A DNA stretch of 64,000 nt from a bacterium (lineage in GTDB: Bacteria > Arandabacterota > Arandabacteria > Arandabacterales > Arandabacteraceae). Numbering within the stretch: the first letter of the stretch is position 1; every line of letters begins with the position of its first letter. The stretch covers positions 200,879-264,878 of the forward strand of contig JAOZOU010000004.1 of NCBI GenBank assembly GCA_029933125.1, given 5' to 3'. The notes beneath the pieces are model-generated. The model was not told where the DNA came from and made no database searches. It was given only the letters and a program-made list of their open reading frames with translations. The position numbers and the translations under genes are program-made. Of this stretch, positions 1-64,000 are shown in pieces.

Positions 1-10
1 ACCAGCATCG

Positions 11-532
11 GTGGTAAGGCAATGGGCAATAATAATTACAGCTTTTGCCTATGTCCTGGGTGTAGCCAACATTGCTAGGATCAGTCTCCACGCGGTAAGC
101 AAACGCCAGAAGGACTGGCAATATAAAGCCGCCCTTGTGGCTTCCCTAATCATCATGGCTTCAATAGGCATAGGCTTCGGGATAGAAAGTGGAGGTACAT
201 TTGATTGGGCATACCTCAATATGTATGTCCCTATGCAGGCAACCATGTTTTCCCTGCTAGCTTTCTACATTGCATCAGCCGCTTATAGAGCTTTTCGGGC
301 AAGATCACCTGAGGCAACGTTTCTACTTGTAACGGCTGCGATAGTGATGCTTGGGAGGGTTCCTGTTGGGGAGAAAATCTGGAGTGGCTTGCCAAGCTTT
401 ACCGAATGGATAATGGAAGTTCCCAACATGGCTGCCAAGCGAGGCATTATGATTGGTGCAGCGCTCGGCGCTATCTCAACCGGGCTCAAGATGATCCTGG
501 GCCTTGAGCGTTCCTATCTTGGAGGGGACTAG
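11..532 (+). CDS. hypothetical polytopic membrane protein (could start upstream of the window)
   Basis: 173-aa ORF with several hydrophobic helices and no recognisable family motif. First gene of a tightly packed 4-gene block. Confidence 0.4.
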   Translation: MVRQWAIIITAFAYVLGVANIARISLHAVSKRQKDWQYKAALVASLIIMASIGIGFGIESGGTFDWAYLNMYVPMQATMFSLLAFYIASAAYRAFRARSPEATFLLVTAAIVMLGRVPVGEKIWSGLPSFTEWIMEVPNMAAKRGIMIGAALGAISTGLKMILGLERSYLGGD

Positions 533-1376
533 ATTGGCTACCAGGCAGGGCAAGGATATCATTTTCAAGCTTTCTCGCATTGACCGTCGCTGCATCTATA
601 TAGTCATCCTCATCTGCGTGATAGTTCCCTTGGTGACAGGTGTACGGATGGAAATGTCAGTGACATCTCCGGTGCGAACACTCTATGAGGCTATTGAGAA
701 ATTGCAGCCAGGATCTTACGTCTGGCTGGCGGCTGATTACGATCCTGGTTCAATGCCAGAGCTCTTTCCCATGAATGTTGCCATAGTTGAGCATCTCTTT
801 TCAAGAGACATAAAGATTATCTGTGGGGCTCTCTGGGCTCCTGGTCCGCCCCTGGCTCAACGTGTCTTTGATGAGCTGGCTCCCAAGTATGGGAAGGTCT
901 ATGGGGTTGACTATGTCAACCTTGGTTTCAAGGAGGGACGTGAAGCTGTAATGGTCTCACTTGCTGAGGATATGAAGGCAACGTTTCCTCAGGATTTCCT
1001 TAGCACTCCATGGGATAGCATTCCGATGCTTCGGCACATGAGCAATCTAAACGATGTAAAGATGATAATATGCATCTCTGCTGGGTATCCCGGAATAAAA
1101 GAGTGGTTGCAGCAGATATCAACTAGATACAAGATCCCCATTGGGGGAGGGGTTACCGCTGTGAGTGGTCCTGAGATGTACCCTTATATTCAGTCTGGGC
1201 AGCTCGTTGGTCTTCTGGCTGGCATGAAGGGCGCAGCTGAATATGAGCAATTGGTTGGCCATCCTGGTCTTGGTTTGGCTGGTATGGTTGCTCAATCGTA
1301 TGTCCACGTTATGGTCGTCGGTTTTATCATATTTGCGAATATCGTTTTCTTCCTTGAGAAGAGGAGCAAGCGATGA
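504..1376 (+). CDS. hypothetical membrane-anchored protein, N- and C-terminal hydrophobic helices flanking a soluble domain; start uncertain
   Basis: 290-aa ORF with an N-terminal TM segment (IYIVILICVIVPLV) and a C-terminal TM segment (VMVVGFIIFANIVFF). The stop overlaps the next start (ATGA at 1373-1376). Confidence 0.4.
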   Translation: MSVPILEGTRLATRQGKDIIFKLSRIDRRCIYIVILICVIVPLVTGVRMEMSVTSPVRTLYEAIEKLQPGSYVWLAADYDPGSMPELFPMNVAIVEHLFSRDIKIICGALWAPGPPLAQRVFDELAPKYGKVYGVDYVNLGFKEGREAVMVSLAEDMKATFPQDFLSTPWDSIPMLRHMSNLNDVKMIICISAGYPGIKEWLQQISTRYKIPIGGGVTAVSGPEMYPYIQSGQLVGLLAGMKGAAEYEQLVGHPGLGLAGMVAQSYVHVMVVGFIIFANIVFFLEKRSKR

Positions 1377-2143
1377 GGGGATTGAAGTTTTTTGCCATCA
1401 TCGTTGTCGTCGCCCTGGCTGCGATTGCTTTGCGAGGTGGACTGATTTCAAAGGCTGGGCTCGGCACCTGGGTGGCAGCTTTGCTAACGCTTGCCATCTT
1501 TAGCTTCCTATATAAAGACAATCCTATCTATAAACTGGCTGAGCATGTGTTCATAGGAGTGGCGGCTGGCTATTTTGTTGCTCTCGAGTACTGGAATGTT
1601 TTCCTTCCCAATCTCTGGGATCCCCTGAGTGAAGGCCTGCGCCAAAGTGCCCTGAGCCCATTTCCTCACTTTCCCAATATGATTCTACTCATCCCGTTTG
1701 CCCTGGGTATTCTGCTTTTTACGAGGTTTTTCCCAAAGGTGGCATGGTTGAGCCGATGGTCAATGGCTGCCATGATAGGTTCGTATTCGGGCTTGGCAAT
1801 TATTGGGGCTCTTCAAGGCGACCTTGTAGCTCAGATAAGAGCAAACATGCTTCCACTTTACTCCGAGCAAGCAGCCAGGGCTCTCGAAGGCGGACCATTC
1901 CTCTTCGGAATTCTTGAGCTTGTTCGCAATCCTCTCATCATTGTTGGTCTTCTCGCTACGCTTGTTTACTTCTTTTTCTCAAGAGAACACAGGGGTGGGC
2001 TGGGCATTGCTGCGCGGATTGGCATATGGTTCCTTATGATATCGTTTGGCGCGTCATTTGGGTATACGGTCATGAGCAGGGTATCGCTTCTGATCGGCCG
2101 TCTTCACTTCCTTTTGAGTGACTGGCTGGGGATAATAAGATGA
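1373..2143 (+). CDS. hypothetical polytopic membrane protein
   Basis: 256 aa with at least 6 hydrophobic helices. Overlap-coupled on both sides, at 1373-1376 and 2140-2143. Confidence 0.45.
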   Translation: MRGLKFFAIIVVVALAAIALRGGLISKAGLGTWVAALLTLAIFSFLYKDNPIYKLAEHVFIGVAAGYFVALEYWNVFLPNLWDPLSEGLRQSALSPFPHFPNMILLIPFALGILLFTRFFPKVAWLSRWSMAAMIGSYSGLAIIGALQGDLVAQIRANMLPLYSEQAARALEGGPFLFGILELVRNPLIIVGLLATLVYFFFSREHRGGLGIAARIGIWFLMISFGASFGYTVMSRVSLLIGRLHFLLSDWLGIIR

Positions 2144-2883
2144 AGAGGGGTGTCAAGCTCAAGTTGCTTCCTTACGCTATCTATGATGGTCTCAAAAACA
2201 TGAGGATTGATACCTACCTCCTTGAAATATGTGAAAGCGATCCCCGGTGTGGCTTCCTCAGATTCTACGGATGGGCTCATCCCACACTCTCCCTCGGACG
2301 CTTTGAAAAGACTGAGGTGATCGATGTGGAAAGGGCAGCTGAGGATGGTGTCGATATAGTGAGGCGCCCAACCGGTGGGAGAGTTGTCTTACACGGTGAT
2401 GACCTGACCTATGCAGTTGTTGTCCCCCTCAGGATCGGGACGAGTTTGCAGGAGATCTATGCAGGTATTTCAGAATGCCTCATGAGGGGATTGAGCTTGC
2501 TGGGTCTCGACCTGACTTTCGAAAAAGGCAGGTTGGCAAGAACCGATCTTCGAATCAAACCATGTTTCGCATCTGCAGCCAGATATGAGATTACCTGGCA
2601 GGGCAAGAAACTTGTAGGAAGCGCTCAGCGTGTTGGGAAGCAAGCTGTACTGCAGCATGGGAGCATTCCCATTGGAAGGGGATATCTCAAGGTTATTGAC
2701 TATATGAGATGCGATGACAGAGCTCGCTTGAGGCTGAGGAAGCAAATGGAGAAAAGCACCTGTTGTCTCAAGGGAATAGCACCAAACGAGTTTACTGCTG
2801 CTCAGGTTTCGAGCTTTATCCTGGAAACCTTCAGGGAGGTTTTTGATATTTTGCAGCCTATTTCGTTAGAGGGCAAAGTTTGA
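2140..2883 (+). CDS. lipoate-protein ligase / octanoyltransferase family protein (BPL/LPL catalytic domain, LipM/LplA-N-like)
   Basis: Contains the RRPTGGRVVLHGDDLTY motif (the RRxTGGxAVxH signature of the LipB/LplA family) plus a conserved Lys region (KKLVGSAQR). Length is 247 aa. Confidence 0.65.
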   Translation: MKRGVKLKLLPYAIYDGLKNMRIDTYLLEICESDPRCGFLRFYGWAHPTLSLGRFEKTEVIDVERAAEDGVDIVRRPTGGRVVLHGDDLTYAVVVPLRIGTSLQEIYAGISECLMRGLSLLGLDLTFEKGRLARTDLRIKPCFASAARYEITWQGKKLVGSAQRVGKQAVLQHGSIPIGRGYLKVIDYMRCDDRARLRLRKQMEKSTCCLKGIAPNEFTAAQVSSFILETFREVFDILQPISLEGKV

Positions 2884-2942
2884 GACAGAAGTGAGTAGAA
2901 TTTCCGAAGTCGGGAACAGAATTCACGAAAGGACAAAAGCAC

Positions 2943-2970
2943 TTGACACTGTGTTTCTCGCTTTTATATA
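2943..2970 (+). promoter_or_regulatory. sigma-70-like promoter TTGACA-N16-TATATA upstream of TBDT module 1
   Basis: TTGACA at 2943-2948 and TATATA at 2965-2970, about 65 nt upstream of ATG 3036. Confidence 0.4.
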
Positions 2971-3035
2971 GTATCTGCGAAAAGATAACCAAAATCGAGA
3001 CCCGATGAAGTCAGCGCAGCCCTGGAGGGGTCATT

Positions 3036-5738
3036 ATGTCTGCCTTGATTAGGATCAGCTTTGTACTTGCCCTTGTTTTGCTTTTTGCAGTCACCTCTGT
3101 GTTTGGCCAGGAGGTCGGAAGGATTGAAGGAACTGTGGTGGCTGCTAAGGATGGGAAACCCTTAGCCTATGCTAATGTGCTTCTTGTTGGTACGGGCATG
3201 GGGACATTTGCTAAGCAAAACGGAACTTTTACGCTTGAGAATGTTCCTGCAGGAACGTATACCGTCAAGGTCATGATGATGGGTTACGCTGCTCAGACAA
3301 GGGAGAACGTTGTTGTCAAGCCAGGGGAGACCACGCGGCTTAGATTTGAGCTCAAAGAGACTGTTGTGATGGAAGTGCCTGTTGTTGAAGTGGAAGCTGA
3401 AAGACCGATGGTTGATACCGAGCGAACCCAAACGAAGCGAACCATCGATACCAAGGAAGTCGCTGTGCGCTCGATCAATACAGTTGAGGATGCTATTGCA
3501 ACCCAGGCTGGAGTCGTTCTTGAACAGGGCGAGATCCATATTCGAGGTGGAAGATCTGGTGAAGTCAAGCAGTTTGTCGACGGTATTCAGATCAGTGATC
3601 CTTTCGTCGGCGCCAACTCGATGGAGCTCAGCCTTGCATCGCTTTCAGAGATAGAAGTTCTTTCGGGTGGCTTTGATGCTGAATATGGCAATGTCCAGTC
3701 CGGTGTTATCAATCTCAAGACGAGAGAGGGTGGAACGAGATATTCGGGTCTTGTTAAGTATATGACTGATGACTATGGAGCACCTGATAAGACCTATTTC
3801 AACTACGATGATTTAGCAATCGGCTTTGGGGGACCTCTGATTACAACCAATCTGAGATTTTTTGCCTCTGGCGAGGTTATGTTTACTGACACCTACCTTA
3901 AGACTCTTGAACCCAGGCAGCAAAAGGAGCTTTGGGGATTCATCAAGTTCCGTGAACGTCAGAGCAATAGCTACTCAGGTCAATGCAAGGTTACCTACTT
4001 CTTCACACCGACGAAAAAGCTCTCCTTGGAGTATCTCACCTCGGGTGAGAAGTTTGATTTTTATCATCATGCATTCAGTCGTGTTGGTTATTGGTCAGAA
4101 GCCCACAGACACTGGTGGTTTGAACCGCTTGATTCAACCTATAGCCTTTACATAGCACCTGCCCACACACCTGATATTACAAATGAACATAACAGTGTTA
4201 AGCTTGTCTGGAGACACACAATAAGCCCATCCGCATTTTACACGATGCGCCTCGGAAGATACGTCGCACTTCATAAAGAGGTTGTCCTTGGCAAGAAACC
4301 CTATGAATATGTGACCCCGAACTTCAACGATCGAGTTGATCCCGAAAACCGCTACTATGTTGTGCAGGGCGATTATCCAATCTGGCAGCGCTATCATACG
4401 ACGATGTACACAGGCAAAGGCGATATGACCATTACCAAGGGTACGACTCATCAGATAAAGTTTGGTGCAGAGTCACACGCCTATCGCCTCGAGATGATGG
4501 ATTTGCGTTATCCCTCCCTCGATAACCCCCTTGGTGTATTCACTGATATATACAAGTTCCATTGCTGGGACCTGTCAGCCTTCATTCAGGATCGCATAAG
4601 GTTTGAGGGTATGAACTTGAGGGTGGGCCTAAGATTTGACCTTTTCGACCCTGGTAAGGATGCTGTCGAAGCCTATAATAGATTCGTGGTATCGACAGGT
4701 TTTAAGCCCAAGCCAGCCTCCTTCTTCAAGCGAATTGAGTGGCAGATAAGTCCGCGCTTTGGGGTTTCCTATCCTATTTCAGAAAGAGACGCCCTTTACT
4801 TCAATTATGGGAGATTCTACCAGATTCCAAGGCTCGAGGTTCTTTACCAGTTCCTGGGTCGAACCGAGCAGGGACTGCTTCCTTTCGGTAATCCCCTCAT
4901 GGATGCTGAGACAACAATAATGTATGAAGTTGGCATTCAACATCAATTCACTCCAACGATTGTTGGTGATATTGCCCTGTTCTATAAGGACATCTTTGGA
5001 CTTACGGGCACTGAGGCAGCCGATCTAACTGAGGATTCTGACTTTATTCAGACCTATGGTCCGACCGCCACACCTGTTGTCTTTGTCAACCTTGACTATG
5101 GATCGGTGAGAGGCATTGAATTCAAACTCAGCAAACGTTTCAGCCATCATTTCCAGGGCAGTCTAACTTATACTTTTTCCAAGGCTACTGGCTCGAGCTC
5201 TAACGAGCTCCAGGGTGCCAATGTTGTGAGTGGGGCAATGGATCGAGCTCCGATAACTGAGCTGCCCCTTGATTGGGATAGAAATCATGTCATATCTGCA
5301 AATCTATATATAAGTGAGCCCGGGCTTTGGGGTTGCAACATTGACTGGAGCTATTCGTCAGGAGCACCCTATACGCCAATGTTGCCGAGGGAGCGTGAGG
5401 TCAGGGCTTCATTGATAAATTCAAGGCGGCTTCCTTCACGGAGCACGGTCAATGTGAAGGCCGACAAGCGTTACAAGATTGCTGGCCAGGAAGTTTCCCT
5501 CTTCCTCGAAGGCAGAAACATACTGAACCGCAAGAACATCGCTACGCTTGATCCAGGAGATTGGCCGGGTGGGGATGGCAACTACGCCGCGTATTATACA
5601 AGGGAGGGTAGGTTTGGTGGAGCTTATGACTTGGGTGAGCTGCTCGGGCTTACGGAGGTGATTTACATTCCTTTGAACGATCCACGAGTCTACTCGCCGC
5701 CTCGCAACTTCAGGGTTGGCATATCATTCGACTGGTAA
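3036..5738 (+). CDS. TonB-dependent outer-membrane transporter with N-terminal carboxypeptidase-regulatory-like domain (module copy 1)
   Basis: Has a signal peptide, a CarbopepD_reg-like beta-sandwich (GTVVAAKDGKPLAYANVLLVGTG...GTYTVKVMMMGY), a plug domain (IHIRGGRSGEV...SGVINLKTREG) and a C-terminus ending in an aromatic residue (GISFDW). An SD (GGAGGGG) precedes the ATG. Paralogous to 22808-25411. Confidence 0.8.
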   Translation: MSALIRISFVLALVLLFAVTSVFGQEVGRIEGTVVAAKDGKPLAYANVLLVGTGMGTFAKQNGTFTLENVPAGTYTVKVMMMGYAAQTRENVVVKPGETTRLRFELKETVVMEVPVVEVEAERPMVDTERTQTKRTIDTKEVAVRSINTVEDAIATQAGVVLEQGEIHIRGGRSGEVKQFVDGIQISDPFVGANSMELSLASLSEIEVLSGGFDAEYGNVQSGVINLKTREGGTRYSGLVKYMTDDYGAPDKTYFNYDDLAIGFGGPLITTNLRFFASGEVMFTDTYLKTLEPRQQKELWGFIKFRERQSNSYSGQCKVTYFFTPTKKLSLEYLTSGEKFDFYHHAFSRVGYWSEAHRHWWFEPLDSTYSLYIAPAHTPDITNEHNSVKLVWRHTISPSAFYTMRLGRYVALHKEVVLGKKPYEYVTPNFNDRVDPENRYYVVQGDYPIWQRYHTTMYTGKGDMTITKGTTHQIKFGAESHAYRLEMMDLRYPSLDNPLGVFTDIYKFHCWDLSAFIQDRIRFEGMNLRVGLRFDLFDPGKDAVEAYNRFVVSTGFKPKPASFFKRIEWQISPRFGVSYPISERDALYFNYGRFYQIPRLEVLYQFLGRTEQGLLPFGNPLMDAETTIMYEVGIQHQFTPTIVGDIALFYKDIFGLTGTEAADLTEDSDFIQTYGPTATPVVFVNLDYGSVRGIEFKLSKRFSHHFQGSLTYTFSKATGSSSNELQGANVVSGAMDRAPITELPLDWDRNHVISANLYISEPGLWGCNIDWSYSSGAPYTPMLPREREVRASLINSRRLPSRSTVNVKADKRYKIAGQEVSLFLEGRNILNRKNIATLDPGDWPGGDGNYAAYYTREGRFGGAYDLGELLGLTEVIYIPLNDPRVYSPPRNFRVGISFDW

Positions 5739-5761
5739 AGACCGTTAGGGAGGGTCGAAGA

Positions 5762-7900
5762 ATGGCAAGGGGAAGGTTGTGTTGCTCCGCAGCACTTATT
5801 GGCATTGTGGTCGTCCTGATTTTTGGGACTCTTTTGGAAGGTGAGACCTCAGCACATAACGAAGATTTCGGATTTCCACAGGTCTATCCTGATCCCTCTG
5901 ACCGTGTAGTGAAGTTCTTAGGCAAGTATCATAATCTCAACAATCTTTTGCTACATGTCTCCAACATGGGTTTCTTTGGTGATTGGAACTCCGATCCGAC
6001 TTCGCCATCGGCTGAATGGCCGGCCGGAAGCGGTATAGAGTATCTCTTTGCTGCAGGGCTTTGGGTTGGTGGAGTCGTCTATGACGAGTTCAACCGACCC
6101 GATACACTGGTAAGTGCTGCGGTTTATCAGCTCGAGTACTATCCCAAACCCGATGCCCGTGACGTGATCTACAAGACTGCTGAGAATGAACCGGGGGGCA
6201 GTAGAATTGGGGATGGTGCCGACGATGACGACGACAATCTGGTTGATGAAGATTGGCTTGACGGCTATGACAATGACGGAGATGGATTCATTGATGAGGA
6301 TTTTGCGGCAATCTCACAGCAGATGTACACGTGTACATTTTATGACACGACCACACTGATGAATGCCAACAGAACCGAGGATTTCCACAAGCCGCTCAAT
6401 TTACGTGTTAGACAGGAAAGTTATGCCTGGGGAGGTGAGGCTGCTAAGGATTTCATAGGCGTCGAATACAAGGTCACAAACATTGGGGACTCGACGATTT
6501 ATCAGGCATATGTGGCTTTCATGGTGGATGCCGACATAGGACCCGTTCGCCAGGTTCCGACCTCTTACACAGATGACATGGCCGCCTTCATTGATACGAC
6601 CGTCAAAAAATTTGAACTTAATCTCGATACTGGCAAGATAGAACCGAATGACTATGATCTAACTATTGGTTACATGTACGACTATCCAGGGGGAGACGAT
6701 GGTGATGTTCCAGGCTATATAGGCGTCATGTTTCTTGGTCACACGGTTGATGAAACAGGTAGGCTTGCGCCTCAGCGCGTTGAGATTCACATGTTCAGAA
6801 GCTGGTCAAGTGGTGAAGAGGATCCTCAGGATGACAAGGAACGCTACCGTTACATGCGGGGTAATTCCGATTTTGAGCAAACGATCGATCCGCCGACCAC
6901 AAAGCCTCAAGATTACCGATTCCTTGTTTCAGCTGGTCCCTTTGCGAGGATTCCGCCAGGAAGCACTCTTGTCTTCCAAGTCGCCTTCGTGTGCGGCCAT
7001 CCTTTTGATGACTTTATCGACAATGCTGCGTATGCTCAGAAGATCTACAATGGACGGGTGATTGACGACATACTATACCACTGGGTCGGGTCCAGTCCGC
7101 CTCCGCCGCCGAATCAGATGGTTATACCTAGTGATGGGAAGGTGATCATTGAATGGGATGACTACTCCGAGAGGGTACCCGATCCTCTTGAAGGGTGCTT
7201 TGACTTTGCTGGCTACCGAATCTGGCGAGCAGATGGGTGGAGGCATGAAAGTGAGGTGCCTACGGAGAATCAGTGGAAGCTTATAGCCCACTATGACCTG
7301 GACGATCTGCCGGCAATCGATACAGGCCTCGAGGGAGTTGGCAAGTATCGCTATATAGATTCCGTGGGTGTCCATAACGGGCTCCCCTATTGGTATGCTG
7401 TCACCGCCTTTGATGATGGTCGGGCATTCAGGTTCGTCGTTGATCCGGAGACAGATAGGATGGATTCGATACCGTTCTATGGGAGCTATGCCCAGGCACA
7501 GAAACTCGTATACCCAAGAGCTGAACCTGCTAGAAGAATGGGAAAAGTCCGAATTGTACCCAATCCCTATCCATGGAATCCGAGCAATCCCACGATCCCA
7601 GACGACCTCAGGGAGTCACATCGGGCAATTGGCGACATGGTTGAGTACGAAGGTGATCCCTCAGGGCGAAGGGTGACTTTCGTTGGCCTGCCTCGCAAGT
7701 CGATGGTGAGAGTGTATACCTTGGCTGGCGACCTTGTCTGGAGCAAGTATTTTGAGGGGCCGAATGATCCGATTACAGGTGCACCACCTCAGTGGAATCT
7801 GGTATCAAGAAACAACCAGGAGATTGTTAGCGGAATCTACATTGTCCATGTAGAATCACCTTACGGGTCTGAAATAACAAAGTTCGTTGTCGTCAGATAG
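5762..7900 (+). CDS. secreted acidic protein with Fn3-like domain and T9SS C-terminal sorting domain (module copy 1 cargo)
   Basis: Has a signal peptide and Asp-rich EF-hand/dockerin-like loops (DGADDDDDNLVDEDWLDGYDNDGDGFIDEDF). A poly-Pro linker (SSPPPPPNQ) is followed by an Fn3-like segment (YRIWRADGW...YWYAVTAFDDG). The C-terminal about 90 aa match the Por_Secre_tail pattern (RIVPNPYPW...VRVYTLAGDLV...GIYIVHVES...KFVVVR). A strong SD precedes the ATG. Confidence 0.7.
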   Translation: MARGRLCCSAALIGIVVVLIFGTLLEGETSAHNEDFGFPQVYPDPSDRVVKFLGKYHNLNNLLLHVSNMGFFGDWNSDPTSPSAEWPAGSGIEYLFAAGLWVGGVVYDEFNRPDTLVSAAVYQLEYYPKPDARDVIYKTAENEPGGSRIGDGADDDDDNLVDEDWLDGYDNDGDGFIDEDFAAISQQMYTCTFYDTTTLMNANRTEDFHKPLNLRVRQESYAWGGEAAKDFIGVEYKVTNIGDSTIYQAYVAFMVDADIGPVRQVPTSYTDDMAAFIDTTVKKFELNLDTGKIEPNDYDLTIGYMYDYPGGDDGDVPGYIGVMFLGHTVDETGRLAPQRVEIHMFRSWSSGEEDPQDDKERYRYMRGNSDFEQTIDPPTTKPQDYRFLVSAGPFARIPPGSTLVFQVAFVCGHPFDDFIDNAAYAQKIYNGRVIDDILYHWVGSSPPPPPNQMVIPSDGKVIIEWDDYSERVPDPLEGCFDFAGYRIWRADGWRHESEVPTENQWKLIAHYDLDDLPAIDTGLEGVGKYRYIDSVGVHNGLPYWYAVTAFDDGRAFRFVVDPETDRMDSIPFYGSYAQAQKLVYPRAEPARRMGKVRIVPNPYPWNPSNPTIPDDLRESHRAIGDMVEYEGDPSGRRVTFVGLPRKSMVRVYTLAGDLVWSKYFEGPNDPITGAPPQWNLVSRNNQEIVSGIYIVHVESPYGSEITKFVVVR

Positions 7901-7926
7901 GATAATTGAGGAAGGAGGATTTCGAG

Positions 7927-8904
7927 TTGAAAACTAAGATTGGATTAGCGCTTGCATTGATCCTGCTTGTTTCAAGCCTTGTCTGGTCGGCTGAGATCTT
8001 TGAGAAGGTTGGTACGGTTGGTGCCCAATTTCTCAAGATTGGGGTTGGTGCTCGTGGCGTTGGAATGGGTGAGGCATTTGTTGCCATGGATGGCGATGCC
8101 ACGTGCACGTACTGGAATCCAGCTGGCATAGCAAATATTGAAGGAAGTCAGTTTTCTCTGAGCCATGCTTCATGGCCTGCGGAGATGAGTCATGAGTTCG
8201 CTGCCTATGTTTTCTCCTACAAGTTTATACCAGGAGTGCTCGGGCTGAGTGCGGTGGTTCTCCAGATGGATCCAATGCCTGAGACGACAGAATATCGTCA
8301 GCAAGGCACTGGTTATTCCTTCGATGCCGGTAGTATGGCCTTTGGTCTGACGTATGCAAGGATGCTAACTGACCGTTTCTCTTTTGGTGCAACTTTGAAG
8401 TGGATACACGAAGGGTTGGCGGACTTCAGTGGCGAGACTTTTGCAGTTGATCTTGGGAGCATCTACAACACAGGCTTCAGGGACATAAAAATCGGCATGG
8501 CATTCGTAAACATGGGATCAGGCTATACTTTCTTCGAGGGAGGCAAGGAAAGTCCGATGCCTGTGATGTTTAAGGTAGGTGGATCAATGCCTCTGTTGAA
8601 CACCAGTGACCATAGGTTGATTGGGGCCGTGGAATTCAATCATCCACCGGATGGTGCCGAGCGGGTGAATGCTGGTGCTGAATACGTATTCCAGCGTTTT
8701 GGGCCTAACTTTGAAATAGCCTTGAGAGGTGGCTATCGCTTCAACCGTGATGAAGAGGGTATTACAGCAGGTTTTGGCATAAAGTTCCCATTTGTCAGAA
8801 TTGGCCTTGTCAACAAGCCCTCGATATGGAGAGTTGACTATTGCTATTCTGACATGGGCTTGCTCGAGAGCTCCCATAAGATCTCTCTGAGCGCTTCGTA
8901 TTAA
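7927..8904 (+). CDS. PorV/PorQ-family (FadL-like) outer-membrane beta-barrel protein, dedicated paralog (module copy 1)
   Basis: Signal peptide followed by the family-typical motif GTVGAQFLKIGVGARGVGMGEAFVAMDGDATCTYWNPAGIA. Length is about 330 aa and the protein ends in an aromatic-rich beta-barrel terminus (LSASY). Start re-called at TTG 7927, which has the SD GAGGAAGGAGGA 7 nt upstream. The ORF-track start at 7906 lies inside that SD. Confidence 0.6.
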   Translation: MKTKIGLALALILLVSSLVWSAEIFEKVGTVGAQFLKIGVGARGVGMGEAFVAMDGDATCTYWNPAGIANIEGSQFSLSHASWPAEMSHEFAAYVFSYKFIPGVLGLSAVVLQMDPMPETTEYRQQGTGYSFDAGSMAFGLTYARMLTDRFSFGATLKWIHEGLADFSGETFAVDLGSIYNTGFRDIKIGMAFVNMGSGYTFFEGGKESPMPVMFKVGGSMPLLNTSDHRLIGAVEFNHPPDGAERVNAGAEYVFQRFGPNFEIALRGGYRFNRDEEGITAGFGIKFPFVRIGLVNKPSIWRVDYCYSDMGLLESSHKISLSASY

Positions 8905-8905
8905 A

Positions 8906-10474
8906 ATGCGGTACTCGAGGCAAACTCAAGGGGTAGCAAGTGGTTTGCTACCCCTGATTGCTATTCCTCTCTTCCTGCCGTTGTCCGCCCTGTATGCCCA
9001 GACATGGGCTGAGTATGGTGACGTGCCAGTAAGCAGTAGCGGTGATCTCACCTTCTATGCCGATATTGCTAGCTACTATGATGGGGCAGAGAATCTCGAA
9101 GAAATCTACTTTCTGATAGCGAATGATCAGGTAAAATTTCTCGAAGATGCACATGGATACAAAGGGAGGCTCAGACTTTCAGTTGACCTACTCAATGACG
9201 ACGGTAGTGTTGCTGGAAAGGCTGAAAATGAAGTCACGGTTTATGCTTCGAGCTCGGAGGAAGCTCTCGACCGCAGCGTAGTCCAGGTTCTTCAAACACA
9301 GATTCATGTTCCGCCCGGTCGTTACGTTGCGAAGATGGAGATTGAAGATCTCAATGCTGTGAAAAAAGCCCTTATTCCATACATTCTTAAGCGACATAAG
9401 AAGGGTAGGGTTGAAGTCCTGATAGACTCACCCGATTTCAAAGCCAAGGGAATCGCACTAAGCGACATAGAGTTTGCAAGGGGACTTCGTAGGACTAGCA
9501 AGGGGCAGTTCCAGAAATCGGGATTAGAGATCATTCCAAACCCTCCTCGGCGCTATGGGCTCTTGCTTCCAGAGCTCGCCATCTACTTCGAGGTTTATGA
9601 TTTTGATCAGGAGGTTTCCGATTCGGTCACCGCAACCTACAGGATAGTGAATAGGACAGGTGCAGAGATATATAAGCAGCAGAAGCTTTTGCGGGTAAGA
9701 GGAGAGCGCACACCGAGTACCGCTCTGTTTGATATTACATCCTTGAGTGCGGGTAGCTATCTTCTCGTTGTCAGCCTTGATCTTGCAGGGAGAAGCGTCA
9801 GCAGTCAGCGGAAGTTTGACGTGGCCTGGTCACCGCTGTCCTGGGGAAGGTACGAAACTGAGATGATAGGAGACGTGGAATACATCCTCACAGAGAAAGA
9901 GATGGAGGAGTTTGAATCACTCTCCCCTGGGGGGAGGGAAAGATATCTCGAGGAGTTCTGGCGCAGGCTTGACCCCACACCTGGTACTGCTGAGAATGAG
10001 GCGAGAACGGAGCATTATCGAAGAGTCGTCTATGCCGACAAACACTTTGGGACGAGCACCAAGCGTGGAGCCCTCTCCGATAGAGGGAGGCTCTACATTA
10101 AGTACGGTCCACCCGATGATATCCAGAGTTTCTATTCTGACATGGATTTTGTTAAAGGCAGACGCCACATCGAAGGTGCTGAGTCGCCAGTACCGACCGA
10201 TCCCTTCACTCGCGTGGGAATAAAGGCTGGTTCGGGTGAGCCTGGTGGATGGCAACAGGCCGGCTCATCTGCAGATGTCCATGGAGATCAAATTGGTGGC
10301 ATGACAGTTCATGGCAAAGCGTATGAGATATGGACATATGAAGGCGCTGGCAAGCCGATTCGGCGTCTTTCAAAGCGGATTGCTAAGAGTCCTGTGATGC
10401 AATTTATCCTGGTTGATGAGAAAGGAATAGGCGATTACAGGCTTGTCTATAGCACCGAGCAACAGGAATACTAA
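8906..10474 (+). CDS. GWxTD-domain protein, secreted (copy 1)
   Basis: Signal peptide plus a C-terminal region (EEFWRRLDPTPGTAENEARTEHYRRVVYADKHFG...RGRLYIKYGPPDDIQ) that matches the GWxTD-domain pattern. Paralogous to 18630-19886, which carries the exact GWRTD motif. Starts 2 nt after the PorV-like stop. Confidence 0.55.
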   Translation: MRYSRQTQGVASGLLPLIAIPLFLPLSALYAQTWAEYGDVPVSSSGDLTFYADIASYYDGAENLEEIYFLIANDQVKFLEDAHGYKGRLRLSVDLLNDDGSVAGKAENEVTVYASSSEEALDRSVVQVLQTQIHVPPGRYVAKMEIEDLNAVKKALIPYILKRHKKGRVEVLIDSPDFKAKGIALSDIEFARGLRRTSKGQFQKSGLEIIPNPPRRYGLLLPELAIYFEVYDFDQEVSDSVTATYRIVNRTGAEIYKQQKLLRVRGERTPSTALFDITSLSAGSYLLVVSLDLAGRSVSSQRKFDVAWSPLSWGRYETEMIGDVEYILTEKEMEEFESLSPGGRERYLEEFWRRLDPTPGTAENEARTEHYRRVVYADKHFGTSTKRGALSDRGRLYIKYGPPDDIQSFYSDMDFVKGRRHIEGAESPVPTDPFTRVGIKAGSGEPGGWQQAGSSADVHGDQIGGMTVHGKAYEIWTYEGAGKPIRRLSKRIAKSPVMQFILVDEKGIGDYRLVYSTEQQEY

Positions 10475-10481
10475 AAAAGGG

Positions 10482-10510
10482 TTGACAAGGTTGGGTGGGG
10501 ATATTATGGT
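10482..10510 (+). promoter_or_regulatory. possible promoter TTGACA-N17-TATGGT upstream of exbB
   Basis: TTGACA at 10482-10487 and TATGGT at 10505-10510, with a 105-nt leader to ATG 10616. Confidence 0.3.
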
Positions 10511-10615
10511 TTATGCGATCAATCACATGGTCGTTTGATCGGGTGCTTACCGATCGACGGCCTATTAATGTGGTTAGGACAGACTAGGGATAACTTCCAC
10601 AAGGAGAAGGGTAGA

Positions 10616-11449
10616 ATGAATCGCATGAGGCTCTGGCTCTTTTTGCTCACAGTTGCTGCAGGTCTTGTTTTTGCTTTGGCTTGTCATGCTCAGGAGCAGG
10701 CTACAACCGAGCAGGCAGCCACTGATACCTCCATTGCGGCGATGTTGAAATCCCTCGAGGCACCCCCAGAAGAAGCTCAAGCTGCTGAAGAGGGATTCGT
10801 AGCCAGGATACGCAAGAGCGGACTGGTGACCCTTTTCTTAAAAGGTGGAATCTTCATGTATTTCCTCTTGGGCACATCCATTGTTGGTGTGGCTGTTATC
10901 ATAGAGCGTGCGATTACACTGAGTCGCGCTAGGACTGACGTGCGGAAGCTGATGAAGCGAGTGCTTGATGCCCTTCATTCAAAGGGAGTTGAGGCAGCTG
11001 CCCACGAGTGTGAGAGAACCCGGGGACCGATTGCGGCGATCCTTCATGCTGGTCTTAAGCGTGCAGAGCGAGGAACGGAGGCTGTTGAGCGAGCAATTGA
11101 GACTGCCGGTACGATTGAAACCTCTTTCCTCGAACGGGGTCTTATCTGGTTGGCAACAGTTGCAACGATTGCCCCACTCTTAGGCTTCCTCGGAACAGTT
11201 TCAGGAATGATTCGAGCCTTCAACGCGATTGCTGAGGCTGAACAGGTCAATGCCAAGCTTGTTGCATCGGGTATCTCAGAGGCTCTTATCACAACCGCTA
11301 CTGGGCTTTTGATAGCTATTCCTGTTCAAGCATTTCATAATTTCTTTGTTTCTCAGATAGATCGTTTTATAATAGAGATGGAGGAGTCAACAGCAGATCT
11401 AATAGATACGCTGATCATGCTTGGCGCTGTAAAGGAAACCCAAGACTAA
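10616..11449 (+). CDS. exbB: MotA/TolQ/ExbB proton-channel protein with N-terminal periplasmic extension
   Basis: Signal peptide and periplasmic extension, then MotA_ExbB TM helices (GGIFMYFLLGTSIVGVAVIIERAITL...LATVATIAPLLGFLGTVSGMIRAF). Start moved from ORF-track 10535 (TTG) to ATG 10616, which has SD AAGGAGAAGG upstream. Confidence 0.8.
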   Translation: MNRMRLWLFLLTVAAGLVFALACHAQEQATTEQAATDTSIAAMLKSLEAPPEEAQAAEEGFVARIRKSGLVTLFLKGGIFMYFLLGTSIVGVAVIIERAITLSRARTDVRKLMKRVLDALHSKGVEAAAHECERTRGPIAAILHAGLKRAERGTEAVERAIETAGTIETSFLERGLIWLATVATIAPLLGFLGTVSGMIRAFNAIAEAEQVNAKLVASGISEALITTATGLLIAIPVQAFHNFFVSQIDRFIIEMEESTADLIDTLIMLGAVKETQD

Positions 11450-11463
11450 AGGGGTGAGCGACA

Positions 11464-11871
11464 GTGAAATTCGGACGAAGAGCCAAGGTTTCGGATGAGA
11501 TACCAAATGCATCGCTCTCCGATATAGCATTCTTACTCCTCATATTCTTCATGGTGAGCACAGTCTTTGCAATTGAGGAAGGGCTTCTGCTTCAGCTGCC
11601 AAGCAAAGAAGGTGTTGTTAAGAAGATTGCTCGTAAGAACATAATGCGCATCTCGATTTATGCTGATGGCAACATAACCGTTGATGATCAGCCAGTTACC
11701 TTGGATCAGATAAGGCAAAAAGTTGAGCAAGCTCAGGTGGAGAATCCTAAGATCGTCTTTGTTGTTGAGACTTCACCCGAAGCCAGATATGGTCAGATGG
11801 TGGATGTTCTCGATGAACTTAAATTAGCTAAAGCTACAAGGGTTTCACTAAAGCGGCTTGAGGAAAAGTGA
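11464..11871 (+). CDS. exbD: biopolymer transport protein ExbD/TolR
   Basis: 135 aa with an N-terminal TM segment (DIAFLLLIFFMVSTVF) and the ExbD periplasmic fold pattern. Confidence 0.8.
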   Translation: MKFGRRAKVSDEIPNASLSDIAFLLLIFFMVSTVFAIEEGLLLQLPSKEGVVKKIARKNIMRISIYADGNITVDDQPVTLDQIRQKVEQAQVENPKIVFVVETSPEARYGQMVDVLDELKLAKATRVSLKRLEEK

Positions 11872-11880
11872 AGGTAGGCT

Positions 11881-12300
11881 ATGGCTAGGTTTCAGAAGAA
11901 GATCCGTGCCGAGAGTAAGATTCCGACCTCTTCAATGGCGGATATCGCCTTCTTGCTCCTTATCTTCTTTATGGTTACAACAGTTCTTAAGCTTGAGGAA
12001 GGACTCCCCATAGCATTGCCGAAAGCGGAGGCAGCTGAGGATATTCCCCGAGAGAACGTGATTCACATATGGGTTGACCGCACGGGCAAGATCTCGATAA
12101 ATGACATGATAGTCAAGACCGGTGCTGTTGAGGGGATCGTTTCTCAGAGATTGAGGTCAAATCCTGGAATAATAGTTGCCTTCTACACGGATGAAAATGC
12201 CCCCTATGGAGTAATGGATGACATAATGGAGCAGCTTAAGAGGGCAAGTGCGGTCAGGGTATCCTTTGCATCCAAGAAGGAGAAGCTTCGCTTAAGATAG
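11881..12300 (+). CDS. exbD: biopolymer transport protein ExbD/TolR (second copy)
   Basis: 139 aa, paralog of the preceding gene (MADIAFLLLIFFMVTTVL...). Confidence 0.8.
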   Translation: MARFQKKIRAESKIPTSSMADIAFLLLIFFMVTTVLKLEEGLPIALPKAEAAEDIPRENVIHIWVDRTGKISINDMIVKTGAVEGIVSQRLRSNPGIIVAFYTDENAPYGVMDDIMEQLKRASAVRVSFASKKEKLRLR

Positions 12301-12307
12301 GAGATGA

Positions 12308-12925
12308 GTGTCAGTGACAGCTTATGCTGAACTCAAAGCGAAATATCCCAAGTATCTTGAAATTGGATTCCTGCTTGCGATTGTGATCCATGCAGTTGCT
12401 TTCGCTTTCTGGCCGGAGTATGTGCCTTCGGTCTATAAGCTCAGGGAGGAGAAATTTGAAGTTGTCGATATTCCACCCGAGATAGAGATACCCCCACCAC
12501 CTGAGGAGATAGCCAGACCAGAGGTCGCTGTCGAGATCGAGGCAAGTGATGAGGCAAGTGAGGAGGAGACCATTGCGCCGACGATGTTCGACGCCGAGAA
12601 TCTACCACCTGCTCCTCCACCTCCACCACCTGAACCTGAGATGTTTTTTGCGTTCGATACCTATCCGCAGGTGATTCATGCAGCTAAGCCTAAGTATCCT
12701 GAACTGGCTCGCAAGGCCGAGGTCGAAGGTACTGTTGTGGTGATGGTTACTATTGATGAAACCGGCAAGGTCATAAATGCGTGGATTGCCCAGTCCGATG
12801 CCCCGATCCTCAATGATGCTGCTATTGAAGCAGCCTATAAGTTCAAGTTTACGCCCGCTAAGCAGCGCGATGTGCCTGTGAAGGCAACCATTAGTATTCC
12901 ATTTAGATTTTCGCTTACCGAGTAG
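12308..12925 (+). CDS. tonB: energy transducer TonB
   Basis: N-terminal TM anchor, a Pro/Glu-rich spacer (PPEIEIPPPPEE...PPAPPPPPPEPE), and a C-terminal TonB domain (AKPKYPELARKAEVEGTVVVMVTIDETGKV...). Confidence 0.75.
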   Translation: MSVTAYAELKAKYPKYLEIGFLLAIVIHAVAFAFWPEYVPSVYKLREEKFEVVDIPPEIEIPPPPEEIARPEVAVEIEASDEASEEETIAPTMFDAENLPPAPPPPPPEPEMFFAFDTYPQVIHAAKPKYPELARKAEVEGTVVVMVTIDETGKVINAWIAQSDAPILNDAAIEAAYKFKFTPAKQRDVPVKATISIPFRFSLTE

Positions 12926-12956
12926 GTGCACTCCTATTACACCTTCAAGTCTTGTA

Positions 12957-13010
12957 AGTTGCCCTCCTTCGTGGTATAGGTACGTTGAGGCATTCTAAAG
13001 GAGGGCAACT
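12957..13010 (+). promoter_or_regulatory. perfect 13-bp inverted repeat (AGTTGCCCTCCTT / AAGGAGGGCAACT) sequestering the SD and abutting the start codon of the downstream gene
   Basis: Arms at 12957-12969 and 12998-13010 with a 28-nt loop. The 3' arm is the AAGGAGG Shine-Dalgarno sequence and ends 1 nt before ATG 13011. Confidence 0.5.
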
Positions 13011-13697
13011 ATGAACGGTTTGGGCAATCTCACATCGATATTCTTCAATCCTGAGAAGGTGGCAACATCTGTTGCTGAGAAACCTCGTTGGCTGCCTGCT
13101 TTTGTTATCTTTCTAGTCGTTATGGCGCTTGTCGGCTATGGCAGCTACAACTATGCCATAGATACCCAGTATGGGGTGGCGGCTAAGGTTGGGGAAGGTG
13201 GGAAATCCCAGGAGGTTTATATGGCATTTCTTAAGTCACCCGCCATTCGTATAATCTCAAGCATAGTTCAGGGTATCTCGATGTTTGTAACGTTTGTCCT
13301 CATTCCAGCTGCCTTGCTCAACTCCATTGCTTCTATCGTGGGGACCCCGGTTGGCTTTAAGAGGATGCTTGCCTATATGTCCCATGTTGGTCTCATAATT
13401 GCCGCCGGTCAAATTGTTCGATTTCTCCTGATTATGGCAAAGCACACCCCCGACGTCAGATTGAGCCCTGCCGCATTCTTCCCTAATCTCGCATTGTTTT
13501 CCCCCATGATGACTTTTCTCTCATCCTTTGACATCTTCTCGATATGGGCTTTGATAGCAGTTGTCGTCGGTTACAAGGAATTGGCGAAAATGAAGATGAG
13601 TAAAGCCGTGCTTGTGGTTGTAAGCCTTTGGCTGATAGGAGTTGGTATCCTGGTTGGCCTTGTCGTGTTAAGGGGTTTGTTTGTTCGTAAAGTATAG
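13011..13697 (+). CDS. hypothetical polytopic membrane protein (Yip1-like topology)
   Basis: 228 aa with about 5 TM helices. Its SD and start are buried in a 13-bp perfect hairpin (12957-13010). Confidence 0.4.
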   Translation: MNGLGNLTSIFFNPEKVATSVAEKPRWLPAFVIFLVVMALVGYGSYNYAIDTQYGVAAKVGEGGKSQEVYMAFLKSPAIRIISSIVQGISMFVTFVLIPAALLNSIASIVGTPVGFKRMLAYMSHVGLIIAAGQIVRFLLIMAKHTPDVRLSPAAFFPNLALFSPMMTFLSSFDIFSIWALIAVVVGYKELAKMKMSKAVLVVVSLWLIGVGILVGLVVLRGLFVRKV

Positions 13698-13711
13698 GAA
13701 GGGGGAAGGGC

Positions 13712-15034
13712 ATGAAGCTAAGTAGCCGTCGCCTCGTATTTGGCTTGGGTTCGCTGTTAATCTGGACCTGTTTTTGCAGTCCCAGCCATGCATCCGTCGA
13801 TACATTGCACATCAATCTCGACGAGTGTGTAAGGCTTGCTCTCACCGTCAATACGGAGGTCGTTAAGGCACGCTACCAGCTCAAGCAAGCCTCCAGCTAT
13901 GTTCTAACTTCTGCGTCACAATTGCTTCCAACACTCGGTTTTCAATCGACCCATTCAAAGTATGAAGAGTCCTTTCTGCGTCAGGTTGGCGATCGTGTAA
14001 TAGTTACTGACGAGAGCTATACAGCTTCGCTTGCCCTATATGAATCCTTCACAATTGGTGGTATCATGGGAACACTGGAATCCATGGAGGCACGTCAGGC
14101 ATCGTCACATAATCTCCGCAAGGTGAGGCAGGAAATTGCCTATCTTGCTCGTGAGAAATATCTCAGCGTTCTAAGAGCGAAGCATCTTCTCGAGGTAAGG
14201 GAGGATGCGCTTGATCTCAGTAAGCGTCGTCTGGAGAAGGCTAAAGCTATGCTTGATGTTGGTTCTGGAGTTCGCTTAGATGTCTTAAGAGCTCAAGTTC
14301 AGGTAAGTAACGATCAGATGGATGTTATTGCGGCGAGAAATGCTTTGCGTCTGGCTGAGGCCGGTCTCAGGCATTTCCTGAAGCTTGATCCTCAACTTGT
14401 TCTCGACCTTGAAGATGTAAGTGAAACTCGAGATCTTGATATTGAGCTTGAAGAAGCTCTTAGGGAGGCTTCAAGCAACCGTGCTGATATCCATTCAGCT
14501 GAGGCGAATCTTCGAGCAGCTTCACGCCAGGTGTGGAGGGAGCGCGGGGGTTGGTTTCCCTCGCTTACATTCAGATGGTCAGACAGATACACAGGGAACA
14601 AGTTTCCAGAAAGAGTTTCCACTCTTTCTGATGATGCCAAGTGGAGCTGGGATCTTACAGCCTCCATCAATCTCTTCGATGGTTTCTACACTTTCAGTCG
14701 AGTGCGAAATGCAAAGGCTGCAAGGGAGATCGCCAGACAGGAGCTTGATCAATTCATGAGGGATGCGGCTTTAGAAGTAAGGCAGGCCTATTATGATATG
14801 GAGGAGGCGAGAGAGCGGCTTGATGTTAGCCGCAAGACAGTTCAGCTTGCCCAAGAGGAGCTTAAGTTGGCTGAGGAGAGCTACAGGCTTGGCACTGCTA
14901 CCATGCTAGAACTGATTGATGCTCAGGTCTCCTTGAGTCAGGCTAAGGTGGCCCATGTCGAGGCTGTCTACGACTATATTCTGTCGCAGGCAAAGCTCCT
15001 CAAGGCAATCGGGAAGGACGGGGTCGAAGGATGA
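13712..15034 (+). CDS. TolC-family outer-membrane efflux protein
   Basis: Signal peptide, 440 aa, duplicated coiled-coil/beta-barrel OEP architecture. Precedes an HlyD-type adaptor, overlapping it by 4 nt. Confidence 0.75.
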   Translation: MKLSSRRLVFGLGSLLIWTCFCSPSHASVDTLHINLDECVRLALTVNTEVVKARYQLKQASSYVLTSASQLLPTLGFQSTHSKYEESFLRQVGDRVIVTDESYTASLALYESFTIGGIMGTLESMEARQASSHNLRKVRQEIAYLAREKYLSVLRAKHLLEVREDALDLSKRRLEKAKAMLDVGSGVRLDVLRAQVQVSNDQMDVIAARNALRLAEAGLRHFLKLDPQLVLDLEDVSETRDLDIELEEALREASSNRADIHSAEANLRAASRQVWRERGGWFPSLTFRWSDRYTGNKFPERVSTLSDDAKWSWDLTASINLFDGFYTFSRVRNAKAAREIARQELDQFMRDAALEVRQAYYDMEEARERLDVSRKTVQLAQEELKLAEESYRLGTATMLELIDAQVSLSQAKVAHVEAVYDYILSQAKLLKAIGKDGVEG

Positions 15035-16215
15035 GCAAGAAAAAACTCATTTTAATTTTGGGTGCTGTTGCGGGAATAGGTGCGATTGTTGTAGCTAACC
15101 TGCGGCTTTCATATGAGCCAAGTGTTGGGGTTGAGGTAACGAAGGTTGGGCGGGGCAAAGTTGTCGAGAAGGTTTCAGGTCCAGGAGTTGTGCAAGCTGT
15201 CTCCTCTGTCAAAATTAGCTCTTCTGTCATGGGGAGAATTGTCACACTCATGGTCAAGGAGGGAGACCACGTTGAGAAGGGGGATACCCTCCTTATGATT
15301 GAATCATCACAATATCGAGCACGCCTTGAACAGGCTCAGGCTGCCTTCAAGGCTGCTCTTGCTAGGCTTGAGCTTGCGAGAGCCAGGCTTGGTGAGGCCA
15401 AAGATGACCTCGAAAGGGAGTCAAAGCTGGCTGAGGCTAATCTTGTCTCCTCCAGAGAAGTCGAGAGAGCTAGAACAGCTTTTGCTGTCGCGAAGGCTGA
15501 GTTCGATGCAGCTGAACATGCAGCTCGAGAGGCCGAAGCATCTCTTGAGGCTGCACGGGACGATCTTGAGAAGACAGTCATCACATCGCCCATATCTGGC
15601 ACTGTGACAAGTCTCAATGTGGAGCAGGGTGAGATAGTCATCACCGGTACAATGAACAATCCTGGAACAGTCATAATGACTATAAGCAAGCTTGATACCA
15701 TGGAGGTAAGGGCTGAGATCGACGAAACCGACATCACAAAGGTTGCTCCTGGTCAGATAGCTGAGATAAGCGTAGATGCTTTTGCTGACACATTGCTAAG
15801 GGGTGTGGTCTCAAGTGTAGGCAGCTCAGCTCGCTCAACAGCCTCATCTGGTCAAAGAGCAGCCTTCGAGGTCAGAGTTAGAATCCTTGAGAATTTAGCC
15901 GGGCTGAGGCCTGGTATGACTACAACTGTCGATATAATTACGGCAAGCGAAGACAGTGCTACCTATGTTCCTCTCCAGGCACTTGTATTGAGGGATATTA
16001 AGACGGATGACGGGAAGATACAAAAGGAGGGCATATTCATCGTTGATAATGGCCGAAGCAAGTTTTTGCCAGTCACAACGGGAATTTCAGATGATCTTCA
16101 CATTGCGATTCTTGATAGCTTAAGTGAGGACACAGATGTGATCGTGGGACCCTTCAGAATACTTCGAGATCTCGAGGATAGCACCAAGGTCAAGATTATC
16201 AGGCGAAGGCAATGA
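15031..16215 (+). CDS. HlyD-family periplasmic adaptor (membrane fusion protein)
   Basis: N-terminal TM segment, a long Ala/Glu/Arg coiled coil, and biotinyl-lipoyl-like and beta-barrel segments (ITSPISGTVTSLNVEQGEIV). Confidence 0.75.
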   Translation: MSKKKLILILGAVAGIGAIVVANLRLSYEPSVGVEVTKVGRGKVVEKVSGPGVVQAVSSVKISSSVMGRIVTLMVKEGDHVEKGDTLLMIESSQYRARLEQAQAAFKAALARLELARARLGEAKDDLERESKLAEANLVSSREVERARTAFAVAKAEFDAAEHAAREAEASLEAARDDLEKTVITSPISGTVTSLNVEQGEIVITGTMNNPGTVIMTISKLDTMEVRAEIDETDITKVAPGQIAEISVDAFADTLLRGVVSSVGSSARSTASSGQRAAFEVRVRILENLAGLRPGMTTTVDIITASEDSATYVPLQALVLRDIKTDDGKIQKEGIFIVDNGRSKFLPVTTGISDDLHIAILDSLSEDTDVIVGPFRILRDLEDSTKVKIIRRRQ

Positions 16216-17432
16216 CTTTCGTAGATCTGCTCCGCATTTCCTCAACTTCTCTGCTCAGGCACAAGCTACGATCAGCCCTTACTATCCTTGGCATAGTGAT
16301 AGGAATACTTTCGGTTTCCTCTATCACAGCAATTGTGCGCGGAATAGACAGCTATGTAGCCAGTATCCTAGGAGCTCTTGGCTCTCAGGGTTTCCTAGTT
16401 ACCAAGATAGGCATTCCAAAGAGTGAACAGGACTATTTCAAAGCCCTGAGACGTAGGGAGCTTGAGCCCGAGATGGCTGAAATCATAAAGTCGAGGTGCC
16501 CATCAGTTGCCTATGCAAGCCCAGTGCTCAGAGCAAGCGCCGAGGTAAAGGTCGGAAAGCGAAGTTCTAAGGGCGTCACCATCGAGGGAACCAACTCTGA
16601 CATTCAGTATATGACGGATGCGGAGCTTGAGGATGGACGCTACTTCAATGAGTACGAGACTCAGCATGGCAGAAACGTATGTATTCTTGGACACGATGTT
16701 AGTGAGAAGCTATTCGCTGGCAGAAGTGCCATAGGTGGGCACATTTACATAAGGGGGCATCGTTTCACAGTTATCGGGTTGCACAGCGGCATGGGTACCT
16801 TTTTTGGCATCTCGAGAGATTCATTCCTAAGAATTCCGTATACCACATTTCGCAGGATTTTTGGAAAACCGATTGGAACTGAGATTTCGGTGAAGAGCCT
16901 TGAGCCTGAGCTCACAGATCAGGCAGTTGAGGAAACACGGGCGGTTTTGCGTAGGCTCAGGAAACTACGGCCCGACGAGGAAGATGACTTCGGGATTCTG
17001 ACCTCTGAGATGTTGATGCGGATGTGGAGAACTATCTCAACCAACATATTCATAGTCACGATTGGAGTTGGGAGCATAGCATTGCTTGTGGGCGGAATTG
17101 GTATCATGAATATCATGTTTGTTTCCGTCAAGGAACGCACAATGGAGATAGGTTTGAGGAAAGCTACAGGAGCTAGGCGAAAGGATATCGTGTTTCAATT
17201 TCTGACAGAATCGATTCTGCTTTGTTTGGGCGGTGGTTTTCTCGGTATCTTGCTTGGAGCTATGGGTGCCAAAGCGCTTGCCTGGAAGACCAACATTCCT
17301 GTCGCAGTTGAATGGTGGGCTATACTTCTAGGATTGGGCGTTGCGGTCGCTGTGGGGATCTTCTTCGGAGTATATCCTGCGGTAAGAGCTGCGTCACTTG
17401 CACCATACGATGCCCTGAGGTATGAGAAGTGA
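16212..17432 (+). CDS. ABC transporter permease, FtsX/MacB-like (no ATPase domain)
   Basis: 406 aa with an N-terminal TM segment, a MacB-type periplasmic domain, and a C-terminal FtsX 3-TM bundle (ALLVGGIGIMNIMFVSVKERTMEIGLRKATGA). Confidence 0.75.
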   Translation: MTFVDLLRISSTSLLRHKLRSALTILGIVIGILSVSSITAIVRGIDSYVASILGALGSQGFLVTKIGIPKSEQDYFKALRRRELEPEMAEIIKSRCPSVAYASPVLRASAEVKVGKRSSKGVTIEGTNSDIQYMTDAELEDGRYFNEYETQHGRNVCILGHDVSEKLFAGRSAIGGHIYIRGHRFTVIGLHSGMGTFFGISRDSFLRIPYTTFRRIFGKPIGTEISVKSLEPELTDQAVEETRAVLRRLRKLRPDEEDDFGILTSEMLMRMWRTISTNIFIVTIGVGSIALLVGGIGIMNIMFVSVKERTMEIGLRKATGARRKDIVFQFLTESILLCLGGGFLGILLGAMGAKALAWKTNIPVAVEWWAILLGLGVAVAVGIFFGVYPAVRAASLAPYDALRYEK

Positions 17433-18637
17433 AATGGGTCGGTGAAACGGTAAGGGTTGCAATATCTTCGCTACTTGCGAACAGACTTAGAACACTCCTT
17501 ACGGTTATTGGAGTGATAATCGGTATTGGAACGATAATTGCCATGTTGGCTCTCATTAACGGTATCAATAGATCTGTCCTGACCGAGTTTGAAAGACTTG
17601 GACCAAATGTGATCTTTATAACACTAGAAGAACCAGGATTGCGTGTAGGTTTTTCTGCGGTCAGGAGGAAACGCATAACCTATCGCGAGGTTGAGCAGTT
17701 AAGGCGGAGATGTGATTCTATTGATAAGATGTCGATCATTTCCCAGCAGCGGTCGGTCGTCAGCTATCGTGGAAGAGACAATGTTGTGACCCTTCTGGGC
17801 GTGCAGGCTGATTATGATGAAGTTGCAGCCCTGAGGCTTGCTGAAGGGAGATTCTTCAATGAGGTTGAGGAAAAGGGGTTGAGAAGGTGTGTCTTGGGTG
17901 CTGAGGTTGCCAAGAATTTCTTTGGAAAGGCATCACCACTTGGTAAATTCGTCGAAATAGGGGGACAGCGCTTCAGGATAATTGGAGTCCTGCAAGAGTC
18001 TGGTGTGGTTATGGGAACCAGGTACGATGATGCTGTCTTCATTCCCTATCCCTGGACTAGGGCGATGTTTGGAGAGCGCAGGGATAACTACGTTATGTTG
18101 CTTCCTAATCATGACGTCAATCCCGATGATGCTGTTGAGCATATAAGACTCACACTGCGTTCGATAAGGAAAATACCGCGTGGCTCTGATGACACATTTG
18201 CGATTTCTACTCAGCAGGGAATGCTCGAGACATATAACAAGTTGACAGGTTCAATATACTGGGTTATGAGAATAGTGGCATCAATTGCTCTTCTGGTTAG
18301 TGGTATAGGTATAATGAACATTATGCTGGTCAGTGTGATGGAGAGAACTCGTGAGATAGGTCTGCGTAAGGCTATAGGTGCGAATCGTGCTACTATCGCA
18401 GTCCAATTCCTCATTGAGGCTGTGATTTTGACGAGTATAGGTGGAATTGCTGGAATAGGTTTCGGCTACCTGGTTCGCCTGCTCGTTGGCACTTTGACAC
18501 CCCTACCTGCGAGTGTTCCTCTCTGGGCAATACCGTTTGCTCTCGGGATTTGCTGTGGTATTGGCATCTTTTTTGGACTCTATCCTGCGTTGAGGGCTTC
18601 CGCCCTTGATCCAGTCAAGGCTTTGAGATATGAATGA
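17429..18637 (+). CDS. ABC transporter permease, FtsX/MacB-like (paralog)
   Basis: 402 aa, same architecture (ALLVSGIGIMNIMLVSVMERTREIGLRKAIGA). Confidence 0.75.
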   Translation: MKWVGETVRVAISSLLANRLRTLLTVIGVIIGIGTIIAMLALINGINRSVLTEFERLGPNVIFITLEEPGLRVGFSAVRRKRITYREVEQLRRRCDSIDKMSIISQQRSVVSYRGRDNVVTLLGVQADYDEVAALRLAEGRFFNEVEEKGLRRCVLGAEVAKNFFGKASPLGKFVEIGGQRFRIIGVLQESGVVMGTRYDDAVFIPYPWTRAMFGERRDNYVMLLPNHDVNPDDAVEHIRLTLRSIRKIPRGSDDTFAISTQQGMLETYNKLTGSIYWVMRIVASIALLVSGIGIMNIMLVSVMERTREIGLRKAIGANRATIAVQFLIEAVILTSIGGIAGIGFGYLVRLLVGTLTPLPASVPLWAIPFALGICCGIGIFFGLYPALRASALDPVKALRYE

Positions 18638-19886
18638 CAAACTCTACAGGGTGCCTGTCTTTTTGATAGCGATCTTTCTATGCTCAACGAGTCTTGCTCA
18701 GATAACCTACCTGCCTGCATGCTCATCGCTAACCCCCTTCTTTTGTGTAGATGCGGCATACTTTGTGGAAGATGGTAACTGTGTGGTTGAGACCTTCTTT
18801 GAGATCTGTAACGAAGGTCTGCAGTTCGTCAAAACCGATGGAGGCTTCAAGGGGCAGGTGGATGTCTCTGTTGTCATCATGGATGATAAGGATCGTCAGG
18901 TGGCTGGCGATACATATCGCCTTAGATTGTATGCTTCCAAGTATGACGAGACAACATCGGTGGATTCCTGTCGAACCAAGGTATTGAGACTTAAGGTGAG
19001 GCCTGGGAAGTTTAGGCTGATCGTTAAAGCGTATGATAACGACTCGAGGGCTAAAAGCGTTATCGAGGGACTCTTGACAGTGCCTGACATGGACAGCCTT
19101 CCTACCCTGAGTGATCTCGTCCTTTTGAAGCCAAGTGAACATCCTGGTGGAAAACGTTGGGGCAATTATGTTCCCGCGGTTAGGAGGAAACTCAATGTAA
19201 GCGAGGAAAAAACTGCTCTCTATTATGAGGTGTATTGTCATGACTACGGGGATTCGCTTACCCTGAGGCAGACAATATCAGATAAGAATGGCAAAGCGCT
19301 TGTCAGGCATGAAAAGCATATCTTCGGAGCGGGCAAGGTCGTCGAGCTTTCAGATCTGGGGGTGGATTCGCTCTCCAACGGACATTATGAGCTCGAAGTG
19401 GTCTTGGCAAGAAGCGATGGCTCAGTTGTGTGTAAGCGGCAAAAGGAATTCGAAGTTTTCTCAGAAGCCTTCTACTTCGACAGGGATGTTGAGGGTGCGG
19501 TCGCACTTTTAACATATATAGCGAGCGGCAGCTTCATAGACGCCTTTGAGAAGGCAGATGCTGAGGAACGTAAGCGGCTCTGGGAGGAGTTCTGGCGGGA
19601 AAAAGATCCCACTCCGCAGACTCCTAAAAACGAATTCTATGAGGAGCACGTGCGCAGATTTAGTTACGCGAATCAGCACTTTGCCACTTCGATGACCGAG
19701 GGTTGGAGGACAGATCGTGGTAGAATCTACATAATCTATGGTGAGCCCGATGAAATCGAAAAGTATCCAGGCGAAGTTAGACGTAAGCCGATGGAGGTTT
19801 GGTACTATTACAGTCGCGGCAAGCGGTTCATTTTCGTAGATGAGACCGGTTTTGGTGACTATGTCCTCGTTGGTCAATATCGCTAA
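18630..19886 (+). CDS. GWxTD-domain protein, secreted (copy 2)
   Basis: Signal peptide. C-terminal EEFWREKDPTPQTPKNEFYEEHVRRFSYANQHF...GWRTDRGRIYIIYGEPDEIE carries the literal GWxTD motif. Overlaps the preceding permease stop by 8 nt. Confidence 0.6.
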   Translation: MNDKLYRVPVFLIAIFLCSTSLAQITYLPACSSLTPFFCVDAAYFVEDGNCVVETFFEICNEGLQFVKTDGGFKGQVDVSVVIMDDKDRQVAGDTYRLRLYASKYDETTSVDSCRTKVLRLKVRPGKFRLIVKAYDNDSRAKSVIEGLLTVPDMDSLPTLSDLVLLKPSEHPGGKRWGNYVPAVRRKLNVSEEKTALYYEVYCHDYGDSLTLRQTISDKNGKALVRHEKHIFGAGKVVELSDLGVDSLSNGHYELEVVLARSDGSVVCKRQKEFEVFSEAFYFDRDVEGAVALLTYIASGSFIDAFEKADAEERKRLWEEFWREKDPTPQTPKNEFYEEHVRRFSYANQHFATSMTEGWRTDRGRIYIIYGEPDEIEKYPGEVRRKPMEVWYYYSRGKRFIFVDETGFGDYVLVGQYR

Positions 19887-20655
19887 GGATTGCTACTCCC
19901 AATCGTATGTTCGCCTTCCCGTTGCGAGTCTGAGAGCAAAGCCAAACAGACAGGCTGAGCTGATTTCTCAGGAGGTGGTAGGAAGAAGGGTAGAGATTCT
20001 CAGGTGCAGAGGCGATTGGCTAAAATGTCGCTTGAGGGATGGTTATCTTGGATGGCTACCCAGAAGGGCTGTTGCGGTGGATCCCGATTTTATGGCAAGC
20101 CACTTTGTAGTCTCACGCTTTGTTCGTATGCGATCCACTTGCGGAAAGGTGATACTGCCCCTTGGAAGTGTAGTAAAGGCGAAAAGATCGGGAAAATCCT
20201 ATGAGATCTACCTTCCCGGAGGTCAGGTTGGATTTATGGAAGCGGGCAAGCTCAGGTCACTTAGATTTCTTCCATTTGATTCCAGCCAGTACAGGAGGCT
20301 AGTTAGGGAAGTTGCTGGAGCTCCTTATCTCTGGGGAGGCAAAACACCTTTCGGATTCGACTGCTCTGGTCTAGTTCAGGTGATTTTTGATCTTATGGGC
20401 GTGATGTTGCCGAGGAACTCACGTGATCAGGCAAGAATTGGAAAGCCTATCGAATCAATCCATAAAGCTCAGGTTCTTGATCTTTTATTCTTCGCACACG
20501 GGGCTAACATCGATCATGTTGCCATCTACCTTGGCGAATTGAGGTTCCTCCATGCATCCGACTGGGTGAAGATTGAGTCATTGAGGGAAGGCGATCCTTG
20601 CTACAGGGGTGACCTGTTGGCCAGCCTAGTTGAGATCAGGAGAACTGTTCTATGA
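19840..20655 (+). CDS. NlpC/P60 (C40) family peptidase with N-terminal SH3-like domain; start may be downstream (e.g. 19861)
   Basis: Catalytic Cys context YLWGGKTPFGFDCSGLVQVIF, followed by a His region (DHVAIYLG). Confidence 0.7.
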   Translation: MRPVLVTMSSLVNIAKDCYSQSYVRLPVASLRAKPNRQAELISQEVVGRRVEILRCRGDWLKCRLRDGYLGWLPRRAVAVDPDFMASHFVVSRFVRMRSTCGKVILPLGSVVKAKRSGKSYEIYLPGGQVGFMEAGKLRSLRFLPFDSSQYRRLVREVAGAPYLWGGKTPFGFDCSGLVQVIFDLMGVMLPRNSRDQARIGKPIESIHKAQVLDLLFFAHGANIDHVAIYLGELRFLHASDWVKIESLREGDPCYRGDLLASLVEIRRTVL

Positions 20656-21689
20656 TCGAATTTCGTCGGGCAGCGATTCTTGCTGAAGGTAGTTTTGGAA
20701 TCCTTACATCCAAAACTGCAGTCTGTCTGGTAAGGTACGTGCCTGATAAGGTCTGCTGCATTATTGATAGCAGCAAACGGGGAAAGCTCGTCGAAGATAT
20801 TCTGGGCTTTGGAGGTGCTATTCCCATCGTTGGGTCAATTGAAGAGGCAATGGAACTGTCTCCTGATACTTTGCTTATTGGTATAGCTCCCAGGGGTGGT
20901 CTCTTGCCAGAGGAGTGGCGCCAGATCATCCTAAGGGCAATCGCCTTCCGGTTGAACATCATAAGTGGACTTCACACCATGCTTACGGAAGATCCCGAAA
21001 TCAGGGAGGCAGCGAGGGGGAAAGGAGTCAGCATTTGGGACATAAGAAAGCCGATAATTCCTGACGGTGTATTGACAGGCAGGCTAGCCAAAAGGGATGG
21101 ACGAGTGATTCTTACCGTCGGATCAGACTCACGAACTGGCAAGATGACCGTTGGCTACGAACTTGTGAAGTACCTCGAGCTCAAAGGTATCAAGGCCGCG
21201 TTTGTTCCAACTGGCCAGACAGGTATCCTCTTGGGAGGCAATGGATATGTTATTGATAGGATTGCCGGTGATTTCATGTCGAGGGTTGTTGAAGATCTCA
21301 CTTATGAAGCTCTCAAGACTGCGGATGTGGTTGTTGTTGAGGGACAGGGTTCTCTTGTTCATCCCGCCTATTCCGGAGTCGCCTTATCCATAATACATGG
21401 GTGCTATCCCGACGCCATGATTTTGTGCCATCAGCCTACACGGAAACACATAGAGGGTTATGGAGTTGAGATACCGCCTCTTGAAGACCTCATCACCCTG
21501 CACGAGACTATTGCGCGACCTGTGTTTGAATCCAAGGTTATTGCGATTGCCGTCAACACCTTTGATCTAACCGAAGTCGAAGCTCTTCACACAATAGAGA
21601 CGATTCATTCCCAAACTCGACTCCCAACGGATGATGTAATTCGCTGGGGTTGGCAGAAGCTCTCTGCAGCCGTGGAGGCGATATTATGA
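20652..21689 (+). CDS. DUF1611-domain protein (partner of dipeptide epimerases)
   Basis: 345 aa with Rossmann-like N-terminal and P-loop-like C-terminal halves. Classic overlap (ATGA) with the downstream Ala-Glu epimerase. Confidence 0.65.
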   Translation: MIEFRRAAILAEGSFGILTSKTAVCLVRYVPDKVCCIIDSSKRGKLVEDILGFGGAIPIVGSIEEAMELSPDTLLIGIAPRGGLLPEEWRQIILRAIAFRLNIISGLHTMLTEDPEIREAARGKGVSIWDIRKPIIPDGVLTGRLAKRDGRVILTVGSDSRTGKMTVGYELVKYLELKGIKAAFVPTGQTGILLGGNGYVIDRIAGDFMSRVVEDLTYEALKTADVVVVEGQGSLVHPAYSGVALSIIHGCYPDAMILCHQPTRKHIEGYGVEIPPLEDLITLHETIARPVFESKVIAIAVNTFDLTEVEALHTIETIHSQTRLPTDDVIRWGWQKLSAAVEAIL

Positions 21690-22699
21690 GAATTGAGGGA
21701 AAGATATATGACTTGGTTCTTGAAGTTCCCTTTGCCATCGCAAGGAATACCACATCCAGGCATTCGATCTGCATCGCTGAAATTCAATTTGAAGGCTTTG
21801 TTGGCTATGGAGAGGCTTCTCCATCAGGCTACTACGGCGATAGTACTGAGAAGGCAATGCTTGCTATCAATGGAGCAGGTAAGCTTCTTGAGGATCCATT
21901 TGCCATGGAGAAGATAAGCCGTGCCTTATTAGAGAATTTCCCGGATAGTCCGTCTGGGAGAGCTGCAATAGAGATTGCCCTTTATGATCTCCTTGGTAAG
22001 GTTACCAATCAACCCGTGTACAGGCTTTTGGGACTGGCAGGTATGGATCCGCCCATGACGTCGTATACTGTTGGCGTAGAAGATGTGGCTATAGCGGAGC
22101 GGCGTCTGGAGGTCCTGCGGCAGTACCCAATTCTCAAGGTGAAGCTGGGTTTTGGAGATGAGCTGCGCCTGCTTGAGCTTTTAAGCAGCGAGACCAATGC
22201 AAGGTTGAGGGCCGATGCCAACGAGGGCTGGCAACTCGATGAAGCGATAGAGAAAATAAACTCCTATGGCGAACGCTTTAATATCGAGTTCTTCGAACAG
22301 CCCTTACCCAAGAACCAAAGGGAGAACTATCGAAAGCTCAAGCGTGAAACCCGCGCAACGATAATTGTTGACGAAAGCGTCGTGACACCAAGCGATATTC
22401 TCGAGTGGGCAGATATAGTTGATGGAATCAACATAAAGCTCATGAAATGTGGAGGTATAGCACAGGCACTCAAGATGATATGGACAGCAAAATCAGCAGG
22501 TCTCAAGGTCATGCTTGGTTGTATGATTGAAAGTTCTGTGGGCATAACAGCGGCGGCTCATTTAGCTCCTCTTGTAGAGTATTGCGATCTCGATGGCAAT
22601 CTTCTCATCACAAATGATCCCTTCACAGGCGTCAAAGCTGTTCGAGGCATCCTAGGCCTTCCTACGAGCCCCGGTTTGGGTGTGAAACCAACCATCTAA
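21686..22699 (+). CDS. dipeptide (L-Ala-D/L-Glu) epimerase, enolase superfamily
   Basis: Enolase-superfamily pattern (KVKLGF...KLMKCGGI...MIESSVG). Start set to ATG 21686, which overlaps the DUF1611 stop. Confidence 0.75.
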   Translation: MRIEGKIYDLVLEVPFAIARNTTSRHSICIAEIQFEGFVGYGEASPSGYYGDSTEKAMLAINGAGKLLEDPFAMEKISRALLENFPDSPSGRAAIEIALYDLLGKVTNQPVYRLLGLAGMDPPMTSYTVGVEDVAIAERRLEVLRQYPILKVKLGFGDELRLLELLSSETNARLRADANEGWQLDEAIEKINSYGERFNIEFFEQPLPKNQRENYRKLKRETRATIIVDESVVTPSDILEWADIVDGINIKLMKCGGIAQALKMIWTAKSAGLKVMLGCMIESSVGITAAAHLAPLVEYCDLDGNLLITNDPFTGVKAVRGILGLPTSPGLGVKPTI

Positions 22700-22807
22700 C
22701 AGGTCCCGACGTGTAAATTCTGCTAAAGAATGCAAACCCTCGGTCGATAGACACCTAGGAAACGTCAGTCAAGAGGTCCTGTATCTTTGTTGGAGGAGAG
22801 GTGTAAC

Positions 22808-25411
22808 ATGCGAAAACTTACTCCTATCTTTATGGTCGTATTGTGGCTCGCTTTCGCCTGTGGTCTCCAAGCGGGAACAACAGGGAAGATCGCAGGTATG
22901 GTAATTGATGCCGAAACCGGTGAGCCCCTCACTGCGGTAAACGTCACTGTCGAAGGTACGCATCTAGGTGGAATCAGCAACCTCGAAGGGCTTTATCACA
23001 TCGTAAATGTTCCACCTGGTACCTATTCAGTCAAGGCTTCAATGATGGGCTATCAGCCTCTTGTGGTTGATGGAGTTGTTGTCAATGCTGATTTCACAAC
23101 AACAGTTGATTTCCAGCTTGACCCCACAGTACTCGAGGTTGTTCCCGAAATTGTGGTTACAGCTGAGAGGCCGATGATAAGAAAAGACATGACTTCATCA
23201 ATCAGCGTGGTTGAGCATGATGAAATATCCATGCTTCCCATTGAGTCGCCCTTCGACATAGTCAGCTTCCAGGCAGGTGCTGCGCTTGATCGCAGGGGTA
23301 TCCATATCCGTGGAGGACGTGAGACTGAGATATCCTATGCCATCAACGGGGCGACAATTCTTGATCCTATTTTCTCGAGAGCTTCTGCGAGCTATGACGA
23401 ATCTGCAATTCAAGAAATGGTCATCCTGAGTGGGGGATTCACTCCAGAGTATGGAAATGCTCAATCAGGTATAGTGAATGTCATCACCAAAGAGGGTGGA
23501 CCGACTTTCAAGGGAGAAGTTGAAAAGCAATTCTATCTTCCTCTTGAGACCCTTTGGCAGGCTGCTGACGATGCGAAGAAGTATGACACGGGTTACAATA
23601 CAACCAAGCTTACCCTCAGCGGTCCAACCCCTTGGACAGATAAGCTGAGGTATTTCATCTCAGGTGAAACTTCCAAGTGGGACGATTGGGATCCCCATGT
23701 CTATGTTCTCCCCAATCAAGGTCGTGATCTCGATCAGGTCATCTGGAAGGTTACAGGCTTCCCTGGCCACAATGTCAAGCTCTTCAGTGAGGGACTTTTC
23801 TACTACACCAAGTTCAGGGTTTGGGATGCTCAGCGCCAGAAGATACCCGAGACCTTCCTTCAGTATAAGAGAAAAACACTTGTCAATCTCGTTGGCATGA
23901 GCCATATGGTAAGCCCGAGTACATATTATGATGTCTCCCTGTCGAGGTTTTCCACTTCCTATCATGTTGCTCAGCCAGGCAAGTGGTATGATATGAGCAA
24001 ATCCCAGGAGTGGAACACCACTCCTGCCGAGGAAGGCGGTGGTGGCTTAGATCTTCAGCCAGAATATGATGAGGACAACTTCATCGTAGCTGGAGATAAT
24101 CCCCTCTTTCATGACTCACAATCCACTGTTTATGGTTTCAGGGCAAGCCTTACAAGCCAGGTGAATGAACACCATCAACTCAAGGTCGGTGGTGAGGTTG
24201 ATCTCTACGACTCACGTCATCAGGAGGTCTATGCTCCAGCAGGTAACATCTACAGGAACGACTACAGGGTAACTCCAAGGTACTATGTTGGCTATCTACA
24301 GGATAAGATTGAGTACAGCGGGCTCATTGTAAACACAGGTCTTAGGCTGGATGTTTTTGATCCCAACTTTAAGTATCCTTCGGATCCAATCTATCCCTGG
24401 GATCCTTCAATACAGGTCCCTGGACCCGAGTGTGGAGGTCCGGACAATACCGAGCCTCCTCTTTGGAAGCTTAAAGACGCATCTGTTAAACTTCAGGTTA
24501 GCCCGCGTCTTGGTATTTCTCACCCTGTCTCCGAGAGAACCGTGCTTCACTTCACCTATGGCCACTACTTCCAGGTTCCGGCTTTCCGCTATCTGTACAC
24601 CAATACCAAGTACGACATGGGCGGGCATTGGCCGCTCATAGGTAACCCCAATCTTAAGCCGGAAAGAACCGTTTCCTACGAGGTTGGGCTTGAGCATCTG
24701 ATTGCTGAGGACCTCATGATAGACCTTACAGGTTTCTACAAGGACATTTATGATCTCATCTCAACTGTTGTGATAAATGATAGTCGTGATTCCGATACCC
24801 CACCCGATGCAACCGAGTACACAACCTACCGTAATACAGACTGGGGCAATGCGAGAGGCTTCGAGGTCACACTTCAGAAGAAGTTCAGAGAGGACTGGAT
24901 GGGAAGGCTCATCTATACTTTCATGGTTGCAAAGGGTAGAAGCTCGGATGTTCTCGAGGGCTACAGAAATCGCTTTGAGGGGAATGTACCACCTTCCAAG
25001 GAATATTATCTGGATTGGGATAGAAGGCACAATATAGTTGTCGACCTGGGCTACGGCAGGCGCGACAACTGGTCAGTGAATGTTCTCGTCAAATATGCCT
25101 CAGGTTCACCATATACTCCTGTTGAAAATACCAGGTCCGCTCAACCCGAGCAGAATACCGCAAGATTCCCTTCAACGTCCGTGGTCAATCTCAAGCTCTC
25201 CAAGGATTTCAATCTCTTTAACATGAGGGAGCAGGTTTTCCTGCAGGTTGAAAATCTCTTCAACAAGCGCAACCTTGTTGCCTTCGATGATGACAATACC
25301 GATCTGATGCGTCACCTGAGACTAACCGGTGAATATACCGGACCTTTCAATGATGTAACTGTCTATGGAGCACCGAGAGAGATAAAAGGAGGCATTAGAG
25401 TGCAGTTTTAG
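22808..25411 (+). CDS. TonB-dependent outer-membrane transporter with CarbopepD_reg-like N-domain (module copy 2)
   Basis: Paralog of 3036-5738. Signal peptide, GKIAGMVIDAETGEPL...GTYSVKASMMGY, plug (IHIRGGRETEI...SGIVNVITKEG), and a C-terminus ending in an aromatic residue (GIRVQF). Start moved to ATG 22808, which has SD GGAGGAGAGG upstream. Confidence 0.8.
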   Translation: MRKLTPIFMVVLWLAFACGLQAGTTGKIAGMVIDAETGEPLTAVNVTVEGTHLGGISNLEGLYHIVNVPPGTYSVKASMMGYQPLVVDGVVVNADFTTTVDFQLDPTVLEVVPEIVVTAERPMIRKDMTSSISVVEHDEISMLPIESPFDIVSFQAGAALDRRGIHIRGGRETEISYAINGATILDPIFSRASASYDESAIQEMVILSGGFTPEYGNAQSGIVNVITKEGGPTFKGEVEKQFYLPLETLWQAADDAKKYDTGYNTTKLTLSGPTPWTDKLRYFISGETSKWDDWDPHVYVLPNQGRDLDQVIWKVTGFPGHNVKLFSEGLFYYTKFRVWDAQRQKIPETFLQYKRKTLVNLVGMSHMVSPSTYYDVSLSRFSTSYHVAQPGKWYDMSKSQEWNTTPAEEGGGGLDLQPEYDEDNFIVAGDNPLFHDSQSTVYGFRASLTSQVNEHHQLKVGGEVDLYDSRHQEVYAPAGNIYRNDYRVTPRYYVGYLQDKIEYSGLIVNTGLRLDVFDPNFKYPSDPIYPWDPSIQVPGPECGGPDNTEPPLWKLKDASVKLQVSPRLGISHPVSERTVLHFTYGHYFQVPAFRYLYTNTKYDMGGHWPLIGNPNLKPERTVSYEVGLEHLIAEDLMIDLTGFYKDIYDLISTVVINDSRDSDTPPDATEYTTYRNTDWGNARGFEVTLQKKFREDWMGRLIYTFMVAKGRSSDVLEGYRNRFEGNVPPSKEYYLDWDRRHNIVVDLGYGRRDNWSVNVLVKYASGSPYTPVENTRSAQPEQNTARFPSTSVVNLKLSKDFNLFNMREQVFLQVENLFNKRNLVAFDDDNTDLMRHLRLTGEYTGPFNDVTVYGAPREIKGGIRVQF

Positions 25412-25426
25412 GACTGGAGGTTGGAA

Positions 25427-27313
25427 ATGAGAGCAATATGTGCCTATTTGATTATTATCTCAGTGCTGAGTGTTTCGACAACTGCCTTAGCCTGGGATGC
25501 GGACGCAGTCTCTAAGTTTGGCCCCCCGACATCGCAAAACCGCGAACGCGCCCTTGCCGCCGCTCCCTGTATTTCAGCTACTTCGAGATACACCATAGGT
25601 GACCTTTGGTTTCCCCAGATCTACACAGTTGGCTTGTGCCTCTACACGGGTTACTATCCTGGGTCATCTAATAACATGCAGATTTTTCAGACGGGCCCAT
25701 GGATGGGGGGCTATGCCGAGGATGGCGGAGGTGAACCCTGGACAGCGATCGGAACATTCGATCAGCTTGACTTCCTCATGTATGACAGCATCTGCAGCGG
25801 ATTCAATGTCTCAGAACCAGGGCAGAGCTCTGTCGATGTGGAAAGCACCTTCGATACTGCCTATTCACCACGCGATCTTGGCGTGGTTGTCACTCTTCGC
25901 TACATGATGTGGGACGATCCGAGGCTTGACGACTGTATCGTCATAAAGGCTGGAATTAAGTTCAGAAAGGCTATTGAGGATTTCTGGTTTGGATGGATGT
26001 CTGACTGTGACATCGGCAACAATGATTTGCCTGACTACTACTACGATGATCTCGTTGGCTATGATGAGACGAGAGGCGTTGCCTACATGTATGACGATGA
26101 CGGTGACCCAGCAATTGCTACAGATGCTAAGAGCAAATTGCTTTCCTCGGCACATGTCGGACAGGTTCTTCTGTCCGCACCGCCTCCCGGTGGAAGCATA
26201 CATGTGCCACCTGCAACCAATGTTTCCTGGGAGACATTTGCATGGTGGGACTGGAATAATGATGTGACAGGTGATGCGGCTGCCTACGAAAGAATGTGCC
26301 GGGGAACGATTAGCCCATATCCGCCCGAGGTACCCTTCGATTACAGGATGATGACCGCTGTTGGTCCTTACGATGTCGAAGCCGGTGATTCAGCAACATT
26401 CTACATCGCACTCGTTTTTGGAGAAGGTCTCGATGCCGAATACTGGGCACGCCGGAGCAAGATAGGTGGCGAGGTTTCCGACATGGGCTCACTGATCGAG
26501 CATGTTGAGAACATCAAAGATTTCTTTGCCTCCGGTCTTGTACTTGCTGATCCGGCGCCTCATCCGCCGATTCTTGAGGATCCACGCCTCAACGGAAGAA
26601 AGGCGACCCTGAGCTGGGAATCGGTTTCTGAAGAGGATGACGACTTCGCAGGCTACAGAGTGTATCGAAGCCTTGTCTCGAATGTTGGGCCTTGGGATCT
26701 TCTCGCTGACTTTGCTGGTAGACCTTTTGTTCACACCTATGAAGATACACTAAGAATTGGATTCCCAACTTTCTACCTTGTCACAGCATATGATTTGGGT
26801 GGAAACGAATCCAATAAGGGCAGTGCTGTAACAAAGACCCTCGGAGGAATCTATGCTACCACTGTGCCTTCAGACTATGAGGGTGACTGTGAAAGTCTTT
26901 GCGAGGATCAGTGCCAGGATTGTCAGGAATGCTATGATCAATGCCTTGAGAAATGTATGCAGGCAAAGCGAGCAGCAGCCCTTGACAAAATCCTGGTAGC
27001 ACCTAACCCCTACAGAGGAAGCGCAGATTGGGAAAGGCTTGATTACGAGGGGCGTATTGCGTTCTACAATCTCCCCAGGCGTTGCACAATTTATATCTAC
27101 ACGATAACTGGTGAACTCGTTGACGTCGTATATCACAACATGCCTGGTGATGATACACCCGATCCTGAGGAAAGTGAAACAGGTGGTGAAAGGTGGGACA
27201 TGATTACCTCAAATGGGCAATCGATTGCCAGTGGCATATACATCTATCGAGTTACAAGTCCAGAATATGGTGAGAAAATCGGTAAGTTTGCGGTCATAAG
27301 AGGTGAACGCTAA
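25427..27313 (+). CDS. secreted acidic protein with Fn3-like domain, Cys-rich segment and T9SS C-terminal sorting domain (module copy 2 cargo)
   Basis: Signal peptide and shared motifs with 5762-7900 (DCDIG/DADIG, YMYDDDGD/YMYDYPGGDDGD). Fn3-like segment (GYRVYRS...FYLVTAYDLGGNES), Cys cluster CESLCEDQCQDCQECYDQCLEKC, and CTD (LVAPNPYRG...TIYIYTITGELV...GIYIYRVTS...KFAVIRGER). Confidence 0.7.
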   Translation: MRAICAYLIIISVLSVSTTALAWDADAVSKFGPPTSQNRERALAAAPCISATSRYTIGDLWFPQIYTVGLCLYTGYYPGSSNNMQIFQTGPWMGGYAEDGGGEPWTAIGTFDQLDFLMYDSICSGFNVSEPGQSSVDVESTFDTAYSPRDLGVVVTLRYMMWDDPRLDDCIVIKAGIKFRKAIEDFWFGWMSDCDIGNNDLPDYYYDDLVGYDETRGVAYMYDDDGDPAIATDAKSKLLSSAHVGQVLLSAPPPGGSIHVPPATNVSWETFAWWDWNNDVTGDAAAYERMCRGTISPYPPEVPFDYRMMTAVGPYDVEAGDSATFYIALVFGEGLDAEYWARRSKIGGEVSDMGSLIEHVENIKDFFASGLVLADPAPHPPILEDPRLNGRKATLSWESVSEEDDDFAGYRVYRSLVSNVGPWDLLADFAGRPFVHTYEDTLRIGFPTFYLVTAYDLGGNESNKGSAVTKTLGGIYATTVPSDYEGDCESLCEDQCQDCQECYDQCLEKCMQAKRAAALDKILVAPNPYRGSADWERLDYEGRIAFYNLPRRCTIYIYTITGELVDVVYHNMPGDDTPDPEESETGGERWDMITSNGQSIASGIYIYRVTSPEYGEKIGKFAVIRGER

Positions 27314-27334
27314 TCTCGGTTAGGAGGTTGGATC

Positions 27335-28318
27335 ATGAGACTTAAGCTTGTTCTGGGCGCAGTCCTGATTTTGATTTTGGCGACATGCGTCTTCGGGATG
27401 CAGAACAAGGTTGGCACAGCCGGCGCGCTCTTTCTCAAGATTGGCATGGATGTCAGAGCGGCTGCAATGGGAGAGGCAAGTGGAGCACTTGTTGGAGACG
27501 CCTCGTGTGCATTTGGTAATCCCGCTGGCCTTGCAGGTATTGCCACTAAACAGATATTCATCACCGACACCGAATGGATTGCTGATATAAGGCTTCTTGG
27601 GGGAGCTTATGCCTTTCCTTTTGGCCTCTCAAGTGTGATTGCTTTGAGCGGCGTTTGTGTTGACTACGGTTCGATGCCTATGGTTAGAGAGGCTGAGGCT
27701 GACGCTGTGGTTGAGACCTTCAATCCCAAAGATATTGCTGTCGGGATCTCCTATGCCAGAAGATGGACAAATCGCCTTCTTGTCGGAGGTTCGGCCAAAT
27801 ACATCGATCAGGCTATAGCTGATTATCACTCCCGGGGCATTGCCTTTGACTTCGGCACCATCTACTACACTGGTTTCAGAACGTTAAGACTTGCCATGTC
27901 CACAAGCAACTTTGGACCTGATATGAAGTTTGATGGGACCTACATTGACAAGTATTACATCGGGACAGCATATGTGGAAACGCAGAAGGAATTCGGTACC
28001 TACGATCTTCCGCTAAACTTCAGGATTGCCCTTGCATACGATTTCGATATATCGTCTGGCTCAAAAGTCACAGTTGCTCTTGACGCAACTCATCCTAACG
28101 ACTATTCGGAAAGATTGCACTTTGGGGCTGAATATTCCTGGGATGGAACATTCTTCCTGAGAAGTGGATACACTGTCAATGCTGAGGAGATGGGCTTCTC
28201 CGCCGGCTGTGGTGCGAAGATTTCCACATCCATGGGCGCTGCAAGCTTCGATTACGCCTACACTGATTTCGGAGTCTTCGATGGTGTCCATCACTTTGCT
28301 TTAGGGATTTGCTTCTAA
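27335..28318 (+). CDS. PorV/PorQ-family outer-membrane beta-barrel protein, dedicated paralog (module copy 2)
   Basis: Signal peptide plus GTAGALFLKIGMDVRAAAMGEASGALVGDASCAFGNPAGLAGI. About 327 aa with a C-terminal aromatic residue (LGICF). SD TAGGAGG upstream. Confidence 0.6.
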   Translation: MRLKLVLGAVLILILATCVFGMQNKVGTAGALFLKIGMDVRAAAMGEASGALVGDASCAFGNPAGLAGIATKQIFITDTEWIADIRLLGGAYAFPFGLSSVIALSGVCVDYGSMPMVREAEADAVVETFNPKDIAVGISYARRWTNRLLVGGSAKYIDQAIADYHSRGIAFDFGTIYYTGFRTLRLAMSTSNFGPDMKFDGTYIDKYYIGTAYVETQKEFGTYDLPLNFRIALAYDFDISSGSKVTVALDATHPNDYSERLHFGAEYSWDGTFFLRSGYTVNAEEMGFSAGCGAKISTSMGAASFDYAYTDFGVFDGVHHFALGICF

Positions 28319-28321
28319 CGG

Positions 28322-28360
28322 TGTGGGGCGTCTCACAGGGGCGCCCCACAAATTCTCTCC
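28322..28360 (+). terminator. putative intrinsic terminator after module 2 (stem TGTGGGGCG / CGCCCCACA)
   Basis: 9-bp GC-rich stem, extendable, followed by a weak T-containing tail (AAATTCTCTCC). Located 4 nt after the PorV-like stop. Confidence 0.4.
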
Positions 28361-28426
28361 CACCGCTTAACTCTCGTGCTTGACTCGCTTGCTGTAGTAT
28401 GGTAGTAGTCTCGAGAGGAGGGGTTT

Positions 28427-28891
28427 ATGTATGTTTTGAGGCACGGGCAGAATCCACTCTATCAGGCTGTCAGACTTGGTCTGCCGAATCTATGCTATAC
28501 CTGTGGCATATGTGTTGGGGATTGCCCTGCTGCGCGTTTCTCTGATGACTTCAATCCACGTCAGATATTCCTGAGAGTATCCCTTGGTATTGCTGATGGC
28601 CTCATTGCGGAACAATCCCCAATCTGGAAGTGCACAACTTGCTACACATGTGCTGAAAGATGTCCTGCTGGAGTCAAGCCTGTTGAGGTCATCATTGCCC
28701 TGAGGAATATGTGCTTCCAGGAGGGTATCGTTCCTCATCAGGTAAGCAAGATCCACCAGGCGGTTGTTACAAAGGGGATTGTAAGTGCCCTAACTGAAAC
28801 CATTTTGAGGCGTCGCCGAGAGTTAGGCTTACCTGAGGTTAGTGAAGACTTAGGCGCTATAGTAAAGAGTGTGATCGGTGAGGATGGTTGA
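28427..28891 (+). CDS. heterodisulfide reductase subunit C-like 2x[4Fe-4S] protein
   Basis: Two CxxCxxCxxxCP clusters (CYTCGICVGDCP, CTTCYTCAERCP). 154 aa. Confidence 0.7.
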   Translation: MYVLRHGQNPLYQAVRLGLPNLCYTCGICVGDCPAARFSDDFNPRQIFLRVSLGIADGLIAEQSPIWKCTTCYTCAERCPAGVKPVEVIIALRNMCFQEGIVPHQVSKIHQAVVTKGIVSALTETILRRRRELGLPEVSEDLGAIVKSVIGEDG

Positions 28892-29735
28892 AAAGAGATA
28901 CAAGTTCTTTCCGGGATGCCTTGCACGTGTCAAGCTGCCTCACATTGAGAAGTCAGTAAGGACAGTGCTCGAAGCAGTTAGGGTCGAGCTGGTTGATGTT
29001 AATGAGTTCACGTGCTGTCCGGACCCCGTTGTCTTTAGATCTGCATCAAGGCTAGAGTGGTTGCTTCTTGCAGGTCATAACCTCTCACTCGACGGGGGGG
29101 ATCCGATTTTGACCCTGTGCCCTGGGTGCGCATCATCCCTGGCTGAGGCCTCCTTTGTTTTGAAAAATGAGATGGAAACAGCACGTCGTGTCACAGAAGC
29201 TCTTAAGTTGAACCATGAATTCATAATCCCACAGGTGAGTCATTTCTTGAAAGTACTCGCTGGCGAGGAAATCCTTGAGAGCATAAAGGGGATGGTTAAG
29301 CGCGATCTAAGTGGTTTGAGGGTTGCAACCCATTATGGCTGCCATCTTGTGAGACCGTCTTTTGCTGTTGGTTTTGACGATCCTGAAAAGCCAAAATCAC
29401 TCGATGACGTAGTTGCTGCAACTGGTGCTATGGTGGTAGAATACGAGGACAAGATGCTTTGCTGTGGGCGTCCTGCAATAGACGAAGAGACTTCAAGAGC
29501 GATCCTGGAACACAAGTTGGAATGTCTTAGGGATGCGAGCTGTGACATCCTTGTGGTTGCCTGCCCATTCTGCTTTGAGCAATTTGACCTTGGGCAAGTA
29601 GTTCTTGCAAGAAAGAAGGGCAGGGATTACAATCTACCTATTCTCTATGTAAGCCAGCTCATAGAAATTGGAATGGGTATGAGTGGAGAAGCGAGCTGGA
29701 AATACCATCGCATTAAACCTCATAAATTACTTTAA
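28878..29735 (+). CDS. heterodisulfide reductase subunit B-like protein (two CCG domains)
   Basis: Two CCG-domain Cys patterns (EFTCCPDP...CPGC and MLCCGRP...CPFC). 285 aa. Overlaps the HdrC-like stop. Confidence 0.7.
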   Translation: MRMVEKRYKFFPGCLARVKLPHIEKSVRTVLEAVRVELVDVNEFTCCPDPVVFRSASRLEWLLLAGHNLSLDGGDPILTLCPGCASSLAEASFVLKNEMETARRVTEALKLNHEFIIPQVSHFLKVLAGEEILESIKGMVKRDLSGLRVATHYGCHLVRPSFAVGFDDPEKPKSLDDVVAATGAMVVEYEDKMLCCGRPAIDEETSRAILEHKLECLRDASCDILVVACPFCFEQFDLGQVVLARKKGRDYNLPILYVSQLIEIGMGMSGEASWKYHRIKPHKLL

Positions 29736-29740
29736 GTACC

Positions 29741-31123
29741 ATGGATAACCGCCCTGATTTATTGGTAATTGGAGGAGGCGTTGGGGGCTACATCGCAGCC
29801 CTGAGGGCAGCTTCTTCTGGCATGCGTGTGGCTCTCGTTGAGCGCGATCTCGTCGGTGGCACATGTCTCAACGTTGGATGCATTCCGACAAAAGCTCTCC
29901 TTGAGAGTGCAAGAATCCTGCGGCTGAGTCAGCGAGCGGGTGACTTTGGTATAGCTTTGGGCAAGCCAGCCTTTGATGTGTCAGAAGCTGTGGGACGCTC
30001 GAGAAGAATCGTGGAAACGCTACGCAAGGGGGTTGAGAGTCTTCTCAGGGCTAGGAAGGTTGAGATTGTGCGTGGAAATGCCAGGCTTAGGGATAGCAGA
30101 AGGGTGGAGGTGGAGAGTGGGACTACAACCAGTGAGATCGAAGCACATTATATTGTGATAGCCACAGGCTCATCCTGGATCAGCATTCCGGGCATCGAGC
30201 CAGATGGCATACGTGTGATAACCAGTGACCATGCTCTTTTCCCTGATGAGATTCCCGCCTCGATGGTGATTGTTGGCGCTGGAGCCGTAGGATGTGAATT
30301 TGCTGAGATCTATTCAGCATTTGGGACCAAGGTCACCTTGATAGAGATGATGGGGAGTATTCTGCCTGGGGAAGATAAGGAACTTGCTCGCAGGCTTGAG
30401 ACAGCCCTTAAGCGCAAAGGCATAGAAGTGCTGACATCAACCAAGGTTAGGCGTATTGCCGGAAATTCCAGAGGCTTGGTTGTTGAAACAGAAAATGGGA
30501 GAGGTATCGAGGCAACGAAGGTGCTTCTGGCTGTTGGACGAAAATCCAATGTGGATGGGATTGGTCTTGAGGAGGCAGGTGTTGATTTCAGTGCTAAAGG
30601 GATAGCAGTGGATAGCACCATGAAGACAAACGTTGACGGCATTTTTGCAATCGGTGATGTTACGGGGCGATACATGCTAGCTCATGTTGCAATGAATCAG
30701 GCAATGGTTGCCATAGAAAATATGCTCGGACGTCATTCATCTTTCAACTATGAGAGGGTTCCCCGTTGTGTTTATACAGAGCCGGAATACGCTGCTGTTG
30801 GCAAGACTGAGGAAATGGCTAGGCAGGAAGGAGCGAGTGTGGAAGTTAAGCGAGTTCGTCTGGGGCGGATCGGCAGGGCGCTTACACTGGGAGAGACCTT
30901 CGGGCTTGCAAAGATCGTGATAGACTCTGCCGAAAAAAGACTCTTAGGATTACAGATACTTGCGCCCCATGCTTCGGAGTTCATAACCGAGGCGACTCTT
31001 GCTCTGGGCAATGAACTTGGACTGAGGGCGCTTGGAGAATCAATTCATCCTCATCCAACACTTTCGGAGATTGTCTGGGAGAGTGCACTTTTAGCCCTTG
31101 GAAAGGCGATACATGCTGATTGA
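29741..31123 (+). CDS. lpdA: dihydrolipoyl (dihydrolipoamide) dehydrogenase, E3 flavoprotein disulfide reductase
   Basis: FAD-binding GGGVGGY, redox-active disulfide GGTCLNVGCIPTK, a second NAD-binding GxGxxG (VGAGAVGCEFAE), and a C-terminal His-Pro interface motif (HPHPT). Confidence 0.85.
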   Translation: MDNRPDLLVIGGGVGGYIAALRAASSGMRVALVERDLVGGTCLNVGCIPTKALLESARILRLSQRAGDFGIALGKPAFDVSEAVGRSRRIVETLRKGVESLLRARKVEIVRGNARLRDSRRVEVESGTTTSEIEAHYIVIATGSSWISIPGIEPDGIRVITSDHALFPDEIPASMVIVGAGAVGCEFAEIYSAFGTKVTLIEMMGSILPGEDKELARRLETALKRKGIEVLTSTKVRRIAGNSRGLVVETENGRGIEATKVLLAVGRKSNVDGIGLEEAGVDFSAKGIAVDSTMKTNVDGIFAIGDVTGRYMLAHVAMNQAMVAIENMLGRHSSFNYERVPRCVYTEPEYAAVGKTEEMARQEGASVEVKRVRLGRIGRALTLGETFGLAKIVIDSAEKRLLGLQILAPHASEFITEATLALGNELGLRALGESIHPHPTLSEIVWESALLALGKAIHAD

Positions 31124-31185
31124 GATTGACTCAGTCAGAGGGAAAGTGGTAGAAGTGTCGAAAGTCACTGTGGGGTGTTGCAATC

Positions 31186-31797
31186 TTGGGTGAGATAAAC
31201 AGGCTTTACAAGGCAGATCAATCGAAGGTGATTGATGGGGTATGTGCTGGTTTTGCAGAGTTCATTGGTATTGATGCTTTCTGGGTGAGGGTGGGCTGGG
31301 CTCTGCTTACCCTGCTCGGTGGTATCGGGATAGTGGCTTATCTGCTTGCGATGTATCTTTTTCCCCGAAAGCAGAATGAGGGTAGCTCGTCTGTGAAAGC
31401 CGAAGGCCATCCAAGGATGGCAATAGGTGGTGTCATTCTCCTCGCTGTCGGTGTGCTTATTCTCCTGAGGCTCTTTGGAATTGTTCACTATGATTTCTGG
31501 GCCGCATGGGATATTGCTTGGTCAATTCTCTGGCCACTTTCTCTCATAGGTGGTGGAGCAATTCTTTTGCTCTCATACTGGCGGCAGAGTCGAGAGGGTG
31601 ATATGAAGCTCCAAAGGAGCCTAGATGACAAGAGGATATTGGGTGTCTGCGGGGCTCTTGGAAGGTTCTACAAAATCGATCCTAATGTTGTAAGATTCAT
31701 TTTTGCTCTTGCGATAATTCTATCGCGAGGCATCGCACTTATCGTCTATGTAACAATGGTAATTCTCATACCCCATGAGGCACGGGAAGCGAAGTGA
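31186..31797 (+). CDS. PspC-domain membrane protein (two PspC domains)
   Basis: KVIDGVCAGFAEFIGIDAFWVRVGWALLTLLG and KRILGVCGALGRFYKIDPNVVRFIFALAIILS are both PspC-domain signatures. TTG start. Confidence 0.6.
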   Translation: MGEINRLYKADQSKVIDGVCAGFAEFIGIDAFWVRVGWALLTLLGGIGIVAYLLAMYLFPRKQNEGSSSVKAEGHPRMAIGGVILLAVGVLILLRLFGIVHYDFWAAWDIAWSILWPLSLIGGGAILLLSYWRQSREGDMKLQRSLDDKRILGVCGALGRFYKIDPNVVRFIFALAIILSRGIALIVYVTMVILIPHEAREAK

Positions 31798-31819
31798 CTT
31801 GGGTTTACGCCAACCTCTC

Positions 31820-32332
31820 CTAGAAGCAGTTCTTGACTTTCAGTGCTGCTACGTACTCACTCTCGTTTAAGAGTTTCACATCGAGCCTCATCTGTGGGCG
31901 GATCCGCACGTGCTCAGTGCATGGACTGAAAATCTTGGCTTTATGCGCTGCTGAGCTTTCCTTGAGTACCACATACTTTGGCAGAAGGTTATCCCTGGAT
32001 GGGATGAACCAGACAACAACAGTCTCATCGGCTTCCATGTTTACGGGAAGACGCAGCTCGTAAGAGCCAGCTTCAGTGCTCGTTGTTGACTGTATAAGCC
32101 TACCATCTGCAAAGAGCTTAACGATGACCCCGGGCAGAGGCTTTCCGGATGAATCAGTGACTTCACCGGCTATCATTTGCTCGGGAAATGGCAGGGGAGA
32201 ACCTGTATCGATATTTCGAATGTCTTTCGACTGTGGCTTTTGCTCCCCTGGAGCGGTGGAAGGCTCAGCCGCATAAGCAGCCACACCGAAAATCAGTAAG
32301 CCCACGACAATTAGCATGAGATACTTTCCCAA
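31820..32332 (-). CDS. hypothetical secreted protein with carboxypeptidase-regulatory-like beta-sandwich
   Basis: Signal peptide, then GEVTDSSGKPLPGVIVKLFADGRL...GSYELRLP. Strong SD (GGAGGG) and a TTGACA-N17-TATTTT promoter upstream on the - strand. Confidence 0.45.
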   Translation of the reverse strand: MGKYLMLIVVGLLIFGVAAYAAEPSTAPGEQKPQSKDIRNIDTGSPLPFPEQMIAGEVTDSSGKPLPGVIVKLFADGRLIQSTTSTEAGSYELRLPVNMEADETVVVWFIPSRDNLLPKYVVLKESSAAHKAKIFSPCTEHVRIRPQMRLDVKLLNESEYVAALKVKNCF

Positions 32333-32359
32333 GGTAATCCCTCCTTTCTTTTCAAGAGC

Positions 32360-32388
32360 AAAATACCAAAGACTCTAAGAAGTGTCAA
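32360..32388 (-). promoter_or_regulatory. sigma-70-like promoter (TTGACA-N17-TATTTT on - strand) for the 31820-32332 gene
   Basis: Reverse complement of 32383-32388 is TTGACA and of 32360-32365 is TATTTT. SD GGAGGG precedes TTG 32332. Confidence 0.4.
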
Positions 32389-32397
32389 CTGCCATGC

Positions 32398-32426
32398 TTG
32401 CCTTTATGGGTGTCTATTGTTATCTT
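32398..32426 (+). promoter_or_regulatory. possible promoter TTGCCT-N17-TATCTT for the FmdB-family gene
   Basis: Divergent from the promoter above. About 25 nt upstream of ATG 32452. Confidence 0.3.
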
Positions 32427-32451
32427 TTGACACCACGAGGAGGTAACGGAA

Positions 32452-32688
32452 ATGCCAACCTATGATTATGAGTGCAGCGTTTGTGGTAAGAGAATTGCAG
32501 TTGAGCAGAGTATCAATGATAAGCCTCTCAAGAAGTGCCCTAGGTGCGGAGGGAAACTTGAAAAGCTCTTGCCTCAGACCGTCAATCTCATCTTCCGTGG
32601 TTCGGGCTTCTATGTAACCGATTATAAGCACTCTGACAATTCACGAAAGCCAAAGACTGGTGATAAGGCTAAGGAGGAGGACAAATAG
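32452..32688 (+). CDS. FmdB-family zinc-ribbon protein
   Basis: MPTYDYECSVCGKRI...CPRCGG is the classic TIGR02605 CxxC...CxxC pattern. 78 aa. Confidence 0.7.
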   Translation: MPTYDYECSVCGKRIAVEQSINDKPLKKCPRCGGKLEKLLPQTVNLIFRGSGFYVTDYKHSDNSRKPKTGDKAKEEDK

Positions 32689-32694
32689 AAGTCT

Positions 32695-33138
32695 TTACTT
32701 CGCCCAATATTTCTTGGCTATCTCAGCAAGGATACGCTCTATCTGCTGCTTCACCTTAGCTTCAGCGCTCGGCTCGAAAAATGCCTTTTCTACCCTGCCA
32801 AGGCTGTCCTTCTTGACATAGCGCAATGACTTTAAGGCTTCCATGGGGATGAGAATATCCTTTGAGACACGTACCTCAAGAGGTGTTCCATCACAGCGTG
32901 TCTTGGGATTGTTGTATGGATTCATTCCCATTGCCCAACCATGAGCAAGCATACCACAAAATGCGACCCGTAGCTTTTGCCAGTCTTTCTTGGTAACACT
33001 TTTGAGCTCGCTCGCTAGCTTGGCTACCACCCCATCAACAACAGCAGCAGCTCTACGTGCCGTGGATTCATCAAGTGATATCTTTGCAAGGTTGACAAAC
33101 ATGTGGCTTATTATCTTATGGGTATCCGACATCTTCAT
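32695..33138 (-). CDS. hypothetical cytoplasmic protein
   Basis: 147-aa ORF with an intergenic promoter region upstream. No recognisable motif. Confidence 0.35.
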   Translation of the reverse strand: MKMSDTHKIISHMFVNLAKISLDESTARRAAAVVDGVVAKLASELKSVTKKDWQKLRVAFCGMLAHGWAMGMNPYNNPKTRCDGTPLEVRVSKDILIPMEALKSLRYVKKDSLGRVEKAFFEPSAEAKVKQQIERILAEIAKKYWAK

Positions 33139-33300
33139 CTACCTCTCGAAGTCAAGTATGTCCTTTTCAAACACTTAATCGGCAAGATTAAGCAAGTCAT
33201 TGAGCAAAATCACATTGACACGGCCTATCCTTTGTTGAACAATATGATGACAAGCGTTTGGCCTGTGTCAAGTAATTTACCATATTCACGGAGCAATTGA

Positions 33301-33951
33301 ATGGTGCAAAAAAGCATTTTCGTGGTCTTTCTCATCGGTGCGATATCGGTTTCTTACTGCCTTGCCAAGGAGGCGGTCCCGACGAATCTCGAGCTTGTTG
33401 AGATGGCAGCGAGACAGGCTGTTGACTCGATTACCATCGGCGGCGCAAGAATGTCTAATCCGCGGCTCTATGTGGAGATGCAGTCTGCTGGTGAAGCATC
33501 CTGGTTGCTTGATAATCTCTTGAAGGAAAAGCTTCTCAACCTGGGTTGGCAGGTTGTAAGCGGACAGGCTCAATCCGGAGCCAGAAGTGACACAACAAGC
33601 GAAGGTTACAAACTCAATGTTCAGGTTATCGAACTTGGACTTCATTACGGGAAAGTGTGGCGCCGCTACTTGCTTGCAGGCAAGATGGTTGAGCGTATCG
33701 CAAGAGTCGCTCTGTACTATGAGCTCATTGACGGAATGTCAGGTGAGGTTCTGGAAGCCTCCAATTCGAAGGCTGAGGTTAGGGATGTTGTTCCTGCGTC
33801 GCTTCTTGGAACCCTTGCTGAAACAAAGTATGGTTTTGCCAAGCCTGAGCTTCAAAAGACAACCTGGGATCGCTATCTTGAAGGCGGGCTTGTACTTACT
33901 ATAATAGGAGTGCTGGTCTATCTATTCTATTCGAACAAGACGGCTTCATAG
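33301..33951 (+). CDS. hypothetical exported protein with C-terminal membrane anchor
   Basis: Signal peptide (FVVFLIGAISVSYCLA) and a C-terminal TM segment (GGLVLTIIGVLVYLFY). Sits immediately upstream of bamD. Confidence 0.4.
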   Translation: MVQKSIFVVFLIGAISVSYCLAKEAVPTNLELVEMAARQAVDSITIGGARMSNPRLYVEMQSAGEASWLLDNLLKEKLLNLGWQVVSGQAQSGARSDTTSEGYKLNVQVIELGLHYGKVWRRYLLAGKMVERIARVALYYELIDGMSGEVLEASNSKAEVRDVVPASLLGTLAETKYGFAKPELQKTTWDRYLEGGLVLTIIGVLVYLFYSNKTAS

Positions 33952-33970
33952 ATCTTCGATTGGAGCAGCA

Positions 33971-34723
33971 ATGCGTCAAAGTGTTCTGATTGTTGTCAGT
34001 CTTCTGCTCTCGCTAGGAGCCTGTGCTCGCCAGGTACGGGAAGCAATGTACCCGGAGGATCGCCTTGCCCTGGCTGAACGCCTGAGATCGGAGGGGAAGT
34101 GCCTCAAGGCAATTCCTGAGTATGAAAAGCTCCTCTCTGAATTTCCTGCTCAGCAAATCGCCGAAAAAGCCCAGTTCAACCTCGCCCAATGTCATAAGGA
34201 CCTTAAGGAGTATGATCTTGCTGTTTCAGGCTTTGAGGACTTCATTGACACCTATCCAACAAGTCCCCTCGTTGACGATGCAATGTACATGATTGCAATG
34301 TGTTACCTCGAGCAATCTCCTATAGCCGAACGTGACCAGACGATGACACGCAAGGCACTTGATGAACTCAATCTCATTCTACGAGAGTATCCAGATACGG
34401 ATCTCAAGGATAAGGTTGAAAAAGCGATTGCTAAGTGTCGCTCGAAGCTTGCGAAGAAGGAGTACCTTAACGGGAGACTTTACTTGGGGCTTGGTTACTA
34501 TAAGTCAGCAATCATCTATTTTGATAGTGTTCTTCATGATTATCCGGATACACCGTGGGTAGGTCCTGCTTTGCTAGGCAAAGGTATGGCACTTGCTGCT
34601 CAGGGTAAGACTGATGAGGCACGAGCTGTATTCGAGGAAATAATAGATCGCTTTCCCTCAACCCGTATTGCTGAGGATGCTTCAAGGCACCTTCATCAGC
34701 TCGGAGGTGAAAAAAAGATCTGA
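33971..34723 (+). CDS. bamD: outer-membrane protein assembly factor BamD-like TPR lipoprotein
   Basis: Lipobox (LLLSLGAC) and TPR-like repeats (FNLAQCHKDLKEYDLAVSGFEDFIDTYPTSPLVDDAMYMIAMCY). Confidence 0.6.
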   Translation: MRQSVLIVVSLLLSLGACARQVREAMYPEDRLALAERLRSEGKCLKAIPEYEKLLSEFPAQQIAEKAQFNLAQCHKDLKEYDLAVSGFEDFIDTYPTSPLVDDAMYMIAMCYLEQSPIAERDQTMTRKALDELNLILREYPDTDLKDKVEKAIAKCRSKLAKKEYLNGRLYLGLGYYKSAIIYFDSVLHDYPDTPWVGPALLGKGMALAAQGKTDEARAVFEEIIDRFPSTRIAEDASRHLHQLGGEKKI

Positions 34724-35334
34724 CAGGTGGCCTTCACAGGATAAGCAATCTTAAGCGGATTGGGATCTTCGGTGGAACCTTTGACCCTGTCCACCTCGGG
34801 CATCTTGTCTGCGCTGAACAAGTGAGAGAAAGTATTGGACTTGATGCTGTAGTTTTCATTCCCTGCGCCGTTCCTCCTCATAAGCCAGGTTATACCCCAG
34901 TAGCATCCTCGCACCGTCTGGCGATGCTTGAGCTTGCGCTTGAGGACAATCCTAGCTTTTTGCTTTCGGATATCGAGATACAACGTGGAGGTATCTCTTA
35001 TACCGTCGATACCCTGACCCAGCTTCGCAGAGATCTTGGAAACGATCGCGAGATTTGGCTCATTCTTGGACTTGATTCTTATCTTGAAATGCCAAGCTGG
35101 AAGCAACCTGACAAGATTGTCTCTCAGTGCAATCTTGCTATTGCGCGCAGGCCTGGCTATGCCATTCCTTCCGCTGTGAGCTCTAAGGCTAAAGTCAGGT
35201 TTGTCGAGATAACAGGAATAGAGATTTCTTCAAGCGAGATCCGGAGCAGGATGGCACAGGGCAAGAGCATCAGATATCTTGTTCCTCATAAAGTCGAAGC
35301 CTATATTCAGAAGCATGGCATATACAAGGGGTGA
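34720..35334 (+). CDS. nadD: nicotinate-nucleotide adenylyltransferase; N-terminus requires a non-canonical start (CTG 34720 or similar)
   Basis: RIGIFGGTFDPVHLGHL is the (H/T)xGH nucleotidyltransferase motif, with SYTVDTL later in the protein. The in-frame stop at 34708-34710 leaves no ATG/GTG/TTG upstream of the motif. The ORF-track start at GTG 34822 would delete it. Confidence 0.6.
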   Translation: MTGGLHRISNLKRIGIFGGTFDPVHLGHLVCAEQVRESIGLDAVVFIPCAVPPHKPGYTPVASSHRLAMLELALEDNPSFLLSDIEIQRGGISYTVDTLTQLRRDLGNDREIWLILGLDSYLEMPSWKQPDKIVSQCNLAIARRPGYAIPSAVSSKAKVRFVEITGIEISSSEIRSRMAQGKSIRYLVPHKVEAYIQKHGIYKG

Positions 35335-35355
35335 TCACATACGACTATCTTCGAG

Positions 35356-35384
35356 TTGACGATTAACTTTGAATGTGCTAACTT
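35356..35384 (+). promoter_or_regulatory. sigma-70-like promoter TTGACG-N17-TAACTT upstream of korDABG
   Basis: Sits in the 93-nt gap after nadD. The 44-nt leader includes GAGGGAG before ATG 35428. Confidence 0.4.
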
Positions 35385-35427
35385 ACATAGGTTTGATACT
35401 TTACAACGTGATTGAGGGAGATGAAAC

Positions 35428-35631
35428 ATGCCTGATGTAAAGGTGAATAAAGAGCGTTGCAAAGGTTGTGAGCTTTGTATAGTTTTCTGTCCCAAGCATT
35501 CGCTCGAGCTCTCAGCGAAGTTCAATTCAAAGGGCTACCATTACCCTGAATTTAGCCATCCTGACACATGTACGGGGTGCGCTATCTGCGGGCGAATGTG
35601 TCCAGAGGTTGCCCTGGAGATTTACAAATAG
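35428..35631 (+). CDS. korD: 2-oxoacid:ferredoxin oxidoreductase delta subunit (2x[4Fe-4S] ferredoxin)
   Basis: CKGCELCIVFCP and CTGCAICGRMCP. 67 aa. Confidence 0.7.
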   Translation: MPDVKVNKERCKGCELCIVFCPKHSLELSAKFNSKGYHYPEFSHPDTCTGCAICGRMCPEVALEIYK

Positions 35632-35647
35632 GAAAGGTAGGCGAGTA

Positions 35648-36745
35648 ATGGCTCAAGAGCGTTCACTCATGAAAGGAAATGAAGCAATCGGTGAAGCCGC
35701 TATTAGAGCTGGTTGCCGCTTCTATGCAGGTTATCCTATAACCCCTCAAAATGAGCTTACCGAGTATATGTCAAGGCGGATGCCTGAAGTGGGTGGCACC
35801 TTTATCCAATCTGAAAGTGAGTTGGCCGCTATCAATATGGTTTATGGTGCAGCCGCTGCCGGGGCGCGTGCCATGACTTCTTCTTCAGGTCCGGGCATAA
35901 GTCTCAAACAAGAAGGTATTTCCTACCTCTGCGGTGCTGAATTGCCATGTTTCTATGCCAACATAGTGAGGGGCGGGCCTGGGCTTGGCAATATCGCTCC
36001 AGCACAGTCCGATTATTTTCAGGCGACTAGGGGCGGTGGGCATGGAGACTATCGCGTGATAGTTCTTGGTCCCAGCACTGTTCAGGAGCTTGTTGACCTA
36101 ACCATGCTTGGTTTTGAGCTGGCAGATCGCTACCGAAATCCAGCGATGATTCTAGGAGATGGTATCCTTGGTCAGATGATGGAACCTGTGGTGATGAGTG
36201 ATGCCATCGAATATGATGCTTCCCCAAAGAAGGAGTGGGCTTTAGGTAGCTCCGAAGGTAGATCCAAGCATCTTATAACCTCGGTCAGACTGGCACCTGG
36301 AACACTTGAGAAGCACAACATGCACCTTCTTGAAAAATACCGCAAAGTAGAAGAAGATGAAGTACGCTACGAACTCTACGAAGTTGATGATGCTGATGTT
36401 GTGCTTGTTGCTTATGGCACTGCAGCACGGGTTGCTAAGGCGGCTGTTGCAATGTCGAGACAGAATGGTGGTATCAAGCTTGGTCTTGTAAGGCCCATAA
36501 CCCTCTGGCCATTCCCAAAGACTGTAATCTCCGACATTGCAAAGGATAAGCCTGACATATTGGTTGTTGAGATGAGTCTGGGACAAATGTATGAAGATGT
36601 TCTCCTGAGTGTCTGTGGCAAAGCCAAGGTTTCGCTGTTAGCCCATACTGGTGGTGGACTGCCTTCTGAGGCGGAAATAGTGGAAACAGCAAAGCGAGCG
36701 AAGTCTTCTAATGAAGCAATAGAGGTGTATCCATCGGTTGATTAG
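35648..36745 (+). CDS. korA: 2-oxoacid:ferredoxin oxidoreductase alpha subunit
   Basis: KorA/PorA/VorA-like. ATG 35648 lies after the ferredoxin stop. Confidence 0.8.
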   Translation: MAQERSLMKGNEAIGEAAIRAGCRFYAGYPITPQNELTEYMSRRMPEVGGTFIQSESELAAINMVYGAAAAGARAMTSSSGPGISLKQEGISYLCGAELPCFYANIVRGGPGLGNIAPAQSDYFQATRGGGHGDYRVIVLGPSTVQELVDLTMLGFELADRYRNPAMILGDGILGQMMEPVVMSDAIEYDASPKKEWALGSSEGRSKHLITSVRLAPGTLEKHNMHLLEKYRKVEEDEVRYELYEVDDADVVLVAYGTAARVAKAAVAMSRQNGGIKLGLVRPITLWPFPKTVISDIAKDKPDILVVEMSLGQMYEDVLLSVCGKAKVSLLAHTGGGLPSEAEIVETAKRAKSSNEAIEVYPSVD

Positions 36746-37524
36746 TGCTGGAGGTGAAAGTTTTGAAAAAGATTTTTGGAAAGCCTGAGAGCCTGAGCGA
36801 CAAACAGTTTACCTACTGTCCAGGGTGTGGTCATAGCCTCATTCATAGACTTACAGCAGAGGTTATCGATGAGCTTGGGATCATGCCGAGATGCATAGGG
36901 GTTGCCTCAGTAGGTTGTTCTGTTTTCGCTGATGAGTATTTTAATTTTGACTTCATCCAGGCTGCCCACGGGAGGGCACCAGCTGTTGCAACCGGCATTA
37001 AGCGGGTAGCTCCCGAATGTGTTGTCTTTACCCATCAGGGGGACGGTGATCTCGCCTCGATAGGGACAGCCGAGATCATTCACAGTGCTAATCGTGGTGA
37101 GAAGATCACTGTAATTTTTGTTAACAATGCAATCTATGGGATGACAGGTGGGCAGATGGCTCCTACAACCCTTGTTGGCATGAAGACGACGACATCGCCT
37201 CTTGGGCGTAGACCTGAGACAGCTGGCTATCCCATAAGGGTATGCGAGTTGCTGAAAGGCTTTGATGGAGTAGCCTATCTTGAAAGAACTGCGGTAAATA
37301 ACCCTGCAAACGTCATGAAGACTAAGCGAGCTCTTAAGAGAGCTTTTGAAACCCAGCTCGAAGGATTGGGTTTTTCCCTTGTTGAGATTCTATCCCAGTG
37401 TCCAACTGGCTGGGGGATGCTTCCCAAGGATGCTGTAGAATGGGTCGATAAGAATATGAAGCCATACTTTGCTCTCGGTGTTTTCAAGGACATAAGGGCT
37501 GAGGAGCCTCAGCACGTAACATGA
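36745..37524 (+). CDS. korB: 2-oxoacid:ferredoxin oxidoreductase beta subunit (TPP-binding); start uncertain (36745 GTG or 36766 TTG)
   Basis: CPGCGH Cys motif and the TPP-binding GDGD...NN pattern (HQGDGDLASIGTAEIIHSANRGEKITVIFVNNAIYGMTGGQ). Confidence 0.8.
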   Translation: MLEVKVLKKIFGKPESLSDKQFTYCPGCGHSLIHRLTAEVIDELGIMPRCIGVASVGCSVFADEYFNFDFIQAAHGRAPAVATGIKRVAPECVVFTHQGDGDLASIGTAEIIHSANRGEKITVIFVNNAIYGMTGGQMAPTTLVGMKTTTSPLGRRPETAGYPIRVCELLKGFDGVAYLERTAVNNPANVMKTKRALKRAFETQLEGLGFSLVEILSQCPTGWGMLPKDAVEWVDKNMKPYFALGVFKDIRAEEPQHVT

Positions 37525-37540
37525 AAGAGAGGGGGCTTCG

Positions 37541-38077
37541 ATGACAACGAAGTTGATAATGGCTGGCTTTGGTGGACAAGGGGTTGTCCTCATGGGTACG
37601 CTGCTCTCGTACTCAGCGATGGTCCAGGGAAAGCACACGACGTTCTTCCCCTCATACGGTGCTGAGATGCGAGGCGGGACAGCCAATTGCTCAGTAATAG
37701 TTTCCGATGAAGAGATCCCTTCCCCTGTTGTTAGCGTACCGGATTGCGTCGTGGCCATGAATATAGCGTCTCTGGGTAAGTTTGAGGGTAGGGTGAGGGA
37801 GGGTGGTGTGATATTTATCAACTCATCACTGGTTGACAAGCATGTTTCACGCAAGGACGTCGAGGAAGTACGAGTGCCAGCCAATGAGATAGCTGAGGAG
37901 TTAGGAGCCTCAAGGGCTGCTAACATGGTCATGCTCGGAGCTGTAATAAAGAAGACCCGTGCAGTTGAACTGCAGTCAGCAATCAACAGCCTTGAGAAAG
38001 TACTCTCGGAAAGAGCCATGGCTTATCTCGACGTAAACAAGAAGGCTCTCGAACGCGGTTTCAACGAGATACCATAG
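37541..38077 (+). CDS. korG: 2-oxoacid:ferredoxin oxidoreductase gamma subunit
   Basis: MTTKLIMAGFGGQGVVLMGTLL...GAEMRGG is a typical gamma subunit. Confidence 0.75.
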   Translation: MTTKLIMAGFGGQGVVLMGTLLSYSAMVQGKHTTFFPSYGAEMRGGTANCSVIVSDEEIPSPVVSVPDCVVAMNIASLGKFEGRVREGGVIFINSSLVDKHVSRKDVEEVRVPANEIAEELGASRAANMVMLGAVIKKTRAVELQSAINSLEKVLSERAMAYLDVNKKALERGFNEIP

Positions 38078-38120
38078 CTTCTGTTCCCGTAAATTTTTTC
38101 CATCCTCTTACGGCGGAGAT

Positions 38121-40607
38121 TTGGATTTGCGCTGTCTGATGTCCTTAGATTACTCGGAACTCATCCACGAGGTTAGAAAACCCGGCAGATACGGTGGCAA
38201 TTGCCTTAACTTCCCGACAAAGCTTGAGGGTAAGATAAAATTCCTGCTTTGTTTCCCTGATGTCTTTGAAATAGGCATATCGAACCTTGGCCTGCGCATT
38301 CTCTATCATGTGGTTAACAGGCAACCTGATCTCCTTGCAGACCTGGCTTTTGCTCCCTGGATGGATATGGAAGCCTACATGCGCTCAAGGAAGATCTGTC
38401 TTTACGGTCTTGGAACCCATCTTCCTGCGAAACAATTCGACATAGTCGGCTTCTCGCTTCAGCATGAGCTCCACTATACCAATGTGCTGACCATGCTTGA
38501 CCTTTCGGGCATTCCTCTTGGGGCTCGAGAAAGAGGAGAACAGGATCCAATCGTTATAGCTGGTGGTCCCTGTGCCTTTAATCCTGAACCCATGGCTAAG
38601 TTCATAGACGCCTTTGTCATTGGCGATGGTGAGGCTGCGATTGTTGAGATTGGCGAGATGCTCAAAGATGCGAAATCCGCATCGAAAAAGCGAGGCGAGG
38701 TGCTTGAGGAGCTTGGCTCCCTGAAAGGTATCTATGTGCCTCAGGTGGTCATATCTAAAAGTGGTCAGATGATTTCAAGAAGGACTGAGAGTCTGCGGGA
38801 TGCGGACTTTCCAATCCCGCCGATAGTTTCAGTTTTTCCAGCTGTCCACGACAGGTTAACTCTTGAGATTATGAGGGGCTGCACTCATGGCTGTCGCTTC
38901 TGCTCCGCCGGTATGGTGACGAGGCCTGTAAGAGTGCGTTCCGTTGAGAGTGTCGTGAGACTTGCTGAGGCCGGAATCGATGCCAGTGGTTGGGAGGAAA
39001 TATCCCTCATATCGCTTTCCTCATCTGACTATCCTGGCATTGGTGATCTGGTCAAAAGATTGAATATGGCACTCGGTGAGCGCAGGGTGAGTATCTCTTT
39101 GCCATCGATGAGACCGGGAACCTTCACTGAGGAGATGGCTGAGCTTATCAGTACTACAAAGCGGACAGGCCTAACCTTTGCTCCCGAGACAGGTAGCGAC
39201 CATCTTAGGCGTCGCATAAACAAGATGATTGATGAGGATGAGCTTCTTGCAAGTGTGGAGACCGCTTTTAGAAGCGGCTGGGACGGCATCAAACTCTACT
39301 TCATGATCGGGCTTCCTGGCGAAACCTACTCCGATATCGATGGACTCATAAAAATGGTTAGATCAGTTGAGGCTATTTGCCGGTTCTATGGACAACGCAA
39401 GCACATAACGGTATCTATTTCACCTTTCGTACCTCGCCCACAAACACCCTTCCAGTGGGAGCCTCAACAGCCACCTGAGGAGATACTGGCGCGTATCCGC
39501 TACATAAGAAAGAACTTGCCTGGCAGGAGAATAAAGGTCAAATGGAGAGATCCCTTTATGGCTCATCTTGAAGGTCTCCTTGCTAGAGGTGATCGCCTCT
39601 ACGCAGACGCCATCCTTGCCGCCTGGCGATCGGGATCGCGTTTTGAAAGCTGGTCTGATCGATTTGATTTTAACCTCTGGCTATGTGCTTTCAAATCTTT
39701 GGGGATAGATCTTGAAAGAGCGTTTGTGAGGAGGGAAATCGATGAGCCTCTGCCCTGGGATCATATTGATGCTGGAGTAACACGTTCCTTCCTCAAGGCT
39801 GAAGCCAGAAGAGCTGACGCAGGTGAGACAACTCCCGACTGTCGAATAGGTGGTTGTACGGATTGTGGAGCCTGTGAGGGTGAGATGCTCACCGAGAAGC
39901 CTAAGGCGGCTGAATCCACCATAATCAAGTATGTGTTGCGAGCTAAGCCCCAAAGGGAAGAATTGAAGATGAGGCTCAGGGTGAAGTATGCGAAGCGGGA
40001 GGAGATGTTGCTCGCTTCCCATCTTGATATAGCCAGAGCCATACAACGTGCTCTACGCAGGGCAAAGATGCCTCTTTGCTATTCAGAGGGTTTCAGTCCC
40101 CATCCCAGGGTTGCCTTTGGTCCACCTTTGCCACTCGGCTGTCTCGGAGAGGGCGAATACTTCGATGTAATTCTCAACAGGGTACCTCCGAGGGAGTGGA
40201 TAGAGCAGGTTAACTCAGGGCTTCCCAAGGGACTTGTTGTGCTCGAGGGCGGGATGGTTAGATTGAGATCCGAGTCGCTCATTGACCTCATAAACGCAGC
40301 AACATATGCAATTGAGATAACCTGTGAGCCAGGTGAGGCCGCTGAGCAAGTTGCGTCCCATCTAACAAAGAGTCTTAAGGGTACAGAGTGGGTCATTTCC
40401 CTAGATGTGACGAGGCACACAAAGGGGTTGAAAGTCACTCTGGCGGCGCGGCTTTCCAGAGGTGGAAAGAGCCCTGAGAAAAGGCTGGATGAACTCTTAA
40501 AAACCAAAGGTTATTGCTATAGAATAACAAGGACTGGTTTGTATGTTGAAGTTGATGGTAAGCTCACCTCAGTCTTGAGGCTAGCTTCGGTAGAGGAGCA
40601 GAAGTGA
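38121..40607 (+). CDS. B12-binding-like radical SAM protein (TIGR03960 type) fused to DUF2344 (TIGR03936 type)
   Basis: Radical-SAM CxxxCxxC (CTHGCRFC), 828 aa, C-terminal DUF2344-like region. Sits immediately upstream of and overlapping rng, the conserved pairing. Confidence 0.7.
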   Translation: MDLRCLMSLDYSELIHEVRKPGRYGGNCLNFPTKLEGKIKFLLCFPDVFEIGISNLGLRILYHVVNRQPDLLADLAFAPWMDMEAYMRSRKICLYGLGTHLPAKQFDIVGFSLQHELHYTNVLTMLDLSGIPLGARERGEQDPIVIAGGPCAFNPEPMAKFIDAFVIGDGEAAIVEIGEMLKDAKSASKKRGEVLEELGSLKGIYVPQVVISKSGQMISRRTESLRDADFPIPPIVSVFPAVHDRLTLEIMRGCTHGCRFCSAGMVTRPVRVRSVESVVRLAEAGIDASGWEEISLISLSSSDYPGIGDLVKRLNMALGERRVSISLPSMRPGTFTEEMAELISTTKRTGLTFAPETGSDHLRRRINKMIDEDELLASVETAFRSGWDGIKLYFMIGLPGETYSDIDGLIKMVRSVEAICRFYGQRKHITVSISPFVPRPQTPFQWEPQQPPEEILARIRYIRKNLPGRRIKVKWRDPFMAHLEGLLARGDRLYADAILAAWRSGSRFESWSDRFDFNLWLCAFKSLGIDLERAFVRREIDEPLPWDHIDAGVTRSFLKAEARRADAGETTPDCRIGGCTDCGACEGEMLTEKPKAAESTIIKYVLRAKPQREELKMRLRVKYAKREEMLLASHLDIARAIQRALRRAKMPLCYSEGFSPHPRVAFGPPLPLGCLGEGEYFDVILNRVPPREWIEQVNSGLPKGLVVLEGGMVRLRSESLIDLINAATYAIEITCEPGEAAEQVASHLTKSLKGTEWVISLDVTRHTKGLKVTLAARLSRGGKSPEKRLDELLKTKGYCYRITRTGLYVEVDGKLTSVLRLASVEEQK

Positions 40608-42148
40608 GAAAGGAAATCATAATAAATGTTGAGCCCTTTGAAACACGTATCGGGATAAAAGAAGACGGCCAGCTGGTCGAATACATGGTCGAGCGAGCAG
40701 GAGATAAACTTGCAGTTGGCGATATTTACAAGGCTCGTGTCACTGCTGTCTTGCCAGGCATGCAAGCTGCTTTCCTTGATATTGGCTATGAGCGAAGTGC
40801 TTTCCTTCATGTCTCTGACTTGACTGTCGATATTGGTGAGTATGAGAAAATCGAGGACAGGTTGAGTGGCGATGATGTGATCTTTACCTCTATTGCCTCG
40901 AAGGAAAAGGAGATCCAGATTGAAAATGTCCTTGCGAAAGGTGACGAAATCCTTGTCCAGGTCACCAAGGAACCGATAGGTACCAAAGGTCCCCGGGTAA
41001 GCACACAGCTTTCGCTGCCAGGCCGTTATGTTGTTCTTATGCCTAAAGCCGATCTTGTCGGTGTCTCGAGACGAATTGAAGCGCGCGAAGAGCGGCATCG
41101 TCTCAAGGAGATCATAGCACCCCTTAAACCAAAAGGCATGGGAGTGATTGTTCGGACAGCTGGTGAGGGAATGGATAAGAGACACTTTGAGGCTGACATA
41201 AAGTTCCTTACCAGGCTGTGGAAAAAGCTAGCCAAGAAGGCTGAGAAGGCGAAAGCTCCGAGCCTCATATATAAGGACATGGAGATCATAACACGCCTTG
41301 TAAGGGATGTGTTCACTGAAGATGTGACTGCGGTAGTAATAGATTCCAAGAAGGAATATCGCGAGATCCTCTCCTATCTGCGATCCTTTGCACCTGAGCT
41401 CCGCTCGCGGGTACATCTTTACAAGGAGGATACACCCATCTTCGATGCCTACGAAATAGAGAAAGAGACCGAGAAAATCCTAAACCGTATAGTACCACTC
41501 AAAAAGGGTGGATTCATATCAATTGACCACACTGAGGCTCTCGTTGCTATTGATGTTAACACAGGTAGATACCGAGGAGCTAGGGATCAGGAGGAGACAG
41601 CTCTGAGAACCAACCTTCAGGCTGCTAGGGAAATTGCTAGGCAGTTGCGCCTGCGTGATCTCGGAGGGATCATAGTAATCGACTTCATAGACATGGAGCT
41701 TGAAGAGAATCGCAAGAAAGTTCTCGATGAGCTGCGCATGGGCCTCAAAAGGGATAGGTCACGAACAAAGGCACTAAAGGTCAGCGAAATGGGACTTGTT
41801 GAGATGACCCGCCAGCGGGTTCGCCCAAGCCTTGGCCAGCTTCTGAGTGAAACTTGTCCGACGTGTGGTGGATCCGGAAGGGTTCTCTCTCTCGAATCCA
41901 TTGAGATGCGTCTCGAGAGATCGCTTAAGCGCATGAGAAGCAGGACGAACGAGAAGAGGATCCAGCTCTATCTCAATCCTGAATTTGCCTTCCGCATGCT
42001 TTCCGAAAGCGCCAGGCGGATAATTCATCTTGAAAAACGTTTTAAGCTGGAGATCGATGTCAAGGATGATCCCAACCTTCGAAGAGAGGAATTTGTTGTG
42101 CGCTCCTCACGCACCGGCGAAGATCTCACATACCTCCTTGAACCCTAA
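40604..42148 (+). CDS. rng: ribonuclease G/E family endoribonuclease
   Basis: N-terminal S1 domain, DNase-I-like catalytic core (GGIIVIDFIDME), and Zn-link CPTCGGSG. Confidence 0.8.
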   Translation: MRKEIIINVEPFETRIGIKEDGQLVEYMVERAGDKLAVGDIYKARVTAVLPGMQAAFLDIGYERSAFLHVSDLTVDIGEYEKIEDRLSGDDVIFTSIASKEKEIQIENVLAKGDEILVQVTKEPIGTKGPRVSTQLSLPGRYVVLMPKADLVGVSRRIEAREERHRLKEIIAPLKPKGMGVIVRTAGEGMDKRHFEADIKFLTRLWKKLAKKAEKAKAPSLIYKDMEIITRLVRDVFTEDVTAVVIDSKKEYREILSYLRSFAPELRSRVHLYKEDTPIFDAYEIEKETEKILNRIVPLKKGGFISIDHTEALVAIDVNTGRYRGARDQEETALRTNLQAAREIARQLRLRDLGGIIVIDFIDMELEENRKKVLDELRMGLKRDRSRTKALKVSEMGLVEMTRQRVRPSLGQLLSETCPTCGGSGRVLSLESIEMRLERSLKRMRSRTNEKRIQLYLNPEFAFRMLSESARRIIHLEKRFKLEIDVKDDPNLRREEFVVRSSRTGEDLTYLLEP

Positions 42149-42163
42149 AGCAGAGATTAAGTG

Positions 42164-42192
42164 TTGACACAGGCAGTTGCGTGTGTTAGATA
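42164..42192 (+). promoter_or_regulatory. sigma-70-like promoter TTGACA-N17-TAGATA upstream of rplU-rpmA
   Basis: Exact -35 hexamer and 17-nt spacer, about 28 nt upstream of ATG 42221. Confidence 0.5.
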
Positions 42193-42220
42193 AATTGGGA
42201 ATTGCGCGAGGTGATCCTAT

Positions 42221-42532
42221 ATGTATGCGATTATAGATGTTGGTGGCAGACAGATCAAAGTTGAGCCTGATCAGAATGTGCGCGTACCCAGGCTCGAGGC
42301 TGAAGTAGGCTCAGAGGTAACCTTCGATAGAGTCTATCTCGTCAAGTCAGATGGTGATGTCAGAATAGGCGAACCCCTTGTTGATGGGGCGAAAGTTGTT
42401 GGTGAGGTTGTAGCCCACGGCAGAGGAGAGAAGATAGTCGTCTATAAGTATAAGAGGCGCAAGTATTATAGACGGAAACGCGGACATAGGCAGGCTTATA
42501 CGGAGGTTCGCATTACCAATATTACGGGTTGA
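42221..42532 (+). CDS. rplU: 50S ribosomal protein L21
   Basis: MYAIIDVGGRQIKVEP... Confidence 0.9.
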   Translation: MYAIIDVGGRQIKVEPDQNVRVPRLEAEVGSEVTFDRVYLVKSDGDVRIGEPLVDGAKVVGEVVAHGRGEKIVVYKYKRRKYYRRKRGHRQAYTEVRITNITG

Positions 42533-42547
42533 GGGGGTTAGGTTCCA

Positions 42548-42799
42548 ATGGCACATAAGAAAGGTGTCGGAAGCTCAAGAAACGGACGCGACAGCAATGC
42601 ACAAAGACTCGGGGTCAAGCGCTTCGGAGGCCAATTCGTGACAGCTGGATCAATCATAGTCAGGCAAAGGGGAACAAAGTTTCTCCCAGGTCTCAATGTC
42701 GGTATGGGCAAAGACAATACCCTCTTCGCTTTGGTCAGTGGACGTGTGGCTTTCGAAAGGCACGGAAGAGATAAGAAGCGGGTCAGTGTTTACGCATAG
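42548..42799 (+). CDS. rpmA: 50S ribosomal protein L27
   Basis: [28 protein letters not shown]... Confidence 0.9.
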
Positions 42800-42887
42800 A
42801 AGTCCCGCTTAGTCCGATTCCAAGTCCTTTTTGGCGGTTCTGTTCTGCTTCTTCATTCTGGTGTGCTTCTTCGCAGGAGGTGGCAAC

Positions 42888-43541
42888 ATGAAGATCAAGT
42901 GGTTAGGCCATTCTGCGTTCTTGCTCACCTCGGAGAGTGGCGTGAGGATTCTCACGGACCCCTATGAGAGCGGTGGCTACGAAGGCAAGGTTGGCTACAA
43001 GCCGATAAAGGAAAAGGTTGACATCGTAACTGCTAGTCATTCCCATGAGGATCACTACTACCTTGAAGATCTACCTGAAGGCTATGAATGCATAACAGAT
43101 CCAGGAAAACATGAGGTCAAGGGTGTAGTGATCACTGGTATCAAAACTTACCACGATACCAGTGGTGGTAAGGAGAGAGGTCGTAACATCGTCTTCGTGA
43201 TCGAAGTTGATGGTATTCGGGTCTGTCATCTCGGTGATCTAGGACATACCCTTTCGGAGGAAAACCTCAGCCAGATTGGGAAAGTGGATGTGCTTCTCTT
43301 ACCTGTTGGCGGTTTTTATACAATTGGTCCCAAAGAGGCTCTATCTGTGATGAAGGCTATTTCGCCTGCCATTACAATTCCAATGCATTTTAAGACCGAG
43401 GTTCTTGAATTTCCTATAAAACCCGTAGAGGATTTTCTTTCGATGGCTGGAGACTACGAACGCCCAGGTAGTTCAGAAATAGAAATCAAACCGGAAGATC
43501 TCAAAGGTGGACGCATCATAGTGCTCGAGCATGCCCTGTAA
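42888..43541 (+). CDS. MBL-fold metallo-hydrolase
   Basis: HxHxDH motif (ASHSHEDH). ATG 42888 has SD GCAGGAGG upstream. Confidence 0.65.
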   Translation: MKIKWLGHSAFLLTSESGVRILTDPYESGGYEGKVGYKPIKEKVDIVTASHSHEDHYYLEDLPEGYECITDPGKHEVKGVVITGIKTYHDTSGGKERGRNIVFVIEVDGIRVCHLGDLGHTLSEENLSQIGKVDVLLLPVGGFYTIGPKEALSVMKAISPAITIPMHFKTEVLEFPIKPVEDFLSMAGDYERPGSSEIEIKPEDLKGGRIIVLEHAL

Positions 43542-43567
43542 ACCCATGTTGCCCTGAGGAGGAACTG

Positions 43568-44410
43568 ATGAGGCAGGTCAACGTTGATGAAATAAGACAA
43601 GCCGTTAAGAATCTGTCCATAACAACGAACTGCGTCCTCGGAGATGCAGAGATCGAATATATCAAGAAGATGCTGGCAATTGAAGAATCTCCTACAGGTC
43701 AGGAAATCCTCAAGATGGTTCTTGAGAATGCACGGATTGCGCGTGAGGAGATGTTACCGATATGCCAGGACACGGGCTTTGCGGTTGTCTTTCTCGAGAT
43801 AGGGCAGGATGTTTGCTTCATTGGCGGTGACCTCAATGAAGCCATAACCCAGGGCGTAAGAGAAGGCTATGAGGAGGGGTATCTTCGCAAATCAATACTT
43901 TCTGATCCGATTAAGAGGATTAATACGGGAGACAATACACCACCCGTTGTGCACCTCAAGATCGTTCCAGGAGATAAAGTCAAGATTGTCTTTGCTCCCA
44001 AGGGTGGAGGAAGCGAGAACATGAGTGGTGTTGCTATGCTCAAGCCTGCTGATGGAATCGAGGGCGTGAAGACTTTTGTAATTGAGAAAGTCGAGTCGGC
44101 AGGCGGAAATCCGTGTCCACCTATAGTTGTTGGTGTTGGAATTGGTGGGACCTTTGAGTATTGTGCTTTCATGGCCAAGAAGGCACTGCTAAGACCTCTT
44201 GGTGAAAGGCATCCTGACCCCTTCTATGCAGCTCTCGAGGAGGAGCTGCTTGAGAAAATAAATTCAACAGGGGTTGGGCCTCAGGGCTTGGGAGGCAGGG
44301 TGACTGCACTTGATGTGCATGTCGAGGTCTACCCTTGTCACATTGCTTCGCTTCCAGTTGCAGTGAATCTAAATTGTCATGCCACGCGCCATGGCGAAAT
44401 AGTCATATAG
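43568..44410 (+). CDS. Fe-S hydro-lyase (class I fumarate hydratase / tartrate dehydratase) alpha subunit
   Basis: FumA/TtdA-type catalytic N-domain with Cys ligands (CQDTG...). Confidence 0.75.
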   Translation: MRQVNVDEIRQAVKNLSITTNCVLGDAEIEYIKKMLAIEESPTGQEILKMVLENARIAREEMLPICQDTGFAVVFLEIGQDVCFIGGDLNEAITQGVREGYEEGYLRKSILSDPIKRINTGDNTPPVVHLKIVPGDKVKIVFAPKGGGSENMSGVAMLKPADGIEGVKTFVIEKVESAGGNPCPPIVVGVGIGGTFEYCAFMAKKALLRPLGERHPDPFYAALEEELLEKINSTGVGPQGLGGRVTALDVHVEVYPCHIASLPVAVNLNCHATRHGEIVI

Positions 44411-44419
44411 GGGGATACG

Positions 44420-44980
44420 ATGGGAGATACCAGAAAAATTGAAACGCCTCTCAGTGATGAGGTTGTGAGATCGCTTGCGATGGGGGAGAAGGTTCTTATA
44501 AACGGCATCATCTATTCAGCAAGGGATGCTGCCCATAAAAGGCTTGTCGAGCTTATTGAGCGTGGCGAGGAGCTCCCTTTTGACGTCAACGGCCAGGCGA
44601 TCTACTATGTCGGTCCAACACCTGCGAAGCCTGGCTTTGCAGTGGGTTCGGCTGGACCGACCACTTCATATAGGATGGATCCATATGCACCTTTGCTGAT
44701 AGAAAAGGGCCTTAAGGGAATGATTGGCAAGGGCGGGCGATCAGAAACTGTTAAGGAAGCTATGAAGAAGTATGGGGCAGTCTACTTTGCTGCCGTTGGC
44801 GGAGCTGGTGCTCTGATTTCAAAATCCATAGTCAGTGCTGAAGTAATTGCTTACCCTGAGCTCGGAGCCGAAGCAATAAGGAGGATGGAGGTCAAGGACT
44901 TTCCGGTGATCGTGGCAATCGATGCCCAGGGCAATGACCTTTATCAAAAGGGTAGGGAGGCTTACGCATTAGGTGCCTGA
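44420..44980 (+). CDS. Fe-S hydro-lyase (class I fumarate hydratase / tartrate dehydratase) beta subunit
   Basis: FumB/TtdB-type C-terminal domain. 186 aa. Confidence 0.75.
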   Translation: MGDTRKIETPLSDEVVRSLAMGEKVLINGIIYSARDAAHKRLVELIERGEELPFDVNGQAIYYVGPTPAKPGFAVGSAGPTTSYRMDPYAPLLIEKGLKGMIGKGGRSETVKEAMKKYGAVYFAAVGGAGALISKSIVSAEVIAYPELGAEAIRRMEVKDFPVIVAIDAQGNDLYQKGREAYALGA

Positions 44981-45740
44981 TGCGATAGGCATAATTGGCG
45001 TGATTCCAGCCAGGTATGGGTCGAGGCGCTTCCCTGGTAAGCCCCTTGCGAGGATAGCTGGGAAACCCATGATTCAGCATGTCTATGAGCGCGCTCTGCG
45101 TTCCCGCCTTCTTTCCGATGTGATCGTTGCCACCGATGATAGAAGAATCCTGAGCGTTGTCGAAGGCTTCGGTGGCAGGGCTCTTATGACATCTCGGGAT
45201 CACCCAACAGGTAGTGATAGGGTTGCTGAAGTCGCATCAAGAGTTGAAGGCGCATTCTATGTCAACATCCAGGGAGATGAGCCTCTTATCGATCCCGGTG
45301 CCATAGATAAGTGTGCAAGTCTGCTGCGTGAAGGGCATGCAATGTCTACGCTTATGGTGAGGATAACGACTTGGGATGATGTTTTTGATCCAAACATCGT
45401 TAAGGTGGTGACCTCAAGTGAGGGAAAAGCCATCTACTTCTCACGTTCGCCGATTCCCTATGTCCCCGGAGATGTTCGATCACAGGCGAAAGCAAGCCCA
45501 GATGGTTATTTTCGCCATGTTGGTATCTATGGTTACACAGCGGAGGTTCTTGATTCCCTGCATGGGGCTGGTCAGTGCTGGCTGGAGGTGGCGGAGTCCC
45601 TTGAGCAGCTTCGGGCTCTGTGGCTAGGTATTCCGATTGCCGTGGCCGAGGTGGAATCTGCAGGTCCCTGTGTTGATCTTCCAGAGGACATTGCAAAGGT
45701 CGAAGCGATAATAGGTATGGACGGCAAGACCAATGGCTAA
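44973..45740 (+). CDS. kdsB: 3-deoxy-manno-octulosonate cytidylyltransferase (CMP-Kdo synthetase)
   Basis: [18 protein letters not shown]... Confidence 0.85.
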
Positions 45741-47370
45741 ATATGTTTTCGTGACTGGGGGTGTGGTTTCTTCCCTTGGAAAGGGAATCGCTTCGGCGTC
45801 CCTTGGTATGTTACTCAAAAGACGTGGGTTGGGAGTTACTATACAGAAATTCGACCCCTATCTCAATGTTGATCCTGGGACCATGAGCCCCTTCCAACAT
45901 GGCGAGGTTTTTGTAACTGATGATGGTGCTGAGACCGATCTTGATCTGGGTCACTATGAACGCTTTCTGGATGAGAATCTCACCAAAGATCATAATGTAA
46001 CCGCTGGTCAGATTTACGATGCTATCATCAATCGTGAAAGAAGAGGAGACTACCTTGGGCGTACGGTTCAGGTGATTCCGCATGTCACAGATGAGATCAA
46101 ATCACGCATAACCAAGGTTGGTGAAAAACCTGGTATAGATGTTTGTATAAGTGAGATAGGGGGCACGGTTGGGGATATAGAGAGCTTGCCATTTCTCGAA
46201 TCAATCAGGCAGATGAGGCTCGATCTTGGCCGGAATAATACGGTATTCGTTCATCTTACGCTTGTGCCATATATCGAGGCTGCGAGGGAGCTCAAGACTA
46301 AACCGACCCAGCATAGCGTGAAAGAGCTCAGAGAGATAGGTATTCAACCTGACATATTGCTGTGTCGCACACGTAATCGGCTTACGCCAGAGGCGCGTGA
46401 CAAGATCGCCTTGTTTTGCAATGTCAGGAGGGAGGCAGTAATAGAAGCGAGAGATGTGGATTGTGTCTATGAAGTTCCTCTTGTCTTCCATGAGGGGGGG
46501 CTGGATGGACTGGTTGTCGCTATGCTGAGGCTTTCAAGCCCTGAACCTGATCTGTCAGACTGGATCGAACTCGTTGAAAGGGCGAAGAACCCGGGAGGGA
46601 GCGTGCGGGTTGCAATTGTTGGTAAATACGTGCATCTCATTGATGCATATAAAAGCATAAATGAAGCATTCGTTCATGCAGGGATTGAAAATGATGTTGG
46701 AGTTGAAGTCGAGTGGGTCGATTCTGAAAGGGTTAACCGATCGAGTGCCACTGAATTGTTACGCGACTACGATGGAATCCTTATCCCAGGAGGATTTGGC
46801 GAACGAGGTACAGAAGGGAAGTTCGAGGCGGTGAGATTTGCCAGAGAGAACAAACGGCCCTTCCTTGGAATATGTCTTGGAATGCAATGTGCTGTAATTG
46901 AGTTTGCTAGAAATGTCTGCGGGCTCGAGGGTGCTAACAGCTCGGAGTTCGATTCGACGACTCCCTATCCTGTAATAGATCTTATCCCTGAACAAAGGGA
47001 GGTACTTTGGAAGGGTGGGACAATGAGGCTTGGTGCGTATCCATGTCGTCTGCTTCCTGGCACACTTGCTCATAGCGTCTATCGCACTGATCTTATAAGT
47101 GAGCGTCATCGCCACAGATACGAGTATAACAACCTCTTTCGAGAGCTGATGCAGGAGAAGGGATTGGTCATAAGCGGGGTGTCTCCTGATGGTAATCTTG
47201 TTGAGATAATTGAGCTCAAAGAGCATCCATGGTTCCTGGGATGTCAATTTCATCCTGAACTCAAGTCGCGTCCTGGCAGGGCGCACCCCCTTTTCCGTGA
47301 ATTCGTCAGGGCTGCCAAGGAATTTCGGTTTCGTGGAAGAACACTTGTTGAAGGGGATCTGAAACAATGA
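45733..47370 (+). CDS. pyrG: CTP synthase
   Basis: [18 protein letters not shown]... with a C-terminal glutamine amidotransferase domain (GICLGMQ). Confidence 0.9.
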
Positions 47371-48200
47371 GTATCAATGTCGTGAGGGTTGGTGATATCG
47401 GGGTTGGAGGGGGCAAGTTCACGATTATTGCAGGACCTTGTGTTATTGAAGACCTTAAGACCTGCTTGACAACCGCATCGGTAATTAAAGAACTTACAAT
47501 GAAGTATGGTTTCAACTATATCTTTAAGTCTTCTTATGAGAAGGATAACAGGTCAAGCGTTGAAGCATATGCTGGACCGGGTATTGAGGATGGGCTGTCA
47601 ATGCTGGAAGAGGTCAAGAAAACTGTTGGAGTGCCGGTTCTCTCTGATGTCCACTGCAGCCAGCAGGTGCCTCAGGCTGCTAAGATACTGGATGTGATAC
47701 AGATTCCTGCCTATCTCAGCCAGCAAACCAGACTAGCGGTAACAGTTGGAAAAACTGGCAAACCTGTCAATGTCAAGAAGGGGCAGTTTGTTGCACCTGA
47801 GGATATGAAAGCTGTTGTTTCAAAAATAAGAAGCACGGGCAACACTGAGATTATACTTACCGAACGGGGTAGCTGCTTTGGTTATAGAAGGCTTGTGGTT
47901 GATATGCGCTCATTTCCCATAATGAGATCGCTTGGATGTCCCGTGATATTTGATGTGACTCATGCTATAAGAATCTATGGTTATCCGAGTAGCGATCCTA
48001 AGGGAGGGGAGCCTGAGTTTATCAGGTGTCTGGCGCGTGCTGCTGTTGCTTGCGGAGTTGATGGTCTTTTCTTTGAGACTCATCCCAATGTTGCCAAAGC
48101 AAAATGTGATGCTGCTAGTATGTTACCCTTGAAAGACGCTGAGAATCTCCTTGCTGAAGTTGCAGCAATAAACAAGGTTGTGAGGGATCTAAAGGCCTGA
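47367..48200 (+). CDS. kdsA: 2-dehydro-3-deoxyphosphooctonate aldolase (Kdo-8-P synthase)
   Basis: DAHP/KDO8P synthase fold motifs ([12 protein letters not shown]...IPAYL...DVTH). Gene context also supports the call. Confidence 0.8.
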
Positions 48201-48207
48201 AACTGCT

Positions 48208-48738
48208 ATGAAACCTATCAAAATGTTTGGCATGGATGTCGATGGGGTTCTGACGGATGGCGGGATCTATTACGGAGATGGACAACTTGAGATCAAGCGC
48301 TTCCACGTTCAGGACGGCATGGGAATAACTCTGCTTCGAAAAGCTGGCATAATCCCATTTGTGATTACGGCAAGGAGGAGTGTTGCAACTGAAAGGCGTG
48401 CACGTGAGCTTAACATTCGTGAAACCTTTCAGGGGGTCAGGGACAAGCTCGAATGTCTTGAGAGGCTCATACGAAGATACGGCTTTTCCTCTGAGGAAAT
48501 TGCCTACATCGGCGATGACCTTTCGGATCTGGAGATTCTTAAGCGAGTTGGCTTGCCACTTGCAGTTGCCAATGCTGTTGAGGAAGTGCGCAACATAGCC
48601 CATTATGTTACAAAGCGAAGTGGGGGCAATGGTGCGGTTCGGGAGGCTTGTGAATATGTGCTCAACCACAATGGGATCGGCAGACCATTTTCCGTCCTCC
48701 TCAAGAACGAGCACAGCAAAGAGGTGAGCAATGGCTGA
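48208..48738 (+). CDS. kdsC: Kdo-8-phosphate phosphatase (HAD family)
   Basis: MDVDGVLTDGGIYY...GDDLSD. Confidence 0.75.
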   Translation: MKPIKMFGMDVDGVLTDGGIYYGDGQLEIKRFHVQDGMGITLLRKAGIIPFVITARRSVATERRARELNIRETFQGVRDKLECLERLIRRYGFSSEEIAYIGDDLSDLEILKRVGLPLAVANAVEEVRNIAHYVTKRSGGNGAVREACEYVLNHNGIGRPFSVLLKNEHSKEVSNG

Positions 48739-49765
48739 GGCTGGAAGGGCTGCCAACTTCGACAAAGAGGGCGACGTACTTGTCGTTGAGACAGCTCGCA
48801 ATGTAGTGCGCATCGAGGCAAGCGAGATCGCCAGGCTTGAGGAGAGGATAGGCGACGAATTCGTTGGAGCGGTAAGAGCAATAGTTGAGTGCATTGAGAG
48901 AGGCGGCAAGGTCATCGTTACAGGAATAGGAAAGAGTGGTCTGGTTGGCAAGAAGCTGGCTGCGACGATGAACAGCACAGGTACAACTGCCTTCTTCATG
49001 CATCCTGTTGAAGCTGTCCATGGCGATCTTGGTATGGTATGTGCGAGGGATGTTGTGATTGCCATCTCTAAGAGTGGACGCAGCGAGGAGCTTGCTGCAC
49101 TCCTGCCCACCTTCAAGCGCCTCGGCAACAGAATTGTTGCAATCACAGGCAATGTCTCATCTGAACTGGCAAAGGAAAGCGATTTTGTTCTCGATGTTGC
49201 CGTCCGCCAGGAAGCATGTCCATATGACCTTGCGCCGACTGCATCGACATCATGTGCTGTAGCGATGGCAGATGCCCTCGCTATTGCAATCTTCGTTGTG
49301 AGAGGTCTCAAACCTGAGGATTTTGCCTTCCATCACCCAGGAGGTTCACTTGGCAAGCGTTTGCTGCTCAAGGTCAAGGACATAATGCACACGGGCCAGG
49401 AGATACCGCTCGTGAAAGAGAATGCCACCATGCGTGAGGCTCTCATGGAAATCATAGAGAAACGACTTGGTGTTACGGGTGTGGTAAATGATGAGGGGAA
49501 ACTGGTGGGAATAATAACTGATGGTGATATAAAACGCATCCTCATGGGTCATCCCGATGTCAAAGATATAAGAGAGATAAGGGTTGGCAATGTGATGACG
49601 CCCAATCCTCGCACAATAGAAGCAGATGCACTTGTGGCAAGGGCAATTCAGAAGATGGAAGAAGATCCCCACCGCCTTATTACCTGCCTGATGATTGTGG
49701 ACGATGAAGGCTATCCTATGGGGATAATTCACATGCATGACTGCCTTCGTACAGGAATCGCCTAG
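48731..49765 (+). CDS. kdsD: arabinose-5-phosphate isomerase (SIS + tandem CBS)
   Basis: SIS domain (VTGIGKSGLVGKKLAATMNSTG) plus two CBS domains. Confidence 0.8.
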   Translation: MAEAGRAANFDKEGDVLVVETARNVVRIEASEIARLEERIGDEFVGAVRAIVECIERGGKVIVTGIGKSGLVGKKLAATMNSTGTTAFFMHPVEAVHGDLGMVCARDVVIAISKSGRSEELAALLPTFKRLGNRIVAITGNVSSELAKESDFVLDVAVRQEACPYDLAPTASTSCAVAMADALAIAIFVVRGLKPEDFAFHHPGGSLGKRLLLKVKDIMHTGQEIPLVKENATMREALMEIIEKRLGVTGVVNDEGKLVGIITDGDIKRILMGHPDVKDIREIRVGNVMTPNPRTIEADALVARAIQKMEEDPHRLITCLMIVDDEGYPMGIIHMHDCLRTGIA

Positions 49766-49768
49766 AAT

Positions 49769-49784
49769 TGGCATAGTATATGCT
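49769..49784 (+). promoter_or_regulatory. sigma-54-like -24/-12 element TGGCAT-N5-ATGCT (GG-N10-GC spacing)
   Basis: GG at 49770-49771 and GC at 49782-49783. Matches TGGCAC-N5-TTGCW at 9 of 11 positions. rpoN lies in the downstream operon. Confidence 0.25.
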
Positions 49785-49812
49785 TGACAGCCTCTCACCG
49801 CGGCAATAACAT
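49784..49812 (+). promoter_or_regulatory. sigma-70-like promoter TTGACA-N17-TAACAT upstream of lpxL-lptC-lptB-rpoN
   Basis: Located in the 62-nt gap after kdsD. Overlaps a sigma-54-like motif (below). Confidence 0.45.
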
Positions 49813-49863
49813 CAAAGTGGTTGCACATTGAAGCTGACATCTCGCGAAGGCGATCACGAAGTG

Positions 49864-50769
49864 ATGAAGCGACCCTGGGTAAGATGGCTGCGGAGGCTTA
49901 TCGCATACGCTTTTGTCAAATCAGTGACTAAGATAGGTGAGATTCTGCCTGCTAGGATCGGCAGACGGCTCTATGTCAGCCTCGGTAGAGCTTCCTACTA
50001 TCTCCTGCCGAACTCGCGGCGCATAGCTCTTGCAAACTTAAGGGTTGCCTTCGGAGAGCATGCTGCCGATAAAGAGATAAGGGCAATAGCCAAGGCAACC
50101 TTCGCAAATCTCGGAAGATTTGCCTACGATATAGTTCAGGCTCGTCATCGGGGTCCGGAATGGGTTAAGCACCTAGCTACAGTTCGGGGGAAGCACAATC
50201 TTGATGAAGCACTTGCAAGAGGTAAGGGTGTAATAGCACTGACGGGGCACGTTGGAAATTGGGAATTGCTTGCAGCCTACTTCTCAATGATCGGCTACCC
50301 AATCAATGTGCTCGCAACCTCTCTTAAGGACTCAAAGCTTAACGACCTTCTCGTAAAAATGCGGACGGATGTTGGGGTTAGAGTACTCGATAGGTCAAAG
50401 GGATTGATACAGGCTTTCAGATGCCTCAAGCGTGGGGAGGTCCTTGGTGTACTCATAGATCAGGACACCTCTGTCGAGAGTGTTCTTGTCGATTTCCTGG
50501 GAACACCAGCAAAGACAGCTGTTGGTGCAGTGAAGCTTGCCTCGCGCACAGGTGCAGCAATCGTGCCTCTTGCGATGACATTGAACGACAGCGGTCACTA
50601 TGAAATCGACATCAAGGAGGCTCTGAAGATTGGTGGGAGGGATGAAACCCTCCGTGAGGATGTGGAACTTTGCTCAAAGGCTATTGAGGATTTCATCAGG
50701 CGGAAGCCTTCGCAGTGGGTCTGGATGCACAAACGATGGAAATCTGTACTTGGCGAAATATATCAATAG
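49864..50769 (+). CDS. lipid A biosynthesis lauroyl/myristoyl acyltransferase family (LpxL/HtrB-like)
   Basis: Lysophospholipid acyltransferase HX4D-type motif (TGHVGNWE). Start moved to ATG 49864, downstream of the predicted promoter. Confidence 0.6.
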   Translation: MKRPWVRWLRRLIAYAFVKSVTKIGEILPARIGRRLYVSLGRASYYLLPNSRRIALANLRVAFGEHAADKEIRAIAKATFANLGRFAYDIVQARHRGPEWVKHLATVRGKHNLDEALARGKGVIALTGHVGNWELLAAYFSMIGYPINVLATSLKDSKLNDLLVKMRTDVGVRVLDRSKGLIQAFRCLKRGEVLGVLIDQDTSVESVLVDFLGTPAKTAVGAVKLASRTGAAIVPLAMTLNDSGHYEIDIKEALKIGGRDETLREDVELCSKAIEDFIRRKPSQWVWMHKRWKSVLGEIYQ

Positions 50770-51311
50770 TCCTGAGACTCCTTTGCTTATCCTCTTTGAT
50801 TCTCGGTGCTTGTTCAAAGGAGCAGGAGGAGCAGGGGATTAGCGGAAAGACTCGAATGATACCAGATCAGATAATCACCGATTTTGAGATAACGGAGACA
50901 GCCTCTGGCAGAAGGGATTGGACCATGCATGCTGATAGTGCCTATCTCTATGAACGGCGAAACCTCTTGGAGGCTAAGTCGATAGAGGTTACATTCTATG
51001 ATGAGAAGGGTGAAGTGCGATCGGTGCTTCAAGCGAATTATGGCAAGCTTAACCGGAGTACTGACGATATGGAAGCAAGGGGGAATGTCATTGTTACGAG
51101 CAAGGATGGTGTCAAACTTGAGACACCGAGTCTGACCTGGCTCAACAAGCAGAGAAAGATAGTTTCAGACGATACGGTCAAAGTGACACGCGAACACGAT
51201 ATCTTGACAGGCTGGGGGTTCAGAGGTGATCCCGATCTTGGCACCTTCAAGATCCTTCGCAACATGAAAGCAACCATCAGAGGCGATGCAACTCAAGAGA
51301 CGAAACAATGA
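50736..51311 (+). CDS. lptC: LPS export protein LptC-like
   Basis: N-terminal anchor/lipobox (LILGAC), OstA-like beta-jellyroll size (about 190 aa). Immediately upstream of lptB. Overlaps the lpxL-like gene. Confidence 0.5.
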
Positions 51312-52039
51312 AATCCAGTGTGCTTTGTACCGATAATCTAGTCAAGGTGTATCGAGGTCGAAGGGTGGTCGACGGTGTTTCGCTAGAGGTTAGGCAGGGT
51401 GAGATCGTTGGCTTGCTTGGGCAAAACGGGGCTGGTAAGACAACCACTTTCTATATGATAATGGGTCTTGTGAGACCTGAGAGTGGTCGCATCTTTCTTG
51501 ACGGGAGGGATGTGACGGAGCTACCCATGCATCTTAGAGCGAGGATGGGCTTAGGCTATCTTTCTCAGGAACCATCGGTATTTAGGAAGCTTTCCGTTGA
51601 GGACAATGTGAAGGCAATCCTTGAAACCCTCGGTCTTACCAAGGATGAGATTGAATCAGAGCTTAGGCGGCTCCTCAGTGAGCTGGGAATCGAACATCTG
51701 CGTAAGTCAAAAGCCTATATGCTCTCAGGTGGGGAGCGCAGAAGGCTTGAGATTGCGCGCGCTCTCGTGACCAAACCGAGATTCATGCTGCTTGATGAGC
51801 CGTTTTCTGGAATTGACCCAATCGCTGTCCAGGATATTCAGTCAATTGTTGCCGGACTGAGGGAAAAGGGACTTGGGCTTTTGATAACCGACCACAATGT
51901 GAGGGAGACACTCTCGATAACCGACCGCTCTTATGTCATGGCGGAAGGCAGAATACTTGTCTCAGGTAAACCAGAGGAGCTTGCTAGCAACCCACTTGCT
52001 CGTGAGGTTTATCTTGGTGAGCGCTTTACGTTAGGATAG
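51308..52039 (+). CDS. lptB: LPS export ABC transporter ATP-binding protein
   Basis: Walker A (GQNGAGKTT), signature ([15 protein letters not shown]), Walker B ([10 protein letters not shown]). Confidence 0.85.
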
Positions 52040-52063
52040 ATACCTGACAACGGAGGACGATCT

Positions 52064-53479
52064 ATGGAGATCCGACAGGACATGAGGCAGCAGCAGCGTC
52101 AGGAGATGCGCCTTGTAATGACACCCAAGCTCCAGCAGGCAATCAAGCTTCTTCAGGTTCCTGCCCTAGAGCTCCAACAGATTCTCAAACATGAGCTCAT
52201 CACCAATCCCATGTTGGAAGAGGCTGATGAGGAAGAAAGTGAGATTCAAGAAGTCCAAGAGGCTGAGAGTGGTGATGAAGGTGAATTCAAGGCTTCAGAG
52301 GTTGAGATCGACTGGGATCGCTACCTTAAAGACGGATTTGAGATGGGGGGAAGGGCTACAGGTGAGGTGGAGGAACAGGAAGAGACCCTTGAAAGAGTTC
52401 CTGTAGCTAAGCCGAGTTTTGAAGAGTATCTGACTTCTCAGCTCAGACTTGCCACGAGTGACGAAGACAAGATAAGAATTGGTGAGTTCATTATTGGAAG
52501 TCTTGATTCAAATGGCTATCTGACCATTAGTCCTGAGGATATAGCCAGGGCGCTTGGGGTTGAGGTGGAAAAAGTGGAAGAGGTGCTTGCGATAATAAGA
52601 ACGTTTGATCCTCCTGGTATTGCTGCCCGTGATCTCAGGGAATGCCTTCTTATCCAGCTTGAGCAGGCTAGTCTTGCGGACGGCCTTGCCTACATGCTGG
52701 TGAGAGATCATCTTGATGATCTCCTTAAGAAGCGTTACGGTGAGATAGCGCGCAAACTCAAGAGGAGTGTAAAGGAAATTCAGAAGGCTGCGGATGTCAT
52801 TGGTCGCTTTGACCCAAGGCCAGGTGCAAGATACTCTCAAGAGGAACCCCGCTACATTGTCCCCGACCTTATTGTTGAGAAGGTTGATGGCGATTACATC
52901 GTTGACATAAATGACAGGAATGTACCTCGCCTCAGAATCAATCGTGCCTACCGTGACATCCTCTCGAACGCCAAGTCACGCAGCAAGGAAGAACATGATT
53001 ATGTTATTGATAAGCTCAACTCAGCTAGGTGGTTGCTTAATACCATTGAGCAAAGACGCCAGACGATGCTAAAAGTAATGCAGGCAATTCTTGAGGCACA
53101 GCGTGATTTCTTTGATAAGGGTGTCGAACACCTCAAGCCGCTGACCTTGCAGGAGATAGCGGAGCGAGTTGGTATACACGAGTCGACAGTTAGTCGTGTA
53201 ACGAGCAACAAGTATGTTCAAACCCCGCGAGGTGTTTTTGAGCTCAAGTTCTTCTTCTCGACAGGACTTAAGACCGATGACGGAGATGTTGCCTCATCGA
53301 GGCATATAAAGATACGAATAGCCGAGATGATTGAGAAAGAAGATAAGCACCATCCCCTCAGCGATCAGGAGATTGCAAGGAGATTGAAGCAAGAGGGCTT
53401 TCTGGTGGCTCGGCGAACTGTTGCCAAGTACCGGGATCAGCTTGGGATCTTGCCGGCTCGCATGAGGAAAGAATACTAG
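52064..53479 (+). CDS. rpoN: RNA polymerase sigma-54 factor
   Basis: N-terminal Gln-rich region (QQQRQEMRLVMTPKLQQAIKLLQ), acidic linker, and the RpoN box (ARRTVAKYR). Confidence 0.85.
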   Translation: MEIRQDMRQQQRQEMRLVMTPKLQQAIKLLQVPALELQQILKHELITNPMLEEADEEESEIQEVQEAESGDEGEFKASEVEIDWDRYLKDGFEMGGRATGEVEEQEETLERVPVAKPSFEEYLTSQLRLATSDEDKIRIGEFIIGSLDSNGYLTISPEDIARALGVEVEKVEEVLAIIRTFDPPGIAARDLRECLLIQLEQASLADGLAYMLVRDHLDDLLKKRYGEIARKLKRSVKEIQKAADVIGRFDPRPGARYSQEEPRYIVPDLIVEKVDGDYIVDINDRNVPRLRINRAYRDILSNAKSRSKEEHDYVIDKLNSARWLLNTIEQRRQTMLKVMQAILEAQRDFFDKGVEHLKPLTLQEIAERVGIHESTVSRVTSNKYVQTPRGVFELKFFFSTGLKTDDGDVASSRHIKIRIAEMIEKEDKHHPLSDQEIARRLKQEGFLVARRTVAKYRDQLGILPARMRKEY

Positions 53480-53493
53480 TAACAGGAGGGCAC

Positions 53494-54363
53494 TTGGCAA
53501 GAAGGTTACCTTCCTGGCTTAAAACAGATCTTCCAGACGCTCGCTCGCTTGCGCGTATCAGGCAAGCAGTGGAAGAGGGCGGTCTCAATACGATTTGCTA
53601 CGAGGCGAGATGCCCGAACAAGGCTGAGTGTTTTCGTGAGAATTCGGTTACGTTCCTCATACTTGGAAGACATTGTACGCGTGCGTGCCGCTTCTGCAAT
53701 GTCCAAACTTGCCAACCCGAGCCTGTGGAGCCGGATGAGCCAACCAAGCTTCTCGAAGCGTGCTTCAGCCTTGGACTGGACTATGTGATAATAACATCGG
53801 TTTCGAGAGATGATCTATCCGATTATGGATCATCCCATTTCGCCAGGTGCGTTACAACCTTGCGGCCATATGTCGGGGCCATTGAATTGCTTACTCCTGA
53901 TTTTATGGGTAGATTTGGACTGGTGGATGAAATGATCGAAGCTGGCACTGACGTTTTTGGTCATAACATTGAAACGGTTGAGCGACTCTATCCGTTTGTG
54001 CGGGATAGAGCTAGCTACAAACGCTCGCTTGGTCTGCTGGAATATGTAAAATCTCACTTTTCAAACATCATTACCAAGAGTGGGCTACTCCTTGGTCTTG
54101 GCGAAAACCTGGAGGAGGTGAGGTGCACACTGAAACAGATGCATGAAGCCGGCTGCGACATAGTAACAATTGGTCAATACATGCAACCTTCGAGGCTTCA
54201 TGTTCCAGTTAGCGACTACTTTGCCCCGAGCATCTTTGATGAACTCAGGGTGTTCGCAGAAGAACTTGGAATGATCGCGATTTGTGGACCCAAGGTTCGT
54301 AGCTCCTTTCGTGCAAGAGCAGCATACGATGCCGTGAAATCAAGGAGGTCCAAATGCGAATAG
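53494..54363 (+). CDS. lipA: lipoyl synthase
   Basis: Auxiliary cluster CYEARCPNKAEC plus radical SAM CTRACRFC. Confidence 0.85.
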   Translation: MARRLPSWLKTDLPDARSLARIRQAVEEGGLNTICYEARCPNKAECFRENSVTFLILGRHCTRACRFCNVQTCQPEPVEPDEPTKLLEACFSLGLDYVIITSVSRDDLSDYGSSHFARCVTTLRPYVGAIELLTPDFMGRFGLVDEMIEAGTDVFGHNIETVERLYPFVRDRASYKRSLGLLEYVKSHFSNIITKSGLLLGLGENLEEVRCTLKQMHEAGCDIVTIGQYMQPSRLHVPVSDYFAPSIFDELRVFAEELGMIAICGPKVRSSFRARAAYDAVKSRRSKCE

Positions 54364-54722
54364 AGATCACCTCGAAATCATATGATCTGACGGATGGAAT
54401 GCGTCAGCACATCGAGAAAAAGCTCCTCAAGTTGAAGCACTACTTCGATAGTGTTTTAGATTGCCATGTATTCCTGAGGGTTGAACGTTTCATGTACAAA
54501 TTTGAGATTACCTTGCATGGAAATGGCTTTGATCTTTTTGCAGAAGCCCAGTCCGGAGATCTACATGCGGCATTCGATAGCGCTGCTGAGAAGATGGAAA
54601 GACAGGTTAGGAAACTCAAGGACAAGATCAGAAGGCGTAGAAATCGCCGCCCAGGGAGGATGGTCGCTGGGGAATCTCCTGGTGAAGAGGTGGCAGAAGA
54701 GGTTGAGGGAAAGGGAGCATGA
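54354..54722 (+). CDS. hpf: ribosome hibernation-promoting factor (HPF/RaiA family)
   Basis: MRIEITSKSYDLTDGMRQHIEKKL... and an rpoN-linked position. Confidence 0.75.
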   Translation: MRIEITSKSYDLTDGMRQHIEKKLLKLKHYFDSVLDCHVFLRVERFMYKFEITLHGNGFDLFAEAQSGDLHAAFDSAAEKMERQVRKLKDKIRRRRNRRPGRMVAGESPGEEVAEEVEGKGA

Positions 54723-55690
54723 AAGCAAAACAAATTCCGCTTTCCCAGATCATAAATGACTGTGGAGATTTCCTTCATCTTAGGGCGTTGAATGAGATAA
54801 GGGGCTCTGACCCCAACATTGAGAGAAGTGATATTGGGATACCGTCACTCAGCATGGTTGGTTTGGGACCCCCTCCACCAAGAGGTCAGATCCAGTTACT
54901 GGGGAAACAAGAATTGACTTACCTCGAGGGACTGTCGCTTGAGGACTGTACCAAAGCCGTCGAGAACATTAGCAAGCTCGATGTTCCCTGCGTGATCCTT
55001 ACCTCTGCAGAGAAGCTTTCTGGCAAACTGGTGGATGTTTTTTCAGCAAGTCCCGCACCTGTCATGACAAGTGATCTCTCAATGAGTCAGGTATTCCAGT
55101 ATTTGAGCAGCTATCTTGAGGTTGAGCTTGCACCTGAGACAACCATCAACGGGACTCTCGTGGATGTCTACGGCGTAGGAATTCTCTTACGGGGTCCCAG
55201 TGGAATAGGTAAAAGCGAATGTGCACTTGATCTTGTAGAACGAGGGCACCGGCTTGTGGCGGATGATGCTGTGAAGACAATTGGCAAGCCACCGGGTATC
55301 CTGATAGGTCGCAGTGTTGCTCCTTTGCAGAACTACGTGGAGGTAAGGGGGATCGGGCTCATCGACATAGGAAGCATCTACGGCATAAGGGCCTTGCGCA
55401 GGCAGAAGCGTATTGAGATTGAGGTCAATCTTACTCCCTGGGACGAAACTAAGCTCCAGGATAGATCGGGCTTGGAGACAAGAAAAGCCGAGATACTTGG
55501 CATAAGCATACCTTCAGTCGCTGTGCCGCTTGTACCCGGGAAGAGCATCAGCGTTATTGTCGAAGTCATTGCCCTGAGTCATACTTTGAAGTCATATGGC
55601 TATGATGCGACCGCTGAGCTCGACAGAAGGTGGCTTGAGCGCATCAAGACAAAGGCACGCACAAGCTTCGAACCCAGGGATACTGAATGA
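54719..55690 (+). CDS. hprK: HPr kinase/phosphorylase
   Basis: P-loop GVGILLRGPSGIGKSECALDLVERGHRLVADD. Confidence 0.8.
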   Translation: MKAKQIPLSQIINDCGDFLHLRALNEIRGSDPNIERSDIGIPSLSMVGLGPPPPRGQIQLLGKQELTYLEGLSLEDCTKAVENISKLDVPCVILTSAEKLSGKLVDVFSASPAPVMTSDLSMSQVFQYLSSYLEVELAPETTINGTLVDVYGVGILLRGPSGIGKSECALDLVERGHRLVADDAVKTIGKPPGILIGRSVAPLQNYVEVRGIGLIDIGSIYGIRALRRQKRIEIEVNLTPWDETKLQDRSGLETRKAEILGISIPSVAVPLVPGKSISVIVEVIALSHTLKSYGYDATAELDRRWLERIKTKARTSFEPRDTE

Positions 55691-55742
55691 TTCATCAACC
55701 GCTTGTTGAGGTGTATGGAGCTTTCTTGTTTTGGGTTTGTAT

Positions 55743-56012
55743 ATGATCGAACGTGATGTCAAGATTATAAACAAGCTTGGGTTGCATCTGAGAGCAGCCG
55801 CTGCTCTGGTGCAAACAGCTTCCGGGTTCGCATCAGACATTCATCTCCGCAAGGACGATATGGAAGTCGACGCCAAAAGCATAATGGGCGTGCTGGGTCT
55901 TGAGGCGGGCCAGGGTACTCACCTTAAGGTGATTGCAAGCGGAAGCGATGAGGAAGATGCTGTAAGGGCAATTGTTGGTCTGATTGAAGCAAAGTTCAAT
56001 GAGGAGGAATAG
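55743..56012 (+). CDS. ptsH: phosphocarrier protein HPr
   Basis: Active His (GLHLRAAA) and regulatory Ser (AKSIMGVLGL). Confidence 0.8.
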   Translation: MIERDVKIINKLGLHLRAAAALVQTASGFASDIHLRKDDMEVDAKSIMGVLGLEAGQGTHLKVIASGSDEEDAVRAIVGLIEAKFNEEE

Positions 56013-56016
56013 GACT

Positions 56017-57780
56017 TTGCCCGGAGACAGGGATGAGGTTGTTCTGAGTGGTATAGCTGCGTCCCCAGGTTTAGCGATGGGAAAAGCAATAGTCTTTGCC
56101 AAGCGGGACGTTCGTGTTCCTTTCAGAAGAATACAGGCTGGTGAGGTCGAGGTCGAAATTGATAGGCTGAAGAGAGCGATCGCCGAGTCAAAGCGTCAAC
56201 TTGGCGAGATCAGGGATAAGGTCGCAAGTGAGATGGGAGAATCCTATGCACGCATCTTTGATGCTCACATGATGATCCTTGAGGACAGTCGTACCTTCCA
56301 AGAGGTGGAAAGCAAAATAAGGGATGGCTATAACGCTGAATTTGCCTTCAATTCTGTATTTCTTAGGCATGAGAAGGATCTGTGGGAAAAGGGAGATGTC
56401 TATATAAGGGATCGCGCCGGCGATATAAGAGATGTTCGCAAGCGTGTTCTTTCTGTGCTTTCAGGCACAAGGAGAGTATCTCAGGAACTTTCCGATCTCC
56501 AGACAGATGTAATTGTCATTGCTCATGATCTTTCACCTGCCGATACTGCTCAGATGCGCAAGGAGAAGGTCTTGGCTTTTGCAACCGACATCGGGGGGAG
56601 AACATCCCACACTGCAATAATGGCGAGATCGCTCGAGATCCCGGCAGTTGTCGGTTTGCAGAATGTCAGCTCGCGGGTAAGCGATGGCGACTCGGTGATT
56701 GTGGATGGCAACAGAGGTAAGGTCATAATCTCACCAGCCCCTGAGACACAGGAGCGCTACAGGCTGGAGTCCAGGCGTTATGCAAGCTTCACCCGCGGTT
56801 TGCTGAAATTTAGAGACTTGCCTGCTGTTACGATTGACGGGCATACAATAATGCTATCCGCTAACATAGAGTCCCACGAGGAGGTTGGATCTGTCATCGA
56901 GCACGGAGCTCAGGGTATTGGGCTCTATCGGACTGAATTTATCTATATTGGACGTGAGGGCCTTCCAACTGAGGATGAGCAATATGAGATTTATAAATCC
57001 GTCGCAGAGGCTGTCAAGCCAGAGCCTGTGATCATCAGGACGATGGACCTTGGTGGTGATAAGTTCCTTTCGGCCTTCGAGAGCCCCAAAGAGATGAACC
57101 CGTACCTTGGTTGGAGAGGGATAAGATTCTGCCTTGCCCGCAAAGACATATTCCAGACGCAGCTTCGGGCGATACTGCGAGCTAGTGCAGTTGGCAATGT
57201 AAAGATCATGTATCCCATGATTTCAGGTCTGGATGAACTCATTGAAGCCAACAAAGTGCTTGATGAGGTCAAGGATCAACTCAAAGCTGAGGGAGTTGAA
57301 TTTGACGCTGATTGCGAAGTTGGAATTATGGTTGAAACACCTTCAGCTGTCGTAATTGCTGACGAACTAGCCCGTCATGTAAGATTCTTCAGCATAGGTT
57401 CAAATGACTTGATCCAGTATACCCTGGCCGCTGACAGAGGTAATGAGAAGGTTGCCTACCTTTATGAACCGCTCCATCCTTCTGTTCTAAGATTGATCAA
57501 ACAGACTATAGATGTTGCAAAACGATCAGGGATATGGGTTGGGCTTTGCGGTGAGATGTCGAGCGACCTCGTCTGTGCCTTCATCCTGCTTGGAATGGGT
57601 ATTGATGAGTTGAGCGCCAGCCCCTACGTTGTTCCCGCGGTCAAGGAGATGGTGCGATCTGTATACTTCAGCGATGCCAAAAGAGTAGCAGAATTCGCCC
57701 TTAAGACAACGGATCCAGCCAAGGTGCGTCAGGCGGCTATGGAAAACATCGGCAAGGAATTTCCAGAGCTGCTCCTCTGA
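56017..57780 (+). CDS. ptsI: phosphoenolpyruvate-protein phosphotransferase (Enzyme I)
   Basis: GGRTSHTAIMARSLEIPAVVG and a C-terminal PEP-utilising domain. TTG 56017 is preferred because SD GAGGAGG lies 9 nt upstream. ATG 55999 is the alternative. Confidence 0.8.
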   Translation: MPGDRDEVVLSGIAASPGLAMGKAIVFAKRDVRVPFRRIQAGEVEVEIDRLKRAIAESKRQLGEIRDKVASEMGESYARIFDAHMMILEDSRTFQEVESKIRDGYNAEFAFNSVFLRHEKDLWEKGDVYIRDRAGDIRDVRKRVLSVLSGTRRVSQELSDLQTDVIVIAHDLSPADTAQMRKEKVLAFATDIGGRTSHTAIMARSLEIPAVVGLQNVSSRVSDGDSVIVDGNRGKVIISPAPETQERYRLESRRYASFTRGLLKFRDLPAVTIDGHTIMLSANIESHEEVGSVIEHGAQGIGLYRTEFIYIGREGLPTEDEQYEIYKSVAEAVKPEPVIIRTMDLGGDKFLSAFESPKEMNPYLGWRGIRFCLARKDIFQTQLRAILRASAVGNVKIMYPMISGLDELIEANKVLDEVKDQLKAEGVEFDADCEVGIMVETPSAVVIADELARHVRFFSIGSNDLIQYTLAADRGNEKVAYLYEPLHPSVLRLIKQTIDVAKRSGIWVGLCGEMSSDLVCAFILLGMGIDELSASPYVVPAVKEMVRSVYFSDAKRVAEFALKTTDPAKVRQAAMENIGKEFPELLL

Positions 57781-57906
57781 AGCCACCTTTGGTGGGCTAA
57801 GTATCTCCTTGCCTCTTTGCGTTAGAGCTTGCCTTGAGGAGTTTTTTGGCTATTATATCAATGATTCGCTTTCTCGGGATTGGGCCATTCTAAACAAGGA
57901 GATTGA

Positions 57907-58881
57907 GTGAGAGCTGTCATTCCTGTTGCCGGAGAAGGCACCCGGCTACGTCCACACACCCATACTACGCCCAAGCCACTTCTGAGGGTGGCTGGCAAGC
58001 CCATACTCGGGCACATTCTTGATGATATAGTCCAGCTCGATATCGGTGAGGTCATCCTTGTTGTCGGATATAGAGGCGAGGATATCGTTGAATATGTAAA
58101 GTCTAACTACGATCTCAAGGTTGATGTCGTCGAACAAACTGAACGCCTTGGACTCGGTCATGCTGTCTTCCTTAGCAAAGAATACGTTTATGGTGATCCC
58201 GTCTTCATAATGCTTGGTGATACGATCTTCAAAGGTGACCTTAAGGAAATGATTGCTGCCAGCGGAAATGTGATCGGTGTGAAGAGAGTCTCAGAACCAA
58301 AGCGATTTGGGATCGTCGAAGTTGTGGGTGGTAAAATAGTGAACCTGGTTGAGAAGCCTGACTCACCCAAATCAAATCTTGCCGTGGCCGGGGTTTATGC
58401 CATCTACGATTCACGCGCTCTCTTTGATGCTCTCGAGGAGCTTATCAGCATTGGATACAGGACAAAAGGTGAGTTTCAGCTGACAGATGCTCTCAATAAA
58501 ATGATACAAATGGGTATTGAGATAAAGGCATTTGAAGTTGAAGGCTGGTATGATTGTGGGAAGCCTGAGACGCTGCTCGAGACCAATCGAGCCCTTCTTG
58601 AAGCATCATCTCCTAAGACGAGCATTCCTGGGAGCATTGTGATAGATCCAGTCTTCATCGCTGAGGATGCTCAGGTACTATCCTCAATCGTTGGTCCATA
58701 CGTTTCGATAGCTGGCGGTTCAGTTGTGAGGAAATCAATAGTGAGGAATTCGATAATAGGGGAGAAAGCCGTTGTTGAAGACGCCCTTCTTGAATCGTCC
58801 CTTATAGGAGACAATGCGATTGTGAGGGGTATGTTCAAACGTCTGAACGTCGGTGACTCTTCGCAGATTGATTTTAGTTAG
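57907..58881 (+). CDS. sugar-1-phosphate nucleotidyltransferase with C-terminal left-handed beta-helix
   Basis: [26 protein letters not shown] is a G1P thymidylyl/guanylyltransferase-type motif. GTG start with SD AAGGAG. Confidence 0.7.
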
Positions 58882-58886
58882 GGAGG

Positions 58887-60035
58887 TTGAGAATGACCAA
58901 GCAGAAGCATCTTTTTACTTCAGAATCGGTTACCGAAGGTCATCCCGACAAGATTGCTGATCAGATTTCAGATGCAATACTTGATGAAATCATGGCTCAG
59001 GATCCCGATGGTAGAGTCGCCTGTGAGACAATGGTAACGACCGGTCTGGCTTTTGTTGCAGGTGAGATAACAACTAGCTGTTATGTTGATATACCGTCTA
59101 TTGTCCGCCGTGTGATAAGAGAGATCGGATATGTTGACGCCTCTTTCGGCTTCGACTACAAGACTTGTGCAATTCTGACATCAATCGACGAACAATCTCC
59201 AGATATAGCCCTTGGGGTTAACAAGGAAGGTGCAGGTGACCAGGGTATGATGTTTGGCTATGCAAGGAGAGAGACCCCGGAACTCATGCCTCTACCGATT
59301 ATGCTCGCCCATAAACTCGCTCGAAAGTTGGCTGAAGTCCGTAAGAACAAAGAGATTGATTATCTGAGACCAGATGGAAAGACACAGGTTACTGTCGAAT
59401 ATGAGAACGGTGAACCAATTGGTGTAAAGGCTATTGTTGTGGCTGCCCAGCACGAGCCTGACGTTAGTGCTAAACAGATTGAGGAAGATATAATCGAGAA
59501 GGTGATCAAACATGTGGTTCCAGCAGATCTTATTGGAGATGACATAAAGTACTACATAAATGCGACGGGTAAATTCGTCATCGGCGGGCCTCAGGGTGAT
59601 TGCGGTCTTACAGGTAGAAAAATCATTGTTGATACCTACGGGGGCGTTGGGAGCCACGGTGGGGGTTGCATGTCGGGTAAGGATCCTACGAAGGTCGACA
59701 GATCGGGTTCCTATATGGCTCGTTATGTGGCTAAGAATGTTGTTGCTGCAGGTCTTGCAGATGAGTGTGAGGTGCAGGTTGCATATGCAATTGGTGTGGA
59801 CAGGCCAGTATCGATAATGATCGATACGCACGGAACCGGTGTTGTGCCTGATGAACAGCTGGTCAAGGTTGTAACGAAGAATTTTGATTTCCGTCCGAGG
59901 GCAATTATCGAGACACTGAAGCTTCGGCGTCCAATCTATCGGAGAACAGCAGCTTATGGGCACTTTGGCCGAGAAGAAGAAGGTTTCACCTGGGAAATCA
60001 CTGATCGCGTTGAGGATCTAAAGAGATCTGTCTGA
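58887..60035 (+). CDS. metK: S-adenosylmethionine synthetase
   Basis: [24 protein letters not shown]..., GGGAFSGKD-type motif (GGGCMSGKD). Confidence 0.9.
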
Positions 60036-60045
60036 GGGGGTAGAG

Positions 60046-61302
60046 ATGGAATACGACGTTCGGGACAAGTCTTTGGCACCGAAAGGGAAGCTGCGCATTC
60101 AATGGGCAGAAGGCAATATGCCTGTGCTCAGCATGATTGCACAGAGATTCAGGAAGGAACGTCCTCTAGATGGCGTAAAAATATCGGCATGCCTCCACGT
60201 TACTACTGAGACCGCAAATCTGATGAGAACTCTTAAGGCTGGAGGTGCTGAGGTGCGCCTGTGCGCCTCCAATCCTTTGAGTACTCAAGACGACGTTGCC
60301 GCATCACTTGTTGTAGATCATGGCATAAGTGTTTTCGCAAAACGTGGGATTGATTCGTCAGGCTACTATGAGCACATAAGGGCTGCTCTGAGTTTCTCTC
60401 CAAACATCACTATGGACGACGGAGCGGATCTCGTCTCCACTCTCCATTCTGAGATGAAGAATATGATCGCCGGCGTAATCGGGGGAACCGAGGAGACGAC
60501 AACGGGGGTCATAAGGCTCAGAAGTATGGCAAGGGAAGGGGCTCTTAGCTACCCCATCATCGCGGTAAATGATGCTATGACAAAGCATCTCTTTGATAAT
60601 AGATACGGCACAGGACAAAGCACCATAGATGGCATATTAAGAGCGACAAATGCTCTCCTTGCTGGTTCAAAGGTTGTGATAGCTGGATATGGTTGGTGTG
60701 GTAGGGGGCTTGCCGCGAGAGCTCGTGGAATGGGGGCGAATGTGATAGTTACAGAGGTTGATCCTCTCAAGGCGCTAGAAGCTGTTATGGAGGGTTTCAC
60801 AGTTCTACCGATGGATGAAGCTGCCCGCATTGGTGATATTTTCATAACAGTTACTGGCAACACTTCAGTGATTCGCCGCGAGCATTTTGAGACCATGAAG
60901 GATGGAGCAATAGTTGCTAATTCAGGCCATTTCAATGTCGAAATCGACCTTGATGAACTTGAGAAGATGAAGAAGTCAAAGCAGGTTGTAAGAGACAATG
61001 TTGAGGAATATGTGGTCGATGGCGGCAGGAGAATAAGGGTGCTGGGCGAGGGAAGGCTGATAAATCTGGCTGCCGCAGAGGGGCATCCAGCCACTGTAAT
61101 GGATATGAGCTTTGCAAATCAGGCTTTGTGCATCGAGCATCTCGTAAAGGCCGGTAGGCATATGAAACCAGGTGTTTATGGTGTTCCTGAGGAAATCGAC
61201 AGCAGCGTGGCAAGTCTGAAGCTTAAGGCTCTTGGGGTCAAAATCGATACTCTGACTGAGAAGCAGCGCAAATACCTGGCATCCTGGAAGGCAGGAACCT
61301 AA
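60046..61302 (+). CDS. ahcY: adenosylhomocysteinase
   Basis: NAD-binding [11 protein letters not shown], 418 aa. Confidence 0.9.
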
Positions 61303-62387
61303 TGCTTCTCAGCCCGCAATATGAGGGCAATTCCGCAAGCGGCAAACACGAAATTACCCAGCCAGGCTGCTATGAAGGATGGCAGTAAAGCATGGTCTCC
61401 GAGGGTCTGGCCAACCCGAATGAAGCCATAATAGATGAAAGTAATGGCCAGACCCAATCCCACTCCGATAGCGATGCCTCCCCTTCTCAGACGTGCTGAT
61501 AGGGGGGCACCGATCAGGATGACGACGAGATTGGTGAAGGGAAAAGCAAGTTTCATGTTAAGACCTACCCGGTAGCGGGTCGGATCACCTCCGCTTTCTT
61601 CTATACGTCTGACAAGTCGTCTGAGCTCGCGGTAACTCATCTCCTCTGGTTTTCTTTGTTCGCGAACTATATCACTCGGATTATCTCGTAGGTTTGCGAA
61701 AGTACCCTCAGGGATGTAAGCCTCCCTTTTGACTTCGCCATTCTCATCGAACCATCGTACCCAGGCATCAACAAAAACCCATACAGAATCTTTCCATATG
61801 GCTTTCTTGGCATTGAGACGATAGATGAGTTCTTCGCCTGCTGTCTTCTCGACGACGACTTCGTTCATGGTTTTCCTGTAAGTGTCAAACTCAGGAGTGA
61901 AGTAGAAAACCCCTGATTCACCTCTGTAGCTGATATTGATTTTCTTGTGAGGCTGCCTGCGTACCTTGGGCTTTTTAATCTCCGTCGCTTTTATCTTTCT
62001 CACGGTTGAATTGGTTTCAGGTTCAACGAGCTCACCAAGAGCGAGTGAGACCAGGCTTGCTATAAGGCCAACGGCGACGAGGGGCACAACGGTTCTAAGA
62101 AACCTTATCCCGGATGCCCGCATGGCTACCAGCTCGCTATGCCTAGCCATCTGTCCCACTGTAAAAAGGCATGCTATAAGCGTAGCGATGGGGAGGGTAA
62201 GATTAAAAATGTATGGAACCTGGTACGCATAGTATTTTAGAACTGTCAGGATATGGACATCGTTGTCCACAAAATCATCCACATTCTCAACCATGTCCAG
62301 GCTTATAAAGACAACGAGGAAGGCGATGCTTCCAATGCATATCGTTTTGGCTGTCTCTCTCATCATGTACCTATCAAGGATTCTCAC
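61299..62387 (-). CDS. lptG: LPS export permease, LptF/LptG (YjgP/YjgQ) family
   Basis: 362 aa with a 3+3 TM organisation and a periplasmic beta-jellyroll. Confidence 0.7.
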
Positions 62388-63748
62388 TTAAGAAGGCTCC
62401 TTAGCCATTTGGTAAGCCGGGCTGGTACGAAGGGCAGCTCCTTATTGGCACGTATAAACAAATAGATACCAACAGCACCCAAAACAATGTTTGCTGCCCA
62501 CATCGAAAGTGAAGGCAGTACGTAGCCTCTATCAGCAAGTTTCTCACCGGCTGTCAAGAAGGCATAGTAGATAGCAAAGAAACCTGAACTGATGACCATG
62601 CCAGCACCTGCGCCACCTTCCTTTGCCCTAACCGCAATTGGCACACCGAGCAAAACGAAGACAACGCAGGCAAAGGAGATTGCAATTTTCTTATGCACCT
62701 CAACCGATAGGGATCTTATCTTACGTCTATAAGAATTTGCCTGATCTCTCAAAGTTTTGAGTCTATCGGTTGCGTGTTCAAGAGTGCTCGCAAGACTTCC
62801 TGTTGCAACACCCAGAGAATCAGATGTGACAAGCCTATCTCTAATGGCTGCGGCTTCTGTCACAGATTCACTTACGGTGCTGGCTACTTCATCTTCAACC
62901 GCATACAGTTTTGTTTTGTATTTTTCGATTTCGTGCATAAGGCCACCGATGCTAAGCTCACGGTCACCCCTGTACTTCCTGTCAACCTTGACAAGCTTAC
63001 TACCAGCTTCTGGTATGTTGAGAGTATGCTCAGTAAATTTCACCCGAAGATACCTTCGAGGATCCTTGGGATCGACGTCATGGATTTCCCCATCATAGAG
63101 TTTTATTACGAGTGTTGTGCCATCAGCTGCGTAGTATATCTCGCCATGGTCAGCCCTTATTGTCTGTGCTGGTTTGCCTTCGACAAGCTTAGAGATTGTT
63201 ACACCTTCTATCTTCCTGCCCCTGGCTTTTTGCACAAGTATGCTATATCCCTTTATGTCGTTCATGAAAATGCCATCCCTGAGTTGAAGGGCAGGCTTTT
63301 TCTTGTGTATAGCTATTAGCAGGTTTGCTAATCTATGGTTGGTCTCGGGAACTACATAGTTGTGAACTGGTATCATGGCGAGGGAAAGCGCAAATGAGGC
63401 GATTATCAGAGGCTTGGCGATTTGCGTAAGGCTTAGACCCGCGGTTCTCATTGCCACAATCTCATTGTCAGATCCCAGTCGCATGAAGGATATTAGAACT
63501 GCTATCAGTACGGCCATAGGAACAGCCATGACAACCATCCAGCCAAGGCTTAAGACGAGTAGCTCAATGGAAGTTGTGATAGGTACCCCTTTGCCTATCA
63601 AGGTCTCGAGGTTCTTGTAGAGGAAATTAAGGATAAGTATGAAAATGACAACGAACATTCCAAAGAGGAAAGGCGGAATCTGTTCTTTGAGCACATACTT
63701 ATGGAGTGTCTTCATCAGTACACCAGCGTATCCCAAAGTGGTCACCAT
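62384..63748 (-). CDS. lptF: LPS export permease, LptF/LptG (YjgP/YjgQ) family
   Basis: 454 aa, overlap-coupled to the downstream paralog. Confidence 0.7.
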   Translation of the reverse strand: MVTTLGYAGVLMKTLHKYVLKEQIPPFLFGMFVVIFILILNFLYKNLETLIGKGVPITTSIELLVLSLGWMVVMAVPMAVLIAVLISFMRLGSDNEIVAMRTAGLSLTQIAKPLIIASFALSLAMIPVHNYVVPETNHRLANLLIAIHKKKPALQLRDGIFMNDIKGYSILVQKARGRKIEGVTISKLVEGKPAQTIRADHGEIYYAADGTTLVIKLYDGEIHDVDPKDPRRYLRVKFTEHTLNIPEAGSKLVKVDRKYRGDRELSIGGLMHEIEKYKTKLYAVEDEVASTVSESVTEAAAIRDRLVTSDSLGVATGSLASTLEHATDRLKTLRDQANSYRRKIRSLSVEVHKKIAISFACVVFVLLGVPIAVRAKEGGAGAGMVISSGFFAIYYAFLTAGEKLADRGYVLPSLSMWAANIVLGAVGIYLFIRANKELPFVPARLTKWLRSLLK

Positions 63749-63859
63749 CTATCGTGCCAGGTGCCAAGTTATTATATGCATTCTCAAAGAGCAAGTGCAC
63801 TTTTATTTTAGTATATTCAAGGGGTTTGAGCGATTGTGAGGAATGTTGAAGAAACTGGC

Positions 63860-64000
63860 ATGGAAATTGCGGACAAACCCCCACGGGGAATGCTCTGCCG
63901 GAGTGCGTCTGTGAGGCATAAAGCGTGTTCAAGAATAGTTCTGGGGTGGCTGTTTCTCTTTGTCCCGATCTTTGCCGTAGGGGCTTGGGCCCGGGATGTT
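63860..64000 (+). CDS. partial ORF (5' end only) encoding a signal peptide; runs off the window
   Basis: In-frame MLCRSASVRHKACSRIVLGWLFLFVPIFAVGAWA-RD has n/h/c-region signal peptide character. Divergent from lptF. Confidence 0.25.
   Translation, partial: MEIADKPPRGMLCRSASVRHKACSRIVLGWLFLFVPIFAVGAWARDV

Follow-up and report, generated by a model that had tools for sequence, protein, structure and literature searches.

The stretch of DNA analyzed here, hereafter called the window, spans 64,000 nucleotides and carries two genes for proteins with a GWxTD domain, as the initial annotation had claimed. Both start with ATG and are read on the forward strand, as are the other genes described below up to position 28318: copy 1 lies at 8906-10474 and encodes 522 amino acids, copy 2 lies at 18630-19886 and encodes 418 amino acids. 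They belong to two distinct types, hereafter abbreviated as GW1 (copy 1) and GW2 (copy 2). Copy 1 closes a module of four genes that begins with a TonB-dependent receptor containing CarboxypepD_reg, Plug and barrel domains (3036-5738; PF00593, PF13620, PF07715), the leading position of which is also kept in the related loci L003, L090, L096, L097, L100, L103 and L106. The receptor is followed by a protein of 712 residues without Pfam match or family assignment, hereafter called X (5762-7900), which has homologues in the same position at many loci; its C-terminus shows a weak likeness to PorZ (NF052228, residues 637-704, E = 1.6e-4) and the protein also matches TIGR04183 at E = 3e-3, both far under the respective cut-offs. 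The third gene encodes an outer-membrane β-barrel of the PorV/PorQ family (7906-8904), which is recognized by NF033709 with 190.2 bits (cut-off 90) while scoring under the equivalog cut-offs of both PorV (NF033710, 78.8 vs. 250 bits) and PorQ (NF033711, 90 vs. 220 bits). The last base of its TAA stop codon is 8904, while the ATG of copy 1 begins at 8906, so that copy 1 does start right after the PorV-like stop, the exact gap being one spacer base. Downstream of copy 1 lie the genes for ExbB (10535-11449; PF01618), two ExbD proteins (11464-11871 and 11881-12300; PF02472 in each case) and TonB (12308-12925; PF03544, TIGR01352). A scan for promoters and terminators returned counts equal to the shuffled expectation; the two best promoter-like sites, of which only the positions are suggestive, are located before the receptor (2943-2972) and in the gap between GW1 and exbB (10482-10510).

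Copy 2 is the last gene of an exporter operon, which starts with a membrane protein resembling Yip1 and YknW (13011-13697; PF04893, 47.6 bits, cut-off 28.6; NF052650 YknW_fam, 66 bits, under the cut-off of 110). This is followed by a TolC-family outer-membrane factor (13712-15034; PF02321, 194 bits), a periplasmic adaptor of the HlyD/MacA/YknX type (15031-16215; TIGR01730, 175 bits), the gene of which overlaps that of TolC by 4 nt, and two MacB-type permeases (16212-17432 and 17429-18637; PF12704 and PF02687 in both). The TGA stop of the second permease occupies 18635-18637 and copy 2 starts at 18630, in agreement with the overlap of 8 nt with an FtsX-like permease, downstream of TolC and HlyD genes, that had been described before. 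From this stop-start geometry we infer that the translation of both copies may be coupled to that of the genes upstream. A cognate ABC ATPase for the MacB-type permeases is neither fused to them nor adjacent in the operon, in which the HlyD and first permease genes overlap by 4 nt and thus leave no room there for an ATPase gene. The sole ABC ATPase found in the window (51308-52039) lies directly upstream of a sigma-54 gene (52064-53479). Relatives L008, L012 and L091 have an ATPase gene of about 230 codons at this operon position, whereas L001 and L002 lack it like the window; the ATPase gene of the exporter may be located elsewhere in the genome.

Beyond copy 2, a trio of genes on the same strand (19840-22699) encodes a peptidase with SH3 and NlpC/P60 domains, a DUF1611 (DgcN-like) protein and an enolase-superfamily racemase that is either DgcA-like or similar to L-Ala-D/L-Glu epimerase, all three scoring under the NCBIfam equivalog cut-offs. 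This trio stays with GW2 in the close lineage (L001-L004, L096). It is followed by a second cassette, which comprises another TonB-dependent receptor (22787-25411), a 630-residue protein of unknown function with a PorZ-like tail (25421-27313; PorZ C-terminus, E = 7e-6) and a further PorV/PorQ-family barrel (27335-28318; NF033709, 191.3 bits), and which contains no GWxTD gene between 22787 and 28318. The region has the character of ordinary chromosome, the part of the window from 35 to 64 kb being occupied by housekeeping genes.

Both copies score above the curated cut-offs of the two models of the GWxTD family, namely TIGR04514 (93.9 bits for copy 1 and 116.1 for copy 2, cut-off 28), the match to which had been proposed as a check, and PF20094 (43.6 and 59.2 bits, cut-off 26.9). 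They can be aligned with each other over approximately 396 residues with 30% identity (E = 9e-43), which substantiates the suggestion that they have an N-terminal region in common besides the GWxTD domain; judged from this alignment, they are full-length paralogues. Copy 2 consists of a signal peptide (aa 1-24), two β-sandwiches (approximately aa 38-151 and 164-277) and the GWxTD domain (aa 281-418). Copy 1 has a signal peptide, a β-sandwich region and a GWxTD domain extending approximately from residue 318 to 522, in which about 60 residues are inserted ahead of the last strands, its subclade having gained an insertion of 40-80 residues. Copy 2 retains the literal motif GWRTD, within GWRTDRG, while in copy 1 the motif has degenerated to GALSD, even if its match to the family HMM is still strong. 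The Trp is typically missing throughout the clade of copy 1, which shows the pattern G[AM][LF][ST]D; GW1-type proteins have lost both the Trp and the Thr of the motif and yet are strongly conserved. The alignment of GWxTD domains displays invariant polar residues in DPTPxTxxNE, R, GWxTDRG, YGxPD and D...G, with D326, P327, P329, N334, R343, D362 and D404 (copy 2 numbering) among the invariant positions, and no Cys/His/Ser catalytic signature is present among these invariant residues.

The secretion of both copies by means of signal peptides, which had also been proposed, is consistent with the features visible by eye in each of them: an n-region with basic residues, then a hydrophobic core, and a cleavage site between Ala and Gln (LYA-QT and SLA-QI), the AQ pair being conserved in the alignment consensus. 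By inspection, neither signal peptide ends in a lipobox [LVI][ASTVI][GAS]C; no Cys is present in the signal region of copy 1, and the IFLC of copy 2 has Leu at position -1 and a Cys that the alignment consensus does not retain. Neither protein matches the T9SS sorting domain (TIGR04183 or PF18962) at E <= 0.01. A sorting domain in GW1 had been suggested by the Por_Secre_tail label on the orthologues P0182 and P0187; when P0182 was scanned again, this match turned out to be internal (aa 245-292, inside the second sandwich) and to fall short of the cut-off (26.8 vs. 27 bits).

The AlphaFold2 model of copy 2, which is of high confidence (pLDDT 89.8, and 89.6 for the isolated GWxTD domain), predicts a signal peptide, two β-sandwiches and a C-terminal α/β domain. 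The N-terminal half of this model resembles tandem Ig-like sandwiches according to Foldseek, which with the full-length model retrieved generic sandwiches only (factor XIII, transglutaminase 2 and RbmA, TM about 0.2) that are uninformative for function. The isolated GWxTD domain gave no match in the PDB at E <= 1e-3; weak similarities to the TolC-binding lipoprotein YbjP, to OsmE and to BLIP-like proteins had E >= 1 with low probability and were set aside, while a sequence search of the PDB with copy 2 produced just a chance match (E = 0.6). A unit resembling BamE/SmpA_OmlA was suspected in the last 55 residues or so (YGxPD...W.Y...F.F.D..G.G.Y.L), but a comparison with E. coli BamE by hhalign led to its rejection (probability 0.1%). 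Since M56 proteins often have TonB-like C-termini, kinship with TonB_C was also checked, and dismissed with an hhalign probability of 0.7% against an alignment of the TonB C-termini from the loci.

In a neighbor-joining tree of 97 family members, constructed without support values, the proteins separate into two deep clades that contain one copy each. Copy 1 is placed among the proteins encoded second in tandem pairs, copy 2 among those encoded first. On the basis of this tree, the two copies are members of an ancient pair of paralogues, a point overlooked in the initial annotation. GW2 and GW1, in this order, form a tandem pair at 9 of the 80 genome loci and at 10 of the 80 metagenome loci; the surroundings of these pairs are varied, which argues that both proteins work together, and in some cases consist of housekeeping genes (ileS/yceD, tsaE/tsaB, aspartokinase/asd).

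The family is large: a profile search at E <= 1e-3 retrieved 16,248 representatives of clusters formed at 50% identity. It extends over many poorly cultured phyla, among them Zixibacteria, Eisenbacteria, Ignavibacteria, KSB1, Calditrichota, Marinimicrobia and Acidobacteria. The nearest named relatives are MAGs of Candidatus Eisenbacteria. The window proteins share with thousands of homologues from the FCB group (Fibrobacterota-Chlorobiota-Bacteroidota) the signal peptide, the β-rich N-terminal half and the C-terminal domain, and the subclade of copy 1 differs from them in the missing Trp and the insertion described above. We found no solved structure for this family, nor any paper on GWxTD, PF20094 or TIGR04514 in the library searched, as expected from the earlier remark that the function of the domain is undescribed; family membership thus provides no mechanism. 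Two acidobacterial members, P0228 and P0232, combine a Peptidase_M56 domain (with the HELAH motif), a final transmembrane helix and then the GWxTD domain, and the P0228 gene overlaps with an upstream gene for a BlaI-like repressor. By its place in the sequence, the GWxTD domain of these proteins occupies the position of the extracytoplasmic sensor in BlaR1/MecR1, which in BlaR1 proper is a penicillin-binding-protein-like domain. The window proteins differ from this arrangement in being stand-alone, exported and devoid of an M56 domain.

Gene neighborhoods were compared in the best 80 matches of each scan, of genomes and of metagenomes, a sample that is biased toward relatives of the query. The ORFs of the fetched loci were chosen as the longest ones by greedy selection, a procedure that missed some PorV-like genes, and such loci were counted apart. 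Two of the related loci belong to Caldithrix abyssi (L089) and to Rhodothermales (L087). The module order of TonB-dependent receptor, PorZ-like-tail protein, PorV/PorQ-like barrel and GW1 is conserved: PorV-like or receptor genes lie upstream of GW1 in 33 of the 43 informative metagenome loci, at 24-62% identity. In 24 of these loci GW1 follows the PorV/PorQ-like gene and in the other 9 it follows the receptor/X module; lineages at only 27-31% identity are included. GW2 is the last gene of a Yip1-TolC-HlyD-ABC-MacB-MacB operon in 13 of the 80 genome loci, and such YknWXYZ/MacAB-TolC-like operons closed by GW2 are found in Zixibacteria- and Eisenbacteria-type genomes; the MacB-GW2 overlap of 8 nt is annotated also in L001 (74% identity), L002 (50%) and L008/L009 (34%). 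The entire order of these genes is kept in L001-L004 (74-43% identity), and L091, at 27% identity, shows the succession receptor, PorV-like, GW1, ExbB, ExbD, ExbD, TonB and TolC, followed by ABC, HlyD, MacB, MacB and GW2. Pump genes (HlyD, MacB) have been lost in L003/L004 and L096, where the adjacency of TolC and GW2 is nevertheless kept, and L137/L141 present TolC-GW2-GW1 without any MacB gene. The persistence of the TolC-GW2 pair where HlyD and MacB are absent suggests that the link is made by the outer-membrane component.

In Ignavibacteria and Bacteroidota, GW2 lies between rimO and an Omp85 gene, an Omp85/POTRA gene being present one or two genes downstream of GW2 in 26 of 80 loci. The three recurrent contexts therefore have an outer-membrane barrel gene in common. 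The gene most often found upstream of GW2-type genes is rimO (34 of 62 neighbors), which codes for a cytoplasmic methylthiotransferase of a ribosomal protein and is unrelated to the envelope. In six loci rimO overlaps GW2 by 4 nt from stop to start, which implies that tight spacing alone is no evidence of partnership. The consistent coupling of GWxTD genes to envelope operons that had been postulated consequently holds in part: the two contexts of the window recur far beyond this genome, but they do not extend to the whole family, most members of which have no exporter nearby. Moreover, synteny that is kept within related lineages does not constitute independent evidence.

The module of copy 1 recalls parts of the T9SS. 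In Porphyromonas gingivalis, the PorV and PorQ barrels are in contact with the PorK/N ring in the periplasm, and we propose below a similar partner role for GW1. PorZ is anchored to the outer membrane by PorQ, and PorV and PorQ hold surface proteins (PMC12365241); similarly to the PorQ-PorZ and PorV-PorU pairs, the window combines a PorV/PorQ-family barrel gene with a preceding gene that has a weak PorZ-like tail. However, the X proteins of the window show no match to the PorZ propeller, the barrel remains below the PorQ and PorV equivalog cut-offs, no other T9SS genes are present in the window and the first gene of the module encodes a TonB-dependent receptor, a protein foreign to the T9SS. 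We know of no GWxTD protein described as a T9SS component. The operon of copy 2, with its YknW-like Yip1 protein, TolC, YknX-type adaptor and two MacB-type permeases, resembles MacAB-TolC and the four-component pump YknWXYZ (PMC4887032). It differs in lacking, as do L001 and L002, the ATPase gene, and in the subthreshold match to the YknW model. To our knowledge, an accessory periplasmic protein like GW2 has not been described for these pumps.

Taken with the protein features, the gene-order context is a good lead for an accessory role in the envelope. The reading that we favor, to which we give a probability of about 45%, is that GW1 and GW2 are a pair of soluble periplasmic proteins exported via Sec, which would serve outer-membrane machines as non-enzymatic binding proteins or adaptors; that they are exported, reside in the periplasm, associate physically with partners and lack enzymatic activity is what we infer. 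Both proteins would dock on the periplasmic side of outer-membrane β-barrel machines, GW1 having as partner the module of receptor, PorZ-tail protein and PorQ-like barrel, and GW2 the TolC-dependent exporter of YknWXYZ/MacAB type, and they could possibly form one heteromer. The GWxTD domain would then be a module recognizing ligands or partners, as it apparently is in the acidobacterial sensors of BlaR1 type. Some observations weigh against this adaptor role: the invariant polar residues could equally line an active or metal site, no GWxTD gene adjoins the second receptor/X/PorV-like cassette, which works without one, GW2 has rimO as its commonest neighbor, and several tandem pairs lie among housekeeping genes.

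On a rival reading, the gene order would be inherited synteny without functional coupling, GWxTD proteins having a general housekeeping role in the envelope or periplasm and their transport neighbors in this lineage being a historical accident. The frequency of rimO and its six overlaps, the tandem pairs beside ileS/yceD, tsaE/tsaB and aspartokinase/asd, the retention of GW2 in L003/L004 after the loss of the pump genes, the glycolysis genes that follow GW1 in L090 and the ordinary chromosomal setting of the window all speak for this explanation. We nonetheless regard it as rather unlikely, given that the adjacency of PorV-like genes and GW1 persists in the 33 loci mentioned above down to 24% identity, that the full supercluster reappears in L091 and that the MacB-GW2 overlap is kept at 34% identity; an order kept over such divergence amid changing surroundings usually reflects selection for co-expression.

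Alternatively, the GWxTD proteins might be cargo that reaches the periplasm via Sec and then the surface, GW2 through the MacB-type/TolC exporter, in the manner of dispersin moved by the Aat system, and GW1 held by the PorV/PorQ-like barrel. Both copies have a signal peptide and Ig-like sandwiches typical of surface proteins, the gene of GW2 lies at the 3' end of an exporter operon and that of GW1 right behind a gene of the PorV/PorQ family, and barrels of this family do hold surface proteins (PMC12365241). Yet the window copies have no match to the sorting domain, that of P0182 is internal and under the cut-off, and the barrel would already be occupied by the PorZ-like tail encoded by the gene before it; the rarity of exporters near other family members and the BlaR1-type fusions, which put the GWxTD domain just outside the inner membrane, make a cargo function distinctly unlikely. 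It appears very unlikely, too, that the domain is an enzyme of new fold acting on an envelope polymer (peptidoglycan, LPS or lipoprotein) and merely co-regulated with the transport operons. The grouping of many invariant polar residues in short motifs would suit an enzyme, no fold match argues otherwise, and the neighbors include murein-peptide enzymes in this lineage as well as LpxL-like and heptosyltransferase genes near the GWxTD gene of L082. Nevertheless, there is no recognizable catalytic motif, nor a match to an enzyme family in Pfam, NCBIfam or PDB, the strong conservation of GW1 despite its lost Trp and Thr fits a binding scaffold better, and the use of the domain in BlaR1-type sensors suggests ligand recognition.

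A bolder extension of the adaptor reading, which we consider unlikely in its entirety, is that GW1 and GW2 form a heteromeric adaptor of unseen fold at the core of an undescribed, widely conserved envelope system of the FCB group and related bacteria. In such a system, a TonB-dependent receptor would cooperate with a surface protein that a PorQ-like barrel keeps tethered, in analogy to SusC/SusD and with an origin in the T9SS attachment complex. Both would be connected with ExbBD-TonB and with a MacB-type exporter that depends on TolC, and in BlaR1-type signaling the GWxTD domain would in addition constitute a periplasmic sensor of a new class. Should the partnership proposed here be real, TonB-dependent uptake or TolC-dependent export would gain a new periplasmic component in these phyla; should synteny be all there is, GW1 and GW2 would be ordinary representatives of a domain that is catalogued but has no known function. 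In either case, the two paralogues that travel together, the fixed fourth gene of the module and the reuse of the domain in BlaR1-type sensors offer a testable handle on a large and unstudied family.

The two proteins belong to the GWxTD family, since both exceed the cut-offs of 28 bits for TIGR04514 and 26.9 bits for PF20094: the product of copy 1 (8906-10474, + strand, 522 aa) scores 93.9 and 43.6 bits, respectively, and that of copy 2 (18630-19886, + strand, 418 aa) 116.1 and 59.2 bits. The two copies align with 30% identity across ~396 residues (E = 9e-43), and are therefore full-length paralogues rather than proteins merely sharing a domain. The initial annotation had anticipated the TIGR04514 match and the common N-terminal and C-terminal regions, had considered both proteins secreted and had linked their genes to those of a PorV-like protein and a permease downstream of TolC and HlyD; these observations were right in all particulars. 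Copy 1 starts one base past the TAA stop of the PorV/PorQ-family gene 7906-8904 (NF033709, 190 bits; cut-off 90), and the first 8 nt of copy 2 overlap the end, TGA stop included, of the second gene in a pair that encodes MacB-type permeases; TolC and HlyD genes lie upstream. As judged by eye, each N-terminus carries a Sec-like signal peptide cleaved between A and Q, a dipeptide that is kept in the family consensus, and neither has a lipobox.

A stem-loop of 12 base pairs with a 3-nt loop lies at 8929-8955, within codons 8-17 of copy 1, beginning 23 nt past the start codon (local fold -28.2 kcal/mol, z-score -2.5). Its stem is identical in the closely related locus L001, where the loop differs, and the same place in the relative L002 has a different sequence that nevertheless pairs (GAGGGAC...GTCCCTC) and encodes different residues; the structure cannot be made out in orthologues at greater distance. 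The stem-loop could affect how the coupled gene is translated or how stable its mRNA is.

Almost all genes between the window start and 31.8 kb lie on the + strand. Copy 1 follows genes, on the same strand, for a TonB-dependent receptor with a CarboxypepD_reg domain (from 3036), a 712-aa protein without family, called X (from 5762), and the PorV/PorQ-like barrel, with successive spacers of 23, 5 and 1 nt. Downstream lie genes for ExbB, ExbD, ExbD and TonB (10535-12925), a Yip1/YknW-like protein (13011), TolC (13712), HlyD (15031) and the MacB-type permeases (16212 and 17429, to 18637), each junction from TolC through copy 2 overlapping by 4 or 8 nt. Of the two top sigma-70-like matches, from a set whose count is at chance level, one lies ahead of the receptor gene and the other within the 60 nt that separate copy 1 from exbB. 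The region from 35 to 64 kb contains housekeeping genes. The + strand bears nearly all long ORFs as far as 61.3 kb and GC skew is positive throughout the window, consistent with the leading strand of one replichore.

Beyond copy 2, the genes at 19840-22699 encode an SH3+NlpC/P60 peptidase, a DUF1611 protein (DgcN-like at 234 bits, cut-off 480) and an enolase-superfamily racemase, either DgcA-like or L-Ala-D/L-Glu epimerase-like, a trio that suggests catabolism of murein peptides or D-glutamate; it is retained beside the gene of the copy 2 type in loci L001-L004 and L096, and not in L008.

The cassette of receptor, X and PorV/PorQ-family barrel is present twice in the window, at 3036-8904 and, with a 630-aa X and no GWxTD gene, at 22787-28318. 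It recurs in distant lineages (loci L082, L090, L096, L097, L100, L103 and L106), the X proteins having 630-1080 aa and no Pfam family. The C-termini of the window X proteins weakly resemble the PorZ sorting domain (E = 7e-6 for the 630-aa and 1.6e-4 for the 712-aa protein). The cassette suggests a surface protein anchored by a PorQ-like barrel beside a receptor; it could be an analogue of SusC/SusD, and no description of it was found. In contrast to PorV and PorQ of the T9SS, the barrel encoded at 7906-8904 falls within their family yet fails both equivalog models. In L082 (8025-13949), from an Ignavibacteriaceae MAG, a gene of the copy 1 type follows the cassette and precedes genes for an LpxL-like lipid A acyltransferase, a GT9 heptosyltransferase, Sua5 and a PMT_2/TPR glycosyltransferase, a context of LPS biogenesis.

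The exporter operon resembles MacB-type systems in its permeases but differs from them in that no ABC ATPase gene is present at the window locus. The genes for HlyD and the first permease (within 15031-18637) share 4 nt, leaving no room for an intervening ATPase gene, and L001 and L002 have none there either; relatives L008, L012 and L091 have an ATPase gene of ~230 aa at that position. The sole ABC ATPase gene of the window, at 51308-52039, immediately precedes the sigma-54 gene (52064-53479), and for this reason may encode LptB. The Yip1 protein of the window scores under the YknW cut-off.

The whole gene order is retained in close relatives, namely L001 (74% identity), L002 (50%) and L003/L004 (43%). 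Even L091, in which copy 1 identity is only 27%, has the series receptor, PorV-like, GWxTD, ExbB, ExbD, ExbD, TonB, TolC, ABC ATPase, HlyD, MacB, MacB, GWxTD. We then scanned genomes, one per species, calling ORFs and labelling them by phmmer against the window proteins and by Pfam and NCBIfam searches of the neighbours; the 80 loci, taken as the best hits, were all from FCB-group metagenome-assembled genomes. The gene immediately upstream of GWxTD encodes RimO in 34/62 cases and a MacB-type permease in 7/62, and the next gene downstream encodes an Omp85/POTRA protein in 14/61, or PfkB and then Omp85 in 10/61. In the span from six genes before GWxTD to four genes after it, RimO is found in 38 of the 80 loci, Omp85 in 26, MacB in 13, HlyD in 12 and TolC in 9. 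The operon Yip1-TolC-HlyD-ABC-MacB-MacB-GWxTD, of Zixibacteria and Eisenbacteria type, accounts for 13/80 and is often preceded by ExbD-TonB.

MAGs of Ignavibacteria and Bacteroidota (L006, L011, L021, L025 and ~30 others) show the order rimO, GWxTD, (pfkB) and a gene for a short, BamA-like Omp85 protein of ~590 aa; in six loci the end of rimO and the start of the GWxTD gene share 4 nt. In L006 the gene run also includes mlaE, an ABC ATPase gene and mlaD (Mla) on the downstream side and, upstream, a gene for a heptosyltransferase.

A neighbour-joining tree of 97 GWxTD proteins, drawn without support values, splits into two deep clades. Clade I (GW1) comprises copy 1 and its orthologues, the L082 gene and the second member of each tandem pair, whereas clade II (GW2) contains copy 2, the first gene of tandem pairs and a large rimO-adjacent group. 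GW1-type proteins have the motif G[AM][LF][ST]D in place of GWxTD and a variable insertion of 40-80 aa. A metagenome scan with a GW1 alignment gave, as its best hits, 80 further loci (24-62% identity); among the 43 labelled GW1 with upstream sequence, a PorV/PorQ-like gene is immediately upstream in 24, receptor/X in 9 more, the gene is second of a tandem pair in 5 and the context is different in 5. TolC is followed directly by GW2 or GW2-GW1, without MacB, in L003/L004 (8646-11245), L096 and L137/L141. Some lineages that keep these adjacencies lack the Yip1, HlyD and MacB genes. Tandem pairs also adjoin ileS/yceD, tsaE/tsaB and aspartokinase/asd; given such varied surroundings, the GW2-GW1 pair is the most portable unit.

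Several distant matches in Acidobacteria (proteins P0228, P0230-P0232, P0234 and P0236) combine Peptidase_M56 and the GWxTD domain in one protein. In P0228 a transmembrane helix (~aa 311-333) comes after the HELAH zinc motif, a Pro/Ala linker then leads into the GWxTD domain (aa 379-493), and a beta-rich tail follows; a BlaI-like repressor gene overlaps the start of the P0228 gene. Locus L092 (6609-8962; Acidobacteriia, GCA_020073615.1) has a BlaI-like repressor gene overlapping that for Peptidase_M56 plus GWxTD, a BlaR1-type two-gene signalling unit with GWxTD at the sensor position. In the topology of BlaR1/MecR1, the extracytoplasmic sensor is the segment past the last helix. The equivalent place of GWxTD in the fusions argues that the domain recognises a ligand or a partner beyond the cytoplasmic membrane.

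In the confident AlphaFold2 model of copy 2 (51-sequence alignment; pLDDT 89.8, pTM 0.75), a signal helix is followed by two beta-sandwiches (~aa 38-151 and 164-277), and the predicted C-terminal domain (aa 281-418) consists of six helices and a four-stranded sheet. With the whole model, Foldseek retrieves only tandem Ig-like sandwiches (TM ~0.2); for the isolated C-terminal domain (pLDDT 89.6) nothing in the PDB matches at E <= 1e-3 (best E = 0.6), and a sequence search of the PDB was negative. The ideas of a small periplasmic domain of BamE-like or TonB_C-like type were rejected after hhalign comparisons.

From gene order and one domain fusion, we propose as the most parsimonious reading, with a probability of about 0.45, that GW1 and GW2 would act together as exported, soluble, non-enzymatic binding proteins, each serving an outer-membrane machine. 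An outer-membrane barrel gene, for a PorV/PorQ-like barrel, TolC or Omp85, is common to the three recurrent contexts, and the TolC link outlasts the loss of inner-membrane pump genes. In Porphyromonas gingivalis, the PorQ barrel holds PorZ on the surface and the barrels sit above periplasmic PorK/N (PMC12365241). Similarly, GW1 in the window is preceded by genes for a PorQ-like barrel and for a protein whose tail is PorZ-like, and GW1 might be their periplasmic partner.

The same gene orders could instead represent synteny without function, a reading supported by the association with rimO and the housekeeping contexts; we regard this as rather unlikely. That GWxTD proteins are cargo of the exporter or of the PorV-like barrel seems quite improbable, and no sorting domain of T9SS cargo was found in either GWxTD protein. 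We give slightly less credence still to the domain being an enzyme of new fold.

The window pair belongs to a catalogued yet uncharacterised family: searching 1.84 billion cluster representatives with a profile gives 16,248 members at E <= 1e-3, of which 3,833 reach E <= 1e-30, and GWxTD, PF20094 and TIGR04514 appear in no paper of the searchable literature. With respect to that literature, the family's division into two paralogues, the four-gene module of receptor, X, PorV-like barrel and GW1, and the BlaR1-type fusion all appear to be new. A surprising mechanism is not yet in view; the results provide a firm lead towards what this very large orphan family does.

Follow-up and report, generated by a model that had tools for sequence, protein, structure and literature searches.

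A second, divergent copy of a conserved TonB-dependent transporter, X protein and PorV/PorQ-like barrel module: a candidate nutrient-uptake system of the FCB group

Main finding

We analysed a 64,000-nucleotide stretch of bacterial DNA (the window), and found that its positions 22808 to 28318 carry the second of two paralogous copies of a three-gene module. In each copy a TonB-dependent transporter (TBDT) is followed by a secreted protein of an uncharacterised family, here called X, and by an outer-membrane barrel of the PorV/PorQ family (PV). The TBDT-X-PV module is conserved as a unit across the Fibrobacteres-Chlorobi-Bacteroidetes (FCB) group, and it probably captures and imports nutrients in a manner similar to that of SusC/SusD. 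Our preferred explanation, to which we assign a probability of about 0.5, is that X is exported, that its cognate barrel tethers it at the cell surface, and that it supplies the TBDT with a glycan-containing substrate. That is, the module would be a SusD-less counterpart of SusCD.

Gene layout of the two copies and their neighbours

The genes considered in this study are as follows.

3036..5738, + strand: TBDT1, paralogue of TBDT2 (Pfam, NCBIfam, alignment)
5762..7900, + strand: X1, paralogue of X2, 712 aa, sharing its three domains but not the Cys cluster
7906..8904, + strand: PV1, PorV/PorQ-family barrel, paralogue of PV2 (Pfam, NCBIfam, alignment)
8906..10474, + strand: GWxTD-domain protein 1
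10535..12925, + strand: ExbB (10535-11449), ExbD (11464-11871), ExbD (11881-12300) and TonB (12308-12925)
18630..19886, + strand: GWxTD-domain protein 2, paralogue of protein 1
22808..25411, + strand: TBDT2, TonB-dependent transporter, 867 aa (Pfam and NCBIfam; upstream in-frame ORF start at 22787)
25427..27313, + strand: X2, secreted protein, 628 aa, uncharacterised family (ORF from 25421)
27335..28318, + strand: PV2, PorV/PorQ-family outer-membrane barrel, 327 aa (NF033709)
28322..28350, + strand: GC-rich hairpin, 12-bp stem with two G.U pairs, loop ACA

The gene order TBDT-X-PV is common to copy 2 and copy 1 (3036-8904), in agreement with the preliminary description of this DNA. The ATG of TBDT2 at 22808 is preceded by the RBS GGAGGAGAGG, and the gene call of the source agrees with ours in length (867 aa). 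The start of X2 is probably the ATG at 25427, which has GGAGG ahead of it; the source's own call is likewise 628 aa. Tight gaps of 9 and 21 nt had been described for copy 2. The X2-PV2 gap is indeed 21 nt, but the TBDT2-X2 gap becomes 15 nt because the probable start of X2 is ATG 25427.

The hairpin behind PV2 is strong (dG -25.6 kcal/mol, z -3.2), and a strong GC hairpin also lies directly 3' of the PV gene at the orthologous loci L001 and L004. It had been called terminator-like. Its tail, AAATTCTCTC, has no U-tract, which is why the terminator scan left the hairpin uncalled. A canonical intrinsic terminator was thus rejected on the negative consensus scan, and the hairpin may have a role in termination.

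GWxTD-domain protein 1 occupies a fixed position 3' of the PV gene in copy-1-type loci. The earlier observation that no GWxTD gene follows copy 2 was correct; instead, the paralogue (27% identity to protein 1, E about 1e-37) lies 2.9 kb upstream of copy 2, a position kept in L001 and L003-L005. GWxTD was ruled out as a core part of the module, since outside the Eisenbacteria-like lineage it was found with the triad at one locus only. Copy 2 is also preceded by peptidoglycan-peptide and D-Glu genes (NlpC/P60, DgcN-like and DgcA-like). A tie of copy 2 to peptidoglycan-peptide catabolism is therefore conceivable, but no more than a lead, because the position of these genes is kept in the close relatives L001-L005 but not at distant loci. 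At L082, an NlpC/P60 gene lies 3' of the copy-1-type cluster.

Paralogy between the two copies

All three gene pairs are similar far beyond chance, and copy 2 is therefore a second paralogous module. TBDT1 and TBDT2 are 32% identical over their full length (E 9e-117), X1 and X2 are 25% identical over about 520 aa (E 2e-21), and PV1 and PV2 are 32% identical (E 2e-52). This similarity is not confined to the plug and the C-terminal domain (CTD), as the N-domain of X is shared too: against a profile made from X2-group N-domains only, that of X1 reaches 49.6 bits (E 1.8e-17), as compared to at most 7.1 bits in 500 shuffles. The N-domain had been described as divergent. It is in fact the most divergent folded domain, with 23% identity between X1 and X2 as compared to 32% for the fibronectin type III (FN3) domain and 36% for the CTD. 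No further copies of the module were found in the 64-kb window beyond copies 1 and 2.

All three genes of copy 2 have common nearest neighbours, and modules of Calditrichota and Marinimicrobia are closer to copy 2 than copy 1 of its own genome is. We therefore regard the two copies as ancient paralogues, and a recent duplication of the module is ruled out on the same ground. Ancient paralogy fits with separate roles of the two copies, which may have different ligands.

Transporters and their energy supply

TBDT2 has a signal peptide and an N-terminal CarboxypepD_reg domain, together with a TonB-box-like PEIVVTAERP, the plug and the barrel. The TonB_dep_Rec barrel model PF00593 scores TBDT2 at 117.6 bits and TBDT1 at 95.9 bits (cutoff 27), and the Plug model scores TBDT1 at 33.8 bits and TBDT2 at 21.3 bits, the latter slightly below the cutoff of 23.9. 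Judged by plug, barrel and TonB box, both are TonB-dependent transporters. The two proteins did not reach the SusC/RagA subfamily model TIGR04056 (60 and 24 bits; cutoff 368), and the adjacent X protein, X2 included, matched neither the SusD family nor any other Pfam family. A sequence search of TBDT2 against solved structures gave weak matches only. The ExbB-ExbD-ExbD-TonB set encoded 3' of copy 1 is likely the energy supply for the TBDTs, and with this energy the TBDT would take in the substrate. The same gene order after a copy-1-type triad was also seen in L081 and L082, that is, in three genomes including the window.

Domains and fold of the X family

The following parts were recognised in X2.

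25574..26542, + strand: N-domain, aa 50-372, galactose-mutarotase-like beta-supersandwich with conserved Y-x-Y-D-D-D-G-D
26552..26836, + strand: FN3 domain, aa 376-470, motif DFAGYRVYR ... VTAYD
26882..26956, + strand: seven-Cys cluster C-x3-C-x3-C-x2-C-x2-C-x3-C-x3-C (residues 488, 492, 496, 499, 502, 506 and 510)
26978..27310, + strand: C-terminal beta-sandwich, aa 518-628, long and T9SS-CTD-like, PNPY ... G ... GIYIYRV ... KFAVIR

The signal peptide of X2, MRAICAYLIIISVLSVSTTALA as read from the sequence, is of Sec type I, and X2 would pass the inner membrane via Sec by means of it. The N-domains of X1 and X2 model alike, and the structural match to the galactose-mutarotase-like supersandwich extends across the whole domain, in models of moderate confidence (pLDDT 71 for X2 with AF2, and 74). 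This fold is carbohydrate-associated, yet it is also found in proteins that do not bind sugar, such as the P1 domain of YidC. The extra Cys cluster that had been noticed in copy 2 comprises seven Cys; it is kept in the X2 orthologues, to which it is restricted, and X1 has none. It is modelled as a helical hairpin with FN3 on one side and the CTD on the other. We propose that the supersandwich, carried on a stalk of FN3 and Cys hairpin, could bind a glycan-containing substrate and hand it over to the TBDT.

The architecture of X is fixed. Among the 89 members in the fetched loci, the N-domain profile was found in 83, and FN3 and the CTD were each found in all 89. The family is large, with 2181 matches at E<=1e-30 among 1.84 billion representatives. 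In the best 150 of these 2181 matches, about 110 are full-length and in a single stretch, and the remainder are mostly giant multi-FN3 proteins or partial.

The C-terminal domain, the barrels and the link to T9SS

The X proteins had been labelled T9SS cargo. The CTD-like tail is present, but all of the hits behind this label are sub-threshold. The T9SS type A sorting domain model TIGR04183 scores X1 at 17.3 bits (cutoff 23) and does not hit X2. PF18962 (Por_Secre_tail) gives weak hits in 3 of 12 family CTDs, with X1 and X2 below the curated threshold, and CHU_C gives weak hits in 3 of 12 X members. NCBI names a 64%-identical orthologue of X1 'T9SS type A sorting domain-containing protein'. When the X CTD profile (A2) was compared with PDB sequences, its best solved relatives were the CTDs of PorZ (E 1.4e-4) and PorU (E 4e-3), both weak matches; PorU was found by Foldseek too, and X2 gives sub-threshold NCBIfam hits to the C-termini of both proteins. 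The PorZ and PorU CTDs are uncleaved, are 96 and 108 aa long compared with 67-88 aa for cleaved ones, and bind PorQ and PorV, respectively (PMC11285876; PMC10202324). The X CTD is about 100-110 aa long.

The PV proteins belong to the PorV/PorQ family by NF033709 (PV1 190.2 bits, PV2 191.3 bits; cutoff 90) and by Pfam PorV (35.5 and 36.2 bits; cutoff 27). They did not reach the models for PorV proper (NF033710; 78.8 and 65.8 bits, cutoff 250), PorQ proper (NF033711; 90 and 106.4 bits, cutoff 220) or PorV2 (78 and 54 bits, cutoff 325). The sole sequence relative of PV2 in the PDB is F. johnsoniae PorV, a weak match.

In our preferred explanation, X2 would cross the outer membrane by way of its T9SS-type CTD, and this CTD would stay uncleaved and dock on the cognate PV2, as in PorZ-PorQ and PorU-PorV, so that X2 would be tethered at the cell surface. 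The same tail and the same barrel family would also suit an ordinary cleaved T9SS cargo. X would then act as a depolymerase or an epimerase-like enzyme, either secreted or attached to LPS, with PV as its dedicated PorV-type shuttle from the translocon, and the TBDT would import the products only. A supersandwich alone can be catalytic, as in the aldose 1-epimerases, and the fold matches of the N-domain include GH174 fucanases and polysaccharide lyases. The conserved acidic Y-x-Y-D-D-D-G-D, and an acidic double DxDxDG motif (aa 154-180 of X1) which is invariant in the X1 group, also speak for an enzyme. However, the X CTD is long and nearest to two CTDs that are not cleaved, and X lacks an (alpha/alpha)6 domain as well as any other domain known to be catalytic. 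Moreover, a general PorV serves many cargoes, and a one-to-one barrel gene suits anchoring better (PMC10202324). We thus consider a cleaved enzyme unlikely.

It could further be argued that the module is independent of T9SS, with PV as either a channel of the FadL type or a structural partner for the TBDT, X as a periplasmic or barrel-associated accessory, and the CTD-like domain merely as an Ig-like fold. In line with this, X and PV both stay below every T9SS equivalog threshold, PV1 also has weak matches to UPF0164 and to the FadL-type Toluene_X family, and no T9SS core gene (SprA/Sov, PorK/L/M/N or GldK/L/M/N, PorU, PorV) was found within the 64-kb window. On the other hand, T9SS CTDs are the only specific sequence relatives of the X CTD, and canonical Por_Secre_tail proteins, above threshold, adjoin the triad in loci of Caldithrix, Ignavibacteriales and Bacteroidota. 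Among the loci found, the range of the triad, apart from a few probably mislabelled bins, is also that of the FCB lineages in which T9SS is reported or suspected (PMC11285876). Independence from T9SS therefore seems quite improbable to us.

Conservation of the triad in other phyla

We fetched 79 loci and counted a triad as complete when all three genes lay within 8.5 kb. Complete triads were present in 58 of the 79 loci, which represent about ten FCB phyla, and this makes 60 with the two copies of the window. The gene order in these 60 was TBDT-X-PV in 52, TBDT-PV-X in 7 and PV-TBDT-X in 1. The loci came from Eisenbacteria, Calditrichota, Marinimicrobia, WOR-3, KSB1, Stahlbacteria, Latescibacterota, Ignavibacteriota, Rhodothermales and other Bacteroidota, and among the loci found the triad was confined to FCB-group lineages, save for a few probably mislabelled bins. 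The genome paper of Caldithrix abyssi does not mention T9SS. Solitary X-family genes, with neither a TBDT nor a PV gene, also occur (L080). The similarity matrices of the TBDT, X and PV families correlate (Spearman 0.54-0.71), but this correlated divergence could merely track the species phylogeny.

We scanned the neighbours of 8 distant triad loci. In three of them (L044, L054, L074), GH29, GH51-type, GH116, sulfatase and lectin-like genes occur at distances of up to about 7 kb, and three others (L009, L051, L058) have genes for a peptidase, an esterase or canonical CTD proteins in the vicinity of the triad. The neighbours include a GH29 fucosidase and two lectin-like proteins in Melioribacter, GH116 and a sulfatase in Rhodothermales, and two GH51-type arabinofuranosidases in KSB1; an M64 peptidase is also among the triad neighbours in other phyla. 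The preliminary description had drawn an analogy to PULs. The carbohydrate-associated fold and the CAZyme neighbours in other phyla lend it indirect support, but no CAZyme gene lies beside copy 1 or copy 2 in the window.

These data also bear on the idea that X-PV is a lineage-specific analogue of PorZ-PorQ, acting in T9SS attachment, in glycolipid delivery or as a surface-layer or adhesion element, and that its adjacency to a TBDT has no meaning for transport. The X CTD is nearest to that of PorZ, the PorQ model scores PV2 higher than the PorV model does (106 against 66 bits), and a sugar-binding fold could hold an LPS glycan. Against this idea, several divergent triad copies occur per genome together with tandem arrays of X genes, the linkage to the TBDT is near-constant and in fixed order, the flanking catabolic genes vary, and the copy-1-type triad has a TonB-ExbBD set linked to it. 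We regard this idea as quite improbable.

Significance

SusC/SusD accounts for the capture and import of polymers in Bacteroidia. Sediments, soils and the ocean harbour many other FCB phyla in abundance, and the triad offers a testable answer to how they take up polymers, namely by a TBDT with a binding protein that is tethered to a barrel rather than lipid-anchored. We tentatively suggest that TBDT-X-PV is an undescribed, FCB-wide uptake complex, in which a T9SS-exported binder, fixed to a PorV/PorQ-like barrel of its own, serves a TBDT, and that PUL-like loci may have this complex as their transport core in phyla without SusD (Eisenbacteria, Calditrichota, Marinimicrobia, Latescibacterota, KSB1, Ignavibacteriota, Rhodothermales). 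No description of the TBDT-X-PV triad or of GWxTD was found in the literature on PorV-like barrels, TBDTs, T9SS and GWxTD. If the suggestion is true, PorV/PorQ-like barrels and retained T9SS C-terminal domains would extend from secretion machinery to nutrient uptake, a large protein family without a Pfam entry would gain a name and a fold, and a three-gene signature would be at hand to annotate substrate-uptake loci in uncultured lineages. Genetics, proteomics and cryo-EM of the triad are feasible because its lineages include cultured carriers.

Comparison with known systems

In the BAM complex of Bacteroides, the FadL-type barrel of BamG-BamH grips a surface-exposed protein by its extracellular loops (PMC12578637). 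It is likened to the triad by this description; BamG-BamH is a part of the BAM machinery and includes neither a TBDT nor a CTD protein. Cargo with a type B CTD (SprB-SprF, PG1035-PorP) is encoded in gene clusters with its own PorV-like barrel, the proposed surface anchor of the uncleaved cargo (PMC10202324). The X gene is similarly clustered with its own barrel gene, but the X CTD resembles type A, of the PorZ/PorU kind, the barrel is of the PorV/PorQ family and not PorP/SprF, and a TBDT is included.

In PorZ-PorQ and PorU-PorV of Porphyromonas gingivalis, a FadL-like barrel of the PorV/PorQ family holds a surface protein with a long CTD, and we propose the same for X-PV. The C-terminal motif RFAVIR of PorZ matches KFAVIR of X. 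The pairs are not orthologues, since all equivalog scores are under the cutoff, and the N-terminal domains of PorZ (beta-propellers) and PorU (peptidase) are unrelated to X. Unlike these pairs, the X and PV genes adjoin each other and a TBDT gene, and are multi-copy.

SusC/SusD and RagA/RagB of Bacteroidota differ from the triad in three respects. The triad has no SusD-like lipoprotein, and X instead combines a Sec type I signal peptide with a supersandwich, FN3 and a T9SS-like CTD; it includes a third gene, for the PorV/PorQ-like barrel; and its TBDTs score below the SusC/RagA cutoff. In both systems, a CarboxypepD_reg-type domain precedes TonB box and plug in the TBDT, and the gene that follows is for a partner which is presumably exposed at the surface. 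Both also occur in several divergent, paralogous copies per genome, and both are embedded, in the case of the triad in other phyla, among genes for glycoside hydrolases, sulfatases and peptidases.

Two paralogous copies of the module

The preliminary description reported at 22808-28318 a second paralogous copy of the module, with a divergent N-domain in its secreted protein. The segment is filled by three co-directional ORFs, each of which could be aligned by BLASTP with a gene of copy 1. The genes encode a TBDT, a secreted protein (X) and a PorV/PorQ-like barrel (PV); we call the three together a triad, and the suffix 1 or 2 gives the copy.

Features of the two copies (window positions)
3036-5738: TBDT1, copy 1
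5762-7900: X1, copy 1
7906-8904: PV1, copy 1
8906-10474: GWxTD gene 1, after copy 1
18630-19886: GWxTD gene 2, upstream of copy 2
22808-25411, + strand: TBDT2, ATG start behind GGAGGAGAGG; CarboxypepD_reg, plug, TonB-dependent barrel
25427 (likely ATG start, behind GGAGG, preferred over TTG 25421), + strand: X2, 628 aa
27335-28318, + strand: PV2, 191 bits on the NCBIfam model of the PorV/PorQ family, above its cutoff of 90
28322-28350: GC-rich hairpin, 12-bp stem, dG -25.6 kcal/mol, z -3.2

The identity between the copies was 32% for TBDT (E 9e-117), 25% for X (E 2e-21) and 32% for PV (E 2e-52), and no third copy was found within the window. The source's own gene call also gives X2 a length of 628 aa. 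A Pfam search of X2 returned no family, and PV2 scored below the NCBIfam equivalog models of PorV, PorQ and PorV2.

Comparison of X1 with X2 by domain gave identities of 23% for the N-domain, 32% for FN3 and 36% for the C-terminal domain (CTD). A profile made from the N-domains of the X2 group alone detected the X1 N-domain with 49.6 bits (E 1.8e-17), against at most 7.1 bits in 500 shuffles. Thus the N-domain is the most divergent of the three, yet homologous. The likeness of the copies is not confined to generic domains, the outcome that the preliminary description had named as refuting its claim. For all three genes of copy 2, the nearest neighbours were four loci of other genomes (L001 and L003-L005) and then Calditrichota/Marinimicrobia loci, rather than copy 1; the two copies are therefore ancient paralogues.

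The hairpin at 28322-28350 had been called terminator-like. It is indeed strong and GC-rich, but it has no U-tract, and the consensus terminator scan passes over it for this reason. The orthologous loci L001 and L004 have a strong but different GC hairpin at the same place. Directly 3' of the hairpin, at 28427-31123, there are HdrC-like (Fer4), HdrB-like (CCG) and dihydrolipoyl dehydrogenase genes, which also lie 3' of the module in L001, L003 and L004. Further on, the - strand has at 31820-32332 an ORF of 170 aa that matches CarboxypepD_reg in part (31.9 bits, slightly short of the cutoff); amid a long run of plus-strand genes it is the sole minus-strand ORF of such size.

Structure of X and its C-terminal domain

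In the structure models (mean pLDDT 73.6 for X1 and 71.3 for X2), the N-domain, modelled as a galactose-mutarotase-like supersandwich, is followed by FN3 and a C-terminal beta-sandwich; neither model has an (alpha/alpha)6 domain, or any other catalytic one, after it. When the CTD profile (alignment A2) was compared with PDB sequences, convincing relatives were limited to two CTDs, that of PorZ (E 1.4e-4) and that of PorU (E 4e-3); NCBIfam agrees, but below threshold. These two CTDs are retained after export and bind PorQ and PorV, respectively, and they are 96 and 108 aa long, compared to 67-88 aa in cleaved CTDs (PMC11285876, PMC10202324). The CTD of X has about 100-110 aa, and its end, KFAVIR, is similar to the C-terminal RFAVIR of PorZ. 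We think it unlikely that X would be an enzyme that is secreted, cleaved and served by a private shuttle.

A T9SS-independent complex (T9SS, type IX secretion system) is less probable still; an X1 orthologue with 64% identity is labelled by NCBI as 'T9SS type A sorting domain-containing protein'. No T9SS core gene occurs in the window, the remainder of which is housekeeping.

The extra Cys cluster noticed in copy 2 proved to be seven Cys residues at aa 488-510 of X2 (C-x3-C-x3-C-x2-C-x2-C-x3-C-x3-C), invariant within the X2 orthologue group and specific to it. The model places them in a helical hairpin, whose Cys pattern, being symmetrical about C499, hints at three possible disulfides between the helices. 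X1 has at aa 154-180 (6221-6301) an acidic stretch, DDDGDG..DED.LDG.DNDGDG.IDEDF, which is invariant across 30 X1-group proteins, absent from X2 and reminiscent of two calcium-binding DxDxDG loops, in a region modelled with low confidence.

Conservation of the triad

A search of 1.84 billion representatives gave 2181 X matches at E<=1e-30. Among the best 150, about 110 were full-length (600-790 aa), and the remainder were mostly giant multi-FN3 or partial proteins. Since the profile also draws very large proteins (1500-6000 aa, 9-42 FN3-like repeats), FN3 alone inflates the family counts obtained at loose thresholds. When one genome from each GTDB species was scanned, 364 relatives were confirmed, and we examined 79 loci. 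All 89 X ORFs matched the profiles of FN3 and CTD; the N-domain profile was matched by 83 of them.

By tblastn with the window proteins, TBDT and PV genes adjoin X in most of the 79 loci, and the triad is complete within 8.5 kb in 58; as the loci were sampled through X, these frequencies are descriptive. With the two window copies added (60 triads), the gene order was TBDT-X-PV in 52, TBDT-PV-X in 7 and PV-TBDT-X in 1. The sources were Eisenbacteria, Calditrichota, Marinimicrobia, WOR-3, KSB1, Stahlbacteria, Latescibacterota, Ignavibacteriota, Rhodothermales and further Bacteroidota; a small number of bins probably carry the wrong label. The similarity matrices of TBDT, X and PV were correlated (Spearman 0.54-0.71), which may be due in part to species phylogeny. 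Tandem arrays of two or three X genes of about 720 aa (L021, L022, L036, L045, L064, L070) follow TBDT-PV (order TBDT-PV-X-X-X) where the contig lets the position be seen.

At least one member of the X family occurs by itself, without TBDT or PV: an X1-like gene with 43% identity (L080, 10001-12163). The same genome (4.7 Mb) also holds a full copy-1-type cluster, L081. That X and PV form a PorZ/PorQ-like attachment or surface element with no tie to import is the least probable of the alternatives.

Neighbouring genes

Copy 2 was said to have no GWxTD gene after it. This is correct, though a paralogue of GWxTD gene 1 (27% identity, E about 1e-37) lies upstream at 18630-19886, a position kept in L001 and L003-L005. 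In the copy-1-type loci L081 and L082, a GWxTD gene is fixed immediately 3' of PV.

After copy 1 the order is GWxTD, ExbB, ExbD, ExbD, TonB, Yip1, a TolC-like protein, HlyD and two MacB/FtsX permeases, and it is repeated up to TolC in L081 and L082, whose X proteins are only 44-46% identical. Yip1 and the genes following it occupy 13011-18637, between the modules; within the window none of them was recognised as an ABC ATPase gene, although L081 and L082 have one after the TolC-like gene. Immediately upstream of their TBDT, L081 (1-6761) and L082 (5257-7043) carry genes for an ABC importer of Opp type (SBP_bac_5, permeases, and ATPases bearing oligo_HPY), a possible inner-membrane partner of the copy-1-type TBDT.

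Just upstream of TBDT2, three overlapping genes (19840-22699) encode an NlpC/P60 endopeptidase with SH3_16, a DgcN-like DUF1611 protein (234 bits, short of the 480-bit cutoff) and a racemase of the enolase superfamily, DgcA-like at 199 bits, more than it scores as an L-Ala-D/L-Glu epimerase. Their combination resembles a set for the catabolism of peptidoglycan peptides and D-glutamate, and their linkage to copy 2 is limited to close relatives. Other triads have different neighbours: GH29 fucosidase and two lectin-like proteins in Melioribacter, GH116 and sulfatase in Rhodothermales, two arabinofuranosidases in KSB1, and elsewhere M64 peptidase, esterase and Por_Secre_tail proteins scoring above threshold. 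The modelled fold and these contexts in other phyla suggest a glycan-containing substrate; peptidoglycan debris is a lead for the window's lineage only.

Proposed function and comparison with known systems

The second copy was correctly observed, and it leads to a larger conserved unit, the triad. We think, at roughly even odds (about 0.5), that X leaves the cell through Sec followed by T9SS and, keeping its CTD, is tethered by its cognate barrel. The carbohydrate-type binding domain of X would be displayed beside the TBDT and present a ligand, which the TBDT would import, powered by the neighbouring TonB system.

A full-text literature search of incomplete coverage returned no account of the triad or of GWxTD proteins, nor of any TBDT partnered by a PorQ-like barrel. 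In its working the proposed arrangement would resemble SusC/SusD combined with surface glycan-binding proteins, but it is not of the same family: the TBDTs of the triad fail the SusC model, and SusD is absent beside them. We rate the triad as a variation on TBDT-partner uptake systems and CTD-barrel anchoring, both of which are already known.

Follow-up and report, generated by a model that had tools for sequence, protein, structure and literature searches.

A conserved hdrC-hdrB-lpd operon joins an HdrA-less HdrCB pair to a dihydrolipoyl dehydrogenase in one uncultivated Eisenbacteria-related lineage

Introduction

HdrB-type enzymes occur widely in bacteria, but except for the CoM-S-S-CoB of methanogens, the disulfides that they reduce physiologically are for the most part not known. 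The link proposed between Hdr-like enzymes and lipoamide is based to date on the complex clusters for sulfur oxidation of the sHdr-LbpA type; in the model of the latter, the Hdr-like enzyme reduces the LbpA-bound lipoamide and an E3 passes the electrons to NAD+ (Cao et al. 2018, PMC6067878), a DLDH gene being linked to hdr clusters also in Sulfolobales (PMC6067878; Liu et al. 2014 cited there). The present locus, in which an hdrC-like and an hdrB-like gene directly precede a gene for dihydrolipoyl dehydrogenase (lpd), raises the question of whether the three products act on one common dithiol/disulfide, form one electron-transfer enzyme or are just neighbours. The whole stretch of DNA analysed, 64,000 nucleotides in length, is referred to here as the window. 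No description of an hdrCB-lpd unit was found in the literature searched.

Organization of the operon

The three genes lie on the + strand and form a single compact unit at positions 28427-31123, consisting of hdrC (28427..28891; 154 aa), hdrB (28878..29735; 285 aa, with an alternative ATG start at 28884) and lpd (29741..31123; 460 aa). The open reading frames, motifs and profiles confirm the preliminary description of this DNA, i.e. an HdrC-like gene with two [4Fe-4S] motifs overlapping an HdrB-like gene with two CCG domains, and a full-length E3/Lpd behind them. The hdrC/hdrB overlap of 14 nt and the 5 nt between the stop of hdrB and the start of lpd are the spacing typical of co-translated partners, and the trio is in all probability a co-translated operon, confined to one uncultivated lineage related to Eisenbacteria. 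The genes as called in the relatives overlap by 8-38 nt or lie 2 nt apart.

Upstream of the operon, a GC-rich hairpin of 12 bp (28319..28349, + strand), located directly 3' of the stop codon of a porV/porQ-family gene, folds with a dG of -25 kcal/mol (z-score -4.3; 0 of 200 shuffled sequences fold as well) and, albeit with a weak U-tract, may serve as a terminator-like insulator. Just 5' of the hdrC ATG (28380..28424, + strand), there is a strong Shine-Dalgarno sequence, GAGAGGAGGGG (28414-28424), preceded by a promoter-like TTGACT (28380-28385), the latter being a weak indication, read by eye and absent from the sites listed by the consensus promoter scan. As far as lpd is concerned, it has no Shine-Dalgarno sequence of its own. 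A separate lpd promoter was rejected, since the 5-nt gap leaves no room for it and promoter-like matches within hdrB occur in the consensus scan at the level of chance (6 found versus 5.6 expected).

Sequence features of the three proteins

All the metal- and redox-site residues of the three products are intact. The HdrC-like protein has the two CxxCxxCxxxCP motifs for [4Fe-4S] clusters (C23/26/29/33 and C69/72/75/79) and the gene position directly 5' of hdrB that characterize HdrC; it matches Fer4_8/9/17 (Pfam), scores 108 bits with the HdrC model TIGR03290 (under the cutoff of 160), finds its best solved relatives among methanogen HdrC proteins (E about 1e-20 to 1e-22) and shares 54-66% identity across all the related loci.

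The two CCG domains of the HdrB-like protein (PF02754, 94.8 bits in two stretches) contain ten cysteines—C14, 46, 47, 81, 84, 155, 195, 196, 229 and 232—that are 100% conserved in both the clade and the outgroup and correspond to the ligands of two non-cubane [4Fe-4S] sites, five per domain (C...CC...CxxC). Its best solved relatives are the methanogen HdrB proteins (E 1e-54 to 1e-56), the scores remaining under the cutoffs of both TIGR03288 (224.5 bits versus 345) and NF041780 (102 bits versus 450); judged from these scores, the protein is related to the CoM-S-S-CoB enzyme without being its equivalog. The clade to which it belongs exhibits 32 clade-specific substitutions, the concentration of which beside the CCG motifs suggests that the substrate has changed. 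It should be pointed out that the CCG domain pair is also shared by SdhE (type E succinate:quinone reductase/MFR), TfrB, GlcF, GlpC, LutA and LdhH, and the preliminary description had allowed for an SdhE, GlcF or LutA subunit of a known dehydrogenase. The scores with the other CCG families are, however, far lower than the 224 bits for HdrB (SdhE 100, LdhH 65, TfrB 52, GlpC 25 and GlcF 22 bits), and the matching catalytic partners, i.e. SdhA/B, GlcD/E, GlpA/B and LutB/C, are absent from the neighbourhood. The SdhE, GlcF, LutA, GlpC and TfrB readings were rejected on both grounds.

The third protein scores well above the cutoff for dihydrolipoyl dehydrogenase (TIGR01350, 513.1 bits versus 408.8), as the preliminary description had led one to expect. 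It carries GGTCLNVGCIPTK and HPHPTLSE, that is, the redox-active C42/C47 disulfide (CxxxxC) and the C-terminal His438-Glu443 dyad, together with an NAD-type Rossmann motif. Among the solved E3 structures (E 1e-88 to 3e-94), those from Thermus and Geobacillus are the closest, the former being the best (E 3e-94). Since C42, C47, His438 and Glu443 are kept in 81 of 81 members of the Lpd clade, the dithiol-disulfide chemistry is under selection. The clade has, in addition, 14 clade-specific positions, among them W146, W446 and Cys185, the last of which is invariant and lies in the GxGxxG helix that binds NAD. The columns matching Asp344 and Glu431 of the G. stearothermophilus E3, which we take to be the acidic residues that bind the peripheral subunit-binding domain of E2, are variable in the clade as well as in the nearest Lpds outside it. 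With its TIGR01350 score above the cutoff and all the catalytic residues, the Lpd resembles the E3/L-protein of the 2-oxoacid dehydrogenase complexes and glycine cleavage, from which it differs in being coupled translationally to hdrB and in having no E1, E2 or GcvHTP genes beside it or elsewhere in the 64-kb window.

Linkage in the relatives

The linkage was evaluated in informative relatives, i.e. 16 non-redundant loci with an HdrB at least 48% identical and a contig continuing past hdrB. The lpd gene directly follows hdrB in all 16, as a conserved unit in accordance with the single operon assumed previously, whereas it is found beside hdrB in none of the 152 loci with an HdrB of at most 43% identity. 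The association of hdrCB with lpd is not due to chance, and neither an own promoter of lpd nor its separation from hdrCB in relatives, both considered in the preliminary description, was observed. Clustering at 50% leaves the HdrB clade with one isolated representative out of 1.84 billion, and the HdrB and Lpd trees are congruent. No hdrCB pair without lpd occurs within the clade. The opposite case is represented by one relative (L170), from which hdrCB has been deleted, the lpd remaining intact; this Lpd can thus also work alone and is not dedicated to HdrCB. A fusion of HdrB with Lpd was not found among the best 150 of the 1.84 billion representatives, the longer matches there being out-of-clade fusions of the HdrC-HdrB type.

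The counts alone might also be obtained if the Lpd were a housekeeping L-protein or E3, e.g. of glycine cleavage, HdrCB had its partners elsewhere (HdrA, MvhADG) and the adjacency were a frozen accident. This is in line with the order of the genes between the GWxTD gene and those for the oxoacid oxidoreductase, which is conserved across the lineage, with the pyrG of the window having homologues on many of the same contigs, and with the lpd retained on its own in L170. Moreover, the Lpd "clade" may just be the orthologue of the lineage, because PyrG shows a comparable identity step at the lineage boundary. With all examples in one lineage of strongly conserved gene order, the adjacency is weaker functional evidence than the counts suggest. 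Some methanogens have hdrA at a distance from hdrCB. The published KO tables for the related Joyebacterota (PMC13271369 supplement) list one DLD and one hdrB/hdrC together with hdrA and mvhADG per genome, but this is context only, since those MAGs were not matched to the HdrB clade and no accession of the loci analysed here appears in PMC13271369. On the other side, hdrB and lpd have continued to overlap at stop and start, or to lie no more than 5 nt apart, over 48-65% protein divergence, and the trio is intact even where both flanks are replaced: in L001 and L010, it is preceded by a GAF kinase and followed by a response regulator, which take the places of the porV-like gene and pspC of the window. 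Together with hdrCB never lacking lpd within the clade and no HdrB outside it adjoining an Lpd, this makes a purely accidental neighbourhood unlikely.

Concerning the loci outside the clade, 80 of them have HdrA/MvhD, the Bathyarchaeia possessing an FdhA-like gene instead, so that every other HdrB clade has a physically associated electron-input module beside hdrCB. The translationally coupled Lpd occupies the same position, and it could serve an HdrCB-Lpd complex as the input subunit that binds NAD(H), in place of HdrA or FdhA, the electrons passing from NADH via the FAD of Lpd to the [4Fe-4S] clusters of HdrC, the non-cubane clusters of HdrB and finally a (hetero)disulfide; such a complex would be a non-bifurcating NADH:heterodisulfide reductase. 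A parallel is the Bathyarchaeial hdrC-hdrB-fdhA-like module (L011, L096 and L097), which is likewise an HdrA-less hdrCB with an overlapping dehydrogenase gene and has an HdrB (42% identity) among the closest outside the clade. Further points for this reading are the diaphorase activity of Lpd enzymes and the invariant clade-specific residues of the Lpd clade, including W146, C185 and W446. The Bathyarchaeial partner is, however, a molybdopterin oxidoreductase that itself contains an Fe4S4 domain and is therefore an obvious electron wire, whereas the Lpd has no Fe-S cluster, and transfer of electrons from a class I disulfide oxidoreductase to an Fe-S subunit is not known. In such an arrangement, the full conservation of the CxxxxC and the His-Glu dyad would be unnecessary and HdrCB redundant, since a disulfide oxidoreductase could reduce the disulfide alone. 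Finally, the lpd in L170 is intact and retains all the clade-specific residues despite the deletion of hdrCB, so these cannot be assigned to HdrCB docking and may just mark the lineage instead of being adapted to HdrCB. A direct transfer of electrons from Lpd to HdrCB is thus considered unlikely.

Genes for lipoate assembly and other genes of the window

A lipoyl synthase gene, lipA (53494..54363, + strand), encodes a protein with the Radical_SAM and LIAS_N domains that scores above the cutoff of TIGR00510 (339.2 bits versus 310.25), and its presence indicates that the organism makes lipoylated protein(s). The window also contains a gene (2140..2883, + strand) for a 247-aa lipoyl/octanoyl transferase-like protein of the LplA/LipB family (PF21948, 94.8 bits; PF03099, 52 bits), the NCBIfam LplA models scoring far under their cutoffs. 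Both genes had been overlooked in the preliminary description. They strengthen rather than weaken the idea of lipoamide being involved.

As already noted from the sequence by that description, the window contains no E1/E2, glycine-cleavage or lipoyl-carrier gene, according to the Pfam/NCBIfam scans of its open reading frames and the synteny annotation; the flanks of the related loci are also free of E1, E2 and GcvH/T/P components. In agreement, phmmer searches with the E. coli GcvH and the AceF lipoyl domains as probes gave no GcvH- or lipoyl-domain match at E<=10 in the window and within 10 kb in nine related loci.

The neighbours of the trio are outer-membrane, PspC and housekeeping genes. 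The genes for a VorB-type 2-oxoacid:ferredoxin oxidoreductase (alpha, beta and gamma; 35609..38077, + strand; NF005507, 528 bits versus the cutoff of 399) are found 4.5 kb downstream, outside the operon and syntenic in the window-type loci, and this enzyme is a plausible source of reduced ferredoxin. Nothing in the window points to a CoM/CoB pathway, and the host organisms look like anaerobic heterotrophs, not sulfur oxidisers.

The gene for a PspC-domain membrane protein (31186..31797, + strand) is a downstream neighbour conserved only in the window-type loci, following lpd in L002-L004, L009, L087-L089 and L170-L172 and, as called, even overlapping it in L004. It could mark an envelope-stress context, in which electrons from NADH would reach HdrCB via Lpd and a lipoyl or dithiol carrier, HdrCB working in the oxidising direction and passing them on to a protective acceptor. 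The precedent is the Lpd-DlaT-AhpD-AhpC relay of M. tuberculosis, in which Lpd and a lipoyl group serve a non-metabolic acceptor. Nevertheless, pspC is absent after lpd in L001 and L010. No peroxiredoxin, rubrerythrin or AhpD-like gene is present near the trio, and no regulator links the genes. A role in stress defence is thus very improbable, and the PspC-domain protein is probably outside the core module.

Comparison with known Hdr systems

The likeness to the sHdr systems with their lipoate-binding protein, pointed out in the preliminary description, is apt, since the sHdr model also joins an Hdr-like enzyme, lipoamide and an E3 (PMC6067878). In both cases, proteins of the HdrB/HdrC type with non-cubane clusters are tied genetically to lipoate biology and a dihydrolipoamide dehydrogenase. 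The sHdr-LbpA systems are nevertheless defined by shdrC1B1AHC2B2 with lbpA and sulfur-transferase genes, whereas here there is a single hdrCB pair and no LbpA-like open reading frame in the window and the nine loci. Within 10 kb, the trio is without HdrA, a second HdrC2B2 pair, LbpA, DsrE/TusA/rhodanese and sLpl(AB)/LipS1/S2. The lbpA gene is always adjacent in the sHdr systems, whereas no lipoyl carrier lies near hdrCB-lpd; the canonical LipA is used here; and the nearest solved and genomic relatives of the HdrB are of the methanogen and Bathyarchaeial types.

The bifurcating complexes—the methanogen HdrABC-MvhAGD, and the bacterial HdrABC/MvhD, including FlxABCD-HdrABC—share the HdrC/HdrB folds and the cluster ligands with the proteins studied here. 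In the classical HdrABC and Mvh-Hdr systems, HdrA and usually also MvhD are encoded with hdrCB, whereas no in-clade locus has either of them in the flanks covered, which extend to 10 kb at most; further differences are the Lpd in the adjacent position, the NCBIfam scores under the cutoffs and the 32 HdrB substitutions.

Proposed role of HdrCB and Lpd

Based on the above results, HdrCB and Lpd may act on one shared dithiol/disulfide, probably that of a lipoyl protein encoded elsewhere, and link Fe-S carriers to NAD(H); this reading is favoured, albeit tentatively and with somewhat less than even confidence. It builds on the gene content, the intact active sites, the tight coupling, the clade-specific linkage and the genes for lipoate assembly.

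HdrC and HdrB would form an HdrA-less disulfide-reductase module, in which electrons pass from the two [4Fe-4S] clusters of HdrC to the pair of non-cubane clusters in HdrB, Lpd being in all probability a fully competent dihydrolipoyl dehydrogenase. The substrate that we infer to be shared is most likely the lipoyl group on a carrier encoded elsewhere, for the making of which the same genome has LipA and an LplA-like enzyme, or, less likely, a small dithiol. HdrCB would exchange single electrons between the disulfide and an Fe-S partner, which might be ferredoxin reduced by the 2-oxoacid:ferredoxin oxidoreductases or else an HdrA with its gene at another site, whereupon the two electrons of the resulting dithiol would be exchanged with NAD+ by Lpd. 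The net result would be that Fe-S carriers and NAD(H) are connected by a soluble route, possibly working in either direction, and the three proteins may form a stable complex.

A shared dithiol is favoured by lpd being intact where hdrCB has been deleted, which is easier to reconcile with an Lpd acting on a dithiol of its own than with a subunit for electron input only. Further points in its favour are the linkage specific for the clade, with the trio intact between differing flanks and the HdrB and Lpd trees in accord; the invariant catalytic residues of Lpd and cysteines of HdrB, with the changed residues near the CCG motifs; and the LipA and LplA-family enzyme in the window, together with the sHdr precedent (PMC6067878). 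It is weakened by the lack of a lipoyl-domain or GcvH-like gene in the window and within 10 kb in the nine related loci, by the restriction to a single lineage, by the Lpd without HdrCB in L170 and by the lack of an HdrB-Lpd fusion among the best 150 representatives. Its more specific form, according to which HdrCB-Lpd would be a minimal soluble oxidoreductase from ferredoxin (or HdrA/hydrogenase) to NAD(H), with a protein-bound lipoamide as the converter between one- and two-electron steps, is rather doubtful.

Conclusions

With three genes, a clade-specific linkage and HdrCB paired with a bona fide lipoamide dehydrogenase alone, hdrC-hdrB-lpd is the simplest natural system for a biochemical test of the link between Hdr and lipoamide. 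If Lpd passed its electrons directly to HdrCB, this would be the first instance of a class I disulfide oxidoreductase acting as the electron-input subunit of an Fe-S enzyme. If lipoamide served as the converter, this would be the first HdrB outside methanogens and sulfur oxidisers with a physiological disulfide named from genomic evidence, and the Hdr-lipoate partnership would be extended from sulfur oxidisers to anaerobic heterotrophs. Although it is no proof, the pairing of HdrCB and Lpd suggests that electrons move by a new path, via a lipoamide-type dithiol, between Fe-S carriers and NAD(H). If the relay via the shared dithiol is true, it would represent a new soluble route between the ferredoxin and NAD(H) levels in anaerobes and provide a function for the "orphan" Lpd in organisms relying on ferredoxin-dependent oxoacid oxidoreductases.

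The hdrC-hdrB-lpd genes and their transcription

The three genes lie on the forward strand, exactly where the preliminary description—made without database searches—had placed them: the HdrC-like gene at 28427-28891 (154 aa), the HdrB-like gene at 28878-29735 (285 aa), and lpd, coding for a dihydrolipoyl dehydrogenase (Lpd, E3), at 29741-31123 (460 aa). The HdrC-like protein, matching 4Fe-4S dicluster families, carries the motif CxxCxxCxxxCP twice (C23/26/29/33 and C69/72/75/79) and is nearest to HdrC (TIGR03290, 108 bits, cutoff 160), solved methanogen HdrC structures matching it with E 1e-22. In the HdrB-like protein, two CCG domains supply 10 of the 10 cysteines binding the two non-cubane [4Fe-4S] clusters; it reaches 224 bits with TIGR03288 (cutoff 345), and its best solved relatives are methanogen HdrB (E 1e-54 to 1e-56). 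The iron–sulfur motifs and CCG domains described earlier are thus all in place. The Lpd, with TIGR01350 at 513 bits (above the cutoff of 408.8), possesses the redox-active CLNVGC and the His-Glu motif HPHPTLSE, its nearest solved structure being the Thermus E3 (E 3e-94). Judged by their defining residues, the proteins are members of the HdrC, HdrB and Lpd families, although the HdrB/C pair scores below the equivalog cutoffs for the CoM-S-S-CoB enzyme. Family profile scores ruled out the identity of the HdrB-like protein as SdhE, GlcF, LutA, GlpC or TfrB, the first three having been named in the preliminary description as what would undercut its reading.

The gene hdrC shares its last 14 nt with hdrB, and only 5 nt separate the hdrB stop from the start of lpd, which has no Shine-Dalgarno sequence of its own; this spacing and the TIGR01350 score agree with the reported overlap followed by a full-length Lpd. 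HdrCB and Lpd are two intact disulfide-active enzymes made together. Between the stop of a porV/porQ-family gene and hdrC there is a perfect 12-bp GC hairpin (28319-28349; dG -25 kcal/mol, z -4.3) with only a weak U-tract 3' of it, followed by the box TTGACT and, ahead of hdrC, a strong ribosome-binding site (AGGAGG). This arrangement makes the trio look like a single transcript starting at hdrC. A separate promoter for lpd, the possibility raised against an operon, did not emerge from a consensus scan, promoter-like matches inside the trio occurring at chance frequency only.

Conservation of the linkage in relatives

Relatives of HdrB were collected by a search of 5.8 billion proteins, scans of GTDB species genomes and JGI metagenome contigs, and exact-protein look-ups, the linkage being tallied by tblastn across all fetched loci. 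In every locus with an HdrB at least 48% identical to that of the window (in-clade), HdrC is found just 5' of hdrB, and an Lpd, 51-64% identical, follows immediately 3' in 16 of the 16 non-redundant relatives whose contig continues past hdrB; one additional in-clade contig, not counted among these 16, stops within hdrB. The linkage that the preliminary description proposed to check is therefore conserved. In contrast, none of the 152 loci with an HdrB at most 43% identical (out-of-clade) has an Lpd by tblastn; 80 of them contain HdrA plus MvhD, the neighbours of the classical Hdr complex that are missing beside the hdrCB of the trio. The Lpd homologues parallel those of HdrB, with ~86 clusters at 51-65% identity before a drop to ≤49%, 35 of them on contigs equal in length to that of an in-clade HdrB, taken here as a proxy for identity of the contig. 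In a 50%-identity library of 1.84 billion representatives, the HdrB clade forms one representative (375 bits), the next match having 216 bits. Given this clean split, with which the other observations agree, the linkage appears to exceed chance.

In three out-of-clade loci from Bathyarchaeia (L011, 9504-12921, as well as L096 and L097), which rank among those nearest to the Lpd-linked HdrB outside its clade, a gene for a 677-aa FdhA-like molybdopterin oxidoreductase (domains Fe4S4, Molybdopterin and Molydop_binding) overlaps hdrC-hdrB. With FdhD upstream and no HdrA in L011, the arrangement resembles a formate (or similar):heterodisulfide module lacking HdrA. In the WOR-3 loci L005/L006, both HdrA genes (4149-7253 and 10964-13363) are split by an in-frame TGA in DC(T/A)(A/I)*ILGPK, and are most simply read as selenocysteine-containing HdrA mis-called as two genes.

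It should be noted that all trio carriers belong to one lineage. The PyrG of the window has ~58 close clusters (74-86% identity, then ≤72%), one labelled Candidatus Eisenbacteria and many on contigs matching trio-bearing ones in length. The gene order of this lineage is very stable, a GWxTD protein being followed by a TonB-dependent receptor, then a PorV-like protein and, further on, a 2-oxoacid:ferredoxin oxidoreductase. The window itself has two paralogous outer-membrane cassettes (3036-10474 and 18630-28318), each with a CarboxypepD_reg TonB-dependent receptor, a 630-712-aa protein without family match, a PorV/PorQ-family protein and an associated GWxTD-domain protein, the second ending directly 5' of the hdrC operon. 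Such frozen synteny weakens adjacency as evidence of function and speaks for hdrCB and lpd being neighbours without a shared function, as does the fact that hdrA can be unlinked from hdrCB, as it is in some methanogens. The same reading is favoured by KO tables of related Joyebacterota, listing per genome hdrA, mvhADG, one DLD and one hdrBC, in MAGs not matched to this clade (PMC13271369). A split class I (Fe-S) fumarase with separate alpha and beta subunit genes, present in the window at 43568-44980 (+) and reported in 30/30 Joyebacterota MAGs (PMC13271369 Table S4), is a hint of the taxa to which the window is close. Mere neighbourhood seems rather improbable, since the trio remains intact in two relatives (L001 and L010) in which both flanks differ (GAF kinase 5', response regulator 3'), and its start-stop coupling persists over 48-65% protein divergence, both of which argue for a unit. 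In two further loci (L008 and L092), an L001-like trio is joined to window-like upstream genes; in the relatives, neighbouring trio genes, as called, share 8-38 nt or have 2 nt between them.

One locus, L170 (GCA_964356335.1), keeps the synteny of the window but has neither hdrC nor hdrB, nor remnants of them, its lpd lying 270 nt 3' of the porV-like gene. Its Lpd nests within the Lpd clade in the tree and retains all clade-specific residues, so that the loss of hdrCB is secondary. The dependence is one-way: lpd can persist alone, and in-clade hdrCB was never found without lpd. In the same locus (contig CAYHHI010000002.1, 8744-13598), pspC is kept along with lpd and is followed by an inserted gene for a 480-aa polyferredoxin of the Fer4_5 type.

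The main rival for the function of the unit is a direct transfer of electrons from NADH through the Lpd FAD to HdrC, HdrB and an unspecified disulfide, which would fit the electron-input modules (HdrA or FdhA-like) neighbouring hdrCB in all other clades; it is unlikely, given that Lpd lacks an Fe-S cluster, that HdrCB would become redundant and that lpd stands alone in L170.

Conserved residues

The residues C42, C47, H438 and E443 of Lpd are invariant in 81 clade sequences, and 14 positions are unlike those of the nearest non-clade Lpds, including W146, R218, L374/G375, W446 and an invariant Cys185 in the NAD-binding GxGxxG helix. In the alignment, the HdrB clade keeps all cluster ligands and exhibits 32 clade-specific substitutions, clustered beside the CCG motifs (51-57, 82, 198-206, 228-234), consistent with a substrate other than that of the HdrA-linked enzymes. 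An extra cysteine a few residues past the second CC pair (window residue 200) is 91% conserved in HdrA-linked bacterial HdrB; this position is Ser or Ala in the Lpd-linked clade and Gly in the methanogen HdrB reference.

Lipoate, ferredoxin and the possible function

Two genes unmentioned in the preliminary description are lipA for lipoyl synthase (53494-54363, +; TIGR00510, 339 bits, above the cutoff of 310) and one for a divergent LplA/LipB-family catalytic-domain protein (2140-2883, +; PF21948, 94.8 bits) that comes after three membrane-protein ORFs without family match. Their presence implies that the organism lipoylates at least one protein. Genes for lipoyl-domain proteins, GcvH/T/P, E1 and E2 were found neither in the window, as previously observed, nor near the trio in relatives. 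A VorB-type 2-oxoacid:ferredoxin oxidoreductase 4.5 kb downstream of the trio makes reduced ferredoxin a plausible currency. Just 3' of the oxidoreductase genes and before RNase E/G—an order kept in related loci—lies a gene (38121-40607, +) for an 828-aa TIGR03960-family B12-binding radical SAM protein fused to a TIGR03936 domain.

We infer that HdrCB and Lpd share one dithiol/disulfide. In the tentatively favoured reading, electrons would pass in either direction between an Fe-S partner, HdrCB, a lipoamide-type disulfide, Lpd and NAD(H): the HdrC clusters would link the partner (ferredoxin, or an HdrA encoded elsewhere) to HdrB, which would reduce or oxidise the disulfide, the resulting dithiol being equilibrated with NAD(H) by Lpd. 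It is preferred over its rivals because the Lpd disulfide centre is under selection, Lpd persists without HdrCB and the window encodes enzymes of lipoate assembly. It is in line with the proposal published for sHdr-LbpA, lipoamide being reduced there by an Hdr-like enzyme and NADH made by E3; in Sulfolobales, hdr clusters have a linked DLDH gene (PMC6067878). All accessory genes of the sHdr-LbpA system are missing at the trio. A relay serving stress defence is a minor, highly improbable option. Full-text literature searches turned up no account of an hdrCB-lpd unit. With its function inferred, the trio is a test bed of three genes for finding out what the HdrB enzymes of bacteria reduce.
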